In this document: in pieces, positions 1 through 64,000 of the stretch
Layout: every line of letters starts with the position of its first letter
How positions within the stretch are numbered: position 1 is the first letter of the stretch
Assembly (NCBI GenBank): GCA_037146775.1
Contig: JBAWWL010000001.1
Coordinates: 325,464 to 389,463 of the forward strand
Source: Candidatus Omnitrophota bacterium
GTDB taxonomy: Bacteria; Omnitrophota; Gorgyraeia; Duberdicusellales; 4484-171
Direction of reading: 5' to 3'
Length of the DNA stretch: 64,000 nt
Made by a program: the position numbers and the translations under genes
Notes under the pieces: model-generated
What the model was told of the DNA's origin: nothing
The model's input: only the letters and a program-made list of their open reading frames with translations
The model's database searches: none

Positions 1-44
1 CGCAAAAAGATAAGAACCTCAAGGAAATTGCGTCGAATCTTCCA

Positions 45-377
45 TTGAATATTAAAGATATCCAGAACGCCCACAAGAGTTTTAGCGAGGTATCGAATAT
101 TCCGCCGACCAGTATCGTTGCAGGAAAAAGATATTCTCTTTTTACTGGAAGTTTCGATATTTCTACGAAAGAAGAGCTAATACGGTGGATATTGGATCTG
201 CATGAGAAAATAGCGCGTAGTAAAAGTGGGCTTCCGTGGCTTGAGTTATCCGGTGACCGCTTGGCTATCCGAGTAGACTATTTCCCGAGCGATAAGTTAA
301 AAGTCGTGCCTGGGCAAGGTTGGAGAAGCCCCTATTACTTAGATGTTCTGGCATCAATCTACAAGGAGATAAGGTAA
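45..377 (+). CDS. hypothetical protein, first gene of the PLD-SNF2 operon (frame stays open to the window start, so it may be 5'-truncated)
   Basis: 110-aa ORF whose stop lies 3 nt before the next gene; no recognisable motif; same strand and tightly coupled to the downstream genes. Confidence 0.4.
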   Translation: MNIKDIQNAHKSFSEVSNIPPTSIVAGKRYSLFTGSFDISTKEELIRWILDLHEKIARSKSGLPWLELSGDRLAIRVDYFPSDKLKVVPGQGWRSPYYLDVLASIYKEIR

Positions 378-380
378 ATT

Positions 381-2303
381 ATGCACATTGTATTACGAGA
401 ACAGCTTTCTGATCACATACGCATATTGGAATCTGTCGAGTGTGCGCTATTTACGTCATTCACTTTTGATCCAGTTTTTTTTGAAAATAACATATTGCCC
501 ATTCTTTTTGATATCGAAAAAGCCAGTGAGGTACGGCGAAGAGCCCAGATTAATGAAAGACTGGCTGCTTCTCCATGTGTTGTGTTTTATGATAATTCGA
601 CAATGCCTTCGGGTGGTGGCATCTACCGGTACCAGGCAAAAGGGATTCATCTACGCGATAAATTCTTTCATCCAAAAAACGCGATTGTTGCAGGTTATTA
701 TCAGGATGCTCCGATGGTTATAGTGTCAGCCTCATCCGCAAACCTGAAATATCAGGCATGGGGTAGTAATGTGGAAGCCGCAGCCTTTATACAAATCAAC
801 AGTAAAAAACAACAAGCATATCGCACGCTATACAAGTTCTGCATCTATCTAAGAGACGAACTGAAGGTGTCAGATAGCGATGCTCTCAATAGAATGATCG
901 CTTTTCTCAACAAGATGCCTGAGTCGAATGTTCGTTTCCCTGATTATGATGGCGAACTTTATTTCTCTCCACTTGCAGGAAACAGGAAAGGCTTCCCAGA
1001 GTTTCTCAATGAAGAGGCCGCTAACAAGAGAGAGAAGCTTGTGGTCTATTCGCCATATTGGGGCGGTAATCTTTCATCCTTAGCTGATAAATTCATGGCA
1101 TCACAAATCGTCGTTCGTCCCGCATTCATGAAGGATTTAAAAACGTACGGATTGACTAAAGATCAGTTGATTCAACTGGGGTCCTTGGAGTGTAGCATAG
1201 AAAAAACTCCTGAGTCAAAAGAGGGATATCGTTTTTGGCACGCGAAAGTATATCTTTTGCATAGTAGCTCTGGTGGAAAAGTACGGCTCGGTATCGGCAG
1301 TTGTAATTTTACCGAAATGGGGCTCTCCGGAGAAAATGGCAACGTAGAATCGATGGTTGTATACAATATTACTAAGGAAGAGGCTGAAGAATTTGATATT
1401 CGGTGCAAAAAACTCGAGATTCCTGAAGAAATGAAAAAGGAGGCAAAAGAAGAGGATTCTCCCCAGCGACCTCCTTTCTTTATCCATGTTATTTTGGACT
1501 GGGAAAAAGAAGTATATCGCGTGGATTTTAAGTGGGAATCCAAATCTATGTGTCAGTCTTGCATGCTCTCTTTGCCCGGAAACGACGATGTGGATCTATT
1601 GAATTTAAAGAATGGGTCACAAATACCGATTACGAATTCTCCAAAGTCAGCAAGGACTTTTAGAATCAGGTATAATTTTGAGACCGAAAACAATGTATTT
1701 GATGGTTTGATATATGAAATAAATATGCGGTTCAGTCAGCGAAATTATACACCCACTCTCGGTTTTCACGACATCTTTGAAAGTTGGTGTCACCATGACG
1801 ATTATTGGGCCGACAACGTGCCAGATGACGGGGGTGATGGCGATAAGGAGGGCGATGAAGAAGATCAAGCTAAGAAGCAGGAAGGGGCAGAGTCCTCAGC
1901 TCCTCAGGAGCTCGATTATTACGAGATTTACCAAGGATTTTATGGTCTTTTTAAAAAACTCGAAACAGGTAAGGAAGGTAGTGGAGCGCTCTCGCGATAT
2001 CTGATAACCCGACCGGACAGTATTTATAATGTAATAAAAAGAATCTCCGACGCAAATTTAGACATAATATCAAAATACATCATTCTAACGGAATGCGAGA
2101 TACTGGTAAAAAAAGTTGAAAATGAAATGGGTGTTAAAGTTGACAAAATGCTCAAAGATGAAATCAAAAAATACCTTCCGAATATTAGGGTGCAAGTGGA
2201 GTCGCTTATAGAAGATAAAGACAAGAAGCGGATAAAAGATAAAAAAGGAGCAGACGCAATAATCTGGTTTGAAAGAGAAATTGAGCGCGCATGGAAAACA
2301 TGA
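381..2303 (+). CDS. phospholipase-D-family (single HKD motif) nuclease-like protein, 640 aa
   Basis: HxK(x)4D...GSxN signature 'FWHAKVYLLHSSSGGKVRLGIGSCNFT' near residue 290; acidic low-complexity stretch (DDGGDGDKEGDEEDQ) in the C-terminal half; 13-nt overlap with the downstream helicase gene. Confidence 0.7.
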   Translation: MHIVLREQLSDHIRILESVECALFTSFTFDPVFFENNILPILFDIEKASEVRRRAQINERLAASPCVVFYDNSTMPSGGGIYRYQAKGIHLRDKFFHPKNAIVAGYYQDAPMVIVSASSANLKYQAWGSNVEAAAFIQINSKKQQAYRTLYKFCIYLRDELKVSDSDALNRMIAFLNKMPESNVRFPDYDGELYFSPLAGNRKGFPEFLNEEAANKREKLVVYSPYWGGNLSSLADKFMASQIVVRPAFMKDLKTYGLTKDQLIQLGSLECSIEKTPESKEGYRFWHAKVYLLHSSSGGKVRLGIGSCNFTEMGLSGENGNVESMVVYNITKEEAEEFDIRCKKLEIPEEMKKEAKEEDSPQRPPFFIHVILDWEKEVYRVDFKWESKSMCQSCMLSLPGNDDVDLLNLKNGSQIPITNSPKSARTFRIRYNFETENNVFDGLIYEINMRFSQRNYTPTLGFHDIFESWCHHDDYWADNVPDDGGDGDKEGDEEDQAKKQEGAESSAPQELDYYEIYQGFYGLFKKLETGKEGSGALSRYLITRPDSIYNVIKRISDANLDIISKYIILTECEILVKKVENEMGVKVDKMLKDEIKKYLPNIRVQVESLIEDKDKKRIKDKKGADAIIWFEREIERAWKT

Positions 2304-5300
2304 TAATCGAGCCTTTTATCAAGAAAATATTACCAGATGATGTAGAGAGCCTGATGAATTTTAATCCACCCGGAGCCCTTGATAAATACAAGTCTATGCA
2401 TAATTTGCAGAAAGAGGGTGTAGCGGCGATCTATAACATACTTACGGAAAAGAATTTCGCTTATTTAGCGGATGAAGTTGGAATGGGGAAGACTTATCAG
2501 GCAATAGGGCTGATTACGCTGCTTTGGAATCTCAAAAGAAACGCGCGTATAGTAGTGATTTGTCCGCGGGTTAACCTGCAAATAAAATGGCAGCGTGATT
2601 ATCGAAATTTTATCATCAATAATTATCGCGGCCACATGAAAAAACAGGGCGATGATATCGTGAAGAGCGTTCTTTTGAATAAACCAGTGGTCAATCCACG
2701 TATTTGCCATAATCTGCGGCAATTTGCGTTGGAATTACAATCCCCAGAACGCCAACTATGTATTCTTCGCTATAGCTCATTTACGCGTCCCGTGTTTCTA
2801 AAAAGGGAAGATGAGCGTGATCCGCTAGGCGCATGGAACAATGCGGTTGAGATGATGAAGTTTTATGGTATCCATCCTTCTCATAAAGATAAGAGACTTG
2901 TAGAGGGGTGCGGCGATGGCATGTCGCTTCAATTCAATGAATGGTTTGCCGAAGCATTCAATGAAATGCTTGTCAATGCGTGCGAAAAAGAGAAAGGCAA
3001 AAAAGCGATCGATTTGCTGATATTTGACGAGGGGCAATATCTAAGGAATGAAAACCAGACGAACAGCGTTATACTTAAAGCTTTTGAAGGCAGAGTCAAT
3101 AAGTGGTTATTTCTGAGTGCGACGCCGATTCATTCCGGAAAAGAAAACATTCAAAATGTGATAAATCGATATGCCTGCCCAAAGTATATTGCTGATAGCG
3201 ATCTTGCTGATACAAAAAAGCTTCAAATTAAAATGAAGGAGTTCTTAGTCCGGCGTCCACGCGAATATTTTGTTCGAAATAGTACGGACAGAGATAAATT
3301 ATGGGCAAAATACAAATACCGTTACCATAATGAGGAAGAAAGCAAAATCAAGAATATGTCTCCTATGGAGTCGCTGGTAATGGCCGTAGTCCAAAAGAAT
3401 CTTGTAAAAATACTAGGAGGAAAGAATAACAGGTTTAAGATTGGATGTCTGACGTCTTTCGAAAGCTTGCAAGCCTCTGTGTACAACCAAGAAAACAAGA
3501 AAGCGCTGGCGTGCGATGATGAACAAGACGATGCGAACGAGGAAGCTGAAATAATGAAGTCGTCAGACTTATACGTGTCACAGGATGATGTAAAAAAAGG
3601 TCATGCCGAGGATCTAAAAGATATACCTGATATGAAATTCGTGGATGGGTTTGCACGACGTTATAAAAATACATTTGGCATAGAAATACCGCACCCAAAG
3701 GTTGACTTCGTAGTAGATCAGGTATCGAAAAAAGCGCTCAATAATGGCGAAAAATTTGTTGTTTTCACGCGAAGGATTAACGCCGTAGACGAGATCGTTC
3801 GTAGAATAAATGATGAATACGAAAAATGGATTAGGGAAAGAATTAATTCTGTGTGGAACATCGATATTGATGCCCTTTCAAAGAACCAAGGCACTGATCC
3901 CGACGAGATGATATCTGACGATCCTGATAGCGATGGTCTCGAAGCGCGCGGAAAAGGACTTCTTCAGGAGGCGAATCAAAAAGGAAATTGGCTTTTTCGG
4001 TATAGACAAACGTTCAGAGAAAGCGGTCGCAATGCCATGATGTTTGAAGAGAATTGGTTTAGATATTTTTCAGAAATTAATAATATACCTTTAAAAGATA
4101 TCGTTTCGAAAATACCCGATGAGCTTTGGAATGAAAGCTGGGTATTTGCGAATAGGCAAAAAGGGGCCAAAACAGCAAAAGTGATTCCATCCGAGAGATT
4201 CCAATATTTATTAGTGCAGACTGTAAAAAAATATCCCGAGATTCTTGGCCTAAAAGATGGAACCGTAAACAAGTGGCAAAACTTCTTTTCAAAGCGCTAT
4301 CCTTTGGTTACGGAACAACATTGTGGCGAGAAACAAAGAGCGAAGAATGAAAATCTGATCACGTATAAAGGTTTCTGGGACATCATTCGTGAAAAGATTT
4401 CTGAACCCCAAGGAGAGGTAATAAAGATATTCGATTTGATGAGAAAAAGTATGGATATTAATGACGAGAATGATCTTCTTAAAAGAGAGGTACTTAAAAA
4501 TTGTTTGTGGCAAACGATTCGATTGACAGATGCTATCCTTGATCTTTATTGCGCCAATGATACTGCCGGTGGCGCCAGTGCGCCTGTAGAAGATGCGGTA
4601 AATGAGTATTGCAAATATCTATTTGGTGATAGTGATTATGCGAAGCTTTTGAGAAACCAAATGAAAGAATGGGTAGAGCATATAGGTCTTATTTTGACAA
4701 ATTGTTTTAGCAATGATGATTTTGATTTAGCAGGTTATGCGGCCAGGGAAAGCTACGTCGAATTGCGCAATCCTCAATTTGCCGTTGGTATGACTGGAGG
4801 GAATCCAAACAAGACCGCCCTCAGTCAGTTTAAGACACCTGGTTACCCGAGAGTTATTGTGTGCACCGATATATTAAAGGAAGGCGAAGATCTTCACCTC
4901 TTCTGTGATCAGATTATTCATTATGGTGTAGCCTGGACATCTGGTGACTTGGAACAGCGGGTGGGAAGGATAGATCGTTACTTTTCAATGATTGAAAGAA
5001 AGCTTTACGGCTCTTCTAAACCAGAAAAAGAAAAATTGAATATTTATTACCCGCACTTGACTCAGTCGGTTGAAAAATATCAGATTGAAAGGGTTATCAA
5101 TCGTGCGAAAGAAGCGGAATTGATCATGGACAATATCGGTATTGATGAGCACACTGAGGGCAGGCAAATTGTCCTAGGAGTTATTGCAAATCGCCCCTTG
5201 GGCGTTGCGTTTTTAAACACGAAACCCGTTTTAGGCGAGCATCCCTTTACTCCGTCGTTTGCCAGTATAAAATCTTCAGGACTGCCGATTTTTTCAGAAC

Positions 5301-6130
5301 AAGATGCAAAGACGACCTTAAAAAAATATGAGAATATTTTTCAAAATCTTGGAGAAGAGCTCGAAAAGCAGGGATATACGTTATCATGTAAAGGAGCTGG
5401 ACGATTTGAAGATCCTTTTAAAATATCCAATTCTTCCAATAACATCGTATTAGAGTGTAAGTGGGAATTTATTCCCCAAATTTCGTCATATGCCATCAAA
5501 TTGAGCAAGCAAATTAAGATTGATGAGCTCAAGGCTAGCAAATTTCCGATTGCCGAGCATCGCGAATTACATGGCAAAGAATATCGTTATTTTCGCTCTC
5601 ACAGAGTGTTGATTCATGAGGATGCGATCATTGAGGATCTTTCTCGGCGCACATTTTCTGCTATTCGGCTGCTTATTGATGCGGATCATTTAAGTAAATG
5701 GGATGAAAATACAACGGAAAAGTTATCCAAATATTTTGTGAAAGATGAGCATGTCGTAACCGAGATTGATCCGCATTGCATTAAAGTGGCCTTTCGATTC
5801 AATACGCGAAAACATACAACCAAGATTAAAACATTTTTGGATTTGATAGTGGTCTCATCTATGGTGGGAGAAATTAAGTCACTTAAAGAGTGCCCAAAGT
5901 TTTTTGATGAGAATGGAGTATGGAATGATGATGTATTTAATAATTGGATACTCGATGAAAACGCGCGACTGAAATTTGGTTATCTTATGAGAAAGGATAA
6001 CGAGTTACGTTTTTGCGACCGTTTATTTCCGGTTGGGTTGGAAGACGCTTTGATCCATAATATTGTGGAAGAAATTGCTCGAACCGCAGATGTGTACGAA
6101 TCGCATATTATTGGTGAAGATATTGTGTGA
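2291..6130 (+). CDS. SNF2-family SF2 helicase-like ATPase, 1279 aa, with a ~650-aa uncharacterised C-terminal region
   Basis: motif I 'LADEVGMGKT', Ia 'VVICPR', II 'LIFDEGQYLRN' (DExx-LRN), III 'LFLSATP', V/VI 'VIVCTDILKEGEDL...QRVGRIDR'. Confidence 0.8.
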   Translation: MENMIIEPFIKKILPDDVESLMNFNPPGALDKYKSMHNLQKEGVAAIYNILTEKNFAYLADEVGMGKTYQAIGLITLLWNLKRNARIVVICPRVNLQIKWQRDYRNFIINNYRGHMKKQGDDIVKSVLLNKPVVNPRICHNLRQFALELQSPERQLCILRYSSFTRPVFLKREDERDPLGAWNNAVEMMKFYGIHPSHKDKRLVEGCGDGMSLQFNEWFAEAFNEMLVNACEKEKGKKAIDLLIFDEGQYLRNENQTNSVILKAFEGRVNKWLFLSATPIHSGKENIQNVINRYACPKYIADSDLADTKKLQIKMKEFLVRRPREYFVRNSTDRDKLWAKYKYRYHNEEESKIKNMSPMESLVMAVVQKNLVKILGGKNNRFKIGCLTSFESLQASVYNQENKKALACDDEQDDANEEAEIMKSSDLYVSQDDVKKGHAEDLKDIPDMKFVDGFARRYKNTFGIEIPHPKVDFVVDQVSKKALNNGEKFVVFTRRINAVDEIVRRINDEYEKWIRERINSVWNIDIDALSKNQGTDPDEMISDDPDSDGLEARGKGLLQEANQKGNWLFRYRQTFRESGRNAMMFEENWFRYFSEINNIPLKDIVSKIPDELWNESWVFANRQKGAKTAKVIPSERFQYLLVQTVKKYPEILGLKDGTVNKWQNFFSKRYPLVTEQHCGEKQRAKNENLITYKGFWDIIREKISEPQGEVIKIFDLMRKSMDINDENDLLKREVLKNCLWQTIRLTDAILDLYCANDTAGGASAPVEDAVNEYCKYLFGDSDYAKLLRNQMKEWVEHIGLILTNCFSNDDFDLAGYAARESYVELRNPQFAVGMTGGNPNKTALSQFKTPGYPRVIVCTDILKEGEDLHLFCDQIIHYGVAWTSGDLEQRVGRIDRYFSMIERKLYGSSKPEKEKLNIYYPHLTQSVEKYQIERVINRAKEAELIMDNIGIDEHTEGRQIVLGVIANRPLGVAFLNTKPVLGEHPFTPSFASIKSSGLPIFSEQDAKTTLKKYENIFQNLGEELEKQGYTLSCKGAGRFEDPFKISNSSNNIVLECKWEFIPQISSYAIKLSKQIKIDELKASKFPIAEHRELHGKEYRYFRSHRVLIHEDAIIEDLSRRTFSAIRLLIDADHLSKWDENTTEKLSKYFVKDEHVVTEIDPHCIKVAFRFNTRKHTTKIKTFLDLIVVSSMVGEIKSLKECPKFFDENGVWNDDVFNNWILDENARLKFGYLMRKDNELRFCDRLFPVGLEDALIHNIVEEIARTADVYESHIIGEDIV

Positions 6131-6572
6131 TGCTGAAACTAAAGCGGTAAAACAGAGCCATTTCTAATAAAGCATGTTCTAGAATTGTGTATTTTAAAGG
6201 GTTATAGATAGAAGATAAAATTAAATCAATATCATGCAACTCATAATTCATCGCGGAACTCATGAAATATGTGGAAGCTGTGTTGAGGTAAGGACGGTCA
6301 ACGGGAGTCAGATATTTAGTGCCAGACCCACCTCGTAAGAAAAGTTTTAGGGATTGGAAGAACGGAATAATAAAAGTTGTAAAATGTCAGAAGGTGTAGA
6401 GAGTAAATAAAGAAGTAAGCAGTAGAGATGGGTGCAGTATTATACGACCATACTAGGCTACCTAAGCAAAATCTGGTAACCAAAACCCATTGCTAATGCA
6501 ACACATTAGGAATATAATAGGGGATAATAAGGACTAATCAGGAACAAACAAAAAGTTAACAAAGTAAACCCT

Positions 6573-6767
6573 TTGACGAGGCTTTTCTCTATGGACGACC
6601 TACGCAAATACCTAACAGTCCGAGAAGCAGCGACGAGACTCGACATCAGCGAAGAGTCTGTGCGCGACCTGATTAACGAAAAAGAACTAAAGGCAGTCAA
6701 GATAGGACAATGGAGAATAAAACCAGACGAGCTCGAAAGGTTTATAAGGTCAAGGAGTAACCTTTAA
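6573..6767 (+). CDS. small helix-turn-helix DNA-binding protein (excisionase/AlpA/MerR-like HTH), possible start at the internal Met at 6591
   Basis: 'LTVREAATRLDISEESVRDLINEKELKAVKIGQWRI' matches the HTH_17 pattern; sits immediately upstream of hsdR. Confidence 0.5.
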   Translation: MTRLFSMDDLRKYLTVREAATRLDISEESVRDLINEKELKAVKIGQWRIKPDELERFIRSRSNL

Positions 6768-6795
6768 GGTTTATAAATGAGGAGTTTGTTTTTGT

Positions 6796-9585
6796 ATGGT
6801 TTACGATAATTTGGGTCCTGAGGATAAAGCGAGGCATGAGCTTATTAATCCAGCTTTGAAGCTTGCGGGTTGGGATATTCAGCCTTTTAAGTCTGCAAGC
6901 CCTGATAGTTTTAAGGGTGTTGCTGTTGAGTATTTTCCGATGGGGTGGGGTGTTGGTGAGGCGGATTATGTTTTGTTTGTTAATGGCGAGGCTTGTGGCA
7001 TTATTGAGGCTAAAAAAGAGGGCGAGACGCTTGTCGGCAAAGAGCCTCAGTCAGCAAGATACTCCAAGGGTTTTCCTAAGGATTATCGGTCAGTAGATTT
7101 GCCGCTACCTTTTGTTTATGAGACTTCTGGGAACGAGATACGTTTCACTAATTGCTGGGATCCCAAGCCTAGAAGTAGAGAAGTCTTTCACTTTCACACA
7201 CCTAATGAATTAGAGGCTTGGGTCAAGACAGGCAAAGAGACTTTGAGAAAAAGGCTTACAGAGATGCCTCAGATTGACAATCCTAGTCTTTGGGATGTGC
7301 AAAAGACGGCTATTCGTAACGTTGAGGAGTCTCTTGCTGGCGCAAAGCCCAAAGCTCTTATACAGATGGCAACTGGTTCAGGCAAAACCTTTACCGCCGT
7401 GAACATGTGTTATCGCTTAATCAGGCACGCTAATGCTAAAAGAATACTTTTCTTGGTTGACCGAGGGAATCTTGGCAGACAAACCATGCAGGAATTTGAC
7501 AACTTCGTGGTGCCTAAAGACGGAAGAAAATTCAGAGAACTCTACAACGTCCAGCACTTGCAAAGTAACAAAATAGATGACGTGTCCAGAATATGTATCT
7601 CAACAATCCAGCGTATCTACTCGATGCTTAAGGGCGAAAAGCAGCTTGACCCAGCCAGCGAAGAACTGTCAGCGTTTGAAGACGATTACAGTCTTGAGCC
7701 AGCACCAGTCGAATATAATCCCAAGTTTCCGATTTCGATGTTTGACGTAATTATTGTGGATGAGTGTCACCGCTCAATCTATAACCTTTGGAAACAAGTG
7801 CTGGACTATTTTGATTGTTTCCTTATAGGTCTTACTGCTACTCCGTCCAAAGGAACGATTGCTTTTTTTAACAAAAATCTCGTCATGGAGTATTCGCATG
7901 AAGAGGCTGTTGCGCACAACATAAACGTTGACTTCACAGTTTATGACATAAGGACAAAGATTACGAAACGCGGCTCTACTATTCCTAAAGGCGAGGTCGT
8001 CCAGAAAAGGGATAAAAGGACAAGGCGCAAAAAATGGGAACAACTGGAAGACGAAGTCAAATATGACGCAGAGCAGCTTGACAGGGATGTTGTGTCTAAA
8101 GACCAAATAAGGACAATTATTCGAGCATTCAAAGAAAGAGTTCTTACCGACATTTTTCCCGGAAGAAAACACGTGCCCAAAACCCTGATTTATGCAAAGG
8201 ACGACAACCACGCAGAAGAAATTGTACAAATAATTCGTGAAGAGTTTGATGAAGGAAATGACTTTGCGGTAAAAATTACTTACAAGACTGAAGGCGAGAA
8301 GCCAGAAAATCTAATATCTCAATTCAGAAACGACTTTTATCCGCGAATTGCGGTCACTGTTGACATGATAGCGACAGGGACAGACATAAAACCACTCGAA
8401 ATAGTCTTCTTCATGAGGGCCGTTAGGAGTAGAAACTACTTTGAACAGATGAAGGGGCGCGGCGTACGAGTAATGAGGAGCGACGACTTCATGGCAGTAA
8501 CACCAGATGCAGTAGCAAAAGAAAGATTCGTCATTGTTGATGCCGTTGGTGTTACAGAAGTCGATGAGCTGAATGATACTCGACCGCTTGAACAAAACCC
8601 AACAATCTCATTCGAGAAACTACTAAAGTCTATACGCTTCGGCAGACCAACAAAAGACAAGCTATCATCAATCGCAGGAAGACTCATCAGGCTTGAGAAG
8701 AAACTCACCGAAGAACAAATAAAAGAAGTCAGGAAGCTCACGGACGGCAAAAAACTATCAGAATACGCACACGACTTCATTGTCGCGATAGACGAAGACA
8801 GAATAGTTGAGCACGTTCAGAAGGAAAAGGGTGAAAAAGGCGCATACCTCGAATACAAACCTACTCAGAAAGAATTGAACGAGACGGCAGACAAAAGGAT
8901 GATTGAGGCAGTAAAGCCCTTTGTTGGTAACGGCAAACTAATGGAAAGACTGCCACAAATAAAGGCAGAGACAGAACAAATTATTGACGACGTTTCTGTT
9001 GACGAGGTAGTAACTGCTGGCTATTCACCCATAGCAACAGAAAAAGCAAGAAGCATAATAAAATCGTTCAAGGAATTTATTGAGAAGAACAAGAACGAGC
9101 TTGATGCTTTGCAGGTGTTTTATTCCAGCAAGAAGGCTTTGCACTGGAAAGACGTTAAAGAGCTATCCGAGAAGATTAAAACTCCGCCTTATAATTTGAC
9201 GCCTTCCAAAATCTGGCAAGCATACAAACAACTTGAATCTTCCAAAGTGCATGGCCTATCAAGAAACAAAATATCAGACTTCGTATCACTCCTAAAATTC
9301 GAGTTGGGCAAAGAAGACGAACTCGAACCATTCACAGACACAGTAGACAAAAACTTCTCGCGCTGGCTAACACAACAACGAACAGCAGGCGTCCAATTCA
9401 GCCAAGAGCAACTCAAATGGCTCGAAAAAATCAAAAACCACATAGCCGAATCAGTAGAAATAACACCCGACGACTTCGACTACGCACCATTCGACACAAT
9501 GGGCGGACTAGGAAAAGCAAACAAAATATTCGGCAACAGAATAAACAAAATCCTCGAAGAACTAAGTGAAGAATTGGTGGCATGA
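6796..9585 (+). CDS. hsdR: Type I restriction enzyme R subunit (HsdR)
   Basis: N-terminal 'ELINPALKLAGWDIQ'; helicase motif I 'MATGSGKTFTA', II 'IIVDECHRS', III 'GLTATP'; 929 aa. Confidence 0.9.
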   Translation: MVYDNLGPEDKARHELINPALKLAGWDIQPFKSASPDSFKGVAVEYFPMGWGVGEADYVLFVNGEACGIIEAKKEGETLVGKEPQSARYSKGFPKDYRSVDLPLPFVYETSGNEIRFTNCWDPKPRSREVFHFHTPNELEAWVKTGKETLRKRLTEMPQIDNPSLWDVQKTAIRNVEESLAGAKPKALIQMATGSGKTFTAVNMCYRLIRHANAKRILFLVDRGNLGRQTMQEFDNFVVPKDGRKFRELYNVQHLQSNKIDDVSRICISTIQRIYSMLKGEKQLDPASEELSAFEDDYSLEPAPVEYNPKFPISMFDVIIVDECHRSIYNLWKQVLDYFDCFLIGLTATPSKGTIAFFNKNLVMEYSHEEAVAHNINVDFTVYDIRTKITKRGSTIPKGEVVQKRDKRTRRKKWEQLEDEVKYDAEQLDRDVVSKDQIRTIIRAFKERVLTDIFPGRKHVPKTLIYAKDDNHAEEIVQIIREEFDEGNDFAVKITYKTEGEKPENLISQFRNDFYPRIAVTVDMIATGTDIKPLEIVFFMRAVRSRNYFEQMKGRGVRVMRSDDFMAVTPDAVAKERFVIVDAVGVTEVDELNDTRPLEQNPTISFEKLLKSIRFGRPTKDKLSSIAGRLIRLEKKLTEEQIKEVRKLTDGKKLSEYAHDFIVAIDEDRIVEHVQKEKGEKGAYLEYKPTQKELNETADKRMIEAVKPFVGNGKLMERLPQIKAETEQIIDDVSVDEVVTAGYSPIATEKARSIIKSFKEFIEKNKNELDALQVFYSSKKALHWKDVKELSEKIKTPPYNLTPSKIWQAYKQLESSKVHGLSRNKISDFVSLLKFELGKEDELEPFTDTVDKNFSRWLTQQRTAGVQFSQEQLKWLEKIKNHIAESVEITPDDFDYAPFDTMGGLGKANKIFGNRINKILEELSEELVA

Positions 9586-10811
9586 ATTTGATAAGCGGAA
9601 AAACGATGACTTTGTGGGATTTAACTAAAGATAATGGTCTGCTAACGGATGGAGATTGGGTCGAAACTAAAGACCAAGATACTTTAGGGAGTATAAGTTT
9701 AATCCAACTCGCCGACATTAAGGATGGCTATTTTCAAAGGAAATCAGATAGATATTTGAATGGAAAAACAGCTGAGAGATTGAATTGCACTTTCTTAGAA
9801 AACGGTGATGTTTTAATTGCTAGATTACCTGACCCATTGGGGAGGGCTTGTATTTACCCTGGCGAAGAAAAAAAAGCAGTAACTGTAGTCGATGTATGCA
9901 TTCTTAGAATAGATAATAAAAAATGCAATAACAAATGGTTAATGTATCTGATAAATAATCCACATTTTCGTAAAGAAATTGATGGATTACAGAGTGGTAC
10001 GACTAGGAAAAGAATATCAAAAAAGAATTTAGCAGCGATTCGTTTTCTTGTTCCAGAGAAAAATATTCAGGATAAAATTGTTGAGACTATTGAAACCCAG
10101 TTCACTCGTCTTGACGTAGCAATCAAAAACCTCAAAACAATAAAGAACAAACTCAAAGCTTATAGAAGAAGCGTGCTCAAAGCGGCGTTCGAAGGAAAAT
10201 TAGTTGCGTTTGATGATATTCCAGAAAGACCGATTTCTGATTTTTGTATTAAGGTGAGACAGTTAAAACCTGAACAGGAAGATTTTAAGGAGTTTTTTTA
10301 TATTGATATCGGTTCGGTTGATAATAAAAAACATAAGATAGATTCTCCTAAAATTGTTTCTGCGCAAAAGGCTCCCTCGCGAGCTAGACAAGAAACTTTT
10401 GCTGGCGATATTGTTTATTCTACTGTGAGGGTATATTTGATGAATTTAGCAATTGTTCCAGAAATGGGGGGTAAAAAAATCATTTCTTCTACTGGATTTA
10501 CAGTTTTAAGACCTGTCGAAGAGTTAAACAATAAGTTTCTATTCTATTATTTGTTACGGGACGAGGTAACAAGCTATTTAAATGCCAAACAACGGGGTAC
10601 AAGTTATCCTGCTATACGAGACAATGATGTATTTGACATGAGAATTAAAGCCCCCAAAAGAGCAATTCAAAACAAAATTATACAAGAGATTGAGTCTCGT
10701 TTTTCTGTTATTGAGAAGGTTGAGAGTGTTGTTGATGTTTCGCTTGCGAAAGCAGAAACATTACGAAAATCAATATTGAAATCGGCTTTTGAGGGAAAGC
10801 TAGTTAGTTGA
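9582..10811 (+). CDS. hsdS: Type I R-M specificity subunit (HsdS), two target-recognition domains
   Basis: conserved central and C-terminal HsdS repeats 'LKAYRRSVLKAAFEGKLV' and 'LRKSILKSAFEGKLV'; 4-nt overlap with the hsdR stop. Confidence 0.85.
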   Translation: MNLISGKTMTLWDLTKDNGLLTDGDWVETKDQDTLGSISLIQLADIKDGYFQRKSDRYLNGKTAERLNCTFLENGDVLIARLPDPLGRACIYPGEEKKAVTVVDVCILRIDNKKCNNKWLMYLINNPHFRKEIDGLQSGTTRKRISKKNLAAIRFLVPEKNIQDKIVETIETQFTRLDVAIKNLKTIKNKLKAYRRSVLKAAFEGKLVAFDDIPERPISDFCIKVRQLKPEQEDFKEFFYIDIGSVDNKKHKIDSPKIVSAQKAPSRARQETFAGDIVYSTVRVYLMNLAIVPEMGGKKIISSTGFTVLRPVEELNNKFLFYYLLRDEVTSYLNAKQRGTSYPAIRDNDVFDMRIKAPKRAIQNKIIQEIESRFSVIEKVESVVDVSLAKAETLRKSILKSAFEGKLVS

Positions 10812-10823
10812 GGTGAGTGATGG

Positions 10824-11399
10824 ATGAATCTTACTTGTCCCAAAAAAGAAGCTTTGCTTCTTGATGATAAGATCGCAAAACTTGCGAAAGAATTGTTAAC
10901 TGATGAACAAATTAAATTAGCTGATAGCCTCTCTCAAGCGATGGTGTCTTCAAAAGCGAAAAGAACCGAAGCCGTAATGAAATTGCAAAAAATTGTAGGA
11001 ATGAAACCCAAGAGACCAATGTATTATATGAATTGGGAACTAAATTACTTGCCAAGATGGACAAGAAACTCTACAAAATATTTAGGGGACTATATTGACC
11101 TTTTAGTAAAAATATTTGTGGCAGATAAGCTAAAAGACGAAAAATATAAATCGGTCTCTTTGGGAGCAAACCTAAAATATATGCCTAATATTATGCCTGA
11201 AGAGATCATAACCGCACTCAGAACCTATAACGAATTAATATACGTTCCAGCAAAGCACGATTTTGAAGTAAAAAATAGGCGGCACAGGTTTACATGCAGA
11301 GAAGTAGTATATGCCTGTTTAATAACAATGGAACTGGGCAAAAGAATTATTCCGCTCTCACAAAAAGTAAAAGATTGGACTGAAGATAAAAGAAATTAG
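10824..11399 (+). CDS. hypothetical 191-aa protein inserted between hsdS and hsdM
   Basis: ORF with balanced composition, same strand, 12 nt after hsdS and 14 nt before hsdM; no recognisable motif. Confidence 0.4.
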   Translation: MNLTCPKKEALLLDDKIAKLAKELLTDEQIKLADSLSQAMVSSKAKRTEAVMKLQKIVGMKPKRPMYYMNWELNYLPRWTRNSTKYLGDYIDLLVKIFVADKLKDEKYKSVSLGANLKYMPNIMPEEIITALRTYNELIYVPAKHDFEVKNRRHRFTCREVVYACLITMELGKRIIPLSQKVKDWTEDKRN

Positions 11400-11413
11400 A
11401 AGGTGGTATTTTT

Positions 11414-12898
11414 ATGAGTGATTCAAGACAATTGGTAGATAAGCTATGGAATTACTGCGACATATTGCGAGATGATGGGCTCTCGTATGGTGATTACGTT
11501 GAACAACTCACCTTCTTGCTATTTTTGAAGATGGATGATGAGAGGACAAAACCACCATACAGTAAGAAAAGTGACATTTCCAAAAACCTCAATTGGCAAA
11601 GCCTCCTTGAAAAGGATGGGGCAGAGCTAGAAACCCAATACATAAGGACGCTCACTGAGCTTGGTAAACAAGAAGGCATCATGGGCGTTATTTTTAGGAA
11701 GGCGCAGAACAGGATTCAAGACCCAGCCAAACTACGCAAGCTTATTGCTGACCTTATTGATAGGGAGAATTGGTTGAGTCTTGAGGTTGATGTTAAGGGT
11801 GATGCTTATGAGGGTTTGCTGGAGAAGAATGCTGCTGACGTTAAGGGTGGGGCAGGTCAATACTTTACGCCAAGGCCGCTAATAAACGCAATGGTTAGGG
11901 TTATGAAGCCAGAAGCGGGAATGAAGATTCATGATCCAGCATGCGGAACAGGAGGTTTCCTGCTTTCAGCATACAATTATATTGTCAAAAATCAGAAGCT
12001 TAACAAAGATGAAAAGCATGACCTCAAGCACCGTACATTTACGGGAAATGAGATTGTTCCGTTGGCTGCGCGTCTCTGCGTGATGAATCTTTATTTGCAT
12101 GGCGTGAATGGTGAGGAGTCTCCTATTAGCCCTGATGATTCTCTCAAAAAGAATCCGGGGGGCGTTTATCACATGGTTTTGACTAATCCGCCTTTCGGAA
12201 AAAAATCGTCAGAGAAGATTGTTACTGATGAAGGCAAGGCAGAGAGTCAGAGTCTCACTATTTTGCGGGACGATTTTTGGGCGCAGACAAGTAACAAGCA
12301 ACTCAACTTTCTTCAGCATGTGAGGAGCATTCTCAAAATCAACGGAAAAGCAGCAATAGTCCTGCCAGACAATGTATTATTTGAGGGTGGGGCTGGCGAG
12401 ACTGTTAGGAAGAAGCTGATGCAGACTTGCGACTTGCACACTATTCTGAGGCTTCCCACAGGTATTTTTTATGCGCAGGGAGTTAAGGCTAATGTTCTTT
12501 TCTTTGACAAGAAGGAAGCCTCAAAAGATAGTGCTACAAAGAAGGTGTGGATTTATGATTTGCGTACAAACATTCACTTCACGCTTAAGGAAAATAGGCT
12601 TAAAGAGGACGATTTGGAAGACTTCATCAAGTGCTTTAATCCAGATAATAGATTTGAGCGCAAACAGACCTATTCAGTAAAGAATCCTGATGCCAGATGG
12701 AGATGTTTCGAGATAGAAGAGCTTCTGAAAAGGGACAAGACGAACTTAGACATCTTTTGGGTTAAGGACGAGAGCCTAGACGACGTAGACAGCCTCCCAG
12801 AGCCAGGAATAATAGCAAACGAACTGGTAGAAGACCTACAAGACGCTTTGGAGCAATTAGAAGAGATAGCGGAAGACTTAGGTAAGAACAAGAAGTAG
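11414..12898 (+). CDS. hsdM: Type I R-M N6-adenine DNA methyltransferase (HsdM)
   Basis: HsdM N-terminal 'LWNYCDILRDDG...LTFLLFLK', motif I 'DPACGTGGFL', motif IV 'LTNPPFG'. Confidence 0.9.
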   Translation: MSDSRQLVDKLWNYCDILRDDGLSYGDYVEQLTFLLFLKMDDERTKPPYSKKSDISKNLNWQSLLEKDGAELETQYIRTLTELGKQEGIMGVIFRKAQNRIQDPAKLRKLIADLIDRENWLSLEVDVKGDAYEGLLEKNAADVKGGAGQYFTPRPLINAMVRVMKPEAGMKIHDPACGTGGFLLSAYNYIVKNQKLNKDEKHDLKHRTFTGNEIVPLAARLCVMNLYLHGVNGEESPISPDDSLKKNPGGVYHMVLTNPPFGKKSSEKIVTDEGKAESQSLTILRDDFWAQTSNKQLNFLQHVRSILKINGKAAIVLPDNVLFEGGAGETVRKKLMQTCDLHTILRLPTGIFYAQGVKANVLFFDKKEASKDSATKKVWIYDLRTNIHFTLKENRLKEDDLEDFIKCFNPDNRFERKQTYSVKNPDARWRCFEIEELLKRDKTNLDIFWVKDESLDDVDSLPEPGIIANELVEDLQDALEQLEEIAEDLGKNKK

Positions 12899-13043
12899 TA
12901 TTTTTTGTCAAAAAGTACCATTTTTTTGAATAAGGTTTATAAAGAGAGTTCTATTACTCAGAGGAATTCATTGCAATCATTAAAGAAGCCAGAAGCAGAT
13001 ACAGGAAGGCCTTAATGCACTTAAGAGTTGAGAAATATAAAAG

Positions 13044-14387
13044 ATGAAATTTATTGATTTGTTTGCTGGTCTTGGGGGATTTCATGTAGCTCTACATAGC
13101 TTGGGGCACACTTGTGTTTTTGCTTCAGAGCTTGATGAAAGCTTAAGACAGCTTTATGACAAAAATTTTGGCTTTATGCCAAAAGGGGACATTCGTAAAA
13201 TCCGTATTAAGGAGATTCCGAGCCATGATATTCTCTGCGCGGGGTTTCCTTGTCAGCCATTCTCTAAAGCAGGAGAGCAGCAAGGTCTATCTTGTCCGAA
13301 GTGGGGTGACCTTTTCAATTATGTTATAAAAATTCTTCGTTATCATCAGCCGAAGTATTTCATACTTGAGAATGTTCCCAATCTTTCGCGCCACGATGGG
13401 GGTGAGACTTGGGATAAGATGAAAAGGAGGCTTAAGAACGCTGGATATTTCATTGATGACCATAGGTTGTCACCGCATCACTTTGGTATTCCCCAAGTTC
13501 GCGAGCGTATTTTCATCGTCGGTAGCATTTCAGGATTGAATGGGTTCTCATGGCCAGAAGTCAAGCGAGATGCTTCCATATCCATTGTGAATATGCTCAA
13601 AAAGAATCCCACTGATGCAAGGCAGCTATCTTCGCAAGTCATTAAATGCCTGAACGTGTGGCAGGATTTCATTCGTTGCTTTCCCAAGGACAAAGAACTG
13701 CCATCGTTTCCGATATGGTCGACGGAGTTTGGCGCAACGTACCCTTATGAAGACACAACTCCTTTTGCGATTGGTAATGCCGCTTTACGTAGCTATAGGG
13801 GGAATCATGGGAAGAGGCTCAAATCCGTAGCTCCCAAGGATAGGTTGGCGTTGCTGCCATCTTACGCCCGTGTGGAAGAGAAAAAGTTTCCTGATTGGAA
13901 AATCCAATTCATTCGTCAGAATCGTGAGTTGTACAGACAGCATAAGAAGTGGATAAACAAATGGAAGCCGAAGATTTTGAAGTTCCCATCAAGCCTGCAG
14001 AAGCTTGAATGGAACTGTAAGGGAGAAGTTCGAGATATCTGGAAGTACGTGATACAATTCCGTGCATCGGGTGTCCGCATAAAAAGACCAACCAGTTCAC
14101 CATCGCTTATTGCGATGACTTCGACGCAAGTTCCAATTATTGCATGGGAGAAAAGATATATGACGCCGAGGGAATGTGCATATCTCCAAAGTTTCGGTGA
14201 CTTGTTACACCTTCCAGAATCAGACACAAGAGCTTTTAAAGCCCTTGGAAATGCCGTAAATACAGATGTTGTCAAAATGGTTGCAGGCTCGCTCATTCCA
14301 AAGGCTAAGACGACAAAGTCACAATATCCCCTTAGTCCAGGATCTCAATCTTCTGACCGTATGCCTGAGGAATTGGTGGAGGTATAA
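13044..14387 (+). CDS. DNA cytosine-5 methyltransferase (Dcm-type)
   Basis: motif I 'DLFAGLGGF', IV 'GFPCQPFS', VI 'ILENVPNL', X 'ALGNAVN'. Confidence 0.9.
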   Translation: MKFIDLFAGLGGFHVALHSLGHTCVFASELDESLRQLYDKNFGFMPKGDIRKIRIKEIPSHDILCAGFPCQPFSKAGEQQGLSCPKWGDLFNYVIKILRYHQPKYFILENVPNLSRHDGGETWDKMKRRLKNAGYFIDDHRLSPHHFGIPQVRERIFIVGSISGLNGFSWPEVKRDASISIVNMLKKNPTDARQLSSQVIKCLNVWQDFIRCFPKDKELPSFPIWSTEFGATYPYEDTTPFAIGNAALRSYRGNHGKRLKSVAPKDRLALLPSYARVEEKKFPDWKIQFIRQNRELYRQHKKWINKWKPKILKFPSSLQKLEWNCKGEVRDIWKYVIQFRASGVRIKRPTSSPSLIAMTSTQVPIIAWEKRYMTPRECAYLQSFGDLLHLPESDTRAFKALGNAVNTDVVKMVAGSLIPKAKTTKSQYPLSPGSQSSDRMPEELVEV

Positions 14388-15959
14388 ATGGAAGCAAAGA
14401 GAGAAGCAAAAACAAAAGGAATTGATGAACTTAAAACAGTAATCATCAGGCCAGGTGTAAGCATGCTTTCGGTGCTGCGGCATCTGAATTATCGGCCGTG
14501 GTTTGCTATCGCAGAATTTGTTGATAATTCGCTGGAAAGCTTTATGAGACACAAAGAAGCGCTTCGAAAAGCTGATGTGAATAATCAAAGCCTGCATGTT
14601 GTGATTGAGTATGATCCGAGAGATGGAGGAAGGATTGTTGTGCGTGATAATGCGGCTGGAATCTATGAGTCAGAGTATGCGCGTGCTTTCAGACCAGCGG
14701 AGATTCCTCCAGATCGATCAGGATTAGCCGAATTTGGCATGGGAATGAAGAGCGCAGCTTGCTGGTTTTCACAAAATTGGTCGGTGAGAACTTCAGCGCT
14801 TGGAGAGAATGTCGAGCGTACCGTTTCTTTTGATATTTCAAAAATTGTCAGAGATAACATCGAGGAATTGACCATCACATCTAAGCCGATAAACGCAAAT
14901 GCTCACTTCACTGAAATTACTCTTCAGGGTTTGCATAGACCTCCTCAGACCCGCACCCTAGGAAAAATAAAAGAGCACTTGGCAAGCATATATCGGGTGT
15001 TTGTCCGAGAGGGATTGCTGACACTTACTTTTGATGGAGAGCCGTTAATCTACTTTGAGCCAAAAGTTCTGAAAGCTCCGTACTACAAAAAGCCCCAAAG
15101 CGATTCAGTGCTCTGGCGTAAAAAAATTGATTTTGACTTTGGCAGTGGTCAAAAAGCCAAGGGATTCGCAGCACTCCGAGACACAGCTTCGACAACCCAC
15201 GCAGGGTTTGCCCTATTCAGAAGAAATCGGCTTATTCAAGGCAGTTGCGATGAAGGATACCGGCCAGAAGTTATCTTTGGCCGCCCTAATAGCTATCGTT
15301 ATCAGCGTCTTTTCGGAGAGCTTCACCTTGAGGGATTTGATGTTAGCCATACAAAAGATGGGTTTCGTTGGGAGGAGCACGAGGATGTGTTTCTTTCTCT
15401 GCTGAAAGAGTTCCTTGACCAGGAACCACTGCCTTTACTTGCGCAAGCAGAAGGCTTTCGTGTAAGGCCTAAGCGTAACGCAATTAAACAAGCAGCTGAG
15501 CAGGCGGTGAATGAAACGGCAGAGGCTATAGCAGCGAAAGGTGCTGAAGCTATGAATACCGCTTCTGCAGAGGCGGCTCTGAGAGATCAGCCTCTTGCCA
15601 AATCTCAACGGTCGGCTCATATCATAGCTCAGCAAGTAGTGAAAGAGGTCGAGTGGCGATCAAAGCGTTGGCGTATAACCATTGATCTTATCGACGATCC
15701 GGGAGTCGGAGATTGGCTAACTTTAACTGGCGACCTCGAATCTGAAGCAAAAGGCCAAATTGGTATTCGTTTGTCGCTCGCTCATCCATTTATGGAACGA
15801 TTTGAGGGTTCAAGCGGAGAGTCAATCGAAGCTCTTCTTCGTTTAGCCGTTGCTATTGCCCTTAGTGAAGTTGCTGCTAGGGCCACCGGAGTCAGACGAG
15901 CCAGCGTAATTAGGAGAAGCGTGAACGAAATCTTGAGGGATTGCTTATCAAGTCCTTAA
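14388..15959 (+). CDS. GHKL/MORC-type (Bergerat-fold) ATPase, 523 aa
   Basis: N-box 'AEFVDNSLES', 'VVRDNAAGI' (DxGxG), 'GLAEFGMGMKSA' (G2 box); start codon directly abuts the Dcm stop. Confidence 0.75.
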   Translation: MEAKREAKTKGIDELKTVIIRPGVSMLSVLRHLNYRPWFAIAEFVDNSLESFMRHKEALRKADVNNQSLHVVIEYDPRDGGRIVVRDNAAGIYESEYARAFRPAEIPPDRSGLAEFGMGMKSAACWFSQNWSVRTSALGENVERTVSFDISKIVRDNIEELTITSKPINANAHFTEITLQGLHRPPQTRTLGKIKEHLASIYRVFVREGLLTLTFDGEPLIYFEPKVLKAPYYKKPQSDSVLWRKKIDFDFGSGQKAKGFAALRDTASTTHAGFALFRRNRLIQGSCDEGYRPEVIFGRPNSYRYQRLFGELHLEGFDVSHTKDGFRWEEHEDVFLSLLKEFLDQEPLPLLAQAEGFRVRPKRNAIKQAAEQAVNETAEAIAAKGAEAMNTASAEAALRDQPLAKSQRSAHIIAQQVVKEVEWRSKRWRITIDLIDDPGVGDWLTLTGDLESEAKGQIGIRLSLAHPFMERFEGSSGESIEALLRLAVAIALSEVAARATGVRRASVIRRSVNEILRDCLSSP

Positions 15960-15983
15960 TATTTGCCAAGTGGGGGTGTTTAA

Positions 15984-18221
15984 ATGACAGATGATACACA
16001 AGCAGAGCATATTGAGATGATTCCTGAAGCCCTTCCTCCAGGGTTGCAGTGGCAACCTGTGATCGGGGAAGAAACACATAGGCTTATGGAGCACTTAGCA
16101 TCAGAGTTAGATAATACAGAGGCTCGCCAGCGTATTCAGCAATCAGCAGCCTCAGCACTCGGACGATGCACTCCTCCGAATCAGCCGGGAGGGACGACTG
16201 GCTTGGTGCTTGGCCAAATTCAGAGTGGTAAGACCATGTCATTCACGACGCTAACTTCGATTGCTCGGGATAATGGATACCGCATGGTGATAGTAATTAC
16301 AGGTTCGACGGTAGCTCTTTTGAAGCAGTCTGTTGACCGGATCAGGCGTGATCTTGGAATCGAAAGTGGAAATCGAGGATGGAGGCATATTCGTATTGAA
16401 CGCGCTGGAACGCCTGATATTCAGTCGATCACCTCTGCTCTTAATGAATGGACAGATCCAGATGTTCCTCCATCGGAGCGCCGAACAGTGCTCGTAACAG
16501 TGCTGAAACAGCACAATAATCTTTCTCGTCTAACAGAAGCTTTACGGCAAATCAATCTAGATAGTGTACCTACACTCATCATTGACGACGAAGCAGACCA
16601 AGCTAGTTTAAATTCCCAAGTCCTAAATAATAATCAGAGCACTACATATATGAGGCTTTTAGAGTTGCGCGATGCTGTTCCAAGGCATACCTTTGTGCAA
16701 TACACTGCCACTCCCCAAGCTTTGATGCTCATCAATATCATTGATACTCTATCACCAAGATTTATCAATGTTCTTGAAGCAGGGCAAGGATACCGGGGAG
16801 GATATGACTTCTTCGAACAGTATAGAGTCCAAGTCATACGTGAGATTCCCTCAGCAGAACTTCCGACACGCCAACAGCCACTTCAAGAGCCACCACAGAG
16901 CTTTTTTGAAGCTCTCCGTCTCTTTTTTGTTGGGGTTTCTGCAGGATATTGTCGTGGTGAGCAAGGTAACCGATCTATGATGATCCATCCTTCCAGGACT
17001 ACCAACGAGCACACAATTTATCAGCATTGGGTACAGCAAACAAAAGAAGAGTGGGAGCGCCTTTTGAGACTTCCTGATGATGATCAAAGTAAACAAGAGC
17101 TTCTGGACGAATTTCGGCAAGCTGCTGCTGATCTTCGGACAACTGAGCCTAACCTACCTCCTGATAATGAACTTTTAGGAAACAGATTAAGGTTTGCTGT
17201 TAATCGATCACAAGTACAAGTGCTGAACGCACGCGGTGGGAGAACTCCCCAGGTAGATTGGGGTGGAGAGTACGGTTTGATTTTGATAGGTGGGACTGTG
17301 CTGGATCGCGGCTTTACCATTAGAGGTCTGACAGTGACCTATATGCCACGTCCGCTAGGGGGTGGGATGGCAGATACTTTACAGCAGCGTGGCCGATTTT
17401 TTGGGTACCGAGCTTCTTACTTTGGGCTTTGTCGTGTATTTTTACCCAGGGATGTTATTGATGCTTTTCGTGCATATGTGGAGCATGAGCATGATCTTCG
17501 AGATAGGCTATTGGGTTTTGAGCAAAACGGTCGTCCTCTTACAGAATGGCCTCGAATGTTTATTCTTGACCCTAGCCTTAGGCCAACAAGGGATAGCATC
17601 ATTGATATCGCATATCGCTGGGGAATTATTGGAAATGATTGGTCATGGCCAAGGAGTCCCCATGTCACTGCAGAGTCCAGCGCTAGCAACACTCAAGTAA
17701 TAGATGCGTTTACAAGCAATGTGGCGTTCCAGGAAGATGAAGGGAATCCGCAAAGAACAGAGCACCAAAAACATCTAGTTACCACCGGCCTTGAGTTGCG
17801 CATGGTACTCCATGATTTATTGATGAAGTTTCAGTTTCGTAGCATCGAGGACTCCAGGCAGTTTACTGCAGTTCTCTCGCTTCTACAAAGAATTGTAGAG
17901 CAGAACGCGAATGCTTCGGCAAGTGTATATCTTATGAGTGGACGAAGAACCCGTGAGAGACGCGTGGACAGTGAGGATCGGTTGGGAAAAGTATCGACTC
18001 TTTTCCAAGGAGCCCATCCGAGCGTAAGCGGGCCTCGTCGTGGCTCAATATACCCAGGGGATGCTGCTATAAAAGCTTCACAAGGCGTGACAGTGCAGAT
18101 TCACACCCTCAAAATAATTCGAGAGAATGGTGAGCAACGCGAGAACGTTCCAGCAATTGCTGTTTGGATTCCTAATGATTTAGCGCGGCCTATCCTCATC
18201 CAACCACAAGGAGGAGCATAA
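15984..18221 (+). CDS. Z1-domain-like P-loop NTPase, 745 aa
   Basis: Walker A 'GQIQSGKTMSFTTL' followed by 'MVIVITGST', as in Z1-domain proteins that accompany Dcm methylases; Walker-B-like 'LIIDDEADQ'. Confidence 0.6.
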   Translation: MTDDTQAEHIEMIPEALPPGLQWQPVIGEETHRLMEHLASELDNTEARQRIQQSAASALGRCTPPNQPGGTTGLVLGQIQSGKTMSFTTLTSIARDNGYRMVIVITGSTVALLKQSVDRIRRDLGIESGNRGWRHIRIERAGTPDIQSITSALNEWTDPDVPPSERRTVLVTVLKQHNNLSRLTEALRQINLDSVPTLIIDDEADQASLNSQVLNNNQSTTYMRLLELRDAVPRHTFVQYTATPQALMLINIIDTLSPRFINVLEAGQGYRGGYDFFEQYRVQVIREIPSAELPTRQQPLQEPPQSFFEALRLFFVGVSAGYCRGEQGNRSMMIHPSRTTNEHTIYQHWVQQTKEEWERLLRLPDDDQSKQELLDEFRQAAADLRTTEPNLPPDNELLGNRLRFAVNRSQVQVLNARGGRTPQVDWGGEYGLILIGGTVLDRGFTIRGLTVTYMPRPLGGGMADTLQQRGRFFGYRASYFGLCRVFLPRDVIDAFRAYVEHEHDLRDRLLGFEQNGRPLTEWPRMFILDPSLRPTRDSIIDIAYRWGIIGNDWSWPRSPHVTAESSASNTQVIDAFTSNVAFQEDEGNPQRTEHQKHLVTTGLELRMVLHDLLMKFQFRSIEDSRQFTAVLSLLQRIVEQNANASASVYLMSGRRTRERRVDSEDRLGKVSTLFQGAHPSVSGPRRGSIYPGDAAIKASQGVTVQIHTLKIIRENGEQRENVPAIAVWIPNDLARPILIQPQGGA

Positions 18222-18326
18222 ATAACCGGGTGCTGAAGAATTAAGGTTGGAAAGTATTAAGAGTATGGGAGTCAACTGTCTTGAATCATCCCAAAATGGT
18301 CTCTCAAAAAGTAATAAAGGCATTAA

Positions 18327-19475
18327 ATGGAAGAAGAATTTAATACTAATAGTGGCGAACAACAAACAAGAAGTATAGAACCTAAAATTGCTAATCCGAA
18401 TCAGCGACGAGGAGCTGAACAGCACTCACTTGAATTACGTTATGAAGTTTTGGAACGTTTCTTGTTTGATGGTTGGACTCATAGAGAGTTGCAAAAGAAA
18501 GTTTTGCAAATTCCTGCTCCAAAGCACGGCGGTGGATTTGAAGCTATGTATATTCTACATTGTTTCGGATTTGGTGGTGACGATACACGAGGGCTTTTGG
18601 CAAGAGTCAAGTCCTATGATGATTTTCAAAAATTGATTCGATTTCAGTTGTCAACATTTTCTCCGGAGCAGCAGGATGCAGTTCGACAAGTTTGGCGTAG
18701 ACATTTAGGGTCAATGAAGGAAGAGGAGGTAATTGCGGTTCAAACGTCTTCGAATGATAAAACAAACAGCGATGAGGACTGGTCTGATTCAGAGATTAAG
18801 GAATCGGTAAAGGCATATCTTTGGATGCTCGGCTGCGAAAAAAATGGGAAGTCGTATAACAAAAGCGCTGTTAATAAATCATTGCGGGAGGGAGTGTTAT
18901 CCAAGAGAACTCATGGTTCCATAGAGTATAGGATGGAGAATATATCAGCTACATTGGCGGAGTTGTGTCTTCCTTGGATTGAAGGTTATAAACCGCACGG
19001 AAATGTCGGGAGCGGAGTTAAAAAGAAGATTGTTAAAGTGCTTGATGAATTGGGTGTTGTTAGTGCTGAAGATTATTCCCCAACTAACAAGCTAGAAGTT
19101 TTGGATGAGCGTTCACGAAGGCTTCTAAAAATAGATTTTGTCGGTGAACCTGCCGGCAATATTTCTCCGATAAAAACAGAGACAGTGTCTTATCAATATG
19201 TTCGTGATCCGCTGGTTAAAGCATGGATTTTGAGAAATGCGATTGGTCATTGTGAATTATGTAAGAGCCCTGCACCGTTTGTCATGCCGGACGGAATTCC
19301 ATACCTTGAAATTCACCACGTTAAGCCTCTTTCGGAAGATGGTCACGATACGATAAATAATGCTGTCGCACTGTGTCCGAACTGTCATAAAAAATGCCAT
19401 CTGAGTAAAGATAAAAAAGAAGCCGCAGAGGCTCTTTATAACAATATTAGAAGACTTCAAAGAACAAGTGAATAA
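18327..19475 (+). CDS. HNH-endonuclease-domain protein, 382 aa
   Basis: C-terminal 'HCELCKSPAPFVMPDGIPYLEIHHVKPLSEDGHDTINNAVALCPNCHKKCH' (HNH with two Cys pairs). Confidence 0.75.
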   Translation: MEEEFNTNSGEQQTRSIEPKIANPNQRRGAEQHSLELRYEVLERFLFDGWTHRELQKKVLQIPAPKHGGGFEAMYILHCFGFGGDDTRGLLARVKSYDDFQKLIRFQLSTFSPEQQDAVRQVWRRHLGSMKEEEVIAVQTSSNDKTNSDEDWSDSEIKESVKAYLWMLGCEKNGKSYNKSAVNKSLREGVLSKRTHGSIEYRMENISATLAELCLPWIEGYKPHGNVGSGVKKKIVKVLDELGVVSAEDYSPTNKLEVLDERSRRLLKIDFVGEPAGNISPIKTETVSYQYVRDPLVKAWILRNAIGHCELCKSPAPFVMPDGIPYLEIHHVKPLSEDGHDTINNAVALCPNCHKKCHLSKDKKEAAEALYNNIRRLQRTSE

Positions 19476-19485
19476 AGAAATACAC

Positions 19486-19758
19486 TTACCCCTTCATTAA
19501 TTCCTGCCGTATTTCTTCTCCTGCCTGTGTTAGTTGGTATATTCTTCCTCTTTTGTTTTGTGGGTTTATGCATATTGCGATGCCTTGTTTTTGGAAGGCT
19601 CTTAGGGTGTCGCTTGTGTGGTTGAGGCTTATTTTTGGGCTGTAGTCTTTGCTTTTTTTGTGCACCTGACAGGGCGCCATTGGCTTTTCGAGGGCTCTTA
19701 GTATTGCTGTCCGTCTTGAACCGCCAAGTATCCACGCGAATAGGTAAACGTCCACCAT
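19486..19758 (-). CDS. winged-helix transcriptional regulator (ArsR-like)
   Basis: 'SLNHTSDTLRAFQKQGIAICINPQNKRGRIYQLTQAGEE' shows an HTH followed by a wing; the overlapping K/R-rich ORF 19457..19735 was judged spurious. Confidence 0.4.
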   Translation of the reverse strand: MVDVYLFAWILGGSRRTAILRALEKPMAPCQVHKKSKDYSPKISLNHTSDTLRAFQKQGIAICINPQNKRGRIYQLTQAGEEIRQELMKG

Positions 19759-19825
19759 CTTTTTTTATATTTATAAATGGCGTGATGGCGTTAATAATTT
19801 TGCACCTTTTTTACACCTTTAGAGC

Positions 19826-19846
19826 GGGTGGTATTTGGGTATAAAG
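19826..19846 (+). promoter_or_regulatory. conserved element-specific promoter/operator motif GGGTGGTATTTGGGTATAAAG
   Basis: lies about 33 nt upstream of the ATG at 19879; the same motif recurs upstream of three minus-strand operons. Confidence 0.45.
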
Positions 19847-19878
19847 TTTTTATATGTCGCCGTCACTACTCCTTAGTC

Positions 19879-20067
19879 ATGGATGAAAGAAAATATTTAC
19901 GCAAAGCCAAAAGGGAAGGATTTGCCACAATAGAAGACTACATCAAAGCCAACCTGCATTATTTGCCAAAAGAAAAAAGAGAACTATTCTGCAACCTAAC
20001 AGGATACAAACCCCAACAACCCAACGAAAACAAAAATTACGGAGGCGAATACAATGGCAAAAATTAA
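19879..20067 (+). CDS. small hypothetical protein (63 aa from the internal ATG; the ORF track starts at GTG 19828 inside the motif)
   Basis: ORF with protein-like composition. Confidence 0.25.
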   Translation: MDERKYLRKAKREGFATIEDYIKANLHYLPKEKRELFCNLTGYKPQQPNENKNYGGEYNGKN

Positions 20068-20203
20068 CATCAGCCTCCGAATCAAACCAGCCCACCACAA
20101 CGCAATCAAACAAGAAATAAAAAAAGGAAAAACACTCACAAGCGTATTCGAAGAAATGCTAGACGAACGATTCCCAGTAACCTCACAACTAATCAGAAAT
20201 TAA
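20054..20203 (+). CDS. small hypothetical protein, 49 aa (below the ORF-track cut-off)
   Basis: ATG preceded by GGAGG at -9; 'MAKINISLRIKPAHHNAIKQEIKKGKTLTSVFEEMLDERF...'. Confidence 0.3.
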   Translation: MAKINISLRIKPAHHNAIKQEIKKGKTLTSVFEEMLDERFPVTSQLIRN

Positions 20204-20256
20204 AGGGGCGGTAGGGGGGCAAAACTATTTATAGCTAAACAATATTAGTAGTCGCT

Positions 20257-20709
20257 ATGAAATGGGTGTGCATATCTTGGGGGTTACTTGTCTTATCTTT
20301 TATGTCCTTTGTGATTAGTGGTTGTTCTTCATCACAGAATTCTTCAGTGTTTTCTAATTCCAGCGGCGTATTAGGATGCACCCAATTCAAAGTTATTGGA
20401 GAGCATAAATATAAGGGTTCAGTTCGTATCGATATAGATTTTTATAACAATTGTTCTAAAAATGTGAGCATATACCTCTTTGATGTGATAGACCAAGAAA
20501 ACAATGTATATAGCTTAAATCATCAAACTTGGGTTTCAGCTGTTAACTGTTTTCCGACAATACTTAATCCAAACCAACATGCAATAGGTCATTTTGGGAC
20601 TTTCTCTAACGAAAGCATATACAGTACAACTGTATCGCTAAACAAATGGTATGTATCATACGATGGAAAAGAAGAAGATTGTTGGCAGATTTATAAAAGG
20701 TTAGGATGA
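20257..20709 (+). CDS. putative lipoprotein, 150 aa
   Basis: signal peptide plus lipobox 'VISGC'. Confidence 0.55.
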   Translation: MKWVCISWGLLVLSFMSFVISGCSSSQNSSVFSNSSGVLGCTQFKVIGEHKYKGSVRIDIDFYNNCSKNVSIYLFDVIDQENNVYSLNHQTWVSAVNCFPTILNPNQHAIGHFGTFSNESIYSTTVSLNKWYVSYDGKEEDCWQIYKRLG

Positions 20710-21065
20710 AAACTTTAACGATATTGTTACTATCAGTATTTTTCTTGTTCTTAGTTATGGGATGTTTCAAAGAGCCTTCATCCGTAGCAACTAAGTGTTT
20801 AGATGGTTGGGGTGAAGATTCCTTTTTTTCCAATACTGATAAAAGTGTCAACAATTCTCCGTGGACTAGTTTTAGCCCGCCTGCCGCTGTAATTGAAAGG
20901 CGTGTGGCATATTTAAAATACTCATGTGATGAGCCCACAAAATATTTTGTTAAAACCAATGACAGTTTTAACAATGTTTCACTTGAAGACTTAAGAAATT
21001 ATGTCAAAGCCTATAATTCTTCGTGCGACGGCTGCTTAGAAGTGTATATCTCTGGGTGTTGTTGA
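20706..21065 (+). CDS. putative lipoprotein, 119 aa
   Basis: signal peptide plus lipobox 'LVMGC'; 4-nt overlap with the upstream gene. Confidence 0.5.
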   Translation: MKTLTILLLSVFFLFLVMGCFKEPSSVATKCLDGWGEDSFFSNTDKSVNNSPWTSFSPPAAVIERRVAYLKYSCDEPTKYFVKTNDSFNNVSLEDLRNYVKAYNSSCDGCLEVYISGCC

Positions 21066-21087
21066 TGTGTCTTTGGTGATTTAGTTT

Positions 21088-21327
21088 ATGGTACAAATAA
21101 TATTAATGCTTGGAGGATTATTGTCCCTGGCTATTGGCGTATATTTAATCTATTTGAGAGAAAATGCCTTAATCTTTGTGGGTTTCAAAAAGAATAGTAT
21201 TCTTCTCAAACACCCTCTTGGTAAATTTATGGCATGGTATGTCTTGTTGAGCATATTAATTTCTCTATTAACTGGGGGAGTAGTGCTTATACTAAAATCA
21301 ATAGGGTTTTTCCAAGTTTTTCCGTAA
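21088..21327 (+). CDS. small membrane protein with two predicted TM helices
   Basis: two hydrophobic stretches, one at each end of the 79-aa product. Confidence 0.4.
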   Translation: MVQIILMLGGLLSLAIGVYLIYLRENALIFVGFKKNSILLKHPLGKFMAWYVLLSILISLLTGGVVLILKSIGFFQVFP

Positions 21328-22638
21328 TTAGGGTGTTTGTGTGGCTTTTTGTTTTTGGTCTACAAGCGCCATCATTTCCAGCATCATTTGTTTTTTCATG
21401 GAAGCAAACTGGTCATTGAGGAATTGCACTTGTTGTTGCAGATGCTGAATCTCTACATCTTTTTGCTTAGCCTCCTCAACAATAACCTGCCTATCCAAAG
21501 GACGCTTACAGTTTTGGCAAACCGTTTCGTCAAAACCCGCTGCCGTATTACAAAAAGCACAAGTCCTAGTGCCTAAACCCTCTTGGCCTTTAGAATCACC
21601 AGCCAAAAGTCCTCGCCTTTGCAATTCCTTCTTAAAAGCCTCATCCTGACTTGAGAGGTCATAGGTTTTTAGCTGGCTTGTGCTCGTCCATCTTGCCGCG
21701 TGTTGGATTTCCATGTCGCTTTCGCCCCTAAGCCTCCTAATCGTAACACCATTACGTTTGAGGCTGTAGCACGTCACGGGCTTAATGATCCCCAGATTCT
21801 TACAAGCAGTCCGAATAAACTTGTTAACGTTATTTGGCTTGAGCTGCTTCAACGCGTTAGTCGTCCCAATATTTACGAAAAGAAACGACTGCTTGTTGGC
21901 CTTGTTTGGGTGAATGCTCAGCCACTTTGCAAGGTAAGGGAAGCTGTCAATACACTGAATAAGGCCAGTTCCTTCCTTGCCATGCTCGCTAATGTAAATC
22001 TTGGCATAATTATCAAACAACTTAACATCCTCAAGCTTCACATAAAGAAGTTCTTGCGGCCTTGCCAAACTCTCAAGCGACAAAGTGAGGAAGGCTTGAA
22101 TCCTTGGGTCTTTACCAAAATAGCCAACGAGGCTTTCAAACTCTTCATGGCTGAACTTGTCCTTTCGCATCTTCTGCCGGCTCTTATCAATCTTTGGTGA
22201 GATGTGGCGCACAGCGTAAGGCACAAGCGTTCCGTCCGGCCTGCCCTTTTCGTCTTTTTCCGGAAACAAAACTTTCCAAACAAGCTTAAGCTCCCTGATA
22301 AAAGTCTCTTTGCTCTGGGGAGTATTATAGACTTGGTGCATTGCCGCCATCAAAGCATCCATATCATCCCTGTCGCACTCCGCAAAATCTTTAACAAAAA
22401 AGTTGCCCGCAAACTTCACACACTGAATAATCCGAAGCCTCCTAATAAAAGACAAATCCCTAGCCCCAAAATGATTAAACAACTTCAAATAATATTCTAG
22501 GTTTGGCTTATGCTTGCAAACATACTTAGAACGCCCATCATTGCCAGCGCAAGCAATGATGTTTCTAAAATCTGCCACAAAATGTTCATACCTTTTTTTG
22601 TTCCCATAAATATCGTCCTCTGCCATCTTACACACCAT
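21328..22638 (-). CDS. tyrosine site-specific recombinase/integrase with a C-terminal zinc-ribbon and coiled-coil extension
   Basis: box I 'LESLARPQELLYVKLEDV', box II 'HAARWTSTSQLKTY' (HxxR...Y); 'CAFCNTAAGFDETVCQNCKRP' zinc ribbon. Confidence 0.8.
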   Translation of the reverse strand: MVCKMAEDDIYGNKKRYEHFVADFRNIIACAGNDGRSKYVCKHKPNLEYYLKLFNHFGARDLSFIRRLRIIQCVKFAGNFFVKDFAECDRDDMDALMAAMHQVYNTPQSKETFIRELKLVWKVLFPEKDEKGRPDGTLVPYAVRHISPKIDKSRQKMRKDKFSHEEFESLVGYFGKDPRIQAFLTLSLESLARPQELLYVKLEDVKLFDNYAKIYISEHGKEGTGLIQCIDSFPYLAKWLSIHPNKANKQSFLFVNIGTTNALKQLKPNNVNKFIRTACKNLGIIKPVTCYSLKRNGVTIRRLRGESDMEIQHAARWTSTSQLKTYDLSSQDEAFKKELQRRGLLAGDSKGQEGLGTRTCAFCNTAAGFDETVCQNCKRPLDRQVIVEEAKQKDVEIQHLQQQVQFLNDQFASMKKQMMLEMMALVDQKQKATQTP

Positions 22639-22690
22639 CCAGACGACACCACACTATATATAGATTGTATTACGCAACAAACCAAGAAAG

Positions 22691-22845
22691 CAATGCGGTA
22701 ACCCCGCATCCAACCGCCAACAATTGGCTGCACAAAAAAATAAGCGCACCCAACCCAAAGTATCATGCGGCCAAAATGCATCCAACCGCCCCCTGATTTC
22801 CTGCGTCAAACAAGCTGACGCATTGAACCCCAGGTATTATGCGGA
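22691..22845. repeat. imperfect ~72-bp tandem repeats upstream of the integrase start (candidate arm-type or att sites)
   Basis: 'gcatccaaccgcc' at 22706 and 22778; '(t)at(c/t)atgcgg' at 22693, 22763 and 22837. Confidence 0.4.
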
Positions 22846-22921
22846 GAGAAGGCACAGCGCTTCCAGTAGCTTGCGAATTGCCTTTTTTGTCGTCTATTTG
22901 TCTATAAAGGGGAGGGAGTAT

Positions 22922-23350
22922 TTAAACTTTTTGGTAGGTTGCGTCATGTGCGTTGTTGATTATTTTTTCTGCCTTTTCTAAGAGGTAGTCTGTGTATAGT
23001 TTTTGGTCTGCCATTTTCCCACTTATCAGTATTTGGATGTCTGTTTTTAGTGTTAGCGCGTCGAGCTGGTCGTTGAGTGCTTTTTGAGTAAGCTTTAGGA
23101 TGTTTGCCTGAAGCATTACGTTTTCTTTTGCCCGCTTGTATTCCTTCCTGTCTTTTTTGCTTGTCTTTGCGTAATCTTGGAGGTGGCTAGATAGGTAGTC
23201 TGTTTCTTTTTTGACCAGTTCTGAGTAGTATTCTGCCCTGTAGATGTCTGTTGCAGTCGCCATGTGATTTCTGCTGAACTCGTCAATGTTATCCCTTTGC
23301 TGAACATTGCGTTCCTTCATTTCCTTAAGCAACGAATTAATATTTCTCAT
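22922..23350 (-). CDS. hypothetical coiled-coil protein, 142 aa
   Basis: ORF with the promoter-like motif at 23384..23404 upstream. Confidence 0.4.
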   Translation of the reverse strand: MRNINSLLKEMKERNVQQRDNIDEFSRNHMATATDIYRAEYYSELVKKETDYLSSHLQDYAKTSKKDRKEYKRAKENVMLQANILKLTQKALNDQLDALTLKTDIQILISGKMADQKLYTDYLLEKAEKIINNAHDATYQKV

Positions 23351-23383
23351 AAAAGAAAAAAACTAAAAAAACAAGAATAAAAA

Positions 23384-23404
23384 CTTTACACCCAAATAAC
23401 ACCC
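23384..23404 (-). promoter_or_regulatory. conserved motif copy (minus strand reads GGGTGTTATTTGGGTGTAAAG)
   Basis: lies 34 nt upstream of the minus-strand start at 23350. Confidence 0.45.
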
Positions 23405-23606
23405 TCACCTCGGGCACTGACTGAGTGTTTTCTGGTAGCTTATGCCATCGAGAGCGTCGCAATAATCCTCTCGGTAGTTTTCGTTGATTTGTGGCATAAA
23501 AAGCAGGAAGTCGCAATTGATAAGAATATTCTTGTTCAATAAAAGGATTTATATACAACTTCTTCCTTAAAGACTACAAATCATAAAGGAGTAAGAACGA
23601 ATAAAG

Positions 23607-25904
23607 ATGCGGCAAGCAAAGGTAACGGTTCAAGTCTTAATATTTCTGGTAATTGCTTCAGCAGCCCAGGCAACATCCGGAGCATTAAGTCCCCTATCTA
23701 ACCAAGAAGGGTTGTTCAGTCTTAGCAACGGTAATTCTTTCAATATCAAGGCAACAGGGCTGAACGGCGACACCTGTGTCTATGAAATAACCTACAGTGG
23801 ATATGTTAAAGAGACTGGTAATCTTGATGTTGGTTGCTCTTACATTTACAAGTATCCGGGAAGCAAGGCGATATTGACTCATAAAGGATTCAATTACCAA
23901 ACAAGCAAGTGCGAATTCACTCTTTTCGAATATACCGGAAGTGCATCACAATGGTCGACTGTATGCAATGAGGACTGTTCAAGCTGCTCAAGCACATGCC
24001 CCTGTACGGGCGGAGCAGTAGTGGACTGCAACGAATGCGAATACACAGGATATGACTGCACAGGAAACACTCTTTACTACTGTACAAGCCAGGGAAACTG
24101 CATTGTGAGGGAATTGGTTGATGTCTGCGGAGAAAACGAAGTCTGTGACCCCACAGATGGAATCTGTGAAGGAGTAGGAACACCCTGCCCTTATGAATGC
24201 TGCAAATACACAAACGCATATCTAGACAAGAACTGTCCCACTGGATACGCCTGCTCAAATTATCAATGCATACAACAGTGCACCAATAATGCTGAGCAGA
24301 AATGTTTTAACGGTAATGTCTATTGGTATGACAGCTGCGGCAACAAAGGAAACCTCTATGACACCTGCGGCTCAGAAGAAACTTGCAACAACGGATATTG
24401 CAGTTCTACCAGGACTACCTGTCCTTACGGATGCTGTGATAGTGACGATAGATATTTTGACAAAAGCTGCTCTTCAGGATATGAATGCAAATCTCAATCT
24501 TGCGAAAAGATATGTACCAGCAAGTACTCCACCAAATGCTACAACAACGATGTTTACTACTATGACAGCTGCGGAAGCAAAGAGACAATAAAGTACGATT
24601 GTAAGATCGATGAGAAATGCAACGGCAATTATTGTGTATCCACAAAATCTGCCTGTCCTCATGAATGCTGTATAGGCAATCAGAATTATTTTGATAAATC
24701 ATGTCCTGGCAAGGACAATTGCGAAAACAACAAGTGCATCGAACATAAAGGCGCTTGTCCTTACGGATGCTGTGACATATTTTCCGAATATGAAGAGAAG
24801 ACCTGTGAAGCGGGTTTTTCCTGCCTTGCAAATAAATGCGAGCAAATGAGTCCTGACAGTATTGAACTTCACAGCAAAATTAAACCTCACGATTCTTTGC
24901 TTTTGACCTTGTTAGACGGGCTTACTGGAAGGGACTATTCCGAACAAAAGTTCAACACTAACCTAAGAAAAGTGTATGAATACGTAAGCAGCATACCTTA
25001 CAGATACGATGACGAAAACAGCGCGGGCTGTATAAAGGGGAGCAAAGATTGCGGAGATGGAAGGCCTGGAATAGATTATTCTCAAGAACCCAAAGAGACT
25101 ATCTCAGAAAACATGGGAGACTGTGAAGACCACGCAATATTATTACAGAGCATGAACGAAGCATTATTCTACAAAACATATGGAACGATTCCTAAAGGCA
25201 GACTCTACCTAGTGTGTGGATGTATAGACTTCAATAATGACGGAGAAGAAGAAGGATGCCACTGCTGGAACATAATTCTGGATGATGACCCCTTATCAAG
25301 CTCAGGTAATACTAATAACCAAGCAATTACACGAGAAGTCCTGGTCGGCGACGTAGGCATCGGAGATATAAAATCAAATCCCCGTAAGATTACTGTGGAA
25401 ATCAAGCCTTATGTTAGCGGCGAGACGGATAAATCAATGACCAGGCAAGCTGTGTTATGGAATAACAAAAAATGGAATGAACTGGAATCAACATGGAAAA
25501 ACCCTTTTGATTTTTATGTTAACCTAAAATATCCCTTTAGCGAGGTATGGTACGTAGCGACAAGTGAAGAATTTTATTACGCACCAGATTTCACGAAAAT
25601 AGGCTGCGAATATGAACAAAGGTTACTATGGTACCTAGGATTAGACAACCTATGCCCTGCTGAAAAAAGCGCATCACCAGGCACAAAAGAAACAGCACCT
25701 CAACCAGAAACTAAAGCAATACAGCCAGAAACTACCAAAGTAACCTGGTGGAAAAAAGTATTAGAAGGCGACACAGAAAATAAAGACAATACCTCTGGGC
25801 AGCCAAAGCAAGAGCAGAAGGCAGATGGAACAAACGAAGCACCTCCACAACAAAAGCCATCCAAAGAAAAGACTTGGTGGAAACCCTGGACATGGCGCTG
25901 GTAA
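23607..25904 (+). CDS. secreted cysteine-rich repeat protein, 765 aa, with C-terminal transglutaminase-like cysteine-protease domain and Trp-rich tail
   Basis: signal peptide; at least four 'CPYGCC...D..C..GY.C....C' modules alternating with 'C...VY.YDSCG...' modules; 'GDCEDHAILL' and 'GCHCWNIILDDD' match the transglutaminase Cys and His-Asp motifs; C-terminal 'WWKPWTWRW'. Confidence 0.7.
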   Translation: MRQAKVTVQVLIFLVIASAAQATSGALSPLSNQEGLFSLSNGNSFNIKATGLNGDTCVYEITYSGYVKETGNLDVGCSYIYKYPGSKAILTHKGFNYQTSKCEFTLFEYTGSASQWSTVCNEDCSSCSSTCPCTGGAVVDCNECEYTGYDCTGNTLYYCTSQGNCIVRELVDVCGENEVCDPTDGICEGVGTPCPYECCKYTNAYLDKNCPTGYACSNYQCIQQCTNNAEQKCFNGNVYWYDSCGNKGNLYDTCGSEETCNNGYCSSTRTTCPYGCCDSDDRYFDKSCSSGYECKSQSCEKICTSKYSTKCYNNDVYYYDSCGSKETIKYDCKIDEKCNGNYCVSTKSACPHECCIGNQNYFDKSCPGKDNCENNKCIEHKGACPYGCCDIFSEYEEKTCEAGFSCLANKCEQMSPDSIELHSKIKPHDSLLLTLLDGLTGRDYSEQKFNTNLRKVYEYVSSIPYRYDDENSAGCIKGSKDCGDGRPGIDYSQEPKETISENMGDCEDHAILLQSMNEALFYKTYGTIPKGRLYLVCGCIDFNNDGEEEGCHCWNIILDDDPLSSSGNTNNQAITREVLVGDVGIGDIKSNPRKITVEIKPYVSGETDKSMTRQAVLWNNKKWNELESTWKNPFDFYVNLKYPFSEVWYVATSEEFYYAPDFTKIGCEYEQRLLWYLGLDNLCPAEKSASPGTKETAPQPETKAIQPETTKVTWWKKVLEGDTENKDNTSGQPKQEQKADGTNEAPPQQKPSKEKTWWKPWTWRW

Positions 25905-25954
25905 ATCCAAAACCTTAAATAGAACACATGTGAATCAAACTTCCTCTAGGAAAG

Positions 25955-26812
25955 ATGGTAATAATAAACTATTGCACCAAATGTGGAAAGAAACTATCGA
26001 AAGAATATGATTTCTGTCCAGAATGCGGGAACCGTATTATTAACATAAAGAAAAAAGAAATATTAGTAACAACTCAGAAACAAACAGAATCATCTAATAA
26101 ATCTATTTGGTGGATAATTATCTTAATCGCAGTATTAATAATATTTGTGATTGTATCGATAGTATGCTTTTTAGTACCATTTAGTTATAGCTCAACAGAG
26201 GCATATTACGAAAAGGAACCATCTGCGTTACAAGAACAATATACTGAAAGTGTAATAAAATATCGACAAGTTCAGTCTGGTTATGATGAGAGTATCAGAC
26301 CTTTAGTAGACGAAGAGGGAAGTTATTATTCTCTCTTATCGCCAGGATTTAATGTGTGTACAGGTTGTTATGTCTCACTTACTATAGAAGCAAATTATCC
26401 TAAAGTTCCATTTAGATACATCATATCAGACCAATTTTTTGAGTGTAATAAAATATTCAGCGGAGAAGATGTTCCCAATGATGTCCAAAATATTGACCTC
26501 AGTCTTGGCACTCTTGATGTGGAGGATAGGGAAATTGGCCCAATCAATACAGATTCAACATTGTGTTTTGCAATTAGCGCAGTTGGTCCTCCAGGAAACA
26601 ACAACCAAAACATATACTCAAAGATTCAAATCAACCAAATAAGAAAGACTCCAATTATGATTTCTGAACCATATGAAACATCTGAGATTAGGAATAGGAC
26701 AGTAACCAACTATAAGGATGTAAAGAAAGAAAGGAATGTTACCAAATATGCTTCGATCTATAAGATTTGGACTAAACAGGTAGATTTCTATTATGTTCTA
26801 GGTCAAGAATGA
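25955..26812 (+). CDS. zinc-ribbon membrane protein, 285 aa
   Basis: N-terminal 'CTKCG...CPECG' zinc ribbon, one TM helix, then an extracytoplasmic domain. Confidence 0.5.
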   Translation: MVIINYCTKCGKKLSKEYDFCPECGNRIINIKKKEILVTTQKQTESSNKSIWWIIILIAVLIIFVIVSIVCFLVPFSYSSTEAYYEKEPSALQEQYTESVIKYRQVQSGYDESIRPLVDEEGSYYSLLSPGFNVCTGCYVSLTIEANYPKVPFRYIISDQFFECNKIFSGEDVPNDVQNIDLSLGTLDVEDREIGPINTDSTLCFAISAVGPPGNNNQNIYSKIQINQIRKTPIMISEPYETSEIRNRTVTNYKDVKKERNVTKYASIYKIWTKQVDFYYVLGQE

Positions 26813-26923
26813 GTAAAATAACTTGGATCATAATGGTTACTTTTTCAATTGTGCAAAAATGTAAGAAATAGTTTTTGCTTAGAAAGAAATCAAAAAAAAG
26901 AATCATATACCCATAAGCCGCCC

Positions 26924-27094
26924 TTATTTTGGGTAGTCTTTGAGCACTTTTTGGTATGAGAGGTCGCTTAGGGCGTAGTAGCTGTCTTTTTCGGTCTCAA
27001 TCATGTGGCCGAGCAAATACTTGATCTCGTTCACATCCTGACTAATTTTCAGCACTGCCTTCCTGCAACGCTCCTCAAGCGTTTCTTCAGCCAT
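26924..27094 (-). CDS. small hypothetical protein, 56 aa (coordinates approximate to within 1 nt)
   Basis: start overlaps the stop of the upstream small ORF, suggesting translational coupling; below the ORF-track cut-off. Confidence 0.25.
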   Translation of the reverse strand: MAEETLEERCRKAVLKISQDVNEIKYLLGHMIETEKDSYYALSDLSYQKVLKDYPK

Positions 27095-27096
27095 TC

Positions 27097-27282
27097 TCAG
27101 CCACCTTTTGAAAGGATGGCATCCATGTAGTGCCTGTGCATAATGTCAGTCCTGATGCTTTCTATGATGAGCCACTGACCATCTCTGCTCAGACGAATCT
27201 TTCTACTCAGCTTCGGCTGCTTTTCCTCAAAAACTTTCACTTCATTACTTACTTTTTCTTTTGCCATTTTCTGTTTCTCCAT
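27097..27282 (-). CDS. small hypothetical protein, 61 aa
   Basis: RBS-like AAGAGG upstream; part of a run of small minus-strand ORFs. Confidence 0.3.
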   Translation of the reverse strand: MEKQKMAKEKVSNEVKVFEEKQPKLSRKIRLSRDGQWLIIESIRTDIMHRHYMDAILSKGG

Positions 27283-27321
27283 CTATCATTTACCTCTTGT
27301 GTATGAGTGGGAGGGGGGCAT

Positions 27322-27522
27322 TTACTGCCGCCCCGTCCTGAATTGACAGCTTTCGCATTTCGAAGGGTCTTTGCATGCCTGACAAATAGCCTTTGCGTCA
27401 AGATGCTTCGGTAATTCCTTAAAGCACCAATCAAGCGCAAAAGTCATCGGCTTGCCAAGATGCCACGCAATCCTTCGCAGCGAGCAACTGTTTTCGTAGC
27501 TTAGCTCCGGGGTATAAGCCAT
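27322..27522 (-). CDS. small Cys-rich protein, 66 aa
   Basis: GAAAGGAG RBS 6 nt upstream; 'CQACKDPSKCESCQ' cluster. Confidence 0.35.
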   Translation of the reverse strand: MAYTPELSYENSCSLRRIAWHLGKPMTFALDWCFKELPKHLDAKAICQACKDPSKCESCQFRTGRQ

Positions 27523-27683
27523 TGATTCTCCTTTCTTTGATTTGACATTTCTGCCAAAAGCTTCCGCCCCTTACTGCTGTCAAAAGCCACGAACTCTAGA
27601 CACTTCTCAGGAATCGCTTTTCGAAACTCCCTCAGCCTAAAATCCACAGTGAAGCCTTTGAAGACAAGCAGCTTCGTAACCAT
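27501..27683 (-). CDS. small hypothetical protein, 60 aa
   Basis: AAAGGAGG RBS 8 nt upstream of the ATG. Confidence 0.35.
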   Translation of the reverse strand: MVTKLLVFKGFTVDFRLREFRKAIPEKCLEFVAFDSSKGRKLLAEMSNQRKENQWLIPRS

Positions 27684-27789
27684 AGCTAAACCTCCTTTCG
27701 TTAAAAAAAACCTATTCAGAAGTAGTAGCGAACAGAAATAAAAGGTTTACACCCCTTTTAATCCTAAGTGATGGGTGGTATTTGAGTGG

Positions 27790-28209
27790 TTAGTAGATGA
27801 GCTTATATTTTTTGTAAGGTTCTATTATTTTTATTGAGATGTACTCTTTGTTCTTAAGTTCTGGGTGTTGATTGAAAAATGATTTCATCGCAATTTTTAA
27901 TGAGGCTACGTGTTTTACCTCATCTTGGCCGTCTATGTTTAATATGAATTCTTGGCGGTCAGGGGGGAAGTATTTTCTGTCTTTAGTGCTTAATGTGGAT
28001 ACTCCCCAGTTGAAACATGTATCCACCAGTTTGACCTTTATTGATCCTGCGGAAAGAATTGGCATGTCTTCATTAATTTTGAAAGGTTTTCTAGGTTCAA
28101 ATTCTATTTCATCATTTTCTTGATATCCTAAGTAATCCATTAATTGTTTGTTGAAGGGTATGTAGTATTCCTGATTTATTTTTACGATGGTTGATATTAT
28201 TTTTCTCAT
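27790..28209 (-). CDS. hypothetical protein, 139 aa from the ATG (the ORF track begins at a TTG at 28236)
   Basis: ORF with balanced composition; an 18-bp perfect palindrome sits just upstream. Confidence 0.45.
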   Translation of the reverse strand: MRKIISTIVKINQEYYIPFNKQLMDYLGYQENDEIEFEPRKPFKINEDMPILSAGSIKVKLVDTCFNWGVSTLSTKDRKYFPPDRQEFILNIDGQDEVKHVASLKIAMKSFFNQHPELKNKEYISIKIIEPYKKYKLIY

Positions 28210-28340
28210 GTTATGCACCCCACATTGTTTAAACAATGTTTTAACAATGAGAAACCATTGCTAGTATAAAAATGTTTCTTTTTTTAAGAAAGTCGGGCCT
28301 TTTTTTAAGTCGTGCCCGGGACTTTTGTGGCGGCGGATTT

Positions 28341-28592
28341 TTAGTCAGTGTTGTATGCTTCAAGGACTCTTCCGCTCAATTCCTGCTTTGCTTCTTCGGA
28401 GAGGAGACTTACGGTTTCGTACCATCTGCCTTCTTTTCCTTTTTGCTTTGGCATGGAAACAAACAGGGAATCATCCTTTGCCGAAACGACTCTGACACCT
28501 TTTATCAGCACTTCTCCGCCAACAATTACGTCGGCAAATGCCTTAAGGTTTGAGCCGTTATCCATTCGATATAGCCTTGCAACTTCCAACAT
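28341..28592 (-). CDS. spoVG: SpoVG-family protein
   Basis: aligns with SpoVG along its length: 'MLEVARLYRM...LKAFADVIVGGEVLIKGVRVVSAKDDSLFVSMPKQKGKEGRWYETVSLLSEEAKQELSGRVLEAY' (GTG alternative start at 28601). Confidence 0.7.
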   Translation of the reverse strand: MLEVARLYRMDNGSNLKAFADVIVGGEVLIKGVRVVSAKDDSLFVSMPKQKGKEGRWYETVSLLSEEAKQELSGRVLEAYNTD

Positions 28593-28607
28593 ACCAACCA
28601 CCCCCTT

Positions 28608-28946
28608 TCACTTTGTGTGGCACCAGCCTTGTGCTTGCGCAATTAGCTGTACTTCCTTTGCTTTCTTTTTCTCCCAGTAGAGGTCTCTGTCAACTTCAAC
28701 AAACTTTATCCGAAGGTCGGATAGTTCGTTGAGGCTGAAGTTTCCCCATTCGGCCATTTCCAAGTCGCCGTTGAGCACCGCAAACCCAAAGAAGATTTCT
28801 TCCGCAGGGTCGTACTCTGTGGCAAACCAGTCACAGCCGCCAATGAAAAAGTGCATACAGATCACTTTTTCCTCTAAAGGCACGTCTTCTCCCGAATACA
28901 TGCGTGGGAGCTTTGCAAGCTCTTCTCTTGTGGGCTTATTCCACAT
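28608..28946 (-). CDS. DUF2958-like small protein (family typical of phages and conjugative elements)
   Basis: 'ELAKLPRMYSGE...HFFIGGCDWFATEYD...FFGFAVL...EMAEWGNFSLNEL' matches the DUF2958 pattern from memory; AAAGGAG RBS. Confidence 0.5.
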   Translation of the reverse strand: MWNKPTREELAKLPRMYSGEDVPLEEKVICMHFFIGGCDWFATEYDPAEEIFFGFAVLNGDLEMAEWGNFSLNELSDLRIKFVEVDRDLYWEKKKAKEVQLIAQAQGWCHTK

Positions 28947-29152
28947 GACAACTCTCCTTTCTCCGGGACATCAACCCAGATTTCTCCGTCAAGGTCAACC
29001 CAATCCAAAACTTCAACAGTTTCGTCTTGCAACTTCCGCTTAGGCATCCACAACACAACCACCCCCTTTCTTTTTTGCGGCAGATACGTAATTCGTCCAT
29101 ATCTGTCTAATTTGTTTTTACAAAGGAGTGGTATCAAGACAAATTAATAAGT

Positions 29153-29173
29153 TTTACACCCAAAAAACACCCG
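29153..29173 (-). promoter_or_regulatory. conserved motif copy (minus strand reads GGGTGTTTTTTGGGTGTAAAA)
   Basis: upstream of the DUF2958-SpoVG minus-strand operon. Confidence 0.45.
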
Positions 29174-29269
29174 AGAAGAAGTGAGGAAGGATTCACGAAA
29201 GAATTGCGTATTGAGGGAGGGGTTCGTTGGGGAAAGGTTTTTATATTGGGTTATTTGTAACTGTAAGAG

Positions 29270-29464
29270 GTGATTGTTATGGATAATGTGTTTGTAAAAT
29301 ATAATGGGAGAATTTTGTTTGTAGGTATTTTGATTCTTATTGCTGCGATAATTTTGGCTACGATTCCTTTAATGATATTTACATCGACGTTTTGGATGTT
29401 GATAGTTATTGGTGGTGGGCTTACCGGTTTTGCATTGAAATTTAGAAAACATAGTAAGAAATAG
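29270..29464 (+). CDS. small membrane protein, 64 aa, two TM helices
   Basis: two hydrophobic helices followed by a basic C-terminus. Confidence 0.35.
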   Translation: MIVMDNVFVKYNGRILFVGILILIAAIILATIPLMIFTSTFWMLIVIGGGLTGFALKFRKHSKK

Positions 29465-29586
29465 TTTAGTGCTTTCGAATTATAAATAACTACGTTATTT
29501 ATGTGCGCCCCTTAATTGTTGAGTCATAGGTCGAAATCTTTAAAGAGGGCGATGCCATGAAGTGAAGTGTTAATGAATTAGATTTT

Positions 29587-29925
29587 TTGAGGTGGATCAT
29601 TATGGGAGAAGGGAAGAATTGGAAGTTTGGTGTTTTCATTTTAGGTATTATCGGGTTGATACTGTTATTTAGTGCAGCAGCCGTATTAGGTGTGATTATA
29701 TTATTTATTGTCATTATGATTGTGCTGATACATGAGGGCTTAAAGAAGTCTGTAAAAGGTGGGCATAAGTCCTCTTCAGATAAAAAAAGGGATAAGCATA
29801 AATCTTCTTCAGATACTAATAAGCAAGATGAATCAGCTGCGTGGCGTCCTACTATATGGCAGCGAATCTATGAAAGGAAACTGTTGGAGAACAATGAGCG
29901 GAAACGTATTGAACTGAAGAAGTAA
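29587..29925 (+). CDS. membrane protein with a TM hairpin and a highly charged C-terminal tail (holin-like topology)
   Basis: hydrophobic stretch of about 40 aa followed by a K/S/D-rich tail. Confidence 0.4.
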   Translation: MRWIIMGEGKNWKFGVFILGIIGLILLFSAAAVLGVIILFIVIMIVLIHEGLKKSVKGGHKSSSDKKRDKHKSSSDTNKQDESAAWRPTIWQRIYERKLLENNERKRIELKK

Positions 29926-29999
29926 GATAGAGAAACCTTGATTCTTCTTTACACTTTTAAAACATAAATACTACGTATTTATTAGGTATCCCCACAGTT

Positions 30000-30362
30000 T
30001 TAAAAGTGTTGTGGCTTCTTGAAGAATATCGTCGGACTGAGGTATTTTGTTCTTTGCTGGTTGTTCCTGTGGTTGTATTTTTCCTTCAGGAGGAGAATTA
30101 TTGGTGCGTGAGCTATTATTTGGGGTTTTCCGGCCTCGTCGTCCATTTCCGCTCTCATCGTTCCCCAGAGCCTTACTGCTGTGCTTGTCGTTGAGAGAGT
30201 GCTGTGCTTAATCTTTCTTGCGAGCTTGCTGATTGGCGTCCATTGCGGATAGTTGGGGAGTTCTTCCAGCATCTTGATTGCTCTCTTTTCTTCTGAAGCT
30301 TCAAGGTGCAGATAGCTGACCTCCTGATGGAAGCTGATTAGTCTTAGTTTTTCTCGTTCCAT
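30000..30362 (-). CDS. hypothetical protein, 120 aa
   Basis: 19-nt overlap with the upstream ATPase gene. Confidence 0.4.
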   Translation of the reverse strand: MEREKLRLISFHQEVSYLHLEASEEKRAIKMLEELPNYPQWTPISKLARKIKHSTLSTTSTAVRLWGTMRAEMDDEAGKPQIIAHAPIILLLKEKYNHRNNQQRTKYLSPTIFFKKPQHF

Positions 30363-31753
30363 TTTTTTACCAGTTCTTTTAGTTCTTCGTCTGTTAGTTT
30401 CCTCGTTGGTAGTGGTGGGGGTGTTTTTATGAGGCAGTTTTTGGCTCTGCCTTTGACTTTGGCGAAGGCTTGGCCTAGCCAGATGTAATCAATGTATCTT
30501 GTCTCGTGCTGTTTGAGGAAGAGGCCGTTTGATACTGTTGACACGTCTTTGAATGTGTTTGCGGCAAAGTGTATTTGGGTTTTGCATTGGAAGGCGTAGT
30601 TTTTGAGTTCGCTGCATTCCTGAGCAAGCGTGACTACTCCCAGTCCTAGTTTTCTTCCTTCTCGATAAATGTTTTGTAGCGTGCCGTCGCCAAACATTCG
30701 TTCTTCTGTTGAAGAGGTCATCATGTTTTGGCTTTCTTCCATTATGAGAAGCATCCTTAGTTTTTCTGTTTCTCCGATGCTGAGGAAGTACAGCATGATG
30801 TAAAGCAACAAGGTTTCTTGGAATAGTATCCTTAGGCTGTTTGGGAGTTCTATGTCCATCTCAAGAATTGTAATTCCGGGTCTCTCAAGCATTTTGGATA
30901 TGTCCATTGGGTTTCTTGAGCCGAACAACTCTTTTGTGTTCGGCCTAAGCATTGAAGACAAAACCCTCATTGCACTGTCTTTCCAAAGTGAAGCCCTGCC
31001 GCGCAGGAATTGGTTATCTACCCTTTTTTTGATGTCTTCAATGTTTGGAAGCAGATGAAGTTTTCCCTGCTGATAGCCTTCCAGCAAATTTTCTGCCTCG
31101 TTCAGTATCAAGCTTCCTGATCCCTGCCCTGAGAGCAAAGATTTCGAGAGAGGCTTTTCAGAAATTATGCCTATCCAACTCAGTGGCGAAACGCCCGGAG
31201 GGGGTGAGAAGAAGAGGTTGTATCTGAACGGCGAAGTTTCCCTCCCTATGGTGTAAACCCGAATGTCTTTTACGAAAGGATAACTTTCTTTGGGCAGTTT
31301 ACACAGACTTGACCATGTCCTGTTCCAATCCACAATCCAAATAGGAACATTCTTCTCTGCCAACTGCACAGCGATATTGTAAGCAAGAGTAGTCTTTCCC
31401 GTTCCAGTAAGGCCAGTACAAAGAATATGATGCCTCAAATCATTCATGGACAGTTTCAGGGGATAAAGCTCCCTATCAGTCCCGTCACCGTTCCTTCCGT
31501 AGCATACCTGTCCGAGCGTTATTTCTCCCAATCCGCACTCTTCTTTGGTTGATGGCGGCAACATCGGCTGGTCTGGCAAAAGACTGTCATTTAAGAGCTT
31601 GTTTGCTGAGAGCTTCAATATTTTTGACAGTCGATCTTTTCGTTCCTCATCACCAATAGCATGAATCAGCTTGAGCTTTTCCGCTTTTTCCCGCCCCCAC
31701 GCAGGTTCGAGACGAAGGATAAGCTCGTCCGTCTGCTCATCAATCTGTATCAC
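30344..31753 (-). CDS. HerA/FtsK-superfamily (DUF87/AAA_10-like) P-loop ATPase, 469 aa
   Basis: 'RHHILCTGLTGTGKTTLAY' Walker A with a preceding conserved His; Walker B-like 'LLIMEESQNM'. Confidence 0.6.
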   Translation of the reverse strand: MIQIDEQTDELILRLEPAWGREKAEKLKLIHAIGDEERKDRLSKILKLSANKLLNDSLLPDQPMLPPSTKEECGLGEITLGQVCYGRNGDGTDRELYPLKLSMNDLRHHILCTGLTGTGKTTLAYNIAVQLAEKNVPIWIVDWNRTWSSLCKLPKESYPFVKDIRVYTIGRETSPFRYNLFFSPPPGVSPLSWIGIISEKPLSKSLLSGQGSGSLILNEAENLLEGYQQGKLHLLPNIEDIKKRVDNQFLRGRASLWKDSAMRVLSSMLRPNTKELFGSRNPMDISKMLERPGITILEMDIELPNSLRILFQETLLLYIMLYFLSIGETEKLRMLLIMEESQNMMTSSTEERMFGDGTLQNIYREGRKLGLGVVTLAQECSELKNYAFQCKTQIHFAANTFKDVSTVSNGLFLKQHETRYIDYIWLGQAFAKVKGRAKNCLIKTPPPLPTRKLTDEELKELVKKWNEKN

Positions 31754-32232
31754 TTCTGCTCACCCAGAATCTTCTTGTCTTGCTGCCCTTCAAGGCGCTT
31801 ATGCCACAGGTCTACAAACATCGAGGTTGGTTCTGACAGGTCTTCCCAAGCCTTAATTTTTTGTTCAAGAAGCAGGTTCTCTGTGCCTTTTTTTTCCTTT
31901 TCCAAAGCCATCCTTCGCCTCTCAATATTCATGTTATAACCAAGCTTAAACGAATAAAGCTGTCCGATCTCTTTAGAAAGCTCGTTCCACTGGTTTTCCA
32001 AAACTGAGACCGTGTTATTGTAAATCTTAAGCCTGTACGTAATACAGAAGGCAGTATTAACGACCTTATCCAAAAGCTTAGCCTCATCCATACCAAGAAT
32101 TGCTTCCAAAGAAAAGCCGCCATCCTGCGATTGAACAGCCTTTTGCGGAGTTGGCTGGTAGCGGGAGGAGTAGAGGTATCTCTCAAACACAGGCGTTCCG
32201 TACAGTGCTGGCTTGTAATTATTGAAGTCCAT
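31750..32232 (-). CDS. hypothetical protein, 160 aa, coupled to the HerA-like ATPase
   Basis: 4-nt overlap with the downstream ATPase; motif copy located upstream. Confidence 0.4.
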   Translation of the reverse strand: MDFNNYKPALYGTPVFERYLYSSRYQPTPQKAVQSQDGGFSLEAILGMDEAKLLDKVVNTAFCITYRLKIYNNTVSVLENQWNELSKEIGQLYSFKLGYNMNIERRRMALEKEKKGTENLLLEQKIKAWEDLSEPTSMFVDLWHKRLEGQQDKKILGEQK

Positions 32233-32267
32233 CTTAACTACACAGTAAAAACAAACCCATTAAAAAA

Positions 32268-32290
32268 GATTACACCCAAATAGCACCCGC
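32268..32290 (-). promoter_or_regulatory. conserved motif copy (minus strand reads GCGGGTGCTATTTGGGTGTAATC)
   Basis: lies 36 nt upstream of the start at 32232. Confidence 0.45.
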
Positions 32291-32639
32291 GTTTTAGGTG
32301 ATGATTGGCTGATAGATAGCTTCAATCCTAAATATGCTTTTCCTATCAAAGAAGGTATACCCATCGTTCTGTATAAGGTGGCCAATGTGGATGCCTCAAG
32401 TGTTTGGAATAGATTTTGTAACGTGCCCTAATGGGTCTTTCCTAAGCCCTTGATTCTTATGATGGTTATGGGTTTTGTGACTTAACCAAGCCCCCTATTC
32501 CTCCCTGATTTTTCCAGTTTTCCTTTATTAGCAGTTATGACGTTTCTCTTATATATGTGTAAAATTTATGCCTTAGCAACACAAGGCGACCCAAAATTTT
32601 TGAGAGCGGTCTGTCTTGACCAGAAAGGAGGTGAATTCT

Positions 32640-32771
32640 ATGGGATGTTTAGGGAAATGCGGCGAGTGTTTGAGGTTGAAGTGTGGGGGCGGCTGGGTTA
32701 CTGACGGGAAAAGGTATTACTGGCTGCCAAAACAAGAGAAACAGAAAATAAAAATGGGAGGTGCAAAATGA
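32640..32771 (+). CDS. Cys-rich micro-protein, 43 aa
   Basis: GGAGGTG RBS 7 nt upstream; 'MGCLGKCGECLRLKCGGGW'. Confidence 0.35.
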   Translation: MGCLGKCGECLRLKCGGGWVTDGKRYYWLPKQEKQKIKMGGAK

Positions 32772-32947
32772 GCGAGAGAATGCCTTGCAGTCATTGTGGA
32801 AAAAGCGGAACTACGCAGTATTCGTGTTGTTTCTACAAATTTTATGGCAGAAAACCTGGGTTTTTTGAGTCCATGGATTACGTGCAGTGTTGTGCTTGTA
32901 AAGGCACAGGCTATGAGCCGAAGGCTGCGCCCCTTTACAACATGTAA
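32768..32947 (+). CDS. Cys-rich zinc-finger-like micro-protein, 59 aa
   Basis: ATGA overlap with the previous ORF; GGAGGTG RBS; 'CSHCGKSG...CCACKGTG' (CxxCxGxG-like). Confidence 0.4.
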   Translation: MSERMPCSHCGKSGTTQYSCCFYKFYGRKPGFFESMDYVQCCACKGTGYEPKAAPLYNM

Positions 32948-33017
32948 AGGGTGGGAAAGTGAGGGGCGGCTAAAGTGTTTTTGGCCGCCTCTCCACTCAC
33001 AAAAAAAGGAATATGCT

Positions 33018-33761
33018 ATGAAAAGAATTAGGCTGTGGAAAAGAGACTACGACATCATCGAAAACTTAAAGAATGGTTTGTTTACAACCGGCCAGCTTGC
33101 CAAACTCTTTTTTAGTTCGCAAAAGAAAGCTGCTGAACGCCTCATATTATTATTCAAAGCCGGACTTGCCGATAGATTTCAGGCACCACTTGATGAGGCA
33201 AAGGGAAAGCCAGAATACGTCTACTGCAAAAAAAACGGGAAAATCCCCAAGAATTACAGCCATATCAAGCACAGCCTTGCAATAACTGATTTTTATGTAT
33301 GGCTCATCGAAAAGACAAAACAAGTTCAAGACATGGTTGCCAAATTTTATTATGGAACAACCCTCGAAGATAAGGGATTGCATGGCGGACTTTTGCTTCC
33401 TGACGCTTTTTTCGTTCTTGAGAAGGCAGACAAAAAGCTCCTGTATTTTGTCGAAATAGATTTGGGAACAGAAACCCTAAGGTCAGGATCAAACTACTCA
33501 TTTGAAGGAAAACTCGATTTATACGCCGACATTTTTGACAGCGAAGAATACAACAAATTCCTCAACCACAAATTCGTAGGCTTCAGACTGCTCTGTGTTT
33601 TTACATCACAAAAAAGGATGCAAAATTTTCTGGGAATCGCAAAAGAAAAGAACTCCGACTTTGTCTTGTGCTCAACATTTGATTCGCTCAAAAATTCTGA
33701 TTTTATCGAAAAAACATGGGCTGACATTTCAGGGAAGAAAGTTGGTTTGTCAGGAAAATAA
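33018..33761 (+). CDS. replication-relaxation-family protein (plasmid/ICE-associated), 247 aa from Met 33018
   Basis: 'FTTGQLAKLFF...AAERLILLFKAGLADR', 'HSLAITDFYVWL', 'GGLLLPDAFFVL', 'YFVEIDLGTE' match the family pattern; the ORF-track start at 32796 was rejected. Confidence 0.55.
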   Translation: MKRIRLWKRDYDIIENLKNGLFTTGQLAKLFFSSQKKAAERLILLFKAGLADRFQAPLDEAKGKPEYVYCKKNGKIPKNYSHIKHSLAITDFYVWLIEKTKQVQDMVAKFYYGTTLEDKGLHGGLLLPDAFFVLEKADKKLLYFVEIDLGTETLRSGSNYSFEGKLDLYADIFDSEEYNKFLNHKFVGFRLLCVFTSQKRMQNFLGIAKEKNSDFVLCSTFDSLKNSDFIEKTWADISGKKVGLSGK

Positions 33762-33779
33762 ATTTTAGAGGATAGGGTA

Positions 33780-34337
33780 GTGAAAATTCTTCCAACCCAA
33801 AAAGGATACAACATAGTTTACGCAGACCCGCCTTGGCGTTACGGCGCTCAGGGTAGCTCTTCTTGGATGGGGCGAGGAGCGAAAAAGCACTATCCGACTA
33901 TGAATTTGGAAGACATAAAGAACCTGAAAATTCCGTGCGGCAAAGATTGCGTACTTTTCTTATGGGTAGTTTTTCCACTACTAAAAGAAGGATTACAAGT
34001 AATGGACGCATGGGGCTTCAAATACAAAACCGTAGCCTTCGTCTGGATTAAGCTAAACAAGAAAAACAAAGAACCATTCTGCGGCATGGGCTCATGGACA
34101 AGGTCAAACGCAGAAATTTGCCTGCTTGGAACAAGAGGAAAAAACAAGCGAACGAGTGCCAAAGTAAGACAAGTAATCATTTCGGAAAGAAGGGAACACT
34201 CACGAAAGCCCGACGAAGTACGAGACAGAATAATTCAACTCATGGGAGATAATCCAAGAATAGAACTCTTTGCTAGACAGAAAAATGAAGGTTGGGATGT
34301 TTGGGGAAACGAAGTAGACAAATTCGGGACGAATTAA
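33780..34337 (+). CDS. MT-A70-family N6-adenine DNA methyltransferase (orphan)
   Basis: 'YADPPWRY' DPPW motif; 'HSRKPDE...ELFARQKNEGWDVWGNE'. Confidence 0.8.
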   Translation: MKILPTQKGYNIVYADPPWRYGAQGSSSWMGRGAKKHYPTMNLEDIKNLKIPCGKDCVLFLWVVFPLLKEGLQVMDAWGFKYKTVAFVWIKLNKKNKEPFCGMGSWTRSNAEICLLGTRGKNKRTSAKVRQVIISERREHSRKPDEVRDRIIQLMGDNPRIELFARQKNEGWDVWGNEVDKFGTN

Positions 34338-34340
34338 GCA

Positions 34341-34371
34341 GGGGATTAGGTTGGGGATTTGGTCGGGGATT
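34341..34371. repeat. three direct GGGGATT repeats spaced 12 bp apart (iteron or operator-like)
   Basis: 'GGGGATTaggttGGGGATTtggtcGGGGATT'. Confidence 0.5.
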
Positions 34372-34494
34372 AAGCCCCTGTATAGGAATGGCGTAACTGG
34401 CAGAAAACAAGCGGGAAGCAACAAATTGGCAGAAGCCAATACCCCTTGAAACAGTGACAGGGGATACATAACTCAAAATACAAAGGAGTACCTA

Positions 34495-36828
34495 ATGAAA
34501 AACCAACAAAGAATACAAGACTTCATGACAGAAATGTTCCTAGGTAATGCAAGAAATAATTACCAATACGAATGTGGCCGTTGGAGCCTTCCTGCCGTTT
34601 ACCCTTACCAGATTTGCGCCGAACCCATTTTTGAACTTTTTGACCCAATGCAGACTTACTCACTATCCACCAATACCGCCAGATTGGTCAGAAGGGTTAG
34701 TAGTAGCAGTAGTAGTAGTCGGGTAGTAAGGGAAGTAAAGCTAAATTATTTTGAAAAAGTTGAGTGGCTAAAGTTTGAGAGCTTGCTTAATTGTTTTTCC
34801 GCCTTTGAGAAATCGGTAAGCTTCGAAATTTTCTGCCTAAATGGTTCTGTAACTTTCTTTATCGGCAGTGCTTCTTTGGATCAGCTAAATATTGTCTGCA
34901 ATGTTTTCCAGAGCTACTTTCCCGGCACTGTTTTTAGGGAAGTTCCTGATCCTTTGCTGACCTTAAATGATTGCGGAGAGGGATTTTTTGTTTGCGATTT
35001 TTACTGCTCTGCTCCTTATCACAAAAAGGTATCTTCTGACAGGACGGTTGGTTGCCTTAATTCTGTTTTCAAAACATTCTCTGGCCTGAAGAGCGGGGAG
35101 TGCGGTTTTTATCAGGTCATCTTTGAGCCTGCAAAGGATGAATGGGGCAAAAACGTCAAGGCTCTTAGTGCCGCAGAAAAGCTTGCAAGCAACACCTATC
35201 CTTCCGGCGCAAGCCCCTCTGATGGCTTCAAAGACGCGGCTTTGCCTTTGTATGCCTGCCGGGTACGCTTGGGCTGTGTTGTTGGGAAGGATAGCGGTGT
35301 TGTTGACGCTATTAAGCAGTTTGGCAGTTGTTTTGTTCATGGCGGAAAAGCCTTGAGTTTTCGGACTGAAAAGGACTTTCTTGACGTTGTAAAAAAACGG
35401 GATGTGGCCGAAATGGTTGGCGGCAGATTCGGGTTTTGTTCCGGCCTTTTGCTTGACACCAAGGAGCTTGCTTCTTTTGTTTACTTTCCTGACCGAAGCA
35501 TTACCAGTTTTGGGCTAAAGATTAACTTCACAAGAGGATTTATGGTGAGCAAAGCTTTGCTATCAGGCCGCCCAATAGGATTTAGCTGCTCAAGCGGCAG
35601 CGATGACGTCATCTGCCTGCCAACAAACATTCAGAACAAGTGCATGTGGATTCTTGGCACTGCAAGGAAAGGCAAAAGTGTTTCGATGGCTAATCAGTTC
35701 CTTTGGCTTGCAGACAACGGCGACGGAGCGGATTTTATTGATCCTCACCGCACAACAGTATTTGAACTCCTCGGTCTCTTGCCCGATGAAGTCTTAGATA
35801 GGGTTATTTATTTGGATTATGACGATGACGATTATGTTGTGGACTTCAATCCTTTTGATGAAGCTGATGAAGAGTCTTTTGGCAGGCTGACTATCGAGTT
35901 TGTGAACAGCTTCAAGAACCTGTTTGAGGCGGCAAGTTTCCACCGCATGAGCCATTTGCTTAGGATGGCGGTTTATGCCCTCTTTGTACTGAAAAAAAAT
36001 ATCAGCAGTATTCCTGCTCTTTTTTCCCGGACAGATGAGGGAGATGCTTTAAGGAAGGCTGTTGTTGATAAGTGCAAAAATGAAGAGGTGACGCGGTTTT
36101 GGAAAAGCGAGTTTTATGGTTATCGTAAAGATGCTTTTAGCCCAATCCTTAACAGGTTTTCCGCACTTCTTATGGACGCTAAGGCTTCGCGTATTTTCTC
36201 AAGAGAAAAAAACAAGGTTGATTTGGCAGACGCTATGGATTCCGGCAAGTTATTGCTTGAGGCGTTGCCTAACAGCATTGATGTTTCCGGGATTATCGGT
36301 GGAATGAGGATTGGGCAGACTCAGAAATGCGCTTTTGCCCGGACAGCAAAAAGGGATAGTTGCCGCAGAGAGTTTCATTTGTTGGTCGATGAGTTTCACC
36401 GTTTTTCTACAGGCAAAACGCTTGAGAGCATCATTAACGAAACTGTAAAGGCTGGACTTCATTTGTGCGCGGCTAATCAGGAGACTGCGCAACTTAGTGA
36501 TGAGTTGTTGAGGGCTGTTTTGAGCATGCCGAACATCATGTTGTTCAATGTCAATTTCTTGGATGCAAAGAAGCTGTTGCCTGTTTTCAATAATCGTATA
36601 GGTGTTGAAGACATTACAGGGCTTGGTGTGGGGGAGTGTTTTGTTAAGTTTGGTGATGAGATTGTGGACGTTAAATGTTTTGCGCCTAGAAAGGATTATT
36701 CAGAAGAAAAGGCCAAAAGAATCATTGAGGAGAGCAGAAAAAAATATTACACACCAGTCTCTATGCTCCAAAAAGAAAAACCAGAAGCAAGAGGCGAGAA
36801 GCGCGCAAGAATTATTGACTCATTCTAA
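34495..36828 (+). CDS. large P-loop NTPase of the VirB4/HerA/T4CP class, 777 aa (possible DNA-transfer ATPase)
   Basis: Walker A 'GTARKGKS', Walker B 'HLLVDEFHRF', downstream 'CAANQETAQL'; Ser-run encoded by an AGT repeat near the N-terminus. Confidence 0.5.
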   Translation: MKNQQRIQDFMTEMFLGNARNNYQYECGRWSLPAVYPYQICAEPIFELFDPMQTYSLSTNTARLVRRVSSSSSSSRVVREVKLNYFEKVEWLKFESLLNCFSAFEKSVSFEIFCLNGSVTFFIGSASLDQLNIVCNVFQSYFPGTVFREVPDPLLTLNDCGEGFFVCDFYCSAPYHKKVSSDRTVGCLNSVFKTFSGLKSGECGFYQVIFEPAKDEWGKNVKALSAAEKLASNTYPSGASPSDGFKDAALPLYACRVRLGCVVGKDSGVVDAIKQFGSCFVHGGKALSFRTEKDFLDVVKKRDVAEMVGGRFGFCSGLLLDTKELASFVYFPDRSITSFGLKINFTRGFMVSKALLSGRPIGFSCSSGSDDVICLPTNIQNKCMWILGTARKGKSVSMANQFLWLADNGDGADFIDPHRTTVFELLGLLPDEVLDRVIYLDYDDDDYVVDFNPFDEADEESFGRLTIEFVNSFKNLFEAASFHRMSHLLRMAVYALFVLKKNISSIPALFSRTDEGDALRKAVVDKCKNEEVTRFWKSEFYGYRKDAFSPILNRFSALLMDAKASRIFSREKNKVDLADAMDSGKLLLEALPNSIDVSGIIGGMRIGQTQKCAFARTAKRDSCRREFHLLVDEFHRFSTGKTLESIINETVKAGLHLCAANQETAQLSDELLRAVLSMPNIMLFNVNFLDAKKLLPVFNNRIGVEDITGLGVGECFVKFGDEIVDVKCFAPRKDYSEEKAKRIIEESRKKYYTPVSMLQKEKPEARGEKRARIIDSF

Positions 36829-36859
36829 AAACACAAAACCAAAAAGGGAGGTGTTTACC

Positions 36860-37480
36860 ATGTTTGCTGCAAAAAGCGTAAAAGAAGTAATTGCATTACT
36901 GCACGTAGACGTCATCGCGGAACAAATCGAAAGCGTACACAAAATCATTCGGGAAAGCTACAAAGTCAAAAAATACGTTGTGGAGGACTATGAGGAATTC
37001 AAAAATGAGATTTCGAGGTATTACCAGTATCACTTCAGCATGTGGATAGATGCAGACTCAATAATGCCTCCTGATCTTGCACACACAAGAGCGCGCAACA
37101 TACTAAAGAATCAGCCAAACACAAATCTGCCAGAGATTCGAGACGTCTTGGGCAGCTCTGGCGAAAACGGCTACACAATATCTTACAAAAACGCAAAAAC
37201 AGGCCGCTACGGAGGACTAATAGGCGTTATCGACGCCCTTGCGGAAGGGATTAAAAATGACGCCATATCCAAATACGTCTCAGCAGTCTTCCTCGACTGC
37301 GTTAACCCAATGGACTTCGACAAAAAAATATATTTCATCCAAGAATACCTAAAAACGTACGGACAGATATTGCTTCCGGGGGAAGAATTCCTAAGCATAT
37401 ACGAACTAGCAAACGACCTAGAAGCAATAATACAAAACCACGTAAAAATAATAAACGAATTCAGAAAAAAATTGCAATAA
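36860..37480 (+). CDS. hypothetical protein, 206 aa
   Basis: ATG with AAGGGAGGTG RBS; the 5' extension in the ORF track overlaps the ATPase gene and was rejected. Confidence 0.45.
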   Translation: MFAAKSVKEVIALLHVDVIAEQIESVHKIIRESYKVKKYVVEDYEEFKNEISRYYQYHFSMWIDADSIMPPDLAHTRARNILKNQPNTNLPEIRDVLGSSGENGYTISYKNAKTGRYGGLIGVIDALAEGIKNDAISKYVSAVFLDCVNPMDFDKKIYFIQEYLKTYGQILLPGEEFLSIYELANDLEAIIQNHVKIINEFRKKLQ

Positions 37481-37787
37481 ATTGTGTTTTAAGCGCGGAG
37501 GTTTCTTGATGAGTCTGCTTCCAAGTAAGGCTATTAGTTATGCAGTGATTGTTTTTTTGTGCGCAGTGTTTTTTGGTTTAGTAATAAAATTTTGGTAAGG
37601 ACTTGGAGGTGTGTTGATTGATGAACAACAAGGCGCAGAGAAGTTTGGATGGTTTTGATGAAAAGAAGAGGTTGCAGCGTTTTTATGCGATTCTTCTTGA
37701 TGCAGACCTTGCATGCTTTTCTGACCTTATCGAGAAACGCAGGAGGTACAAGAAATAGTTCTTTACAAAACCCTACAAATACCTATA

Positions 37788-37988
37788 ATGTTTGCTATGG
37801 ACAAGAAGAGCAAGACTTACAACATTCCAAAGACGGCAGAGTTTCTTGGTGTGCATGAGATGACGATTCGGTATTGGATTCGCAAAAAATGGGTGACGCC
37901 TCAGCGCGATTACAGAAACTATCCTGTATTTACGGACGAGGACATAAAGAAGATTGAGCTGTGGCGTAACACTTTGAGGAAGCCATGA
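37788..37988 (+). CDS. excisionase-like HTH protein (candidate recombination directionality factor)
   Basis: 'IPKTAEFLGVHEMTIRYWIRKKWV' MerR/Xis-type HTH; 4-nt overlap with the recombinase start. Confidence 0.6.
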   Translation: MFAMDKKSKTYNIPKTAEFLGVHEMTIRYWIRKKWVTPQRDYRNYPVFTDEDIKKIELWRNTLRKP

Positions 37989-39619
37989 AAGTAGCGATAT
38001 ACACGAGAGTTTCTACTGAAGACCAAGTGCGTGAGGGGACTTCTCTTGAGGTTCAGAGGGAGTATCTTGAGGCTTTTGCCAAAAGAGAAGGATGGACAAT
38101 TTATTATCCTGAACGCGGAAAAATTTATATGGACGATGGTTACAGCGGGAACTTGCGGGATAGGCCAGCACTGAACCGGCTACTTTTTGATGCTAGGGCA
38201 AAAAAGTTTGACATTGTTCTGGTCTACAAGATAGATCGCTTTGCTAGAAATAATCGCATGCTCCTGAATCTTGTTGAAGAACTCAGCGAGCTAGAAATTG
38301 GTTTTAAAAGTGCAACAGAATCTTTTGATACAGTGAGTGCTGCTGGAAAAATGGCACTGAGCATGCTTGGAACAGTAGCACAGTTTGAGAGGGACAGAAT
38401 CATTGAGCGCGTATTTCCCGGAATGGTCAAAGGAGTCCAGCGCGGCAATTGGCAGGGCGCAAGATACTCGCCATACGGCTACAGCTACAACAAAGAAAAA
38501 AAAGTCCTCGAAGTAGTAAAAGAGGAAACGGAAATAGTCAAACTTATTTATACGATGTATCTTGCAAACCAAAGCACACCACAAATCGCGGGCTACCTAT
38601 ACAAGAAAGCATACAAGACCAGAAGCGGCGGAAAATTCCACACAAAACTCATAGGCGATATTTTGAAAAATCAGGTTTACTTGGGAAAGCTTGTGTGGAA
38701 CCGACACCACTATGACCAGAAGCAAAAGACAAGAAGGGGATACAAGTATGTAAAGAATGAAGCTTCGAAAATAATTGTTGCTGATGGAAGACACCAACCA
38801 ATAATAAATCCAGAAGATTTTTTGCTAGTACAAGACAAGCTAAAAGGCAACAGGCGAGGAGTCATGCATCGGGCAGGAGTAAAAGAATACCCCCTCTCAG
38901 GAATCTTGTTCTGCGCTAAGTGCGGCCACAAATATTTGGGAGCAGCAAACATATCTAATCATCGCGAAAAAATAAAGAAGAGATGGTACAGGTGCAACGC
39001 CCGCCAAGTACACTTCATCAAGTGCCCGAACAACTCTATTCGCGCAGAAATCTTAGAGCCACAAATTTATGGCATCATCGAAACCATCCTTCAACACCCA
39101 GAAACGACCTCTACGCGCATGCAAAACATAGTAAAGACGAGAATGGAGATAGGCGACACTGATCTCAAGGCAGAGAAAGAAGACTTGAAGGATGCTCTAC
39201 GAAAGAACCTTGAGAAGCAGCACAAGCTGAACGATACCTACTTAGCAGACCTCTTAGCAATAGAAGTATACAAAGACCAATCAATCCTTCTGCGCGAAGA
39301 AGAGAAGGAGCTAAAGAAGGCCATAGCCAAAGCAGACATGAAACTTGTCGAAAAAGAACGCTCACAAGAATACGAACGACTCCTGCGAAGAATTACAGAA
39401 AATTTTGAAGACACAAAGAAAAAAATAGATATAGTAACCAAAAAAGAGCTGCTTCAACTCGTATTCAAAAGAATAGTGGTAAATGACGGCAAAATAGAGG
39501 ACTTTGAACTATACAAGCCCTTCAAAAGGCTTTATGAGGAGCAAAAATGCAAGACAAAACCAATAGCGACAGCCACAAAGGACGACTCGTATATATTGCA
39601 ACCTACGGCTGTCAGATGA
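37985..39619 (+). CDS. large serine recombinase (integrase), 544 aa
   Basis: resolvase N-domain 'VAIYTRVSTEDQ...YMDDGYSGNLRDRPALNRLL...VLVYKIDRFARN'; recombinase domain; Zn-ribbon 'CAKCGHK...RCNARQVHFIKCP'; coiled coil. Confidence 0.9.
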   Translation: MKVAIYTRVSTEDQVREGTSLEVQREYLEAFAKREGWTIYYPERGKIYMDDGYSGNLRDRPALNRLLFDARAKKFDIVLVYKIDRFARNNRMLLNLVEELSELEIGFKSATESFDTVSAAGKMALSMLGTVAQFERDRIIERVFPGMVKGVQRGNWQGARYSPYGYSYNKEKKVLEVVKEETEIVKLIYTMYLANQSTPQIAGYLYKKAYKTRSGGKFHTKLIGDILKNQVYLGKLVWNRHHYDQKQKTRRGYKYVKNEASKIIVADGRHQPIINPEDFLLVQDKLKGNRRGVMHRAGVKEYPLSGILFCAKCGHKYLGAANISNHREKIKKRWYRCNARQVHFIKCPNNSIRAEILEPQIYGIIETILQHPETTSTRMQNIVKTRMEIGDTDLKAEKEDLKDALRKNLEKQHKLNDTYLADLLAIEVYKDQSILLREEEKELKKAIAKADMKLVEKERSQEYERLLRRITENFEDTKKKIDIVTKKELLQLVFKRIVVNDGKIEDFELYKPFKRLYEEQKCKTKPIATATKDDSYILQPTAVR

Positions 39620-40809
39620 ATGTTCGCGATAGCGAGGCGCTTCTGGGGCTTTTTTTAGAAAAAGGTTATAAACAAGCGCGGGGTTATGAAGACGCAGACG
39701 TAATCTTGCTTAATACTTGTTCGGTACGTGCTCACGCCGAACATCGCGTCCAGTCCATTATAGGCTCTTTTAAGAAACTATTCAGACTCAATACTCACGA
39801 CTCGCGACTAAATACTAAAAAAATAATTGGCCTTATTGGTTGCATGGCACGTAGTCAAGGCCAGGAAATTTTTAAGCGTATGCCGCATGTAAATTTGATC
39901 TGTGGGCCGGCAAGTTTGCATAAAATACCGGAATATGTAGATAGGATCTCAAAGCGCAAAGTGCAAAGTGTAAAACAAGAAAACAACTTACGAATAATTG
40001 ATTTAGAGGATATAGACAGGGAGGAAGAATTTTACGATGCTGGATTTAGGGTAGACTCGGATCATGCGCAGGTAGTGATCTCAACTGGTTGTTCTAACCA
40101 CTGCTCTTACTGTGTGGTTCCTTTTGTGCGAGGCGCGTTGCGCTTACGCGCTCCGCAGGATATTATCGCAGAAGTTAAGCGTAATGTCGTACTTGGTATC
40201 AAAAAAATTACACTTCTGGGGCAAAATGTGAATGATTACCAATTTAACCCACAGTCTATAGTTTGCGGTAGACACGCTAAAAATGTTATACTCAATACTC
40301 AATACTCACAACTCAATACTAAAGTTAATTTTGTTGATTTATTAAAAATGGTAGAAGAAGTAGAGGGGGTTGAGGAAATTGATTTTCTTACACCACATCC
40401 TAAAAATACGACCAAAGAACTATTTAAATTAATGGCCAAATCAAAGAAAATAAAAAAGTACTTACATTTGCCATATCAGGCCGGTTCTGATAGAATCTTA
40501 AAGCTTATGAATAGGGGTTACACCAAGAAAGAATATCTTACGTTAGCAAAGGACTATAAAACTATTGTCGGCGGCACTATAGGAACGGATATCATAGTTG
40601 GTTTTCCTACTGAAACCGAGGAAGATTTTCAACATACCAGAGATATTTTAGAAAAAGTTAAGTTTATGGGCGCCTATATTTTTAAATATTCACCCCGTCC
40701 CCATACAGAAGCTTTAAGCTTGGATGATAATGTTTCTTTGGCAGTTAAAGAAAAACGCCACAAGATCCTTTTAGATTTACAAAAAGAGATTTCAAATTCA
40801 TGCAGATAA
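39547..40809 (+). CDS. miaB: MiaB-family tRNA methylthiotransferase (radical SAM); C-terminal TRAM domain apparently absent
   Basis: 'VYIATYGCQMNVRDSE', 'LLNTCSVR', radical-SAM 'GCSNHCSYCVVP'; 420 aa; 5' end overlaps the recombinase 3' end. Confidence 0.75.
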   Translation: MQDKTNSDSHKGRLVYIATYGCQMNVRDSEALLGLFLEKGYKQARGYEDADVILLNTCSVRAHAEHRVQSIIGSFKKLFRLNTHDSRLNTKKIIGLIGCMARSQGQEIFKRMPHVNLICGPASLHKIPEYVDRISKRKVQSVKQENNLRIIDLEDIDREEEFYDAGFRVDSDHAQVVISTGCSNHCSYCVVPFVRGALRLRAPQDIIAEVKRNVVLGIKKITLLGQNVNDYQFNPQSIVCGRHAKNVILNTQYSQLNTKVNFVDLLKMVEEVEGVEEIDFLTPHPKNTTKELFKLMAKSKKIKKYLHLPYQAGSDRILKLMNRGYTKKEYLTLAKDYKTIVGGTIGTDIIVGFPTETEEDFQHTRDILEKVKFMGAYIFKYSPRPHTEALSLDDNVSLAVKEKRHKILLDLQKEISNSCR

Positions 40810-41531
40810 AATATATTATTTTAACCTTTGCGATACTATTGTTTCAGTCGGCAGCTTTTGCTTTTACTGTTGATGATGTATACAAGGATTATCTCAGTGA
40901 TGATTGTGAGTCGGCCTTAATAAAGGCAAAAAAGCTAAAGGAGGATGACGATGTATTGTATATATTAGGATTGGTGTATCTTAAAATCGGGAATTATCCG
41001 CAAGCGCGGGACTATTTTCAAAGATTACAAAATAATTTTCCCCGTTCCGAATTTTATCAGCAAAGCCTGCTTAAATTTGCTGACTCGTACTTTATGGAAG
41101 AGAATTTCCAAAAGGCAAAAACGCTCTATGAGCAAATTATTCAAAAATACCCTTCCTGTAATTACAAGTCGATGCTTTATCTGCGTTTAGCGCAGATAGC
41201 AAATAAAGAGGGCAACTGGGAAGAGAAGAAGAAATATACCAATCTTATAAAAGAAAAACATCCTCAATGCAGTGAGGTGCGTTTTATTGATACGCTTGAT
41301 TCTGGTTGCGATTTTTTTACCGTACAAATTGGAGCATTTAGCAGCAAAAAAAATGCCTATGCCCTCATGAAAGAAATTTCTCAAGAATATGAAGCATACA
41401 TCGCAGAGGATGCACGAGATGGCCTCACGCTTTATAAGGTTAGGATTGGTAAGTTTAAGGAGCGTAAAGAGGCGACACGCTTATCAATAAAACTTCTCAA
41501 AAAAGGATACCCTGCGCGGATATACCCGTAA
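40800..41531 (+). CDS. TPR-repeat plus SPOR-domain protein (secreted, peptidoglycan-binding)
   Basis: signal peptide, TPR-like helices, C-terminal 'FTVQIGAFSSKKNAYALM...LYKVRIGKFKERKEA'. Confidence 0.65.
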   Translation: MQIKYIILTFAILLFQSAAFAFTVDDVYKDYLSDDCESALIKAKKLKEDDDVLYILGLVYLKIGNYPQARDYFQRLQNNFPRSEFYQQSLLKFADSYFMEENFQKAKTLYEQIIQKYPSCNYKSMLYLRLAQIANKEGNWEEKKKYTNLIKEKHPQCSEVRFIDTLDSGCDFFTVQIGAFSSKKNAYALMKEISQEYEAYIAEDARDGLTLYKVRIGKFKERKEATRLSIKLLKKGYPARIYP

Positions 41532-41553
41532 TTAAAATGGCTTAAAGTATCTG

Positions 41554-42459
41554 ATGCCAAATATCATTTTTATCGTAGGCCCCACCGCTACCGGCAAAAC
41601 TGAATTAGCCTTCCGATTGGCTAAATCTATCAAAGCTCAAATTATTTCCTGTGATTCGATGGCTATTTATAAAGAGCCGCAGATTATCACCTCTAAGCCT
41701 ACCGAGCGTATGTTGCAAGAGATACCCCATCATTTTGTAAATATTGTTTCCGTAGAGGATACTTACAGTGTTTTTGATTACTTTACTTCTGCTACGAAAA
41801 CAATACAGGACATATTCGCACGAATATGTCCTGTAGTTGTGTGTGGGGGTAGCGGTCTGTATGCTAAGACGATCCTTGACGGTATATTCGATGGGGTAGG
41901 CGCAGATGCATCTTTGCGTAAAGACTTAGAAGAAAAAGCCCGTCATTACGGAAAAGATTACGTACATCAGGAGCTAAAAAAGGTTGATCCCGAAACAGCC
42001 GCAAAAGTGAATGATGTAAGAAGAATTATCAGGGCTCTTGAAGTGTACCATATAACGGGGCTGCCTATGTCCAAGAAAAAACAACAAGCAAAGGGGCTTT
42101 GGAGTAGCTTACCGATAAAAATATTCGGTGTACATCTTACGAGAGAAAACCTTTATGATAGGATACATAAGCGCGTTGATGAAATGTTTGAAAAGGGGGC
42201 GGTCCGGGAGGTTGAGGGGCTGCTGAAATTGAAATTGAGTCTTACCGCGGAAAAGATGATCGGAATAAAAGAAATCTCTGGATATTTAAAAGGGGAGTAT
42301 AATATAGAGAAAGCCCGGGATGAAATGAAGAAAGCTACGCGGCATTTTGCAAAACGTCAATTGACGTGGTTTAGGGCGGATAGGCGGATCGAATGGCTAC
42401 GGGCTGACGATTTAGATACCGAACATATTACAGAGCGCGTATTGGATAGTATAAAATAA
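41554..42459 (+). CDS. miaA: tRNA dimethylallyltransferase
   Basis: 'IIFIVGPTATGKTELA...QIISCDSMAIYKEPQIITSKPT'. Confidence 0.9.
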   Translation: MPNIIFIVGPTATGKTELAFRLAKSIKAQIISCDSMAIYKEPQIITSKPTERMLQEIPHHFVNIVSVEDTYSVFDYFTSATKTIQDIFARICPVVVCGGSGLYAKTILDGIFDGVGADASLRKDLEEKARHYGKDYVHQELKKVDPETAAKVNDVRRIIRALEVYHITGLPMSKKKQQAKGLWSSLPIKIFGVHLTRENLYDRIHKRVDEMFEKGAVREVEGLLKLKLSLTAEKMIGIKEISGYLKGEYNIEKARDEMKKATRHFAKRQLTWFRADRRIEWLRADDLDTEHITERVLDSIK

Positions 42460-42506
42460 TAAAGAGGGAATGGCCTTTTATCCGGCCGCTACCCCTAAAG
42501 GAGATT

Positions 42507-43775
42507 ATGCACGAAACACAAAAGCAGGAAAAAGCTATTCTGGTAATGGTAGAAATGGGAAAAGAGAAATGGTCCCACGAAATCTTAGCCGAGGAATTTA
42601 AGCATTTGGTTGTTTCTGCCGGCATTGAAGTGAAAGAGATGATAACGGCTAAACGCCACGAAGTGAATCCTGCCCTTTATATAGGAAAGGGTAAAGTAGA
42701 AGAATTAGCACTTCTAGTCAAAGAGGAGGGTGTTGATACGGTTATTTTCAATAATAACCTCGGTGTTAGTCAACAGCGTAATCTTGAGGATGTTTTTGGT
42801 GTTAAGACGATTGATCGTACCCAGCTTATCCTGGATATCTTTGCCGCGCATGCCCGCAGCCAGGAAGGTATTTTACAGGTTGAGTTAGCTCAGCTTGAGT
42901 ATCTTTTACCTCGGCTTAAAGGCAAAGGCACAATGCTTTCTCGGCTTGGCGGTGGTATTGGAACCCGCGGTCCTGGCGAAAAGAAGCTTGAAATCGACCG
43001 GCGATGCATTAGCGATCGCATTACCAGTTTAAAGTATGAAATAAGCGCGCTAAGCCAGCATCGCGAAACTATGAGGAAAAAAAGGGAAAAAGAAAATATC
43101 GCCATATGCTCGCTGGTGGGTTATACCAGTGCAGGGAAAACTACAGTATTTAACGCCCTTACTGAAAGCAACGAGAAAACATCCGGTTCTTTGTTTACAA
43201 CGCTTGATACGGTAAGCCGGGTATTCCCGGTGCATAATACCGTAAAAGCGATTCTTACTGATACCGTTGGTTTTATTTATAAGTTGCCGCTTAATCTGGT
43301 CGAAGCGTTCAAAGCGACGCTGGAGGAATTAAACTATGCAGACGTATTGTTACATGTGGTAGATGTCGCCAGCAATGACATTAATCGTTTGCTGAATTCT
43401 GTCGGTTCTACCCTGGAGGAGCTTAAGCTTGAAACGAAACCGACGATTCTGGTATTTAACAAAATCGATAAAGTGTCGTCGCAGTATGTAGAACAGCTTC
43501 AGCGCCAATTTCCCGAAGCAGTCTTCGTATCGGCATTAGAAAAAACAAATCTTGAGGTTTTGCGGGAACGGATATATCAGATGATCGGTAAAGACACGGT
43601 TGAGGCGATCATAAAGTTTCCTTTTACCCGTATGGAGCTGGTTAACTTTTTGCACGCCAACTGCGAAATTATGAAAACGAATTATCAAGAGAACGAAGTG
43701 GTGTATTGGGTGAAGACAAAACAACCCTTCTTGGCATACATAGCAAAACAGGGCGCGCAGGTTAAAAAAATGTAA
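42507..43775 (+). CDS. hflX: GTPase HflX
   Basis: 'GTRGPGEKKLEIDRR', G-domain 'VGYTSAGKTT', 'DTVGFI', 'NKID'. Confidence 0.9.
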   Translation: MHETQKQEKAILVMVEMGKEKWSHEILAEEFKHLVVSAGIEVKEMITAKRHEVNPALYIGKGKVEELALLVKEEGVDTVIFNNNLGVSQQRNLEDVFGVKTIDRTQLILDIFAAHARSQEGILQVELAQLEYLLPRLKGKGTMLSRLGGGIGTRGPGEKKLEIDRRCISDRITSLKYEISALSQHRETMRKKREKENIAICSLVGYTSAGKTTVFNALTESNEKTSGSLFTTLDTVSRVFPVHNTVKAILTDTVGFIYKLPLNLVEAFKATLEELNYADVLLHVVDVASNDINRLLNSVGSTLEELKLETKPTILVFNKIDKVSSQYVEQLQRQFPEAVFVSALEKTNLEVLRERIYQMIGKDTVEAIIKFPFTRMELVNFLHANCEIMKTNYQENEVVYWVKTKQPFLAYIAKQGAQVKKM

Positions 43776-43873
43776 AGACGCTTTTTTGTCTGCCCTCGAA
43801 AACAACGCCTGCCATCAGGTGGCTCGGCCACGTCATTATTGCTGTAGTTTTACAATACTGTATCGTACAATAT

Positions 43874-44122
43874 TTAATCGACGCGCAGATAACCCTGGCA
43901 AAGCCAGGGTTAAAATGCGCCAAAGATTATCTTCCGGGATGCCTTTATACCGTGAAAATTTTGATAGAAAATTTTTACGGAGCATCACGGAACCTATTGG
44001 CCGACGAGGTTGCGGGAAATTCTCTTCGACAATTTCCCGCATATCCAGCCGAGTCGGGAATATCCAGAGAAACCACGGGCTTTAGTTCAGCAGGCCGAAG
44101 GCCTGGTGGATAGCCCGTGGAG
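43874..44122. repeat. structured intergenic repeat, copy A (249 nt; contains a 69-nt insertion relative to copy B)
   Basis: near-identical to 51293..51472; hairpins 'ccctggcaaagccaggg', 'gcgggaaatt-N9-aatttcccgc', 'ggccgaaggcc'. Confidence 0.6.
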
Positions 44123-44161
44123 TTTAATTTAATAAATACTTCAATATTTTTTAATAAATAG

Positions 44162-44177
44162 TTTGAAATTTTTCAAA
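44162..44177. promoter_or_regulatory. perfect inverted repeat TTTGAAA-tt-TTTCAAA just upstream of the -35 of the MerR-like gene (candidate operator)
   Basis: palindrome read directly from the sequence. Confidence 0.35.
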
Positions 44178-44184
44178 TAAAATA

Positions 44185-44213
44185 TTGACAGAAAATTAAA
44201 AATATGTTATACA
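44185..44213 (+). promoter_or_regulatory. sigma70-type promoter TTGACA-N17-TATACA ending 9 nt before the ATG at 44223 (near-leaderless)
   Basis: consensus -35 hexamer, 17-nt spacer and -10-like hexamer. Confidence 0.45.
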
Positions 44214-44222
44214 TTATTTGAG

Positions 44223-44510
44223 ATGAGAGGAGGCAAGAAAAAAGCAAAACCTGGCTTTGAGATTGATATACCGCAGGACGAGCCGGTATTTCCTTTGAAT
44301 GTAGTATGTAATCTCGTGCACCTGCACTACTGGACATTACATGAAATTTTAAAAGAGGGGATAGTGGAACCGAGGAAAAAAGGCAAGAATAAAAAACTAT
44401 TTTCCTATCAGGACATTAAGCAGCTTAAATATGTAAAATACCTTATAGAAGATAAAGGGGTTAATATTAAAGGAGTAAAAATAATCTTAGAAATGCGAGA
44501 CGAAGAATAA
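44223..44510 (+). CDS. MerR-family transcriptional regulator, HspR-like (sits upstream of clpB)
   Basis: 'VFPLNVVCNLVHLHYWTLHEILKEGIVEPRK...KLFSYQDIKQLKYVKYL' MerR HTH architecture; position as in hspR-clpB loci. Confidence 0.55.
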   Translation: MRGGKKKAKPGFEIDIPQDEPVFPLNVVCNLVHLHYWTLHEILKEGIVEPRKKGKNKKLFSYQDIKQLKYVKYLIEDKGVNIKGVKIILEMRDEE

Positions 44511-44528
44511 AAAATTTTTGATCCGTAT

Positions 44529-44555
44529 TTAGCACTCTCAAGGCAGAAGTGCTAA
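44529..44555. promoter_or_regulatory. CIRCE element (HrcA operator) upstream of clpB
   Basis: TTAGCACTC-tcaaggcag-AAGTGCTAA against the consensus TTAGCACTC-N9-GAGTGCTAA (one mismatch). Confidence 0.65.
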
Positions 44556-44671
44556 GAAGGGTGTTATTTTTAAGATAGTACTTTCTAAACAATAGATAAA
44601 ATATTATTAGCCGGAAGGGTGATTTGAACAATATCTAATTAAGGGAAAAGTTTTGTCCAAGGAGGACAGAA

Positions 44672-47254
44672 ATGAACTTAGAAAATTTTACCCTAAAAGC
44701 ACAGGAAGCCATTACTAGGGCGGTTGCGATAGCTAAAGAGTATCACCAGCAAATACTTTTGCCGGAGCATATTTTAGCTGCCTTACTTGAAGATTCCCGG
44801 GGTATTGCTCGGGAAATCTTTGGCAAAATAGCGGTAGATACTCGGGATATAGGCGGCAAAGCCCAGGAGTTTCTCAAGAATCAGCCTAAGGTGTATGGCC
44901 AGAGCAAAGAAGTGCAGGCTGCTGGTCGCTCGGTGGATGTGTTAAATGATGCTAAGCGTTACGCAAAAGATTTTGGCGACGAATATGTGAGCTCCGAACA
45001 TCTTTTGTTGGCGATAGTTAAAGATCGAAGCGGTTTCCTGTATGAATATTTTTCCAAGCAAGGTATAGCTTTTGACGATGTGCTGCGTATTGTTAAAGAA
45101 GTGCGTTCCGGGCATCAGGCAGATTCGGCATCTGCCGAAGACACTTACCGGGCATTAGAAAAGTTTGGCAAAGATTTAACTGAGCTGGCTAAAAAAGGAA
45201 AACTCGATCCGGTTATAGGCAGAGACCAGGAAATTCGTCGTCTTATCCAGGTTCTGAGTCGAAGAACAAAAAATAACCCCGTTTTAATCGGTGAACCTGG
45301 TGTAGGGAAGACTGCTATAGCCGAAGGCCTGGCCCAGCGTATTTCTCTCGGCGATGTTCCGGAAGGCTTAAAAGACAAGAAAATTATTGCGTTAGACCTT
45401 GGTGGCCTTGTGGCCGGCACGAAATTCCGCGGTGAATTCGAAGAACGCCTCAAAGCGGTATTAAAAGAGGTCGAAGCCAAGGAAGGGGAAATCATTCTTT
45501 TTATCGACGAACTGCATCTTTTGGTCGGCGCAGGAGCTGCCGAGGGGGCAGTCAGTGCGGCGAATATGTTAAAGCCGGCATTGGCTAAAGGTATATTACG
45601 TTGTATTGGCGCAACCACGCTTGATGAATACCGTAAATATATCGAGAAAGACGCAGCGCTTGAGCGCAGATTTCAGCCTGTGATGGTTGAGGAGCCTAGC
45701 GTAGAACAAACTATCGCCATCCTAAGAGGCTTAAAAGAAAAATACGAGGTTCATCACGGTATACGCCTGAAAGATTCTGCCATCATAGCGGCGGCGGTAT
45801 TGTCCGACCGTTATATTAGCGAGCGTTTCTTACCCGATAAAGCTATCGATCTGATTGATGAGGCAGCGTCAAAATTACGTATTGAGATTGACTCAAAGCC
45901 TGAAGAGGTAGATAAGCTTGAGCGTAAGATCGTGGAATTGGAAATCCAGAAACAGGCTTTGATAAAAGAAAAGGATGAGGCCGGGAAGGAACGGTTCAAG
46001 AAAGTAGAAGAAGAAATCGGTCAGCTTTCAAGAGAGCTGAACGCATATAAAGAGCATTGGCAGAAAGAAAAAGAGCTGATTACAAAAATACGTAAAGCAA
46101 AAGAAGAAATCGAAGCGCTTAAATTAGCTTCTGTAGAATTACAAAAAGAAGCTCAGCTTGATAAGGTTGCCGAGATACGTTATGGCAAGGTTCCTAAGCT
46201 CAGTAAAGAAGTGGATGAGTTGAACAAGGAACTTATAAAGCTGCAGAAAAAAGACAAAATGCTTAAAGAGGAAGTCGACGAAGAGGATATCGCGGAAATT
46301 GTCAGTCGCTGGACAGGTGTTCCGGTCTCGCGCTTGATGGAAGAAGAGGTCGCAAAATTAGTGCGTATGGAAGATGAATTAAGAAAGCGGGTGGTGGGCC
46401 AAGACAATGCGATTAAGGTAATCTCAGACTGTATCCGCAGGTCCCGTTCCGGCTTGGCAGACCCGGCGCATCCTCTTGGTTCTTTCATTTTTCTGGGACC
46501 GACCGGTGTCGGCAAAACCGAGTTGGCAAAAGCTTTGGCCTGGTTTTTGTTCAACAGCGAACACAATTTGATCAGGATCGACATGAGTGAGTATATGGAA
46601 AAATTTTCTGTGTCGCGCTTGCTCGGTGCGCCTCCCGGCTACGTCGGTTATGATGAGGGAGGGCAATTGACCGAACAGGTGAGAAGAAAACCATACGCAG
46701 TGGTGCTTTTCGATGAGATTGAAAAAGCACATCCAGATGTGTTTAATGTGCTGCTGCAAGTGCTTGATGACGGCCGCTTAACCGATTCGCAGGGCCGGAT
46801 CGTGAATTTCAAAAATACGGTCATTATTATGACCTCCAACATTGGCAGTGAATATTTTAATGATCCTACTATGTATCAGAAGGGCATAGAAGAGAAGATC
46901 AGGGTAGAGCTAAAGAAGTATTTCCGTCCGGAATTCATTAACCGGTTAGATGAAATTATTATCTTTAACCAACTGGATCTGGAAGCAATTAAACATATTG
47001 TGGATATTCAGGTGGATATCCTAAAAGAAAGATTGAAAGATAGAAAAATAGCGGTAGAATTAACTCCAAAAGCTCGAGAATTTATCGCCGAGAAAGGTTA
47101 TAGTCCCGAATATGGCGCACGGCCGCTCAAGCGAACTATCCAGAAGTTGATCGTTGATCCTTTGAGTGTTAAACTGATCAGTGCAGAATTTATCGATAAT
47201 GACACTGTCATTGTTGACGTTCAGAATAAAGAAATTAGTTTTAGAAAGAAGTAA
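44672..47254 (+). CDS. clpB: ATP-dependent chaperone ClpB
   Basis: two AAA+ modules '[15 protein letters not shown]' and '[15 protein letters not shown]', with a coiled-coil middle domain. Confidence 0.95.
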
Positions 47255-47266
47255 GAAAGGAGAGCT

Positions 47267-47605
47267 ATGCGAGTTGAGGTGACGTATAAGAATGTAGAGA
47301 AAAGCGAATTTCTGGAAAATGTAATTGATAAGGATTTAGAAAAGATAGGGCGAAGGATCCAGATGTTTCGAGAAAATGACCCGATACATATTACCGTGCA
47401 TCTTGAAAAGAGCCAGCATTGCGAAGAATATCTCTGTAATTCCCATATTTATCTGCCCAAGCGAGTTTTGAGGGCAGATAGCCGCGAAAGTAATATGGCT
47501 ACAGCGATCAACAAAGCATTTGCTGCGTTAGCGAAACAGTTAGAGAAGCTTAAATGTAAAGTTGAAGCGCATCTAAAAAGAAGAGATACCCGGCAAACCC
47601 GTTAA
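47267..47605 (+). CDS. hpf: ribosome hibernation-promoting factor (HPF/RaiA family)
   Basis: 'MRVEVTYKNVEKSEFLENVIDKDLEKIGR...IHITVHLEK...ATAINKAFAALAKQLEKLKCK'. Confidence 0.65.
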   Translation: MRVEVTYKNVEKSEFLENVIDKDLEKIGRRIQMFRENDPIHITVHLEKSQHCEEYLCNSHIYLPKRVLRADSRESNMATAINKAFAALAKQLEKLKCKVEAHLKRRDTRQTR

Positions 47606-47745
47606 GATTGCTTGCTTAAAGCTTGTTGCATTCAAAAAGCTTCATAGCCAGGGAAAACTTAAGAAACCAAAACTTGACTATAAAAACTTTATATGTTAAT
47701 ATTTTTGGCACTCTCCAGCTATATTTGCTAAACATGAGGTAATAT

Positions 47746-48483
47746 ATGGTAAGAAGCTTAGATACCAGAGAACGCGAAACGGAAATTTTAAATTTAATAG
47801 TGGACAGTTATATTAGGGAGTCTAAGCCCATAAGCTCAAGTCATCTGTGCCAGCAATACCATCTTCCTTATTCCTCGGCAACGGTGCGCAATGTCATGGA
47901 GAACCTCGAACAAAAAGGTTTTCTTTCTCACATACATACTTCTTCGGGCAGGGTTCCTACGAGAGCCGGTTTTAAATATTATGTAGAGCACCTAAAAGAA
48001 GATGAAATGGCCAAGGATTATCCTATAGTATTTGATTTTGAGACAGAAATAGCCGATATCAACGGAGTCATCAACCATGCCTTAAACATTCTTGCTCAAA
48101 GCAGCGGTTACACGTCTTTTTTGGCTCTAGCCGGCCGCGACGAAAAATTATTTTTTCGCGGCGCACGTTTTATGCTTGAACAACCGGAATTTGAAGACAT
48201 GCATAGACTGAAAAACGTATTTTACGCTTTGGAAATGAAATTGTCACAGCTACAGGATTTGCTATCGCACTATTTTAATAATGGCATAAAAATCCTTGTA
48301 GGCGACGAAATAGGTTTCGCGGAGATTTCCGATTGTTCTTTAGTGGTCTCTGGTTCAAGCGACGATCGATTCTCTTTTACGCTTGCATTGCTTGGCCCGA
48401 TGCGGATGGATTATGTTAAGGCTGCGTCGTGCCTTTATACGACAAAGAGGCAGTTTAGAGAAGTCATGGAAAGTTATCTATGA
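47746..48483 (+). CDS. hrcA: heat-inducible transcription repressor HrcA
   Basis: 'RETEILNLIVDSYIRESKPISSSHLCQQY...SSATVRNVMENLEQKGFLSHIHTSSGRVPTRAGFKYYV'. Confidence 0.85.
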   Translation: MVRSLDTRERETEILNLIVDSYIRESKPISSSHLCQQYHLPYSSATVRNVMENLEQKGFLSHIHTSSGRVPTRAGFKYYVEHLKEDEMAKDYPIVFDFETEIADINGVINHALNILAQSSGYTSFLALAGRDEKLFFRGARFMLEQPEFEDMHRLKNVFYALEMKLSQLQDLLSHYFNNGIKILVGDEIGFAEISDCSLVVSGSSDDRFSFTLALLGPMRMDYVKAASCLYTTKRQFREVMESYL

Positions 48484-49115
48484 GCGAACACGATAAAAAT
48501 AACGCGAAAGAACCGTTGCCGGAAGAAGTTGTAGAAAAACTTCAGCAAGAAGGCAATAAAGAACAAACTGAGGCGCCCGGAGAAGATTATCAGGCTCTCT
48601 GGAACAAATACGTACGTGCGTGCGCTGATTTTTCCAATGCCCGTAAGCGTTGGGACAGGGAAAAGGAAGATATTGTTAAATTTTCCAACTCTTCTTTGAT
48701 GCGGGATCTTTTAATAATACTTGATGAAACAGAGCAGGCGTTGAAGATGGCAGCAACGCATCATAGCAGCGAAGATATTCTCAAAGGTTTAGAGATGACC
48801 TATAATAATTTTATCGGTGTGCTCAAAAAAAGAGGTTTGCAGGCGATTACGGCAGTAGGAAAAGATTTTGATCCGCATTTTCATGAAATTATTGCGACTA
48901 AAGAAGTAGACTCCAATATTTCAAAACCAGTTGTGCTTGAAGAAATTCAGAAGGGTTACTTGTTCGAAGATAAAGTTTTGAGGTCGGCGAAGGTAATTGT
49001 GGGGATACAGAGAGAAGAACAAAAGGCAGATAACAAAGAACAGAAGGCAGATAGTAAAGGGCAAAAGACGGATAATAAAGGTCAGAAGGCAGAAAAATCT
49101 GATTCCGGACTCTGA
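48480..49115 (+). CDS. grpE: nucleotide exchange factor GrpE
   Basis: 'DFSNARKRWDREKED', 'LLIILDETEQAL', 'GKDFDPHFHEIIA', 'QKGYLFEDKVLRSAKVIVG'. Confidence 0.8.
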   Translation: MSEHDKNNAKEPLPEEVVEKLQQEGNKEQTEAPGEDYQALWNKYVRACADFSNARKRWDREKEDIVKFSNSSLMRDLLIILDETEQALKMAATHHSSEDILKGLEMTYNNFIGVLKKRGLQAITAVGKDFDPHFHEIIATKEVDSNISKPVVLEEIQKGYLFEDKVLRSAKVIVGIQREEQKADNKEQKADSKGQKTDNKGQKAEKSDSGL

Positions 49116-49250
49116 CCTCTGGCTACCGACATCTGATTTCCGAAAATAGACATCCTATAAAGATCAGGATGTTTTGATTTGAGAAGATTAGGGGCAAGAT
49201 TGCGCAGATTGTTTTAGAGAGAATTCTGTATAGAACGTTTAGAAACTTTT

Positions 49251-49286
49251 AATCTGTGTAATCGGTTTTAAATCAGTGTAATCAGG
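49251..49286. promoter_or_regulatory. two direct copies of AATC(T/A)GTGTAATC(G/A)G spaced 20 nt apart, immediately upstream of a TATAAT and an 8-bp inverted repeat in front of dnaK
   Basis: 'aatctgtgtaatcgg' at 49251; 'aatcagtgtaatcagg' at 49271; TATAAT at 49287; IR 'ggtataat/attatacc' at 49285..49308. Confidence 0.35.
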
Positions 49287-49332
49287 TATAATCCTACTAA
49301 ATTATACCTGAAGATTATACCAGGAGGTTGCT

Positions 49333-51258
49333 ATGGCACGTGTAATAGGTATTGATTTAGGAACTTCAAATTCTGCGGCAGCAGTTATGGAAGGAGACAG
49401 GCCGGTGATTATTCCTTCTGCCGAAGGTGCTGGTGTGGCCAGCGGTAAAGCATTCCCTTCCTTTGTTGCGTTTACAAAAGATGGCCAACGATTGGTGGGT
49501 GAGCCGGCCAAGCGACAAGCCTCTATAAACCCGGAAGGAACTATATATGCCGCAAAACGTAAAATGGGTACTGATTATAAATTCCAAGTTCACGGCAAAG
49601 AATATACGCCGCAGCAAATTTCCGCGTTCATTTTGCAAAAAATCAAACAGGACGCCGAAGGCTATTTAGGCGATAAGATCGAGGAAGCTGTCATTACCTG
49701 TCCGGCATATTTTGATGATAACCAGCGGCAAGCCACAAAAGATGCCGGTGAAATAGCCGGGTTAAAAGTGCTGCGTATTATTAATGAACCTACCGCAGCT
49801 TGTCTTGCTTATGGTTTAGAGAAGGCGGGCAAAGAATTAAAAATTTTGGTATTTGATTTTGGCGGCGGAACGCTCGATGTCACAATTATGGAAATGTGGA
49901 AAGAGGGTGGTTTTAAGGTTATCTCGACCAACGGCGATACTCAGCTGGGTGGAACCGACATGGATAACGTCATGATTGATTATGTCGCGAAAGAATTTAA
50001 GCGCGATACCGGTATAGATATTAAGAATGACAAAATGGCTATGCAACGTGTTCGTGAGGCGGCAGAAAAAGCAAAGGTTGAACTTTCGAGTACCTTGACC
50101 ACAGATATTAATCTTCCTTTTATTACCGCAGACGCTTCCGGGCCGAAACATTTAACTATGTCGATTAATCGAGCTAAGCTCGAAGAATTGGTGGGGCCGA
50201 TCATTGATCGTTGTCGCGGTCCTCTGGAACGTGCGTTGGCAGACGCTAAGGTAACCTTTGAAAAAGAAGGGGTAAAATTCGACGATAAAGATGTTGATAA
50301 GATCATCATGGTTGGCGGTCCAACCCGCATGCCGATTGTTCAGAAGTTCGTTGAAGATTATTTCGGTAAAAAAATTGAGCGCGGAGTGGATCCGATGGAA
50401 TGCGTTGCGCTCGGTGCGGCAATCCAGGCAGCTATTATCAAGGGCGACGTAAAAGATGTGTTACTTTTGGATGTCACGCCGCTATCTCTGGGTATTGAAA
50501 CGCTCGGCGGAGTTAATACTAAACTTATTGAGCGTAATACCACCATCCCGACCAGAAAAAGCCAGATTTTTTCAACCGCGGCAGATAATCAAACTGCGGT
50601 TACCATCAGGGTATTGCAGGGAGAAAGGGCGATGGCTGATGACAGTGTGGAGCTGGGTAGATTTAATTTAGAAGATATACCGCCTGCGCCGCGCGGTTTA
50701 CCGCAGATTGAAGTAACTTTTGACATTGACGCCAATGGTATAGTTCACGTTTCCGCTAAAGACAAAGGAACCGGGAAAGAGCAGTCGATAAAGATCACCG
50801 CTCCGCATAAACTGTCTAAGGAAGAAATTGATAAAATGGTTCACAATGCAGAAAAATTTGCTTCCGAAGACGTTAAGAGAAAAGAGCAAGTTGAGGTCAT
50901 AAACCAGGCGGATAATCTGGTTTACGCTACCGAGAAATCTTTAAAAGACTATGGTGACAAGGTCAGCCAGGGGGAACGTGCGAACATCGAATCAAAAATT
51001 AATGAACTTAAGACCGCGATTAAAGACAAAAATACCGAGCGTATTAAAAAAGAAATAGAAGAGTTAGGCAAAGTTTCGCACAAGTTAGCGGAGGAGATTT
51101 ACAAACAGGCAGCGCAAAAACAGCAGCAGCAAGGTTCTCAGGCCGGTCCTCAAGAGCAGAAAACGGCAGAGGGTGCGCAGAAGGCAGAAGAAGAGCCAAA
51201 AGCGAACAAGGAAGACATTATAGACGCGGACTTCAAAGAAGAAGACGGGAAAAAATAA
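49333..51258 (+). CDS. dnaK: molecular chaperone DnaK (Hsp70)
   Basis: '[10 protein letters not shown]', 'DLGGGTLDV' and other Hsp70 motifs read along the full length. Confidence 0.97.
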
Positions 51259-51292
51259 AAAAGCAAATATCAGAAAATTTGATTTTTGCATT

Positions 51293-51472
51293 TTAATCGA
51301 CGCGCAGATAACCCTGGCAAAGCCAGGGTTAAAATGCGCCAAAGATTATCCCGACGAGGTTGCGGGAAATTGTCGAAGAGAATTTCCCGCATATTCAGCC
51401 GAGTCGGGAATATCCAGAGAAACCACGGGCTTTAGTCCAACAGGCCGAAGGCCTGGTGGATAGTCCGCGGAG
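51293..51472. repeat. structured intergenic repeat, copy B (180 nt), filling the dnaK-dnaJ spacer
   Basis: near-identical to copy A; the hairpin loop at 51372..51380 is the exact reverse complement of the copy-A loop; ends in a T-rich tract. Confidence 0.6.
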
Positions 51473-51488
51473 GTTCATTTTTTAAATT

Positions 51489-52616
51489 TTGAGAACTATG
51501 AGTACGCAAAGAGATTATTACGAAATTTTGGGTGTTCAGAAAACTGCTTCCGTTGAGGATATCAAAAAAGCATATCGGCAGTTGGTAATGCAGTTCCATC
51601 CGGACAGGGTAGCCCCGGAAAAGAAAAAAGAAGCGGAAGAGAGATTCAAAGAAATTTCCGAGGCCTATGCGGTTTTGAGTGACCCGCAAAAGAAGGAATT
51701 ATATGACCGTTATGGCCATGCCGGAGTGGATGCTCGTTATACGCAGGAAGATATTTTTAAAGGAACCAATTTTTCCGATATTTTCCGAGATCTTGGCGGT
51801 GGTGGTAGTTCGGGGTCTGGCATTTTTGATGAATTCTTTTCGGATCTTGGTTTTGATGTTTTCGGTTCCGGAGGCTCTCGTCGTGGCCAACGCCATCGGG
51901 GCGGAGAAGATGTCCATTATGAAATGGCGATTAGCCTGGAGGAAGCGTATTCCGGTTTAGAAAAAGAGCTTTCTTTCTATCGCTATGAAAATTGTCATCA
52001 GTGTAACGGAAGCGGCGCACAGCCCGGTTCCAAAAAAGAAGCCTGTCCTACCTGCCGAGGCCGGGGTGTGGTTACCAGCGGCATGGGGTTTATCAGTTTT
52101 TCTCAAACTTGTCCTTCCTGCAGGGGTGAGGGGGCTATCGCGAAGAACCGTTGCTCTAAGTGTTCCGGCGAAGGAAGAATCAAGGTAAAGAAAAACATTA
52201 AAGTTACTATCCCCTCCGGAGTTGATACGGGTTCGGTGTTGCGTTTAAGAGACGAAGGAAACTTCGGCCCGGGCGGCTACGGAGATTTATATCTGCATAT
52301 AGAAGTTAAGCCCCATTATTTGTTTGTGCGAGAAGGTGATATTGTTACCTGTAAAGTAAAAATAAGTGTTTTCAAAGCGCTTTTGGGCACAGAGATAGAA
52401 GTGCCGACGTTAAGCGGAAACGTAAAAATGGCTATTCCCGGCGGCACACAGCCGAATTCCACTTTTCGGCTTAAAGGCAAGGGTATGCCGAATTTACGCA
52501 CTAAAAGAGCAGGGGATGAATTAGTGGAAGTAGAAGTTGAAATTACTAAAAAGTTATCTACGCAGGAACGAAGCGTTCTCTTGGAATTGGCGAAAGAACG
52601 CGGAGAAAGTGTTTAG
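51489..52616 (+). CDS. dnaJ: co-chaperone DnaJ
   Basis: J-domain 'DYYEILGV...HPD'; G/F region; four CxxCxGxG zinc-finger repeats. Confidence 0.95.
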   Translation: MRTMSTQRDYYEILGVQKTASVEDIKKAYRQLVMQFHPDRVAPEKKKEAEERFKEISEAYAVLSDPQKKELYDRYGHAGVDARYTQEDIFKGTNFSDIFRDLGGGGSSGSGIFDEFFSDLGFDVFGSGGSRRGQRHRGGEDVHYEMAISLEEAYSGLEKELSFYRYENCHQCNGSGAQPGSKKEACPTCRGRGVVTSGMGFISFSQTCPSCRGEGAIAKNRCSKCSGEGRIKVKKNIKVTIPSGVDTGSVLRLRDEGNFGPGGYGDLYLHIEVKPHYLFVREGDIVTCKVKISVFKALLGTEIEVPTLSGNVKMAIPGGTQPNSTFRLKGKGMPNLRTKRAGDELVEVEVEITKKLSTQERSVLLELAKERGESV

Positions 52617-52668
52617 AAAATAAAGAAAAAAATACTTGTTGTAATTTCCGGTATACAAAAGGAGTGTC

Positions 52669-52905
52669 ATGCCAACCTACGACTATGAATGTCAAAAGTG
52701 CGGTAAGCGTACCGAGGTGTTTCATAAAATGAGCGAAACGTCGCTCAAGGCGTGCCCTGCCTGCAAGGGCAAGTTGAAAAAAATGATCAGCGCGGGTAGT
52801 GGATTGATATTTAAGGGGAGTGGTTTTTATATTACCGATTATAAAAAAAATAGATCAGGCGATACCAAAGAGAAACCTGCCTCCAAGAGCGCACATAAAA
52901 AATAA
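52669..52905 (+). CDS. FmdB-family zinc-ribbon protein
   Basis: 'MPTYDYECQKCGKRTEVF...CPACKG'. Confidence 0.7.
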   Translation: MPTYDYECQKCGKRTEVFHKMSETSLKACPACKGKLKKMISAGSGLIFKGSGFYITDYKKNRSGDTKEKPASKSAHKK

Positions 52906-54104
52906 TGGCACACACCATAAAACCTTTTCAGGCTACTTACTACAACCCGTCTCTAATAAAAAATTCTTCGCTTGTTACTTGCCCTCCTTATGACGTGATT
53001 GACGAGCATCAGGCAGAGGCATTGCGTCGAAAATCCCCTTATAATTTTTGTCGCATATTGCTTGCGTTGGGCGGAGACTATAAGGCGCTCGGGCGGACTT
53101 TTCGATCGTGGCTTAAGGAAAAAGTACTCGTTGACGATATTGACGAGGCCTTATATCTTTACGAGCAACGTTTTATCGTAGAAGGAAAGCGGTGCCAGCG
53201 ATTCGGCATTTTGTCGCTTTTGGATATGGTGGGAAAAAACTCGATTTTTCCTCATGAATATACTTTGAAAGCTCCCAAAGAAGACCGCAAAAAAATAATC
53301 AGAGAAATGAAGGCGAATTTAAGCCCTATTTTTGTAATTGCGGCCAAGCCTATACCATACTTGCGCACACTCCATGGCTTATATGCGAAGCGCAAGCCTT
53401 TTATGGAATTTAAAGACTTGGACGGTAACGCAAATATTATCTGGAAAATTGATGATAAAAAACATATTGAACAGATTTGCACAGCGGTTGATCGGGCGCA
53501 ATTAGTCATTGCCGATGGTCATCATCGTTTTGAGGTTGCGTACGGTTATTACAAGCGTAACCGAGGTCGTTTCAGACATTTAAATTATATTCTGGCGTAT
53601 ATTACCGATCCGCAGGACGGCTTGGTGATATTGCCAACACATCGAATTGTAACGGTACCTTCAACGACCGAAATGTTTCCTTCGAGCATTAAAGAGCATT
53701 TTTATGTCGAAAAGGTTAACGAGCGCCTTTTACATGAGAAGTTGAAAAAAAGCGGTGATTTTGCTTTTGGTATATATAACGGTACATTTTATTATCTTCG
53801 TTTGAAAGCCCCGCATATTTTAGATACAATGTTTAAGGGGTCAGCATATCGCGATCTTGATACGTATCTTATGCATCAATTCGTGTTTCCTTTGTATAAT
53901 ATTACCGGCGCAATACAATATACGCACAGTATACAAGAAGCAAAAAACATGGTTTGTGGAAACAAAGTTGCCTTTTTGCTGCGATCAACGCCGCTTGGCG
54001 CAATATTTAAGATCGCTAATCACGGTTCTCGGCTTCCGCAGAAATCAACGTATTTTTATCCGAAAGTTTCTTCCGGTATCGTGACGAGGAGATTTAAGGT
54101 TTGA
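52905..54104 (+). CDS. DUF1015-family protein
   Basis: N-terminal 'IKPFQATYYNP...VTCPPYDVIDE' matches the conserved DUF1015 signature. Confidence 0.5.
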   Translation: MAHTIKPFQATYYNPSLIKNSSLVTCPPYDVIDEHQAEALRRKSPYNFCRILLALGGDYKALGRTFRSWLKEKVLVDDIDEALYLYEQRFIVEGKRCQRFGILSLLDMVGKNSIFPHEYTLKAPKEDRKKIIREMKANLSPIFVIAAKPIPYLRTLHGLYAKRKPFMEFKDLDGNANIIWKIDDKKHIEQICTAVDRAQLVIADGHHRFEVAYGYYKRNRGRFRHLNYILAYITDPQDGLVILPTHRIVTVPSTTEMFPSSIKEHFYVEKVNERLLHEKLKKSGDFAFGIYNGTFYYLRLKAPHILDTMFKGSAYRDLDTYLMHQFVFPLYNITGAIQYTHSIQEAKNMVCGNKVAFLLRSTPLGAIFKIANHGSRLPQKSTYFYPKVSSGIVTRRFKV

Positions 54105-54940
54105 AGATATTTAAGAAGCCATTTCGCTATACTCTCGCCCGCAGGAGAAAAGAAATTCCCGACGGACTGTGGAGCAAGTGTTCCAGCTGTTCTCACCTTA
54201 TTTTTAATAAAATTTTGCACGAGAATTCCAAGGTCTGTCCTAAATGCAACTATCATTTTACTCTTACATGTTGGGAGAGAGTGGATCTTTTAACGGAAAA
54301 GGAAAGTTTTAAAGAATTTTATAAAGATATGGAATCGCTGGATCCTTTGAATTTTGCGGGGCCGAAATCTTATAAAGATAAATTAAAGGAAGAGACCGAA
54401 GCAACCGGCTTAAAAGATGCGGTAGTGGTGGGGGAAGCGAAGCTTGAAAAGAAAGTCATAGCTTTGGCGGTGACTGATTCCCGTTTTATCATGGGGTCGA
54501 TGGGCTCGGTTGTCGGCGAAAAGATTTCTCGTTTGATCGAGCATGCGATAGAAAAGAAATCGCCGGTAGTGATCGTTTCCGGTTCCGGCGGCGGGGCAAG
54601 AATGTATGAGGGGCTTTTAAGCCTGATGCAGATGGCGAAAACAAGCGGTGCGCTTGCGAATTTAAAAAAAGCAAATTTACCCTTTATTTCCATTTTGACG
54701 CATCCGACTATGGCCGGCGTGATGGCTTCGTTTGCGGGCTTGGGCGACGTTATTATCGCTGAGCCGGGCGCATTAATCGGTTTTACCGGGCCGCGAGTGA
54801 TCAAGCAGACAATAAAGCAGGATCTGCCAAAAGGGTTCCAGACATCCGAGTTTAACCTGGAGCATGGTATGATTGATATGGTGGTGCATCGGCGCGATCT
54901 TAAGTCGGTTGTGTCAAAACTCCTGTATTATTTGACTTGA
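54101..54940 (+). CDS. accD: acetyl-CoA carboxylase carboxyltransferase beta subunit
   Basis: N-terminal Zn-finger 'WSKCSSCSHL...KVCPKCNYH'; carboxyltransferase 'GGARMYEG'. Confidence 0.85.
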   Translation: MKIFKKPFRYTLARRRKEIPDGLWSKCSSCSHLIFNKILHENSKVCPKCNYHFTLTCWERVDLLTEKESFKEFYKDMESLDPLNFAGPKSYKDKLKEETEATGLKDAVVVGEAKLEKKVIALAVTDSRFIMGSMGSVVGEKISRLIEHAIEKKSPVVIVSGSGGGARMYEGLLSLMQMAKTSGALANLKKANLPFISILTHPTMAGVMASFAGLGDVIIAEPGALIGFTGPRVIKQTIKQDLPKGFQTSEFNLEHGMIDMVVHRRDLKSVVSKLLYYLT

Positions 54941-55066
54941 CATCATTAGCCTTTAAACATACAATTTTAGAACATGCGTTGAATTTTTGCGACAGTCTTG
55001 AACGCCTGTGAGTGTTTTGTGCGGCGATAACGGTCATAGCTTAAAGACAAAATTCTATAATTAATT

Positions 55067-56170
55067 ATGGCACAAGTAAGTTTGAAAAATGTAGTGAAAA
55101 CATATGATGGCGGAGTTCCTGCCGTCAAAAATGTCAGTCTCGGCGTAGAGAATAAAGAATTTCTGGTCTTACTTGGCCCTTCCGGTTGCGGGAAATCTAC
55201 GACGTTACGTATGATTGCCGGTCTTGAAGCTCCGACGAGCGGTGATATATACATTGCGGATAGGTGGGTTAATAACGTTCCGGCGAAAGACAGAAACATC
55301 GCGATGGTTTTTCAAAACTACGCTCTTTATCCACACATGAATGTGTATGACAATATGGCGTTTGCGTTGAAACTGAGAGGATACTCCAAGATTGATATAG
55401 GAAAACGGGTTAAGGAAGCGGCGCAGATATTGGGGATAATGCACCTTTTGGAAAGAAAGCCGCGCGAATTGTCCGGAGGAGAGAGGCAACGGGTTGCCGT
55501 GGGCAGAGCTATTGTGCGTAAACCCCTTGTATTTTTGTTTGATGAGCCTCTTAGTAACCTCGATGCAAAATTGCGCGTGCAAATGCGTACCGAAATTCAC
55601 AAACTTCACTTGAAGATTCAAACTACTATGATATATGTAACGCACGATCAAACTGAGGCGATGACGTTGGGCGATCGTATCGCTGTCATGAAAGACGGCA
55701 ATCTTCTTCAACTGGATACTCCTTTGAACGTATATAATAATCCGACGAGTAAATTCGTGGCCGGATTCATCGGTTCTCCGCCGATGAATTTTATGAAAGG
55801 AACGATCATCAAAAAAGAGAGCATTTTATATTTTGATGAAGGCAATTTTAAAACTAAGATACTTGAGGGAATGTATGACAAGCTGCGGCCGTATATTGGT
55901 AAAGAGATAATTTTTGGGATACGGCCGGAGAATATTTACGATAAACTGTTTGCGTCCCATTCTACCCCCGAGAATACCGTGACCGTGGTATGCGATGTGC
56001 TGGAAACTATGGGGTCGGAAAATTACGTGTACCTTTCGACCAATAAACATGTTTTTGTTGCAGTCGTTGATGCGGCTAACATCCCTACTATTGGGAGTAT
56101 GATAGAGGTTGTTTTGGATATGAAACGGGTCCACTTTTTCGACCCGGCGACTGAAAATACCATTGTATAA
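55067..56170 (+). CDS. ABC transporter ATP-binding protein (MalK/UgpC-like)
   Basis: Walker A 'GPSGCGKST', signature 'LSGGERQRV', Walker B 'LFDEPLSNLD'; C-terminal TOBE-like domain. Confidence 0.85.
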   Translation: MAQVSLKNVVKTYDGGVPAVKNVSLGVENKEFLVLLGPSGCGKSTTLRMIAGLEAPTSGDIYIADRWVNNVPAKDRNIAMVFQNYALYPHMNVYDNMAFALKLRGYSKIDIGKRVKEAAQILGIMHLLERKPRELSGGERQRVAVGRAIVRKPLVFLFDEPLSNLDAKLRVQMRTEIHKLHLKIQTTMIYVTHDQTEAMTLGDRIAVMKDGNLLQLDTPLNVYNNPTSKFVAGFIGSPPMNFMKGTIIKKESILYFDEGNFKTKILEGMYDKLRPYIGKEIIFGIRPENIYDKLFASHSTPENTVTVVCDVLETMGSENYVYLSTNKHVFVAVVDAANIPTIGSMIEVVLDMKRVHFFDPATENTIV

Positions 56171-57419
56171 TTTTGCTACTCTTACAAATTTACTGCTTTT
56201 TATTATTGTTGCCACCTGGTTCCTTATTGCGGGTAAAATTCCTTCCTTTATTTTTCTGATATTTCTTGGCACGCTGTTTTTTATTTTTTTCTTATTTCGC
56301 GCGTTGAAATCCCGCCATTCTTCCAGGAGTAAGGGCGAGCTGGACAGATTAGAAGAAAATCTCAATCTTCTTACCGATGCGGTCAATACAAAAAAAAAGC
56401 TCCTTGAAGCCCTGCCGCTTAAATACGAAAAGATCGCTTCTCTTTTTAAGGTCTCCCATGATTTGATTGAACTGACCGAACCTCAAACCATTTACACATT
56501 TTTAGTGAATACTCTTGAGCGTTTATTTCCTCAGGCTGAAAGCATTATAATTTTTTCTCTCAAGAAAGATTCCCTATCTCTTACCTTTTCTTCCAAAAAA
56601 GAAAAAACTCCTATTAAGGAAAAACACGGAGATATCATAGAGAAATGGGTATTGAAGCAAAACCAATCTCTGGCGATAGACGATATCGCAAGAGATTTTC
56701 GGTTCGATTATAATAAAGTAAATGCTTTTCGCGAACGAAAAATGCGATCTTTTTTGGTAAGTCCTCTTTCTGTGGGAGATAACGCGCTGGGGGTCGTCCG
56801 TGTGGAAAGCAGAAATGTATCGTCTTTTTCCGTAGATGATTCGCGCCTTTTGCGTAGTATTTGTGATTTTGCGGCAGTGGTATTAGAGCGAGCGAATTTT
56901 ATCGAGAATGCCAAGGATCTCGCGGCGAAAGATTCTCTCACGGCGCTTTATGTGCGTGATTATTTTTTCAATCGTTTGCGAGAAGAGTTAAAACGGGCAA
57001 CGCTTAAAAATTCCAATCTCGGGTTGATTATGCTTGATATTGATGATTTTAAGCGCATTAATGATATCCATGGCCATATCGTGGGCGATGCAGTTCTAAA
57101 GAAGCTTGCAAGTATATTGGTTCAAATTGCAGGAGACGCCGGTAATGCGATTTGTCGGTTTGGCGGAGAAGAATTTGTCATTTTTATCGTTGAGTGCAAA
57201 AAAGAACAGCTTATCGCGGCGGCAGAAAAGATTCGTTCAAGTGTTGAACAGGTACAGCTTATGTTTCGCAGAAAAAATATAACATTTACTGTTTCGTTGG
57301 GGCTTGCATTTTATCCCGAAGATGGCAATGATGCCATTACGCTTCTGGATAAGGCTGATCACATGCTTTATCGTGCAAAGAAAACAGGAAAGAATAAGTT
57401 ATGTTATATGGGGCAATAG
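56163..57419 (+). CDS. membrane-anchored GGDEF diguanylate cyclase
   Basis: N-terminal TM helices, GAF-like region, 'RFGGEEF'. Confidence 0.8.
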   Translation: MYNFATLTNLLLFIIVATWFLIAGKIPSFIFLIFLGTLFFIFFLFRALKSRHSSRSKGELDRLEENLNLLTDAVNTKKKLLEALPLKYEKIASLFKVSHDLIELTEPQTIYTFLVNTLERLFPQAESIIIFSLKKDSLSLTFSSKKEKTPIKEKHGDIIEKWVLKQNQSLAIDDIARDFRFDYNKVNAFRERKMRSFLVSPLSVGDNALGVVRVESRNVSSFSVDDSRLLRSICDFAAVVLERANFIENAKDLAAKDSLTALYVRDYFFNRLREELKRATLKNSNLGLIMLDIDDFKRINDIHGHIVGDAVLKKLASILVQIAGDAGNAICRFGGEEFVIFIVECKKEQLIAAAEKIRSSVEQVQLMFRRKNITFTVSLGLAFYPEDGNDAITLLDKADHMLYRAKKTGKNKLCYMGQ

Positions 57420-58369
57420 CCTGTGTATTTGTGATCGTATTTCTTGCAGAAGAAATTTTTGTCTTCCGTCGATTCGTGAACGGTATTGCCCGGAAGAAAC
57501 AATCATTTACAACGCGCGTTGAAACGCTTCACAAAGAGCTTGAGTCGATAAAACAAAATATGGAAGATTTCGATGCACGCATTGCAGAGCATTTTTTCTT
57601 TTATGATTTAACTCGAAAAATAGCGCCCACCCTTGAGATCGATGAGCTTTGTAAGATTTTTTCTGAAGAAATAAAGTATTTAGGTGATGTCGAAAGCGTT
57701 ACCTATTCAAAACCATTTGATGCTGAGGGTTATTTGCAATTTCCTCTGGATGAGGAGAACCTACTCGGGTTATTTGTAAAAACGAAATCAAAAAAAGTGA
57801 CCGAGTACCTGCCTTCGCTTGCAAAATTATTGCGTTTATGCGTCGAAAAGGTTCATCTTTACCACGCGTCTCAGCAGCTTTCTATCTATGATTCGCTGAC
57901 TGAATGTTACAACCGCCGGTATTTTATGAATAGATTTTTCGACGAATTTGAACGTGCCAAGAAGTTCAACCATCATATATCGTTTTTGATGGTCGATATA
58001 GACCACTTTAAAAAAATAAATGATACTTACGGGCATCTTGTAGGCGACGCAGTGTTGAAAACTATTGCCGGTCTTATACAGGAAAATATCCGGGAAATCG
58101 ATTTTTTGGCAAGGTATGGCGGAGAGGAGTTTGCGATTATTTTGCCGGAAACAGATAAGGCAGGAGCCATTATGGTCGCGGACAGAATTTGCGGTAAGGT
58201 TTCTCAGGAGCGCTTAAAGGCATTCGATGAAATGGTGACTACCACTATCAGCGTGGGCGTGGCAAGTTTTCCTCAAAACACGCTCTATGCCGACGTGTTG
58301 ATGGAAACTGCGGACAAGGCGCTTTACAAAGCCAAAGTATCGGGAAGAAACCGCGTATCTTGGTTTTAA
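57401..58369 (+). CDS. GGDEF diguanylate cyclase (second tandem copy)
   Basis: 'RYGGEEF'; 19-nt overlap with the upstream GGDEF gene. Confidence 0.8.
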   Translation: MLYGAIACVFVIVFLAEEIFVFRRFVNGIARKKQSFTTRVETLHKELESIKQNMEDFDARIAEHFFFYDLTRKIAPTLEIDELCKIFSEEIKYLGDVESVTYSKPFDAEGYLQFPLDEENLLGLFVKTKSKKVTEYLPSLAKLLRLCVEKVHLYHASQQLSIYDSLTECYNRRYFMNRFFDEFERAKKFNHHISFLMVDIDHFKKINDTYGHLVGDAVLKTIAGLIQENIREIDFLARYGGEEFAIILPETDKAGAIMVADRICGKVSQERLKAFDEMVTTTISVGVASFPQNTLYADVLMETADKALYKAKVSGRNRVSWF

Positions 58370-58474
58370 GCCTTGCCGTACGATTTCCTGTCGTATCCAG
58401 CGAACACCGAAAATTTATCAACTAAAAATATGTTTTCATTTATACAAAATCTGCTATAATCATGCAATCATATC

Positions 58475-59896
58475 ATGAATAATACATTAGAGGCATATCT
58501 TTTAGAGGCTGTAGGCAAGGCCAAGGAAGAGATTCCCGCGGAGAATCCCTATCGTACCGTTGGCTTTGATAAAGATAAAAAACGATTAGGGTGGCTGCGC
58601 GTCGTGCCTTTTGCGGATATCAAGGCAGTCCTGGAAAAAACCATTCCTTTTTTAGAAAATAAAGAAAACTTTATATTTGTTGGTATGGGAGGGTCAATAA
58701 ACGGAATTAAGCCGTTATTTTCTTTTTTTAAAACAAAATCTCTCTATGCGCTTGATAGCCTGGATCCCGCAGCGCTTAAAAATATTATCAAAAAAATAAA
58801 GCATGTAGATAAAACGCTTATAATAGCGATTTCGAAGTCAGGCACGACCCAGGAGACGCAGCTCCTTTCCGGTACGCTTAAGGAGTTATTCCCGGTGGAT
58901 TGGAAGAGCCATTTTCTTTGGTTAACTGACAAAACCGCGTTCGAAAAGCTTGACGGATTAGGTTGGGCGGGTACCGTACGTTTTCCTATTCAGTTTGATA
59001 CCGAAACTGATGTCGGGGGAAGATTTTCTTCTCCTCACACGCTTATATTTTTTCTTCCTCTTTTCATACTGCTGAAATACAATTCTAAAAAGCTGGAAAC
59101 TATCTACAAAAAGTATGTCGCTTTGCAGGGGAAGGTAAGGGCACAGGCGTATCGATTGGCCGAGAAATCTAAAGATGCTTCGTGTGCCTATTTTTCTCCG
59201 AAAGTGAAAGGGTCTTTCGGCAAAAGTTTTATTTCCTGGATTGTACAGATGTTCCAGGAATCTCTCGGTTCGAAGAAAGATTCGTTGGCGGTAAAAACTA
59301 CCCCCGCTAAAATTGCGGACAATCGTTTCATGCCGGTAGGCCTTAGCCTTGGCGTTACTCATCCGGTTGTTTCCTTAATGTCTCAAATGTATTTTTTCCA
59401 GGTGTTTATCGCATTTTACGCAGGCCTGAAAGGCGTAAATTTTGTAGATCAGGATTTTGTAGAGAAATATAAGGAAGAAATGCGCAAACTGTCATCGGAG
59501 GCCGTAAGTGATATAACTCCGGCGACGCTCGGCCAAGTTATCGAAAAGGTAAAAAAGAATGCGGGCTCAACATATCAGTTTATCGAAGTGGTGCTCTATT
59601 TTTGTCCTTCCGAGCCGACTATACGCGCGGTGCACAACGAATTCACGAAAGCATTTAAAGACAAACATATTTTTCTTTTTATCGGTAGTGACTGGAATCA
59701 TCACTCGTATCAAGCTGCCTTTTCGGACAAGAAGACGTATTATGTATTTCTTGTGTGTTCGCCCTATGCGTCAGAAGTTACGCTCATTGCCCGGGAGACT
59801 TTACGGAAAAATATCGATACGCTCAAACTTATCAGCAAGGCTACCTATCTTACCCTCAAAGATAAATCGCTTCTGTTTTCTTTAAACATTTCTTGA
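58475..59896 (+). CDS. pgi: glucose-6-phosphate isomerase (short form)
   Basis: 'FIFVGMGGSINGIKPL' and 'IAISKSGTTQETQLL'. Confidence 0.7.
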   Translation: MNNTLEAYLLEAVGKAKEEIPAENPYRTVGFDKDKKRLGWLRVVPFADIKAVLEKTIPFLENKENFIFVGMGGSINGIKPLFSFFKTKSLYALDSLDPAALKNIIKKIKHVDKTLIIAISKSGTTQETQLLSGTLKELFPVDWKSHFLWLTDKTAFEKLDGLGWAGTVRFPIQFDTETDVGGRFSSPHTLIFFLPLFILLKYNSKKLETIYKKYVALQGKVRAQAYRLAEKSKDASCAYFSPKVKGSFGKSFISWIVQMFQESLGSKKDSLAVKTTPAKIADNRFMPVGLSLGVTHPVVSLMSQMYFFQVFIAFYAGLKGVNFVDQDFVEKYKEEMRKLSSEAVSDITPATLGQVIEKVKKNAGSTYQFIEVVLYFCPSEPTIRAVHNEFTKAFKDKHIFLFIGSDWNHHSYQAAFSDKKTYYVFLVCSPYASEVTLIARETLRKNIDTLKLISKATYLTLKDKSLLFSLNIS

Positions 59897-60000
59897 CGGC
59901 CTCGCGTTTTTTGCGCTCGGTGTCGTAGCGTAAAAATACATAGTTTAATGGGCTTGCGTTACGTTTGATTTTTATACTGCGGATGGTATAATTCCTAACT

Positions 60001-61029
60001 ATGAAGCGGTTATTTATTAGTATAGTGCTTATTGTTATCAGCGGATGTGCAACAGCGCCTCACAGAAATGCGCCTATTGCAGGTGGCCCTGACGATTATG
60101 TATCGGTTGAAGACTTTTGTAAAAAACATAATTTTCAATATAGCTTTGATACCTTGGATGATATGATAAAGATTTCTTCGGTAAAGGATGATATTCGATT
60201 GGTGTTGTATTCAACCGTTGCATATATGAATGGCAGTCTTATTGACGTGAAGAATGCTCCGATGTATTCCAACGGAAAGATTTTGATTCCGCAGGAATTA
60301 GAAAAAATAGTTTCTTCCAAAGAATCGGGCGTGTCTAAGCCGTCTATCAGCATTTCGAACATTGTGATCGATCCTGGCCACGGCGGCAAAGATCCCGGGG
60401 CAATTTCTTGCAGAGGAGCGAAAGAGAAAGATTTTAACTTAAAGATAGCAAAATATCTCAAGGCTGAGTTGGAAGAAAGAGGATTTTCGGTAACCTTAAC
60501 GCGTACGTACGATGAGTATCTTTCGCTTCAGGAGAGAGTAGACATTGCGAAAAAACGTAACGCTGACCTTTTTATCAGTATACACGCTAATTCCAGCCGT
60601 TCAAAATACATGAAGGGAGCGGAAGTATATTATCTTTCTCCCGCTCGGCTTAACAGCGAAGAAAGAGCCGTCAATCTGGCAAAACAGGGAAATTTTGGTT
60701 CCCGTCAACTACCCGTAGATGTGGAAACGATCCTTTGGGATTTGTTGCTTACCAAGAATTACGCGTCTTCTGTTGCTTTTTCTCATTCAGTCTATTTTAG
60801 TTTCAAGCAGCTGGGATTGAAAGTGAAAGTGCCCCGCAGGGCCCCTTTTTATGTATTGCGTAATGCCTATGTTCCCTCGGTGCTGGTAGAAACGGGATAT
60901 TTGAGCAATCGGTACGAAGAAAAATATTTAAAAAAAGAATCATACCAGAAACAAATAGCCGAAGCAATTGCGCTTGCGGTAGTTTCTCTCGATAAACAGC
61001 ATAAAACATTAGCGGTGTATCATGAATAA
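60001..61029 (+). CDS. N-acetylmuramoyl-L-alanine amidase (Amidase_3; lipoprotein signal)
   Basis: 'IVIDPGHGGKDPGAIS', 'FISIHANSS', lipobox 'ISGCA'. Confidence 0.85.
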   Translation: MKRLFISIVLIVISGCATAPHRNAPIAGGPDDYVSVEDFCKKHNFQYSFDTLDDMIKISSVKDDIRLVLYSTVAYMNGSLIDVKNAPMYSNGKILIPQELEKIVSSKESGVSKPSISISNIVIDPGHGGKDPGAISCRGAKEKDFNLKIAKYLKAELEERGFSVTLTRTYDEYLSLQERVDIAKKRNADLFISIHANSSRSKYMKGAEVYYLSPARLNSEERAVNLAKQGNFGSRQLPVDVETILWDLLLTKNYASSVAFSHSVYFSFKQLGLKVKVPRRAPFYVLRNAYVPSVLVETGYLSNRYEEKYLKKESYQKQIAEAIALAVVSLDKQHKTLAVYHE

Positions 61030-61816
61030 CCGGCCCATTGGCATATTCGATTCGGGGGTTGGAGGATTGACGGTGTTAAACGCCGTCACCAAGATTTTGC
61101 CTAAGGAGGATATCATTTATTTCGGCGATACCGCCCGGGTTCCTTACGGTAATAAGTCAAAATCAACCATTGTCAAATTTAGCACCGATAATATTTTATT
61201 TCTCTTACGAAAAAAAGTAAAAATGGTTATCGTGGCCTGTAACACTGCATCCGCTTTGGCGCTAGACTATCTGCAGGGAATATTTAATGTTCCGATCATC
61301 GGCGTTATCGAAGCGGGGGCAGTGAAGGCGTTAGAGATGTCGCAGTCCAAGAAAATCGCTATCATCGGCACACGTTCGACTATCGCAAGTGGCAGTTATG
61401 AGAAAGCGATAGTAAAACGGGCCAAAGAAGCAAAAGTATACACGAAAGCCTGCCCCTTATTTGTGCCGTTCGTAGAAGAAGGAATCGTAAAAGGAAAAAC
61501 GGTACAACGTATCGTAGAGATGTATCTGGCGGATTTTAAGAGAAGCGATATCGATGTAATTATTTTAGGTTGCACGCATTACCCGCTTCTTAAGAATGAA
61601 ATTGCGCAGTATTTAAAAGGCGTGCACATTGTTGACTCGGCAACGGAAGTAGCTTTCCATGCAAAAAACGTTCTTGCCGCGCACAAAAGTCTGCGTTATG
61701 AACGCCGAAGAGGGACGCAGGAATTTTATGTAACCGATGAGCCAAGAGGATTCATGAAGCTCGCAACGCTATTTCTTAAGCGCCAAATCAAAAAACCGGG
61801 AGTGGTCAATGTTTAG
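61022..61816 (+). CDS. murI: glutamate racemase
   Basis: 'IGIFDSGVGGLTVL', 'VVACNTAS', 'ILGCTHYPLL'. Confidence 0.9.
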   Translation: MNNRPIGIFDSGVGGLTVLNAVTKILPKEDIIYFGDTARVPYGNKSKSTIVKFSTDNILFLLRKKVKMVIVACNTASALALDYLQGIFNVPIIGVIEAGAVKALEMSQSKKIAIIGTRSTIASGSYEKAIVKRAKEAKVYTKACPLFVPFVEEGIVKGKTVQRIVEMYLADFKRSDIDVIILGCTHYPLLKNEIAQYLKGVHIVDSATEVAFHAKNVLAAHKSLRYERRRGTQEFYVTDEPRGFMKLATLFLKRQIKKPGVVNV

Positions 61817-62177
61817 GATAAAAGTAATTCAAACGTTTAGCGCCGCTCATTCGTTGCGCGGTTATAAAGGTAAATGTGAAAGTTTGCATGGCCACAACTG
61901 GAGAGTTGAGGCAGTTATCTGCGGCAGCTCACTTAATGCGACAGGTATGGTCATCGATTTTGGCAAAGTAAAAGAAATGCTTACCGAGATTCTGGATGAG
62001 CTCGACCACACGCACTTAAACAAGATAGCTTATTTCAGAAAAAATAATCCCAGCTCGGAGCATATCGCTAAATATATATATCAGCGCTTAGAGGCGTATA
62101 TGCGAGAAAAAGAATGCAAAGTTGAAGAAATATGTATTTGGGAAACGGATACTTCTTGCGCGGCTTATAGCGAATGA
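61809..62177 (+). CDS. queD: 6-carboxy-5,6,7,8-tetrahydropterin synthase
   Basis: 'FSAAHSLRGYKGKCESLHGHNW'. Confidence 0.8.
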   Translation: MFRIKVIQTFSAAHSLRGYKGKCESLHGHNWRVEAVICGSSLNATGMVIDFGKVKEMLTEILDELDHTHLNKIAYFRKNNPSSEHIAKYIYQRLEAYMREKECKVEEICIWETDTSCAAYSE

Positions 62178-62833
62178 AGAAAGCGGTTATTTTACTTTCC
62201 GGCGGGTTAGATTCGGCTACGACACTTTATTTTGCCAAAAAGTATGGCCACGATTTAACCGCTCTTATTTTTGACTATCATCAGCGACATAAAAAAGAGA
62301 TAAAAGCGGCAAAAAAAATCGCAAGTTTAAATAAAGTTAAATACCACATTGTAAAAATAAGTCTCGCGTGGACGCGCTCCAGTTTAACTGATGCAAAAAA
62401 GAATGTTCCGTTAAATCGTAATTTAATTGCAACCAAAATTCCTTCTACCTATGTGGCAGCGAGAAATATCGTTTTCTTAAGCTATGCCTATTCGCTGGCT
62501 GAAAGTATCGGCGCAAATAAGGTATTTATCGGCGCGCATATCCAGGATTATTCCGGTTATCCCGATTGCCGTCCAGAGTTTTTGGAGGCTTTTCAAAAAG
62601 CAGCCAATAGTGGTATGAAGCGCGCTGATGTCAAAATAGAAGCTCCTTTAATAAATAAAAGTAAAAAAGAAATAATTGAAATGGGTTTAAGGCTGGCGGT
62701 ACCTTTTCAGCATACCTGGTCATGTTACCAGGGCGGGAAAAAGCCATGCACCAAGTGTGATAGCTGTCGGTTCAGGATAAAGGCGTTTGAGGAATTGGGG
62801 ATGATAGACCCGCTATTGGAGAAATCTTTGTAA
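62174..62833 (+). CDS. queC: 7-cyano-7-deazaguanine synthase
   Basis: 'AVILLSGGLDSAT' PP-loop; C-terminal 'CYQGGKKPCTKCDSC'. Confidence 0.9.
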   Translation: MKKAVILLSGGLDSATTLYFAKKYGHDLTALIFDYHQRHKKEIKAAKKIASLNKVKYHIVKISLAWTRSSLTDAKKNVPLNRNLIATKIPSTYVAARNIVFLSYAYSLAESIGANKVFIGAHIQDYSGYPDCRPEFLEAFQKAANSGMKRADVKIEAPLINKSKKEIIEMGLRLAVPFQHTWSCYQGGKKPCTKCDSCRFRIKAFEELGMIDPLLEKSL

Positions 62834-62859
62834 TCCTGACTGCCGATAGGCAGGCGTCT

Positions 62860-62874
62860 AATCTGTGTAATCAG
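62860..62874. promoter_or_regulatory. third copy of AATCTGTGTAATCAG in the queC-queE spacer, followed by TATAAT that overlaps the queE ATG
   Basis: exact 15-mer shared with the dnaK upstream region. Confidence 0.3.
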
Positions 62875-62879
62875 CTATA

Positions 62880-63545
62880 ATGAAAGCCAGAATTTCCGAA
62901 ATTTTTAAAAGTATTCAGGGTGAAGGTGTATATCAGGGCAAAGAACAGGTGTTTGTGCGATTCTTTGGCTGTAATCTCAACTGTCTATTTTGTGATACTA
63001 AGCCGGAACGCTATGAAGAAAAAACAATAGAAGAGGTTATTAAGGATATTTCTGCGTATACGGATTATCATTCTCTTTCGATAACCGGAGGAGAACCGTT
63101 ATTGCAAATCGATTTTTTAAAACAGTTATTGCCGCGTTTGCGGGCGAGTGGGCGGCGTATTTATTTAGAAACTAACGGTACCTTGTACCGTCAGCTAGAG
63201 CAAGTGGTCGGTTTGGTGGATATTATTGCTATGGATTTTAAGCTGCCTTCTTCTACCGGTACAGGTGAATTTTGGGTGGAGCATAAAGCATTTTTTGAAA
63301 TTGCTTTACGGAAAGAGGTATTTGTTAAGGCGGTTATCGGCTGCGAGACGCAGGTGGCTGATGTAACGAAGATGCTTAAAATCATTAATGAGTTAGCGTC
63401 AGACACGTGTCTTGTGCTGCAATCACAGTATCCTTTTGAGGGCATGCTGCAGTTAAAATTAAACGCTATTCAGGCTTTGGCTCAGGAAAGCGGCATCAAT
63501 GCGAGAGTTCTTGGGCAACTGCACAAAGTTTTGGGTGTACGATGA
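62880..63545 (+). CDS. queE: 7-carboxy-7-deazaguanine synthase (radical SAM)
   Basis: 'IFKSIQGEGVYQGKEQVFVRFFGCNLNCLFCDT'. Confidence 0.85.
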   Translation: MKARISEIFKSIQGEGVYQGKEQVFVRFFGCNLNCLFCDTKPERYEEKTIEEVIKDISAYTDYHSLSITGGEPLLQIDFLKQLLPRLRASGRRIYLETNGTLYRQLEQVVGLVDIIAMDFKLPSSTGTGEFWVEHKAFFEIALRKEVFVKAVIGCETQVADVTKMLKIINELASDTCLVLQSQYPFEGMLQLKLNAIQALAQESGINARVLGQLHKVLGVR

Positions 63546-64000
63546 ATATTCCTGCGGGTAATAGAATTGAACAGTTAGCGGCGCAGGCAAATTTTACGTT
63601 ACGCCGGGATGTGATGAGCCTTTTGCGTAAAGCTTACCGCCGGGAACGTAATCCGCGCTCAAAAAACGCGTTGGGTTGGATTTTGGAAAATGCGAAAATA
63701 GCTCAAAGAGAACATCTTGCAATTTGCCAGGATACCGGGTTGCCGATTGTGTTTATCGAGGTGGGCCGCGGTAGCGTTGTTTCTCCTAGCGTCATAGAAA
63801 AAATAAAAACAAGCATAGAAAAAGGGTATATAAAGAATTATCTTCGTTCTTCTATCGTCGATCCTCTCGTCCGCGGAAAAGCTTCCTATCGCGGCGCAGT
63901 TGTCCATATTGAATGTTCGTCCAGAATGAAAGGGATACGCCTCACGCTTTTACCTAAAGGCTTTGGAAGTGAAAATAAGTCACAACTGAAAATGTTTAAT
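63542..64000 (+). CDS. class I fumarate hydratase / Fe-S hydro-lyase alpha subunit, N-terminal part (runs off the window end)
   Basis: ATGA overlap with the queE stop; 'AICQDTGLPIVFIEVG'. Confidence 0.6.
   Translation, partial: MNIPAGNRIEQLAAQANFTLRRDVMSLLRKAYRRERNPRSKNALGWILENAKIAQREHLAICQDTGLPIVFIEVGRGSVVSPSVIEKIKTSIEKGYIKNYLRSSIVDPLVRGKASYRGAVVHIECSSRMKGIRLTLLPKGFGSENKSQLKMFN

Follow-up and report, generated by a model that had tools for sequence, protein, structure and literature searches.

Large serine recombinases are proteins of about 450-700 aa in which an N-terminal resolvase catalytic domain is followed by recombinase and zinc-ribbon domains, with a coiled coil inserted into the latter. 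Several elements with integrases of this class split host genes, as SPbeta does in spsM, skin in sigK, and A118 in comK; the target gene is inactive until excision, and a small partner protein controls the direction of recombination. In mycobacteriophages such as BPs, attP reportedly lies in the repressor gene, and integration is said to remove an ssrA-like degradation tag, which changes the stability or activity of the product. The dusA-associated integrase (DAI) islands and prophages carry dedicated integrases that use a single position within the 5' end of dusA, which the element restores, and rimO, a MiaB-like gene, is also listed as a reported integration target (Farrugia et al. 2015, PMC4482086). 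In Myxococcus phage Mx8, attP lies inside int, and integration gives a recombinant int with a new 3' end and modified integrase behavior (PMC6070905). The literature searched yielded no miaB-targeting serine integrase and no serine integrase with attP inside int, and the attP-within-int layout was described there only for the tyrosine integrase of Mx8.

The window analyzed here, a stretch of 64,000 nucleotides from a Candidatus Omnitrophota bacterium, contains most of an island of about 42.19 kb. Very probably, the serine integrase of the island joined attP to an attB in miaB at the TG of a cysteine codon, with a surrogate miaB start supplied by the element and with attP inside the integrase ORF. 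Like the DAI elements, the island represents an integrase family with a single site, located at the start of a conserved gene for tRNA modification, and the element restores this start; the DAI enzymes are tyrosine recombinases, whereas here a large serine recombinase exchanges strands at 2 bp, the target is miaB, and the integrase ORF crosses the att site. It shares with SPbeta, skin, and A118 the enzyme class, short att sites in a protein-coding gene, and a small candidate partner protein, but it rebuilds the target gene. Since it carries a surrogate 5' end, miaB should remain functional during integration. As in Mx8, attP is located within the integrase coding sequence, although Mx8 has a tyrosine recombinase and other chromosomal attB sites, and here only the last ~18 residues of the integrase are predicted to be swapped. 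As in BPs, attP lies inside an element gene and integration changes the C-terminus of its product; unlike in BPs, this product is the integrase and not a repressor, and its tail (…PYLSRIW) does not resemble an ssrA-like tag. The island thus belongs to a familiar type of element, its one unusual feature being an integrase ORF that spans attP. It provides a fully mapped case, from a little-studied phylum, of a large defence island that occupies a conserved housekeeping gene without destroying it. All four att sites are defined, two of them (attL and attR) by observation and the other two (attB and attP) by reconstruction.

The att sites and the crossover point

The integrase showed Pfam matches to Resolvase (E 2.2e-35, residues 3-156), Recombinase (E 2.5e-20, residues 180-289), and Zn_ribbon_recom (E 1.2e-11, residues 303-361), and matched PHROG integrase with E 3.8e-117. 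A YTRVSTEDQ motif with the catalytic-type serine was invariant in alignments A2 and A4, and the AF2 model of a homologue (P0172) contained long helices at residues 395-477. This is the domain composition of a large serine recombinase (phage-type serine integrase). The best homologues of the miaB product were all annotated as MiaB of Omnitrophota. The features of the locus are listed in Table 1.

Table 1. Positions of the island features and of the att-site components in the window (L092, a stretch of the public contig that includes attL, with its own numbering)
Feature	Position	Strand	Evidence or remark
Island, part in the window (right-hand 39.6 kb)	1-39611	+	attL lies beyond the window, 2,581 bp before position 1
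PDC-M27A-like gene	L092 3221-4459 (end = window 377)		PADLOC PDC-M27A E 4.7e-15
PLD-like protein	381-2303	+	PADLOC PDC-M27B E 4.5e-41; Pfam
SNF2-type helicase	2291-6130	+	PADLOC PDC-M27C E 4.8e-95; Pfam
Type I restriction-modification genes	6796-12898	+	Pfam EcoEI_R_C/ResIII, Methylase_S, N6_Mtase
HsdR	6796-9585	+	
HsdS	9582-10811	+	
191-aa ORF (listed between HsdS and HsdM)		+	
HsdM	11414-12898	+	
C5 cytosine methylase, HATPase_c_3 protein, Z1-domain protein, HNH nuclease	13044-19475	+	Pfam; PADLOC MTase_II, Helicase_II, mREase_IV
Tyrosine integrase within the island	21328-22638	-	Pfam Phage_integrase E 9.5e-10; PHROG integrase
Maintenance/mobilisation-like gene region	30344-36828		Pfam, PHROGs (phrog_9381 'replication initiation by nicking', phrog_5156)
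DUF87/HerA-like ATPase	30344-31753	-	
Replic_Relax protein	32796-33761	+	
MT-A70 methylase	33780-34337	+	
777-aa protein, uncharacterised	34495-36828	+	
Sigma-70-like promoter candidate before the HTH-integrase(-miaB) gene string	37762-37789	+	TTTACA-16-TATAAT, 11/12 matches, pattern match only
Small MerR/HTH_17-type DNA-binding protein, 66 aa	37788-37988 (alternative start 37797)	+	Pfam MerR_1 E 5.5e-7, weaker HTH_17
Large serine recombinase (integrase), integrated form, 544 aa	37985-39619	+	Pfam and PHROG matches
Shine-Dalgarno GAGGAG, element-borne, for the surrogate miaB start	39536-39541	+	5 nt before ATG at 39547; read from sequence
Dual-coding P arm: surrogate MiaB N-terminus (21 codons, MQDKTNSDSHKGRLVYIATYG) and, in the other frame, integrase C-terminal linker	39547-39609	+	
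Chimeric miaB	39547-40809	+	UPF0004 E 9.7e-27, Radical_SAM E 2.6e-23
attR (P arm, TG, B' arm)	39585-39640, approximate		Alignment of attR, attL, L096 attP, and native miaB: partners switch at TG
Crossover dinucleotide TG, first two bases of MiaB Cys22 codon TGT	39610-39611		
Host-derived integrase ORF end: most of the Val codon, Arg codon, TGA stop	39612-39619	+	

An earlier note on this DNA had described the end of the serine recombinase as overlapping the start of miaB by about 24 codons in a different frame, had read this as an element integrated into miaB, and had placed the att core within about 39,540 to 39,630. The overlap was confirmed by the ORF positions (39547-39619, 73 nt), and the crossover falls inside the proposed interval. 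The insertion itself was borne out when a search to the left and upstream for the matching core, as the note had advised, revealed attL with the displaced native miaB start. It lies on the same public contig (L092 1501-1502; window position = L092 position - 4082). Moreover, the note had held that an unchanged miaB N-terminus and upstream sequence in relatives without the element would speak against the insertion, and relatives without an adjacent integrase (L001, L004) differ in both.

At attL, the native start of miaB (MNKKGRVYIKTFG) runs directly into an arm of the element. Between L092 1463 and 1546 the site reads ATG AAT AAA AAA GGA CGA GTT TAC ATC AAG ACA TTC GGT TG, followed directly by G CCA ATG GGT GCA GTA TTA TAC GAC.... 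The only junction bases common to attL (..TTCGGT TG GCCAATG..) and attR (..CTACGGC TG TCAGATG..) were TG, in the cysteine codon of the conserved T-[F/Y]-G-C-Q-M-N (TFGCQMN) motif. The approximate limits of attR follow the length of 40-50 bp known for sites of large serine integrases.

The rebuilt attB (B arm + TG + B' arm; junction DNA ...ATCAAGACATTCGGTTGTCAGATGAATG...) is an intact miaB, which encodes MNKKGRVYIKTFGCQMNVRDSE, with an N-terminus reading MNKKGRVYIKTFGCQMN..., a normal MiaB start resembling those of P0003 and P0004. The rebuilt attP (junction DNA ...GCAACCTACGGCTGGCCAATGGGTGCAG...) shows an imperfect dyad symmetry, TCGTATA..CGGC TG GCC..TATACGA. Both junctions are present, a displaced gene fragment lies at the far end, and the outer halves rebuild the target, as in a target-regenerating island; the short att sites, the 2-bp crossover, and the dyad attP, as read from these alignments, agree with a large serine recombinase. 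The same break point was found in an independent pair of loci, L008 and L009, which were 100% identical up to ...TTTCGGCTG and broke at the same place as the window TG. Past the break, L008 continued into an attP-type arm with a perfect dyad (TCGGC-TG-GCCGA), and L009 continued into miaB. Further left junctions were seen on 13 JGI metagenome contigs with the P' arm GCCGATGGGTGCAGTATTATACGA.., which mostly followed a short miaB-like 5' end and never a long integrase-frame ORF.

Within the window, the search for attL found no second GCQMN-type peptide in any frame, and no repeat >12 nt on either strand for 39450-39720. A 'GRCLPC' match at 36846 was rejected as the ribosome-binding site of the next gene, and TTCGGCTG at 27212 was rejected as lying inside small minus-strand ORFs. 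An RNA gene was also discarded as the target: ARAGORN detected no tRNA or related gene in the window, L002, L008, L009, or L011, and Rfam gave no match at the junctions.

The shifted-frame reading of miaB G-C-Q-M gives the integrase ending [AVDGS][VA][KR]-stop, which was present in 89 of the 120 best integrase homologues, and the miaB-derived integrase stop lies in the conserved CAR-ATG-AAY. The integrase ran directly into miaB in 18 of the 22 loci inspected, and every P arm of the related loci inspected encoded an M...[VIL]x[IVL]xT[FY]G peptide. These loci belong to Omnitrophota, and additional relatives come from Elusimicrobia and WOR-1. In many genomes this junction comes with unrelated cargo. 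Sequence comparison establishes both junctions, the point of crossover, the reconstructed attB and attP, and the repeated occurrence of the arrangement in many genomes. Because the integrase target is fixed by the invariant MiaB cysteine motif, it should be possible to predict attB in bacteria of widely different lineages, a property of practical value for tools based on serine integrases.

The integrase ORF across attP

The crossover lies inside the integrase ORF, a point that the earlier note had missed, and the integrated and free forms differ in their C-termini, which is the layout of Mx8. Because the ORF runs across attP, the integrated integrase ends on host bases, with the codons GCT (39608-10) GTC AGA TGA and the C-terminus ..PTAVR-stop (A-V-R-stop). 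After excision, the reading frame would extend across the P' arm, which would add a tail of 18 residues; the rebuilt free form of 560 aa ends in ...A-GQWVQYYTTIVPYLSRIW-stop (..PTAGQWVQYYTTIVPYLSRIW-stop), and integration shortens the integrase by 16 residues (from 560 to 544 aa). This tail closely matches the real C-terminus of P0172 (GRWVQYYTTFVPYLSRIR) and is conserved in related elements, and natural long-tail integrase homologues exist. In the AF2 model of P0172 the fold ends near residue 523 and is followed by a disordered linker (525-548) and a helix (550-567), which is of moderate confidence (pLDDT about 59) and undocked on the protein.

The case of int in phage Mx8 suggests that the tail may alter the activity or stability of the integrase, and if it does, it would represent a new self-contained layer of direction control in serine integrases. 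Somewhat less than evenly probable in our judgment is the alternative that the swap has no function, the ORF running simply to the first stop past the crossover and its conservation arising only from the integrase-binding site in P'. Over its first ~25 nt the tail is also the P' half-site, and there all codon positions show almost no variation; since the proximal tail overlaps this integrase-binding arm, part of the tail conservation could reflect a constraint at the DNA level. The strong differences between the tails of subfamilies and the low confidence and undocked position of the helix in the model are also consistent with a functionless tail. Beyond the half-site, however, the stop position remains fixed although the stop codon is TAA, TGA, or TAG, and the stop position in the other frame is not conserved. 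Codon differences in the distal tail (105 synonymous vs. 101 non-synonymous) include more synonymous changes than neutral change would yield, and the tails of L008 and L011 differ by 7 synonymous and 1 non-synonymous codons. By these codon patterns the tail looks like coding sequence, and the identical gene layout in Mx8 does change the behavior of a tyrosine integrase (PMC6070905).

More speculatively, the integration-dependent change of the C-terminus might serve as a built-in state sensor of the serine integrase. The free element would make the full-length enzyme with the conserved helical tail, competent for integration, and the integrated element would make a tail-less enzyme with changed direction, activity, or stability. 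In many relatives, flipping of the integrase cassette would give a third alternative tail, and a target in the codon of an invariant iron-sulfur cluster cysteine would offer attB in the miaB of several phyla.

The possible third tail refers to a second, inverted attP-like site, carried by many relatives, at which 146-177 nt of the integrase 3' end are repeated without a mismatch. The window is without this inverted repeat, and the invertible-segment model was rejected for it. In the relatives inversion is hypothetical, because the repeat exceeds assembler k-mers and contig L110 may thus be a mis-join.

As a separate observation, the closed chromosome of Velamenicoccus archaeovorus (CP019384; L011) has an intact attP-type junction with no miaB nearby, which does not fit a simple rule that a long tail marks the excised form.

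Cargo and possible mobility of the island

The island carries restriction and defence genes, and those at 381-6130 match components B and C of the PADLOC candidate system PDC-M27. An integrative conjugative element would have a relaxase, a coupling protein, and a type IV secretion system; in this respect the ORFs scanned gave only the Replic_Relax protein, the DUF87/HerA-like ATPase, and the 777-aa protein, and no recognisable T4SS set. For the capsid, portal, terminase, and tail genes of a prophage, a scan of ten proteins against PHROGs gave only one weak terminase-like P-loop match (E 2e-7, no full stretch). The tyrosine integrase may mark a nested or composite element.

A less likely alternative to a mobile island is that it was inserted at miaB and is now a fixed fossil that no longer excises, with the integrase, att sites, and tail ORF as recent leftovers. 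An exact match to the empty attB of this species was not found in JGI metagenomes, and the 90%-identity cluster of the integrase contained no 560-aa free form, all four members being the 544-aa integrated form. No empty site or excised circle of the same element was thus obtained, and attP-type junctions were seen only in related elements. The composite structure, with a second integrase of the tyrosine type, would likewise suit a fossil. On the other hand, the integrase, the HTH gene, and both junctions are all intact, and the tail ORF in the P' arm of attL is uninterrupted and ends at the conserved stop position of the family. Related elements were also assembled with an attP-type junction (L014, L016, and L096, and L008, the left flank of which is off the contig).

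The surrogate 5' end of miaB

The chimeric miaB takes codons 1-21 from the element and the sequence from the Cys22 codon onward from the host. The earlier note had proposed that the element supplies a replacement terminus, and 39547-39609 does encode a surrogate N-terminus, MQDKTNSDSHKGRLVYIATYG, with the native one stranded at attL. In the other frame, this P arm encodes an integrase linker that is poorly conserved, and its counterpart in P0172 (residues 525-548) has pLDDT < 50. The P arm of attP provides an ATG preceded by a Shine-Dalgarno sequence, and its 21 codons imitate the MiaB N-terminus; for this reason attR encodes a complete MiaB. The native miaB promoter, start codon, and first 13 codons stay 42 kb off at attL, where they are predicted to encode only a 27-residue peptide.

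In the public annotation (P0001, 397 aa) MiaB starts at M24, the ATG at 39616, and several homologue gene calls do the same. Initiation at this internal ATG, with nothing replaced and the 23 upstream codons outside MiaB, is very improbable. Such a start would drop two features shared by all full-length homologues, namely the cysteine of the conserved GCQMN and the conserved [VIL]x[IVL]xT[FY]G strand; Pfam UPF0004 already aligns from residue 15 of the long form. The truncated calls look like a gene-caller artefact because they are found where the integrase ORF overlaps miaB (checked for P0001 and P0009).

The integrase stop TGA (39617-39619) sits within the miaB codons Q-M-N (CAG ATG AAT). That this is a resident chromosomal recombinase gene merely overlapping miaB, with no mobile element at the junction, is the least credible reading of all: short overlaps of adjacent genes are common and the junction shows no abrupt shift in GC content, but the displaced native miaB start lies in attL 42 kb upstream, the reconstructed attB holds a complete gene, miaB is found in relatives without the recombinase, and the junction recurs with unrelated cargo. 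The overlap is neither chance nor an annotation effect.

The stop of the HTH gene overlaps the integrase start (37988 vs. 37985). Its product shares 48-57% identity with the protein encoded directly before the integrase in L030 (WOR-1) and in L011, and with an HTH protein of L002 whose gene lies 2.5 kb upstream of the integrase; this partner is conserved across phyla. The earlier note had named an excisionase here; on the basis of synteny and the DNA-binding fold, the 66-aa protein is a candidate directionality factor, a small integrase partner that turns the enzyme to excision, or a candidate regulator. The promoter candidate in front of this gene string belongs to a pattern with 4 matches in the region vs. 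4.7 expected by chance. On the plus strand between 37400 and 40000, which includes the integrase-miaB junction, no terminator-like site was found. We infer that miaB is now transcribed from the element, and read-through from it is a plausible source of miaB expression.

Junctions of the island and reconstitution of miaB

On the basis of its three domains, the 544-aa ORF is a large serine recombinase. The earlier note had described an excisionase, then a large serine integrase whose 3' end overlaps the 5' end of miaB, and ORF reading agreed, with an overlap of 73 nt in different frames. Within the conserved GCQMN motif of miaB, the codons CAG-ATG-AAT contain the TGA stop of the recombinase (39617-39619). 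In the public annotation (P0001), MiaB begins at Met24; this start would remove the GCQMN cysteine, which is kept in all full-length homologues, and a GAGGAG Shine-Dalgarno lies 5 nt 5' of the ATG at 39547. For both reasons, the overlap is real.

Table. Features of the island and of related loci (L092 is the contig that includes the window; other L-numbers are related contigs)
Feature	Location	Strand	Remarks
Small HTH protein, 66 aa	37788-37988	+	MerR_1 match; HTH_17 similarity weaker
Large serine recombinase, 544 aa	37985-39619	+	Resolvase, Recombinase and Zn_ribbon_recom domains
miaB	39547-40809	+	UPF0004 and Radical_SAM domains
MiaB inserts	~39770-39830; ~40230-40320		Residues ~76-92; ~229-258
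PADLOC candidate system PDC-M27	L092 3221-4459 and window 381-6130		PADLOC A/B/C matches
Tyrosine integrase	21328-22638	-	Mid-island; neighbours are ORFs without family match
Type I restriction-modification system	5' of miaB in window
Dcm / HATPase / Z1 / HNH cluster	5' of miaB in window
Replic_Relax protein	5' of miaB in window
MT-A70 methylase	5' of miaB in window
Several proteins without family match	5' of miaB in window
Inverted repeat copies	L002 1286-1462 / 5820-5996
Inverted repeat copies	L010 319-475 / 2927-3083
Inverted repeat copies	L030 9534-9696 / 11393-11555
Inverted repeat also present	L008, L009, L013, L014, L016, L017, L021, L023, L024
~70-nt motif	L002 ~800-880; L001 ~3100-3180; L017 ~6240-6320	-

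Two related metagenome contigs with nearly the same integrase, L008 and L009, showed 100% identity through ...ACTTTCGGCTG and diverged after it, L009 continuing as miaB (CCAAATGAAC...) and L008 as GCCGATGTCTACCCTATAGACA..., with the perfect, attP-like dyad TCGGC-TG-GCCGA. From this pattern, the exchange maps to TG in the Cys codon of miaB. A search for the P'-type arm (the element-side half of the left junction) revealed attL in the 4 kb left of the window on L092 (NCBI contig CAZTHQ010000016.1, 78,146 bp), on which window position p is position p + 4082. The attL region (L092 1463-1546) reads ATG AAT AAA AAA GGA CGA GTT TAC ATC AAG ACA TTC GGT TG up to the crossover and G CCA ATG GGT GCA GTA TTA TAC GAC CAT CGT GCC TTA TCT GAG TAG after it, a native-looking MiaB start (MNKKGRVYIKTFG) fused at TG to element DNA. 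Since attL (..TTCGGT TG GCCAATG..) and attR (..CTACGGC TG TCAGATG..) have only TG in common, the 2-bp crossover is fixed at 39610-39611 in the window and at L092 1501-1502, giving an element of ~42.19 kb. The core thus falls inside the interval predicted earlier (~39,540-39,630), and the matching attL, for which an upstream search had been proposed, lies left of the window. Joining the outer halves (attB) restores a normal MiaB start, MNKKGRVYIKTFGCQMNVRDSE; joining the inner halves gives attP with the arms TCGTATA...CGGC / GCC...TATACGA. In a five-way alignment of attR, attL, the L096 attP, the L101 attL and the native miaB of L004, the partners switched exactly at TG.

The P arm (39536-39609) consists of the Shine-Dalgarno, the ATG and 21 codons (MQDKTNSDSHKGRLVYIATYG), ending in the conserved [VIL]x[IVL]xT[FY]G strand, and miaB 3' of attR is therefore complete. 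This surrogate start is the replacement terminus that the element had been proposed to supply, and it was present in every related element inspected. The native start, left at attL, now encodes a 27-residue peptide. No terminator-like site was found on the + strand at 37400-40000, including the integrase-miaB junction, and a promoter-like site (11/12 match) lies 5' of the HTH gene; read-through would thus be a reasonable source of miaB transcription, these being pattern matches at chance frequency.

Integrase C-terminus in the integrated and rebuilt forms

The integrase ORF extends across the att site. Once integrated, the ORF takes its final two codons and stop (GTC AGA TGA) from the host, whereas in the rebuilt attP the ORF runs on as GQWVQYYTTIVPYLSRIW-stop, with 560 aa versus 544. 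Because P0172, a homologue only 57% identical overall, naturally ends in GRWVQYYTTFVPYLSRIR, the extension is, on sequence grounds, not random read-through; on the P0172 contig, defence cargo follows an attP-type junction. The same P' arm was found on 13 JGI contigs; what precedes it is mostly a short 5' end resembling that of miaB and never a long integrase-frame ORF. The tail ORF stops at the same codon in all eleven distinct sequences, using TAA, TGA or TAG; the other reading frame lacks a conserved stop. Distal tail codon differences were 105 synonymous and 101 non-synonymous; between L008 and the copy of Velamenicoccus archaeovorus (L011), the tails show 7 synonymous codon differences and 1 non-synonymous. 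In the AlphaFold model of P0172, the fold ends near residue 523, residues 525-548, corresponding to the stretch dual-coded with the MiaB start, form a disordered linker, and a helix spans 550-567 with moderate confidence (pLDDT about 59). With this layout, dual coding costs the integrase little, and the tail appears to be a true appendage on which selection can act, with a function that we infer.

Serine-integrase elements inside genes, such as SPbeta, skin and A118, usually disrupt the target gene, whereas the island rebuilds miaB. Islands known at the 5' end of dusA, which use tyrosine integrases, likewise enter a tRNA-modification gene and restore it, and rimO, a MiaB-like gene, is a reported insertion target (PMC4482086). 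The closest precedent for an int gene whose 3' end changes on integration is phage Mx8, in which attP is part of a tyrosine-integrase gene, int acquiring another 3' end on integration, which modifies the behaviour of the integrase (PMC6070905). No papers on miaB-targeting serine integrases or on a serine-integrase ORF spanning attP were found, in an incomplete coverage of the literature. The insertion itself is ordinary; what is unusual is that a serine integrase has its tail exchanged and that the target, a cysteine codon, spans phyla. No empty site for the window island was found in the JGI metagenomes, the 90%-identity protein cluster of the integrase held the integrated form only and no free form, and current mobility of the window copy is unproven.

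Related elements and inverted repeats

A C-terminus of [AVDGS][VA][KR]-stop, which is miaB G-C-Q-M read in the shifted frame, is found in 89 of the 120 top integrase homologues; most of the remaining 31 have longer tails, and a few are truncated or in-frame-fused ORFs. One homologue, P0239 (551 aa), has the integrase body fused in frame to a MiaB/RimO-like N-terminus (..FFAPKVFIRTFGCQMNDADSEVMERLL..), presumably by a 1-nt frame change or deletion at the junction. Members of the family were located, through genome-collection loci, in Omnitrophota and Elusimicrobia, in a complete, curated WOR-1 genome and in MAGs bearing the label Planctomycetia. Across the groups carrying the family, identity of the small HTH protein is 48-57%; its gene directly precedes that of the integrase in L030 and L011 and, in L002, lies 2.5 kb 5' of it, which fits a dedicated partner, possibly a directionality factor or regulator.

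In 12 of 22 related loci (Table), an inverted duplicate of the 146-177 nt that precede the crossover, comprising the integrase 3' end and the surrogate miaB start, lies 1.7-6.2 kb upstream at 98.7-100% identity; this repeat is absent from the window. Where complete, the left copy also ends at TG; the next arm is of a third kind (RCCYTTGG..TTTACAA) and continues the integrase frame into an alternative tail (DPWFVLYKSL.., GLLFRLYNVLFSFFNIQ). The left copy has the look of a second attP-like site in inverted orientation. The smallest unit, of 2,022 bp, comes from the complete WOR-1 genome. All three junction types occur among the assemblies of one element (L009/L010, L008, L110), but inversion is unproven, since assembler k-mers are shorter than the repeat.

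An intact attP-type junction, absent from the window, accompanies the family integrase on the closed V. archaeovorus chromosome (L011 11600-11701; CP019384, about 670,400). It consists of P arm, TG and P' arm with the long tail GRCLPYRHSMADLAEALIGAD; host-like genes (Na/H exchanger, two-component system) follow 3', and no miaB was found within 10 kb on either side.

No serine integrase adjoins miaB in L001, where the 5' coding region of the gene forms a perfect palindrome of 40 nt (6017-6056; TGACATCCAAACGTCTTTAT / ATAAAGACGTTTGGATGTCA). About 2 kb upstream, on the minus strand near 4027, a relic of a miaB-like arm precedes an arm of the third kind; a decayed element may have left these features as a scar. 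In three relatives, a conserved ~70-nt motif (AAGGCAAKCGCACAAAGTCCG..GGAAATCCGAAGGATTGAARCCRGACGACTGCGATTGC) with GC-rich hairpins lies 0.3-0.8 kb beyond the inverted repeat. It had no match in Rfam and could be a small RNA or a protein-binding site.

Cargo, host setting and the MiaB protein

The window 5' of miaB is accessory DNA throughout (Table). The three genes that adjoin attL, matching A/B/C of the candidate defence system PDC-M27, encode an uncharacterised protein of 412 aa, a PLD-like protein and an SNF2 helicase of 1,279 aa; directly before them is a DUF2779 protein similar to Cas4-like nucleases (L092 1724-3208). Given the tyrosine integrase mid-island, the island may be composite or hold a nested element. 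Ordinary host genes (TPR/SPOR protein, miaA, hflX, clpB, hrcA-grpE-dnaK) follow miaB in an order that matches relatives, and the close MiaB homologues are all from Candidatus Omnitrophota.

The window MiaB and all 120 MiaB homologues carry UPF0004 and Radical_SAM only, with no TRAM domain. MiaB of this clade stops just past the radical-SAM core and overlaps the TPR/SPOR gene, and in L009 the two are fused (598 aa). The homologues have hypervariable, low-complexity inserts at two fixed positions, FRLNTHDSRLNTKK and NPQSIVCGRHAKNVILNTQYSQLNTKVN in the window and HVLRPTSHV.., AMHYAPCAMP and similar elsewhere, which suggest in-frame insertion of short repetitive DNA.

Follow-up and report, generated by a model that had tools for sequence, protein, structure and literature searches.

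A modular, hairpin-rich repeat, probably mobile, in two spacers of an Omnitrophota heat-shock gene cluster

PATEs, known gene-less derivatives of IS200/IS605-family transposons that a Y1/HUH transposase moves in trans, lack terminal inverted repeats and clear target duplications and carry a subterminal hairpin near each end, on one strand and with asymmetric spacing. In IS608 the cleavage sites lie 19 nt (left) and 10 nt (right) from the hairpin feet (PMC3201880). Insertion sequences of the IS1272/IS1182 family target hairpins, as published for IS1272 and TnSha1; IS1272 is reported to cut the stems and delete part of the target without duplication (PMC4923244). The BIME, ERIC and BOX repeats of proteobacteria and pneumococci are intergenic, are co-transcribed with operons, are targets of particular insertion sequences and are assembled from hairpin modules that a copy either has or lacks, with sharp boundaries. 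Some ERIC copies contain insertions of about 70 bp at fixed internal positions, and IS1397 and IS621 land in REP/BIME.

The two elements described here share all the listed features of the BIME, ERIC and BOX group, but they are unrelated to it in sequence, belong to another phylum and may be low in copy number; REP units are also much shorter (20–40 nt). They are probably inserted selfish DNA, copies of an interspersed repeat of Omnitrophota that is modular, non-coding and rich in hairpins and that was inserted or copied into two spacers of an otherwise conserved gene cluster, and not a heat-shock device. A mobile repeat is favored because the orthologous spacers of relatives are empty, because related elements lie in unrelated contexts, and because an independent assembly breaks at both copies. 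The first-pass annotation had listed a MITE-like mobile repeat among its options; mobility fits best, but the classical terminal inverted repeats of a MITE are lacking. The comparison records a repeat family not described before, from an uncultivated phylum.

Two copies and their architecture

A repeat finder and alignment applied to the window (the whole 64-kb stretch of DNA analyzed) bear out the initial impression of two near-identical structured spacer elements. The copies are direct repeats in one orientation, on the G-rich strand that bears nearly all genes (Table 1). Their left parts, 43873-43931 and 51292-51350, are identical at 59 of 59 positions, and 44001-44137 and 51351-51487 share 90% identity over 137 nt; beyond 44129, copy A resembles copy B alone. 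A 69-nt insert with its own hairpin, recognized from the outset, proves to be exactly that length, is absent from copy B and lies precisely where hairpin 1 meets the right part. The copies do match as had been claimed, but their differences are less a handful of substitutions than a single flip: the 31-nt hairpin 2 (TGCGGGAAATT-N9-AATTTCCCGCA) is inverted end for end, each version being the exact reverse complement of the other. The copy B orientation is probably the ancestral state, judging from its presence in the related element L034. Copy B had been equated with the entire dnaK–dnaJ spacer, but about 33 nt containing a small hairpin precede it, and a gap of about 10–18 nt separates it from the dnaJ ATG (51498).

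Table 1. Positions of the repeat, its parts and neighboring control sites in the window
Feature	Position	Strand	Description
Copy A	43873-44137	+	265 nt; boundary common to other family members 43873-44129
Hairpin 1, copy A	43875-43929	+	TAATC...GATTA, three-stem composite, tip ACCCTGGC-AAA-GCCAGGGT
Optional module, copy A only	43932-44000	+	60-nt hairpin with 11-nt inverted ends TTCCGGGATGC/GCATCACGGAA, plus CCTATTGG linker
Right part, copy A	44001-44129	+	closing stem CCGAC/GUCGG around hairpin 2, linker ATATCCAGAGAAA, hairpin 3, tail AGTTTAATT
Hairpin 2, copy A	44011-44041	+	loop CTCTTCGAC; flipped relative to copy B and L034
Hairpin 3, copy A	44073-44120	+	CCACGGGC...GCCCGTGG, nested 28-nt insertion 44086-44113
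Inverted repeat	44162-44177	+	TTTGAAATTTTTCAAA; outside repeat, upstream of merR/hspR-like gene
Promoter-like site	44185-44213	+	TTGACA-17-TATACA; outside repeat, upstream of merR/hspR-like gene, read from sequence
CIRCE (HrcA operator)	44529-44555	+	1 mismatch; between merR-like gene and clpB, outside repeat
Copy B	51292-51487	+	196 nt; boundary common to other family members 51292-51479
Hairpin 1, copy B	51294-51348	+	within 59-nt left part (51292-51350) identical to copy A
Right part, copy B	51351-51479	+	tail AGGTTCATT, identical to L034 tail
Hairpin 2, copy B	51361-51391	+	loop GTCGAAGAG; orientation as in L034
Hairpin 3, copy B	51423-51470	+	same nested 28-nt insertion, 51436-51463

In the + direction the parts follow in this order: a long composite hairpin 1, with a tip hairpin that starts 17–19 nt in from the left end; the hairpin module of 69 nt, which is optional; hairpin 2, held by its closing stem; a conserved purine-rich linker; and the terminal 8-bp hairpin 3 with a conserved tail of 9–10 nt (AGSTTCAY). 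The three hairpins named at first sight are all present in the copies, and every inverted repeat found in the element is an internal hairpin. The nested insertion in hairpin 3 is itself a hairpin, CAGGCC-GAA-GGCCTG, at a point where L034 has a plain TTTA loop. Modules of the repeat have been gained or lost with precise boundaries.

The predicted folds are very stable: −95.7 kcal/mol for the + strand of copy B (z = −9.3 versus shuffles), −83.4 kcal/mol for its − strand (z = −7.1) and −119.5 kcal/mol for copy A (z = −9.2), in which the 69-nt module folds as a separate hairpin. A covariance check, proposed with the annotation, gave a positive answer for hairpin 3, where double changes affect 4 of 8 pairs. 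In the family alignment, made partly by hand for the diverged members, 95.8% of hairpin 3 cells are paired, a value reached by 1 of 500 shuffles. Compensatory changes maintain this hairpin.

Related elements and the orthologous spacers

Only two copies occur in the window, and the 10 kb that adjoin it on the right contain no other (74 kb in total). The suggested search for more copies did yield relatives in other metagenomic DNA. Related elements are present in at least five other metagenomic sequences (L034, L035, L040, L043 and P0244), in unrelated contexts and next to unrelated genes. They have in common a long first hairpin, the final 8-bp hairpin and the motifs GGGGATGAATGSG and AGSTTCA. 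L034, found via the element itself, contains hairpins 1, 2 and 3 and the tail; its right part is about 90% identical, and its unpaired linkers are conserved with the window copies. Its left end lies 17–19 nt before the tip hairpin TCCCTGGAC-TTTA-GTCCGGGGA, and CCACGGGC-TTTA-GCCCGTGG is followed by the 9–10-nt tail, the same layout as in the window. L035, L040 and L043 are diverged members with the order of parts unchanged. P0244, from an unrelated metagenome, has hairpin 1, the 69-nt module and the start of the right part, in translated form; the translated module occupies the same position and is better conserved between metagenomes than the neighboring parts.

The gene order miaA-hflX-merR-clpB-hpf-hrcA-grpE-dnaK-dnaJ is retained in relatives whose DnaJ is about 75% identical. 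The hflX–merR spacer measures 447 nt here and 138 nt in a relative, and the dnaK–dnaJ spacer 239 nt here versus 94 and 66 nt in relatives. The element was sought in these orthologous spacers of the syntenic relatives (L028 and L031), and none of them contains it. It thus appears to be lineage-specific at both sites, although these relatives stand at roughly genus-to-family distance and loss there is possible. Copies in unrelated contexts, together with empty orthologous sites, are what an interspersed repeat leaves behind. The dnaK–dnaJ spacers of L028 and L031 hold a different long perfect hairpin. Perfect hairpins of that kind are common in the intergenic DNA of these genomes.

Because the source is a metagenome-assembled genome, a chimeric duplicate made by the assembler or an error of binning might be considered. 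Such an artefact is extremely improbable: the copies differ by substitutions, by the flipped hairpin and by the 69-nt module, and in an independent short-read assembly (Logan contigs of SRR12676968) the same unique flanks run into both copies, inside which the contigs end. Repeats of this kind break short-read assemblies and create spurious small open reading frames.

The heat-shock neighborhood

The location of the two copies suggests a structured RNA linked to heat shock (a paralogous small RNA, a thermometer or an attenuator) that would tune merR–clpB and dnaJ. This explanation is quite improbable, although several features are compatible with it: folding is more stable on the + than on the − strand, the flanking genes are suitably oriented at both copies, the unpaired linkers have been conserved between the window and L034, and a single dnaK–dnaJ operon would necessarily include copy B in its transcript. 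The same spacers of syntenic relatives, however, do without the element, and family members adjoin genes of other kinds. The flip of the hairpin 2 loop from one copy to the other means that the loop sequence is under no constraint.

The position of copy A is equally hard to reconcile with such a role. It sits upstream of the conserved merR–clpB promoter, not within the heat-shock transcript, and downstream of the terminator-like hairpin of hflX (43819-43831), which is the nearest terminator consensus. The TTTGAAATTTTTCAAA inverted repeat and its AT-rich flank are conserved in L028, which is without the repeat. The accompanying promoter-like site is missing from the list of the consensus scan; its −10 hexamer ends in A. 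A search with the pattern TTAGCACTC-N9-GAGTGCTAA gave a single CIRCE match in the window, where 0.01 would be expected by chance, and no match within copies A or B. This site is likely to be the heat-shock cis-element for clpB. The CIRCE site and the inverted repeat at the merR promoter are likely candidates for the heat-shock operators of the locus, already in place outside the copies, and the proximity of the repeat to heat-shock genes looks coincidental.

Rfam 15 gave no match at or above the gathering score anywhere in the window; in E-value mode, the region 43700-44300 gave chance-level matches only, all with E ≥ 1. The Rfam scan recommended for the element therefore returned no family. 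Promoter and terminator consensus scans found nothing inside either copy. The ideas of a paralogous small-RNA gene and of a heat-shock terminator or attenuator are left unsupported by these results, by the location of the CIRCE site and by the position of copy A outside a heat-shock transcript. The tails are T-rich, as had been noted, but the consensus scan does not class them as terminator-like; in copy B the T-run begins 9 nt 3′ of the stem.

Folding predictions give little sign of temperature sensing, for which the annotation had also asked. From 20 to 50 °C, pairing within the element stays constant (mean unpaired probability 0.31–0.33) and the ribosome-binding site becomes little more accessible: for the dnaJ start region, the mean unpaired probability goes from 0.41 (20 °C) to 0.55 (50 °C). 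RNA thermometers (ROSE, fourU) and heat-shock operators (CIRCE, HAIR) resemble the element only in lying near heat-shock genes. Unlike thermometers, it has long, G+C-rich stems that remain unmelted in silico up to 50 °C, and it covers no ribosome-binding site, ending about 10–18 nt before the ATG. For annotation of the cluster, a tempting but wrong reading as structured-RNA control can be set aside.

Co-transcription of copy B within the dnaK–dnaJ spacer would probably have a side effect, since its very stable hairpins might delay read-through or the decay of the mRNA; nothing in the folding at 20–50 °C points to temperature regulation of such an effect. It is conceivable, though rather unlikely, that an element of selfish origin was domesticated and that copy B is kept, in the manner of REP sequences, to set the dnaK/dnaJ ratio. 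L028 and L031 carry their different hairpin in the same spacer, and strong structure there therefore seems to be the rule; but given how frequent such hairpins are between genes, its presence may be neutral, and copy A has no rationale of this sort.

Mobility, origin and insertion sequences

The repeat does not show the ends of a classical MITE, a derivative of a DDE transposon. The left end TTTAATCGACGCGCAG does not match the reverse complement of the right end AATGAACCTCCGCGG. In copy A, CAATATTT abuts the left end and recurs about 14 nt past the family-level right boundary, a weak signal in AT-rich flanks; nothing comparable was found at copy B or L034. The left flanks read ATATT (copy A), CATTT (copy B) and CCTTT (L034); these share only a T-run, in a sample of three that is too small to define a target. 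Searches for a full-length parent with the same ends found none, the IS1182-family transposon discussed below having different ends.

The element is probably a remnant of a non-autonomous transposon of the single-strand type, PATE-like and derived from IS200/IS605-type elements. This step is inferred from the lack of terminal inverted repeats and of a clear target duplication, and from the similar hairpins that each member has near both ends, on the same strand and at about the IS608 spacing. The element would have moved as single-stranded DNA through an HUH/Y1-type transposase supplied in trans. Like a PATE, it has a hairpin near each end on one strand, the two being alike within a member (TTTA loops in L034 and L040), and its ends lie 17–19 nt to the left and 9–10 nt to the right of the hairpin feet, as against 19 and 10 in IS608 (PMC3201880). 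It is about 200 nt long, intergenic and oriented as the leading-strand genes. It departs from the PATE pattern in several respects: no cognate transposase with its ends, neither TnpA nor TnpB, was found, and no conserved target tetranucleotide was identified apart from the T-rich left flank (ATT/TTT). The 17–19 nt before the tip hairpin pair with downstream sequence into one long hairpin 1, a feature not described for the left end of IS608, and the ends are less conserved than the 69-nt module between them, which is not what a decaying internal remnant would show.

A bolder version, which we consider unlikely, is that this PATE still bears the omega-RNA (guide-RNA) scaffold of a TnpB-type nuclease. 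Transcription of the right part, some 130 nt that stop 9–10 nt past the last hairpin, would continue into flanking DNA, and a TnpB supplied in trans would be guided to the dnaJ start by copy B or to the merR promoter region by copy A. The + reading frame is open through the element, and the window copies, L034 and L040 all retain “codons” for EVAG and GFSP that differ at third positions (GAGGTTGCGGG versus GAGGTCGCCGG); these features hint at a relic of a tnpB 3′ end, and protein searches with the pseudo-protein read through the element gave no TnpB match. If the single-strand-transposon reading is true, the family could point to IS200/IS605- and TnpB-type systems in Omnitrophota.

The repeat has in turn been invaded. 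An IS1182-family transposon lies inside hairpins at all eight sites examined, four of its eight independent insertions being in the loop of hairpin 1. Its repeated landing in that loop marks it as a secondary invader of the repeat rather than its parent. The possibility that the repeat is a MITE of this insertion sequence, with hairpin 1 as fused left and right inverted repeats, arose since the hairpin 1 halves of L034 flank an IS1182-family transposase gene and resemble 45-nt terminal inverted repeats. This very improbable derivation is ruled out by L035 and L036, which have an identical transposase: their 100% identity is confined to CAGATTGGGTC...CCCAGCCTG (CAG...CTG), and the “outer repeats” differ, so that the arms must be target DNA. 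The insertion sequence sits inside the loop, flanked by a 4-bp duplication, and the intact hairpin of the window is an empty target rather than a deletion product.

The comparison with IS1272 and TnSha1 concerns the invader of the repeat and not the repeat itself. The Omnitrophota element resembles them in inserting into hairpins (PMC4923244), but it differs from IS1272 in entering the loop and in producing a 4-bp duplication at most sites. One particular hairpin has repeatedly received it in the loop, which adds to what has been published on hairpin targeting by this family and may help to define IS1182 target choice. The flanks of the insertions are split hairpins with the 4-bp duplications TTTA, TTTA, GTGA and TAGG, and the hairpin divided in this way in L034 is the homologue of hairpin 1 in copy A.

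The two copies and their heat-shock setting

The two near-identical structured elements described in the first-pass annotation are real, as judged by a repeat finder run on the whole window, by pairwise alignment, and by comparison of their folds with dinucleotide shuffles. Copies A and B are direct repeats on the + strand. They share an identical first part (59/59 nt; 43873–43931 versus 51292–51350) and a second part that is 90% identical over 137 nt (44001–44137 versus 51351–51487). The extra insert reported for copy A is confirmed as exactly 69 nt (43932–44000) lying between these parts. The predicted fold of copy B reaches −95.7 kcal/mol (z = −9.3) on the + strand and −83.4 kcal/mol (z = −7.1) on the − strand; that of copy A reaches −119.5 kcal/mol (z = −9.2). 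No third copy or fragment was found within the 64-kb window or in the 10 kb past its right end.

The copies do differ, as first described, but what had been counted as a handful of substitutions is mostly one overlooked event. According to the repeat finder, the two copies carry the 31-nt hairpin 2, TGCGGGAAATT-N9-AATTTCCCGCA, as exact reverse complements of each other, and a single flip of the hairpin-2 loop explains most of the apparent substitutions. Because a more distant relative, the metagenomic locus L034, has the copy-B orientation, that of copy A is probably derived. The flip took place in DNA, at a perfect palindrome, and it follows that the loop sequence is not constrained. A + frame stays open through the element but is altered by the flipped hairpin; the element has no coding capacity, and copy B lacks a start codon. 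The direct copies, ~93% identical, bracket a 7.2-kb merR-clpB-hpf-hrcA-grpE-dnaK block (43873–51487), and deletion or tandem amplification of this block by homologous recombination between them is possible in principle.

The window belongs to contig CAZTHQ010000016.1 of MAG GCA_964613555.1 (Candidatus Omnitrophota bacterium). In its heat-shock cluster, HrcA/CIRCE control appears to operate together with a MerR/HspR-like regulator. The CIRCE sites (HrcA operators) and the inverted repeat preceding the merR-like gene are likely the heat-shock cis-elements, and all lie outside both copies; the inverted repeat is kept in a relative without the element. A consensus scan found no promoter-like or terminator-like sites inside copies A and B, and placed a terminator-like hairpin for hflX upstream of copy A.

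Features of the window and of related loci (window numbering unless a locus is named)
Feature	Position	Basis or remark
Tyrosine integrase	21328–22638 (−)	probable mobile element
HNH endonuclease, HerA-like ATPase, Replic_Relax protein		probable mobile element
MT-A70 methyltransferase		probable mobile element; called in L001
Large serine recombinase	37985–39619	probable mobile element
miaA	41554–42459	Pfam
hflX	42507–43775	Pfam; followed by copy A
Copy A	43873–44137	265 nt
Inverted repeat TTTGAAATTTTTCAAA, then TTGACA-17-TATACA site		downstream of copy A, upstream of merR-like gene
MerR/HspR-like regulator, 95 aa	44223–44510	Pfam; after copy A
CIRCE, 1 mismatch	44529–44555	spacer between merR/hspR-like gene and clpB; 0.01 chance matches expected
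clpB	44672–47254	Pfam
Degenerate CIRCE, TTGGCACTC-N9-ATTTGCTAA	about 47697–47725	just past promoter-like site upstream of hrcA
hpf, hrcA, grpE		Pfam; in this order between clpB and dnaK
dnaK	49333–51258	Pfam; followed by copy B
Copy B	51292–51487	196 nt
dnaJ	ATG at 51498	Pfam; after copy B
IS1182-family IS	L034:306–1962	
IS1182-family IS	L035:2893–4548	
IS1182-family IS	L040:2893–4527	
IS1182-family IS	L043: about 2082–3728	
IS1182-family IS	L036, L037, L038, L044	

The nearest DnaJ relatives are only about 75% identical, and the whole gene order is retained on their contigs. The hflX–merR spacer measures 138 nt in one of these syntenic contigs (L028) versus 447 nt here, and the dnaK–dnaJ spacer 94 nt in L028 and 66 nt in a second (L031) versus 239 nt here. 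None of these spacers of the relatives shows any trace of the element. Thus the element stands outside the conserved architecture of the heat-shock cluster, and it is lineage-specific at both sites. In an independent Logan assembly of this organism (SRR12676968) the contigs end within both copies, which is what repeated DNA would cause.

Folding of copy B with the dnaJ start, and of copy A through the merR start, at 20, 30, 37, 42, and 50 °C does not bear out the thermosensor behavior envisaged earlier. The hairpins remain intact from 20 to 50 °C, with a mean unpaired probability of 0.31–0.33 for the copy-B element, and the start regions shift only slightly, dnaJ from 0.41 to 0.55 and merR from 0.41 to 0.50 between 20 and 50 °C. 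No Rfam family matches the structured elements. If dnaK and dnaJ share a transcript, copy B would be transcribed, and its hairpins may therefore affect read-through or mRNA decay. The relatives have a different long hairpin in the same spacer, so that a passive, REP-like influence on the ratio of dnaK to dnaJ is conceivable; nothing ties such an effect to temperature. Of the identities originally offered, the mobile repeat survives; the small-RNA gene and the heat-shock terminator or attenuator do not.

Family members and an IS1182-family invader

A metagenome scan that used the open + frame of copy B as its seed yielded at least one confirmed locus, L034. In L034, a stretch that matches the element's right part at ~90% identity (hairpin 2, linker, hairpin 3, and the tail AGGTTCATT) comes directly after an IS1182-family transposase gene. 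Removal of the insertion sequence and of one copy of a TTTA duplication restores an intact hairpin 1, and the restored locus is a complete element with a predicted fold like that of the window copies. A further member is known from translation alone: P0244, a spurious 110-aa ORF from run SRR4030042, runs from the 3′ arm of hairpin 1 through the 69-nt module, where 22 of 23 residues are as in copy A, into a diverged start of the right part. The module is therefore a recurrent optional part of the family and not an accident private to copy A. Viral, phage, and plasmid searches gave no match. A hairpin-2 pattern scan of species-representative genomes returned 23 unrelated hairpins, many of them terminator-like and mostly from the candidate phyla radiation (CPR), with the window's own genome absent among them; the scan is unspecific because the pattern is palindromic.

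The order of parts is constant in the family: hairpin 1, the optional module, hairpin 2 in a closing stem, a purine-rich linker, hairpin 3, and the tail. Across otherwise diverged members two motifs are conserved, GGGGATGAATG(C/G)G right after the hairpin-1 tip (in the window copies the diverged form AGGGTTAAAATGCG) and AG(G/C)TTCA(Y) right after hairpin 3. The stem of hairpin 3 comprises 8 bp capped by a tetraloop, and four of the eight pairs show changes on both sides among six members; in a hand-trimmed alignment of these six, with the nested insertion of the window copies taken out, 95.8% of cells are paired, a value reached by 1 of 500 shuffles. Within one member the hairpin-1 tip resembles hairpin 3. 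In L034 they read TCCCTGGAC-TTTA-GTCCGGGGA and CCACGGGC-TTTA-GCCCGTGG; the two loops are both TTTA in L040, and GTGA and GTAA in L043. Insertions nest inside the hairpins: L034 has 12 nt inserted in its hairpin-2 loop, and in both window copies a 28-nt insertion that forms a small hairpin of its own occupies the hairpin-3 TTTA loop (44086–44113 and 51436–51463). The 28-nt insertion contains CAGGCC-GAA-GGCCTG bounded by TAG...TAG, and its CAG...CTG ends resemble IS1182-family termini. Speculatively, it might be an excision footprint.

The two halves flanking the insertion sequence in L034 suggested that hairpin 1 is a pair of fused inverted repeats, and the element an IS1182-derived MITE. This is ruled out by two insertion sequences with identical transposase, in L035 (a family member) and L036 (another site), whose 100% identity is confined to the stretch from CAGATTGGGTC... 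to ...CCCAGCCTG. Beyond these ends the loci are unrelated, so the outer "repeats" are target DNA. The flanks form a split hairpin at every site, and insertion into hairpins has been published for IS1272 and other IS1182-family members (PMC4923244).

Eight distinct sites were examined (L034–L038, L040, L043, and L044). Half of them (L034, L035, L040, and L043) lie in the hairpin-1 loop of family members, the IS in L035 being reversed with respect to the element; L038 has a lone hairpin-1-like hairpin as its target, and the remaining sites (L036, L037, and L044) are other hairpins. The Omnitrophota IS, ~1.65 kb long with ends CAGAYTGGGTCAWAT and ATWTGACCCRGYYTG, is thus inside a hairpin at 8/8 sites, usually in the loop and with a 4-bp duplication (TTTA, TTTA, GTGA, TAGG). 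IS1272, in contrast, is reported to insert into stems with target deletion and no duplication (PMC4923244). Repeated targeting of the loop of the element's first hairpin by an IS1182-family element is an informative by-product of the analysis.

Probable mode of mobility

The element has no terminal inverted repeats at its ends and no convincing target duplication. Hairpins lie near both of its ends, on one and the same strand. The left boundary, common to the window copies and L034, falls 17–19 nt before the foot of the tip hairpin, and the right boundary 9–10 nt after the foot of hairpin 3. IS608 is cleaved 19 nt 5′ of its left hairpin and 10 nt 3′ of its right hairpin, and its transposase recognizes the hairpins as structures in single-stranded DNA (PMC3201880). 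Hairpin layout and end spacing are thus as in IS200/IS605-family ends. Gene-less derivatives of such elements, mobilized in trans, are known as PATEs, and from its anatomy the element is probably PATE-like, a non-autonomous element that would be mobilized as a single strand. In both copies the "top" strand of the element lies on the G-rich strand that bears nearly all genes, the orientation expected for the IS200/IS605 transposon family; two copies do not suffice to give this any weight.

Other points fit this reading less well. The searches turned up no cognate transposase. In the element the left spacer pairs to form part of a long hairpin, which is not described for the IS608 left end, and the PATE model leaves the strong conservation of the 69-nt module unexplained. 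The copy-A frame contains "GASRNLLA", which resembles the RuvC-III motif. A TnpB relic is rejected, since Pfam, NCBIfam, a word-indexed protein search, and a full HMMER search gave no TnpB similarity for the pseudo-protein; its best HMMER matches are chance matches to fibronectin-III-like repeats. Also rejected, on inspection, were a DGR template/variable repeat (the copies do not differ specifically at adenines, and the element is non-coding), an integron attC site (no R″/R′ core sites and no intI gene nearby), and a retron non-coding RNA (no adjacent reverse transcriptase gene seen). That the element is a selfish or neutral mosaic hairpin repeat, and not a heat-shock regulator, is much better supported than the single-strand mechanism.

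Further repeats and features

The dnaK–dnaJ spacer of the relatives is a long near-perfect hairpin of CAGCTGA/TAGCTGA-like heptamers (L028:9907–10000, L031:7016–7081). In this genome, a 360-nt spacer (L042:15036–15394, in DNA extending the window to the right) holds a tiny basic ORF flanked by a comparable heptamer palindrome, TAGGTTA/TAACCTA, and heptamer-rich flanks of like kind accompany some of the unrelated CPR matches of the hairpin-2 scan. ACTCAAT-like heptamers form two runs (ACTCAATACTCACGACTCGCGACTAAATACTAAA and a relative; 39786–39819 and 40290–40323) that lie in frame in a miaB-like radical-SAM gene (39616–40809) and look like low-complexity insertions within coding sequence.

The region from about 18300 to 39620 is a probable integrated mobile element, in which the motif TTTACACCCAAATAACACCC, about 20–37 nt long, recurs at 19826–19853 (−), 23368–23404, 29136–29172, and 32252–32288. 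To the right, in L042 from about 19900 to its end (~20 kb beyond window position 52880), the MAG contig stops inside a 16S rRNA gene, which accounts for the contig break there.
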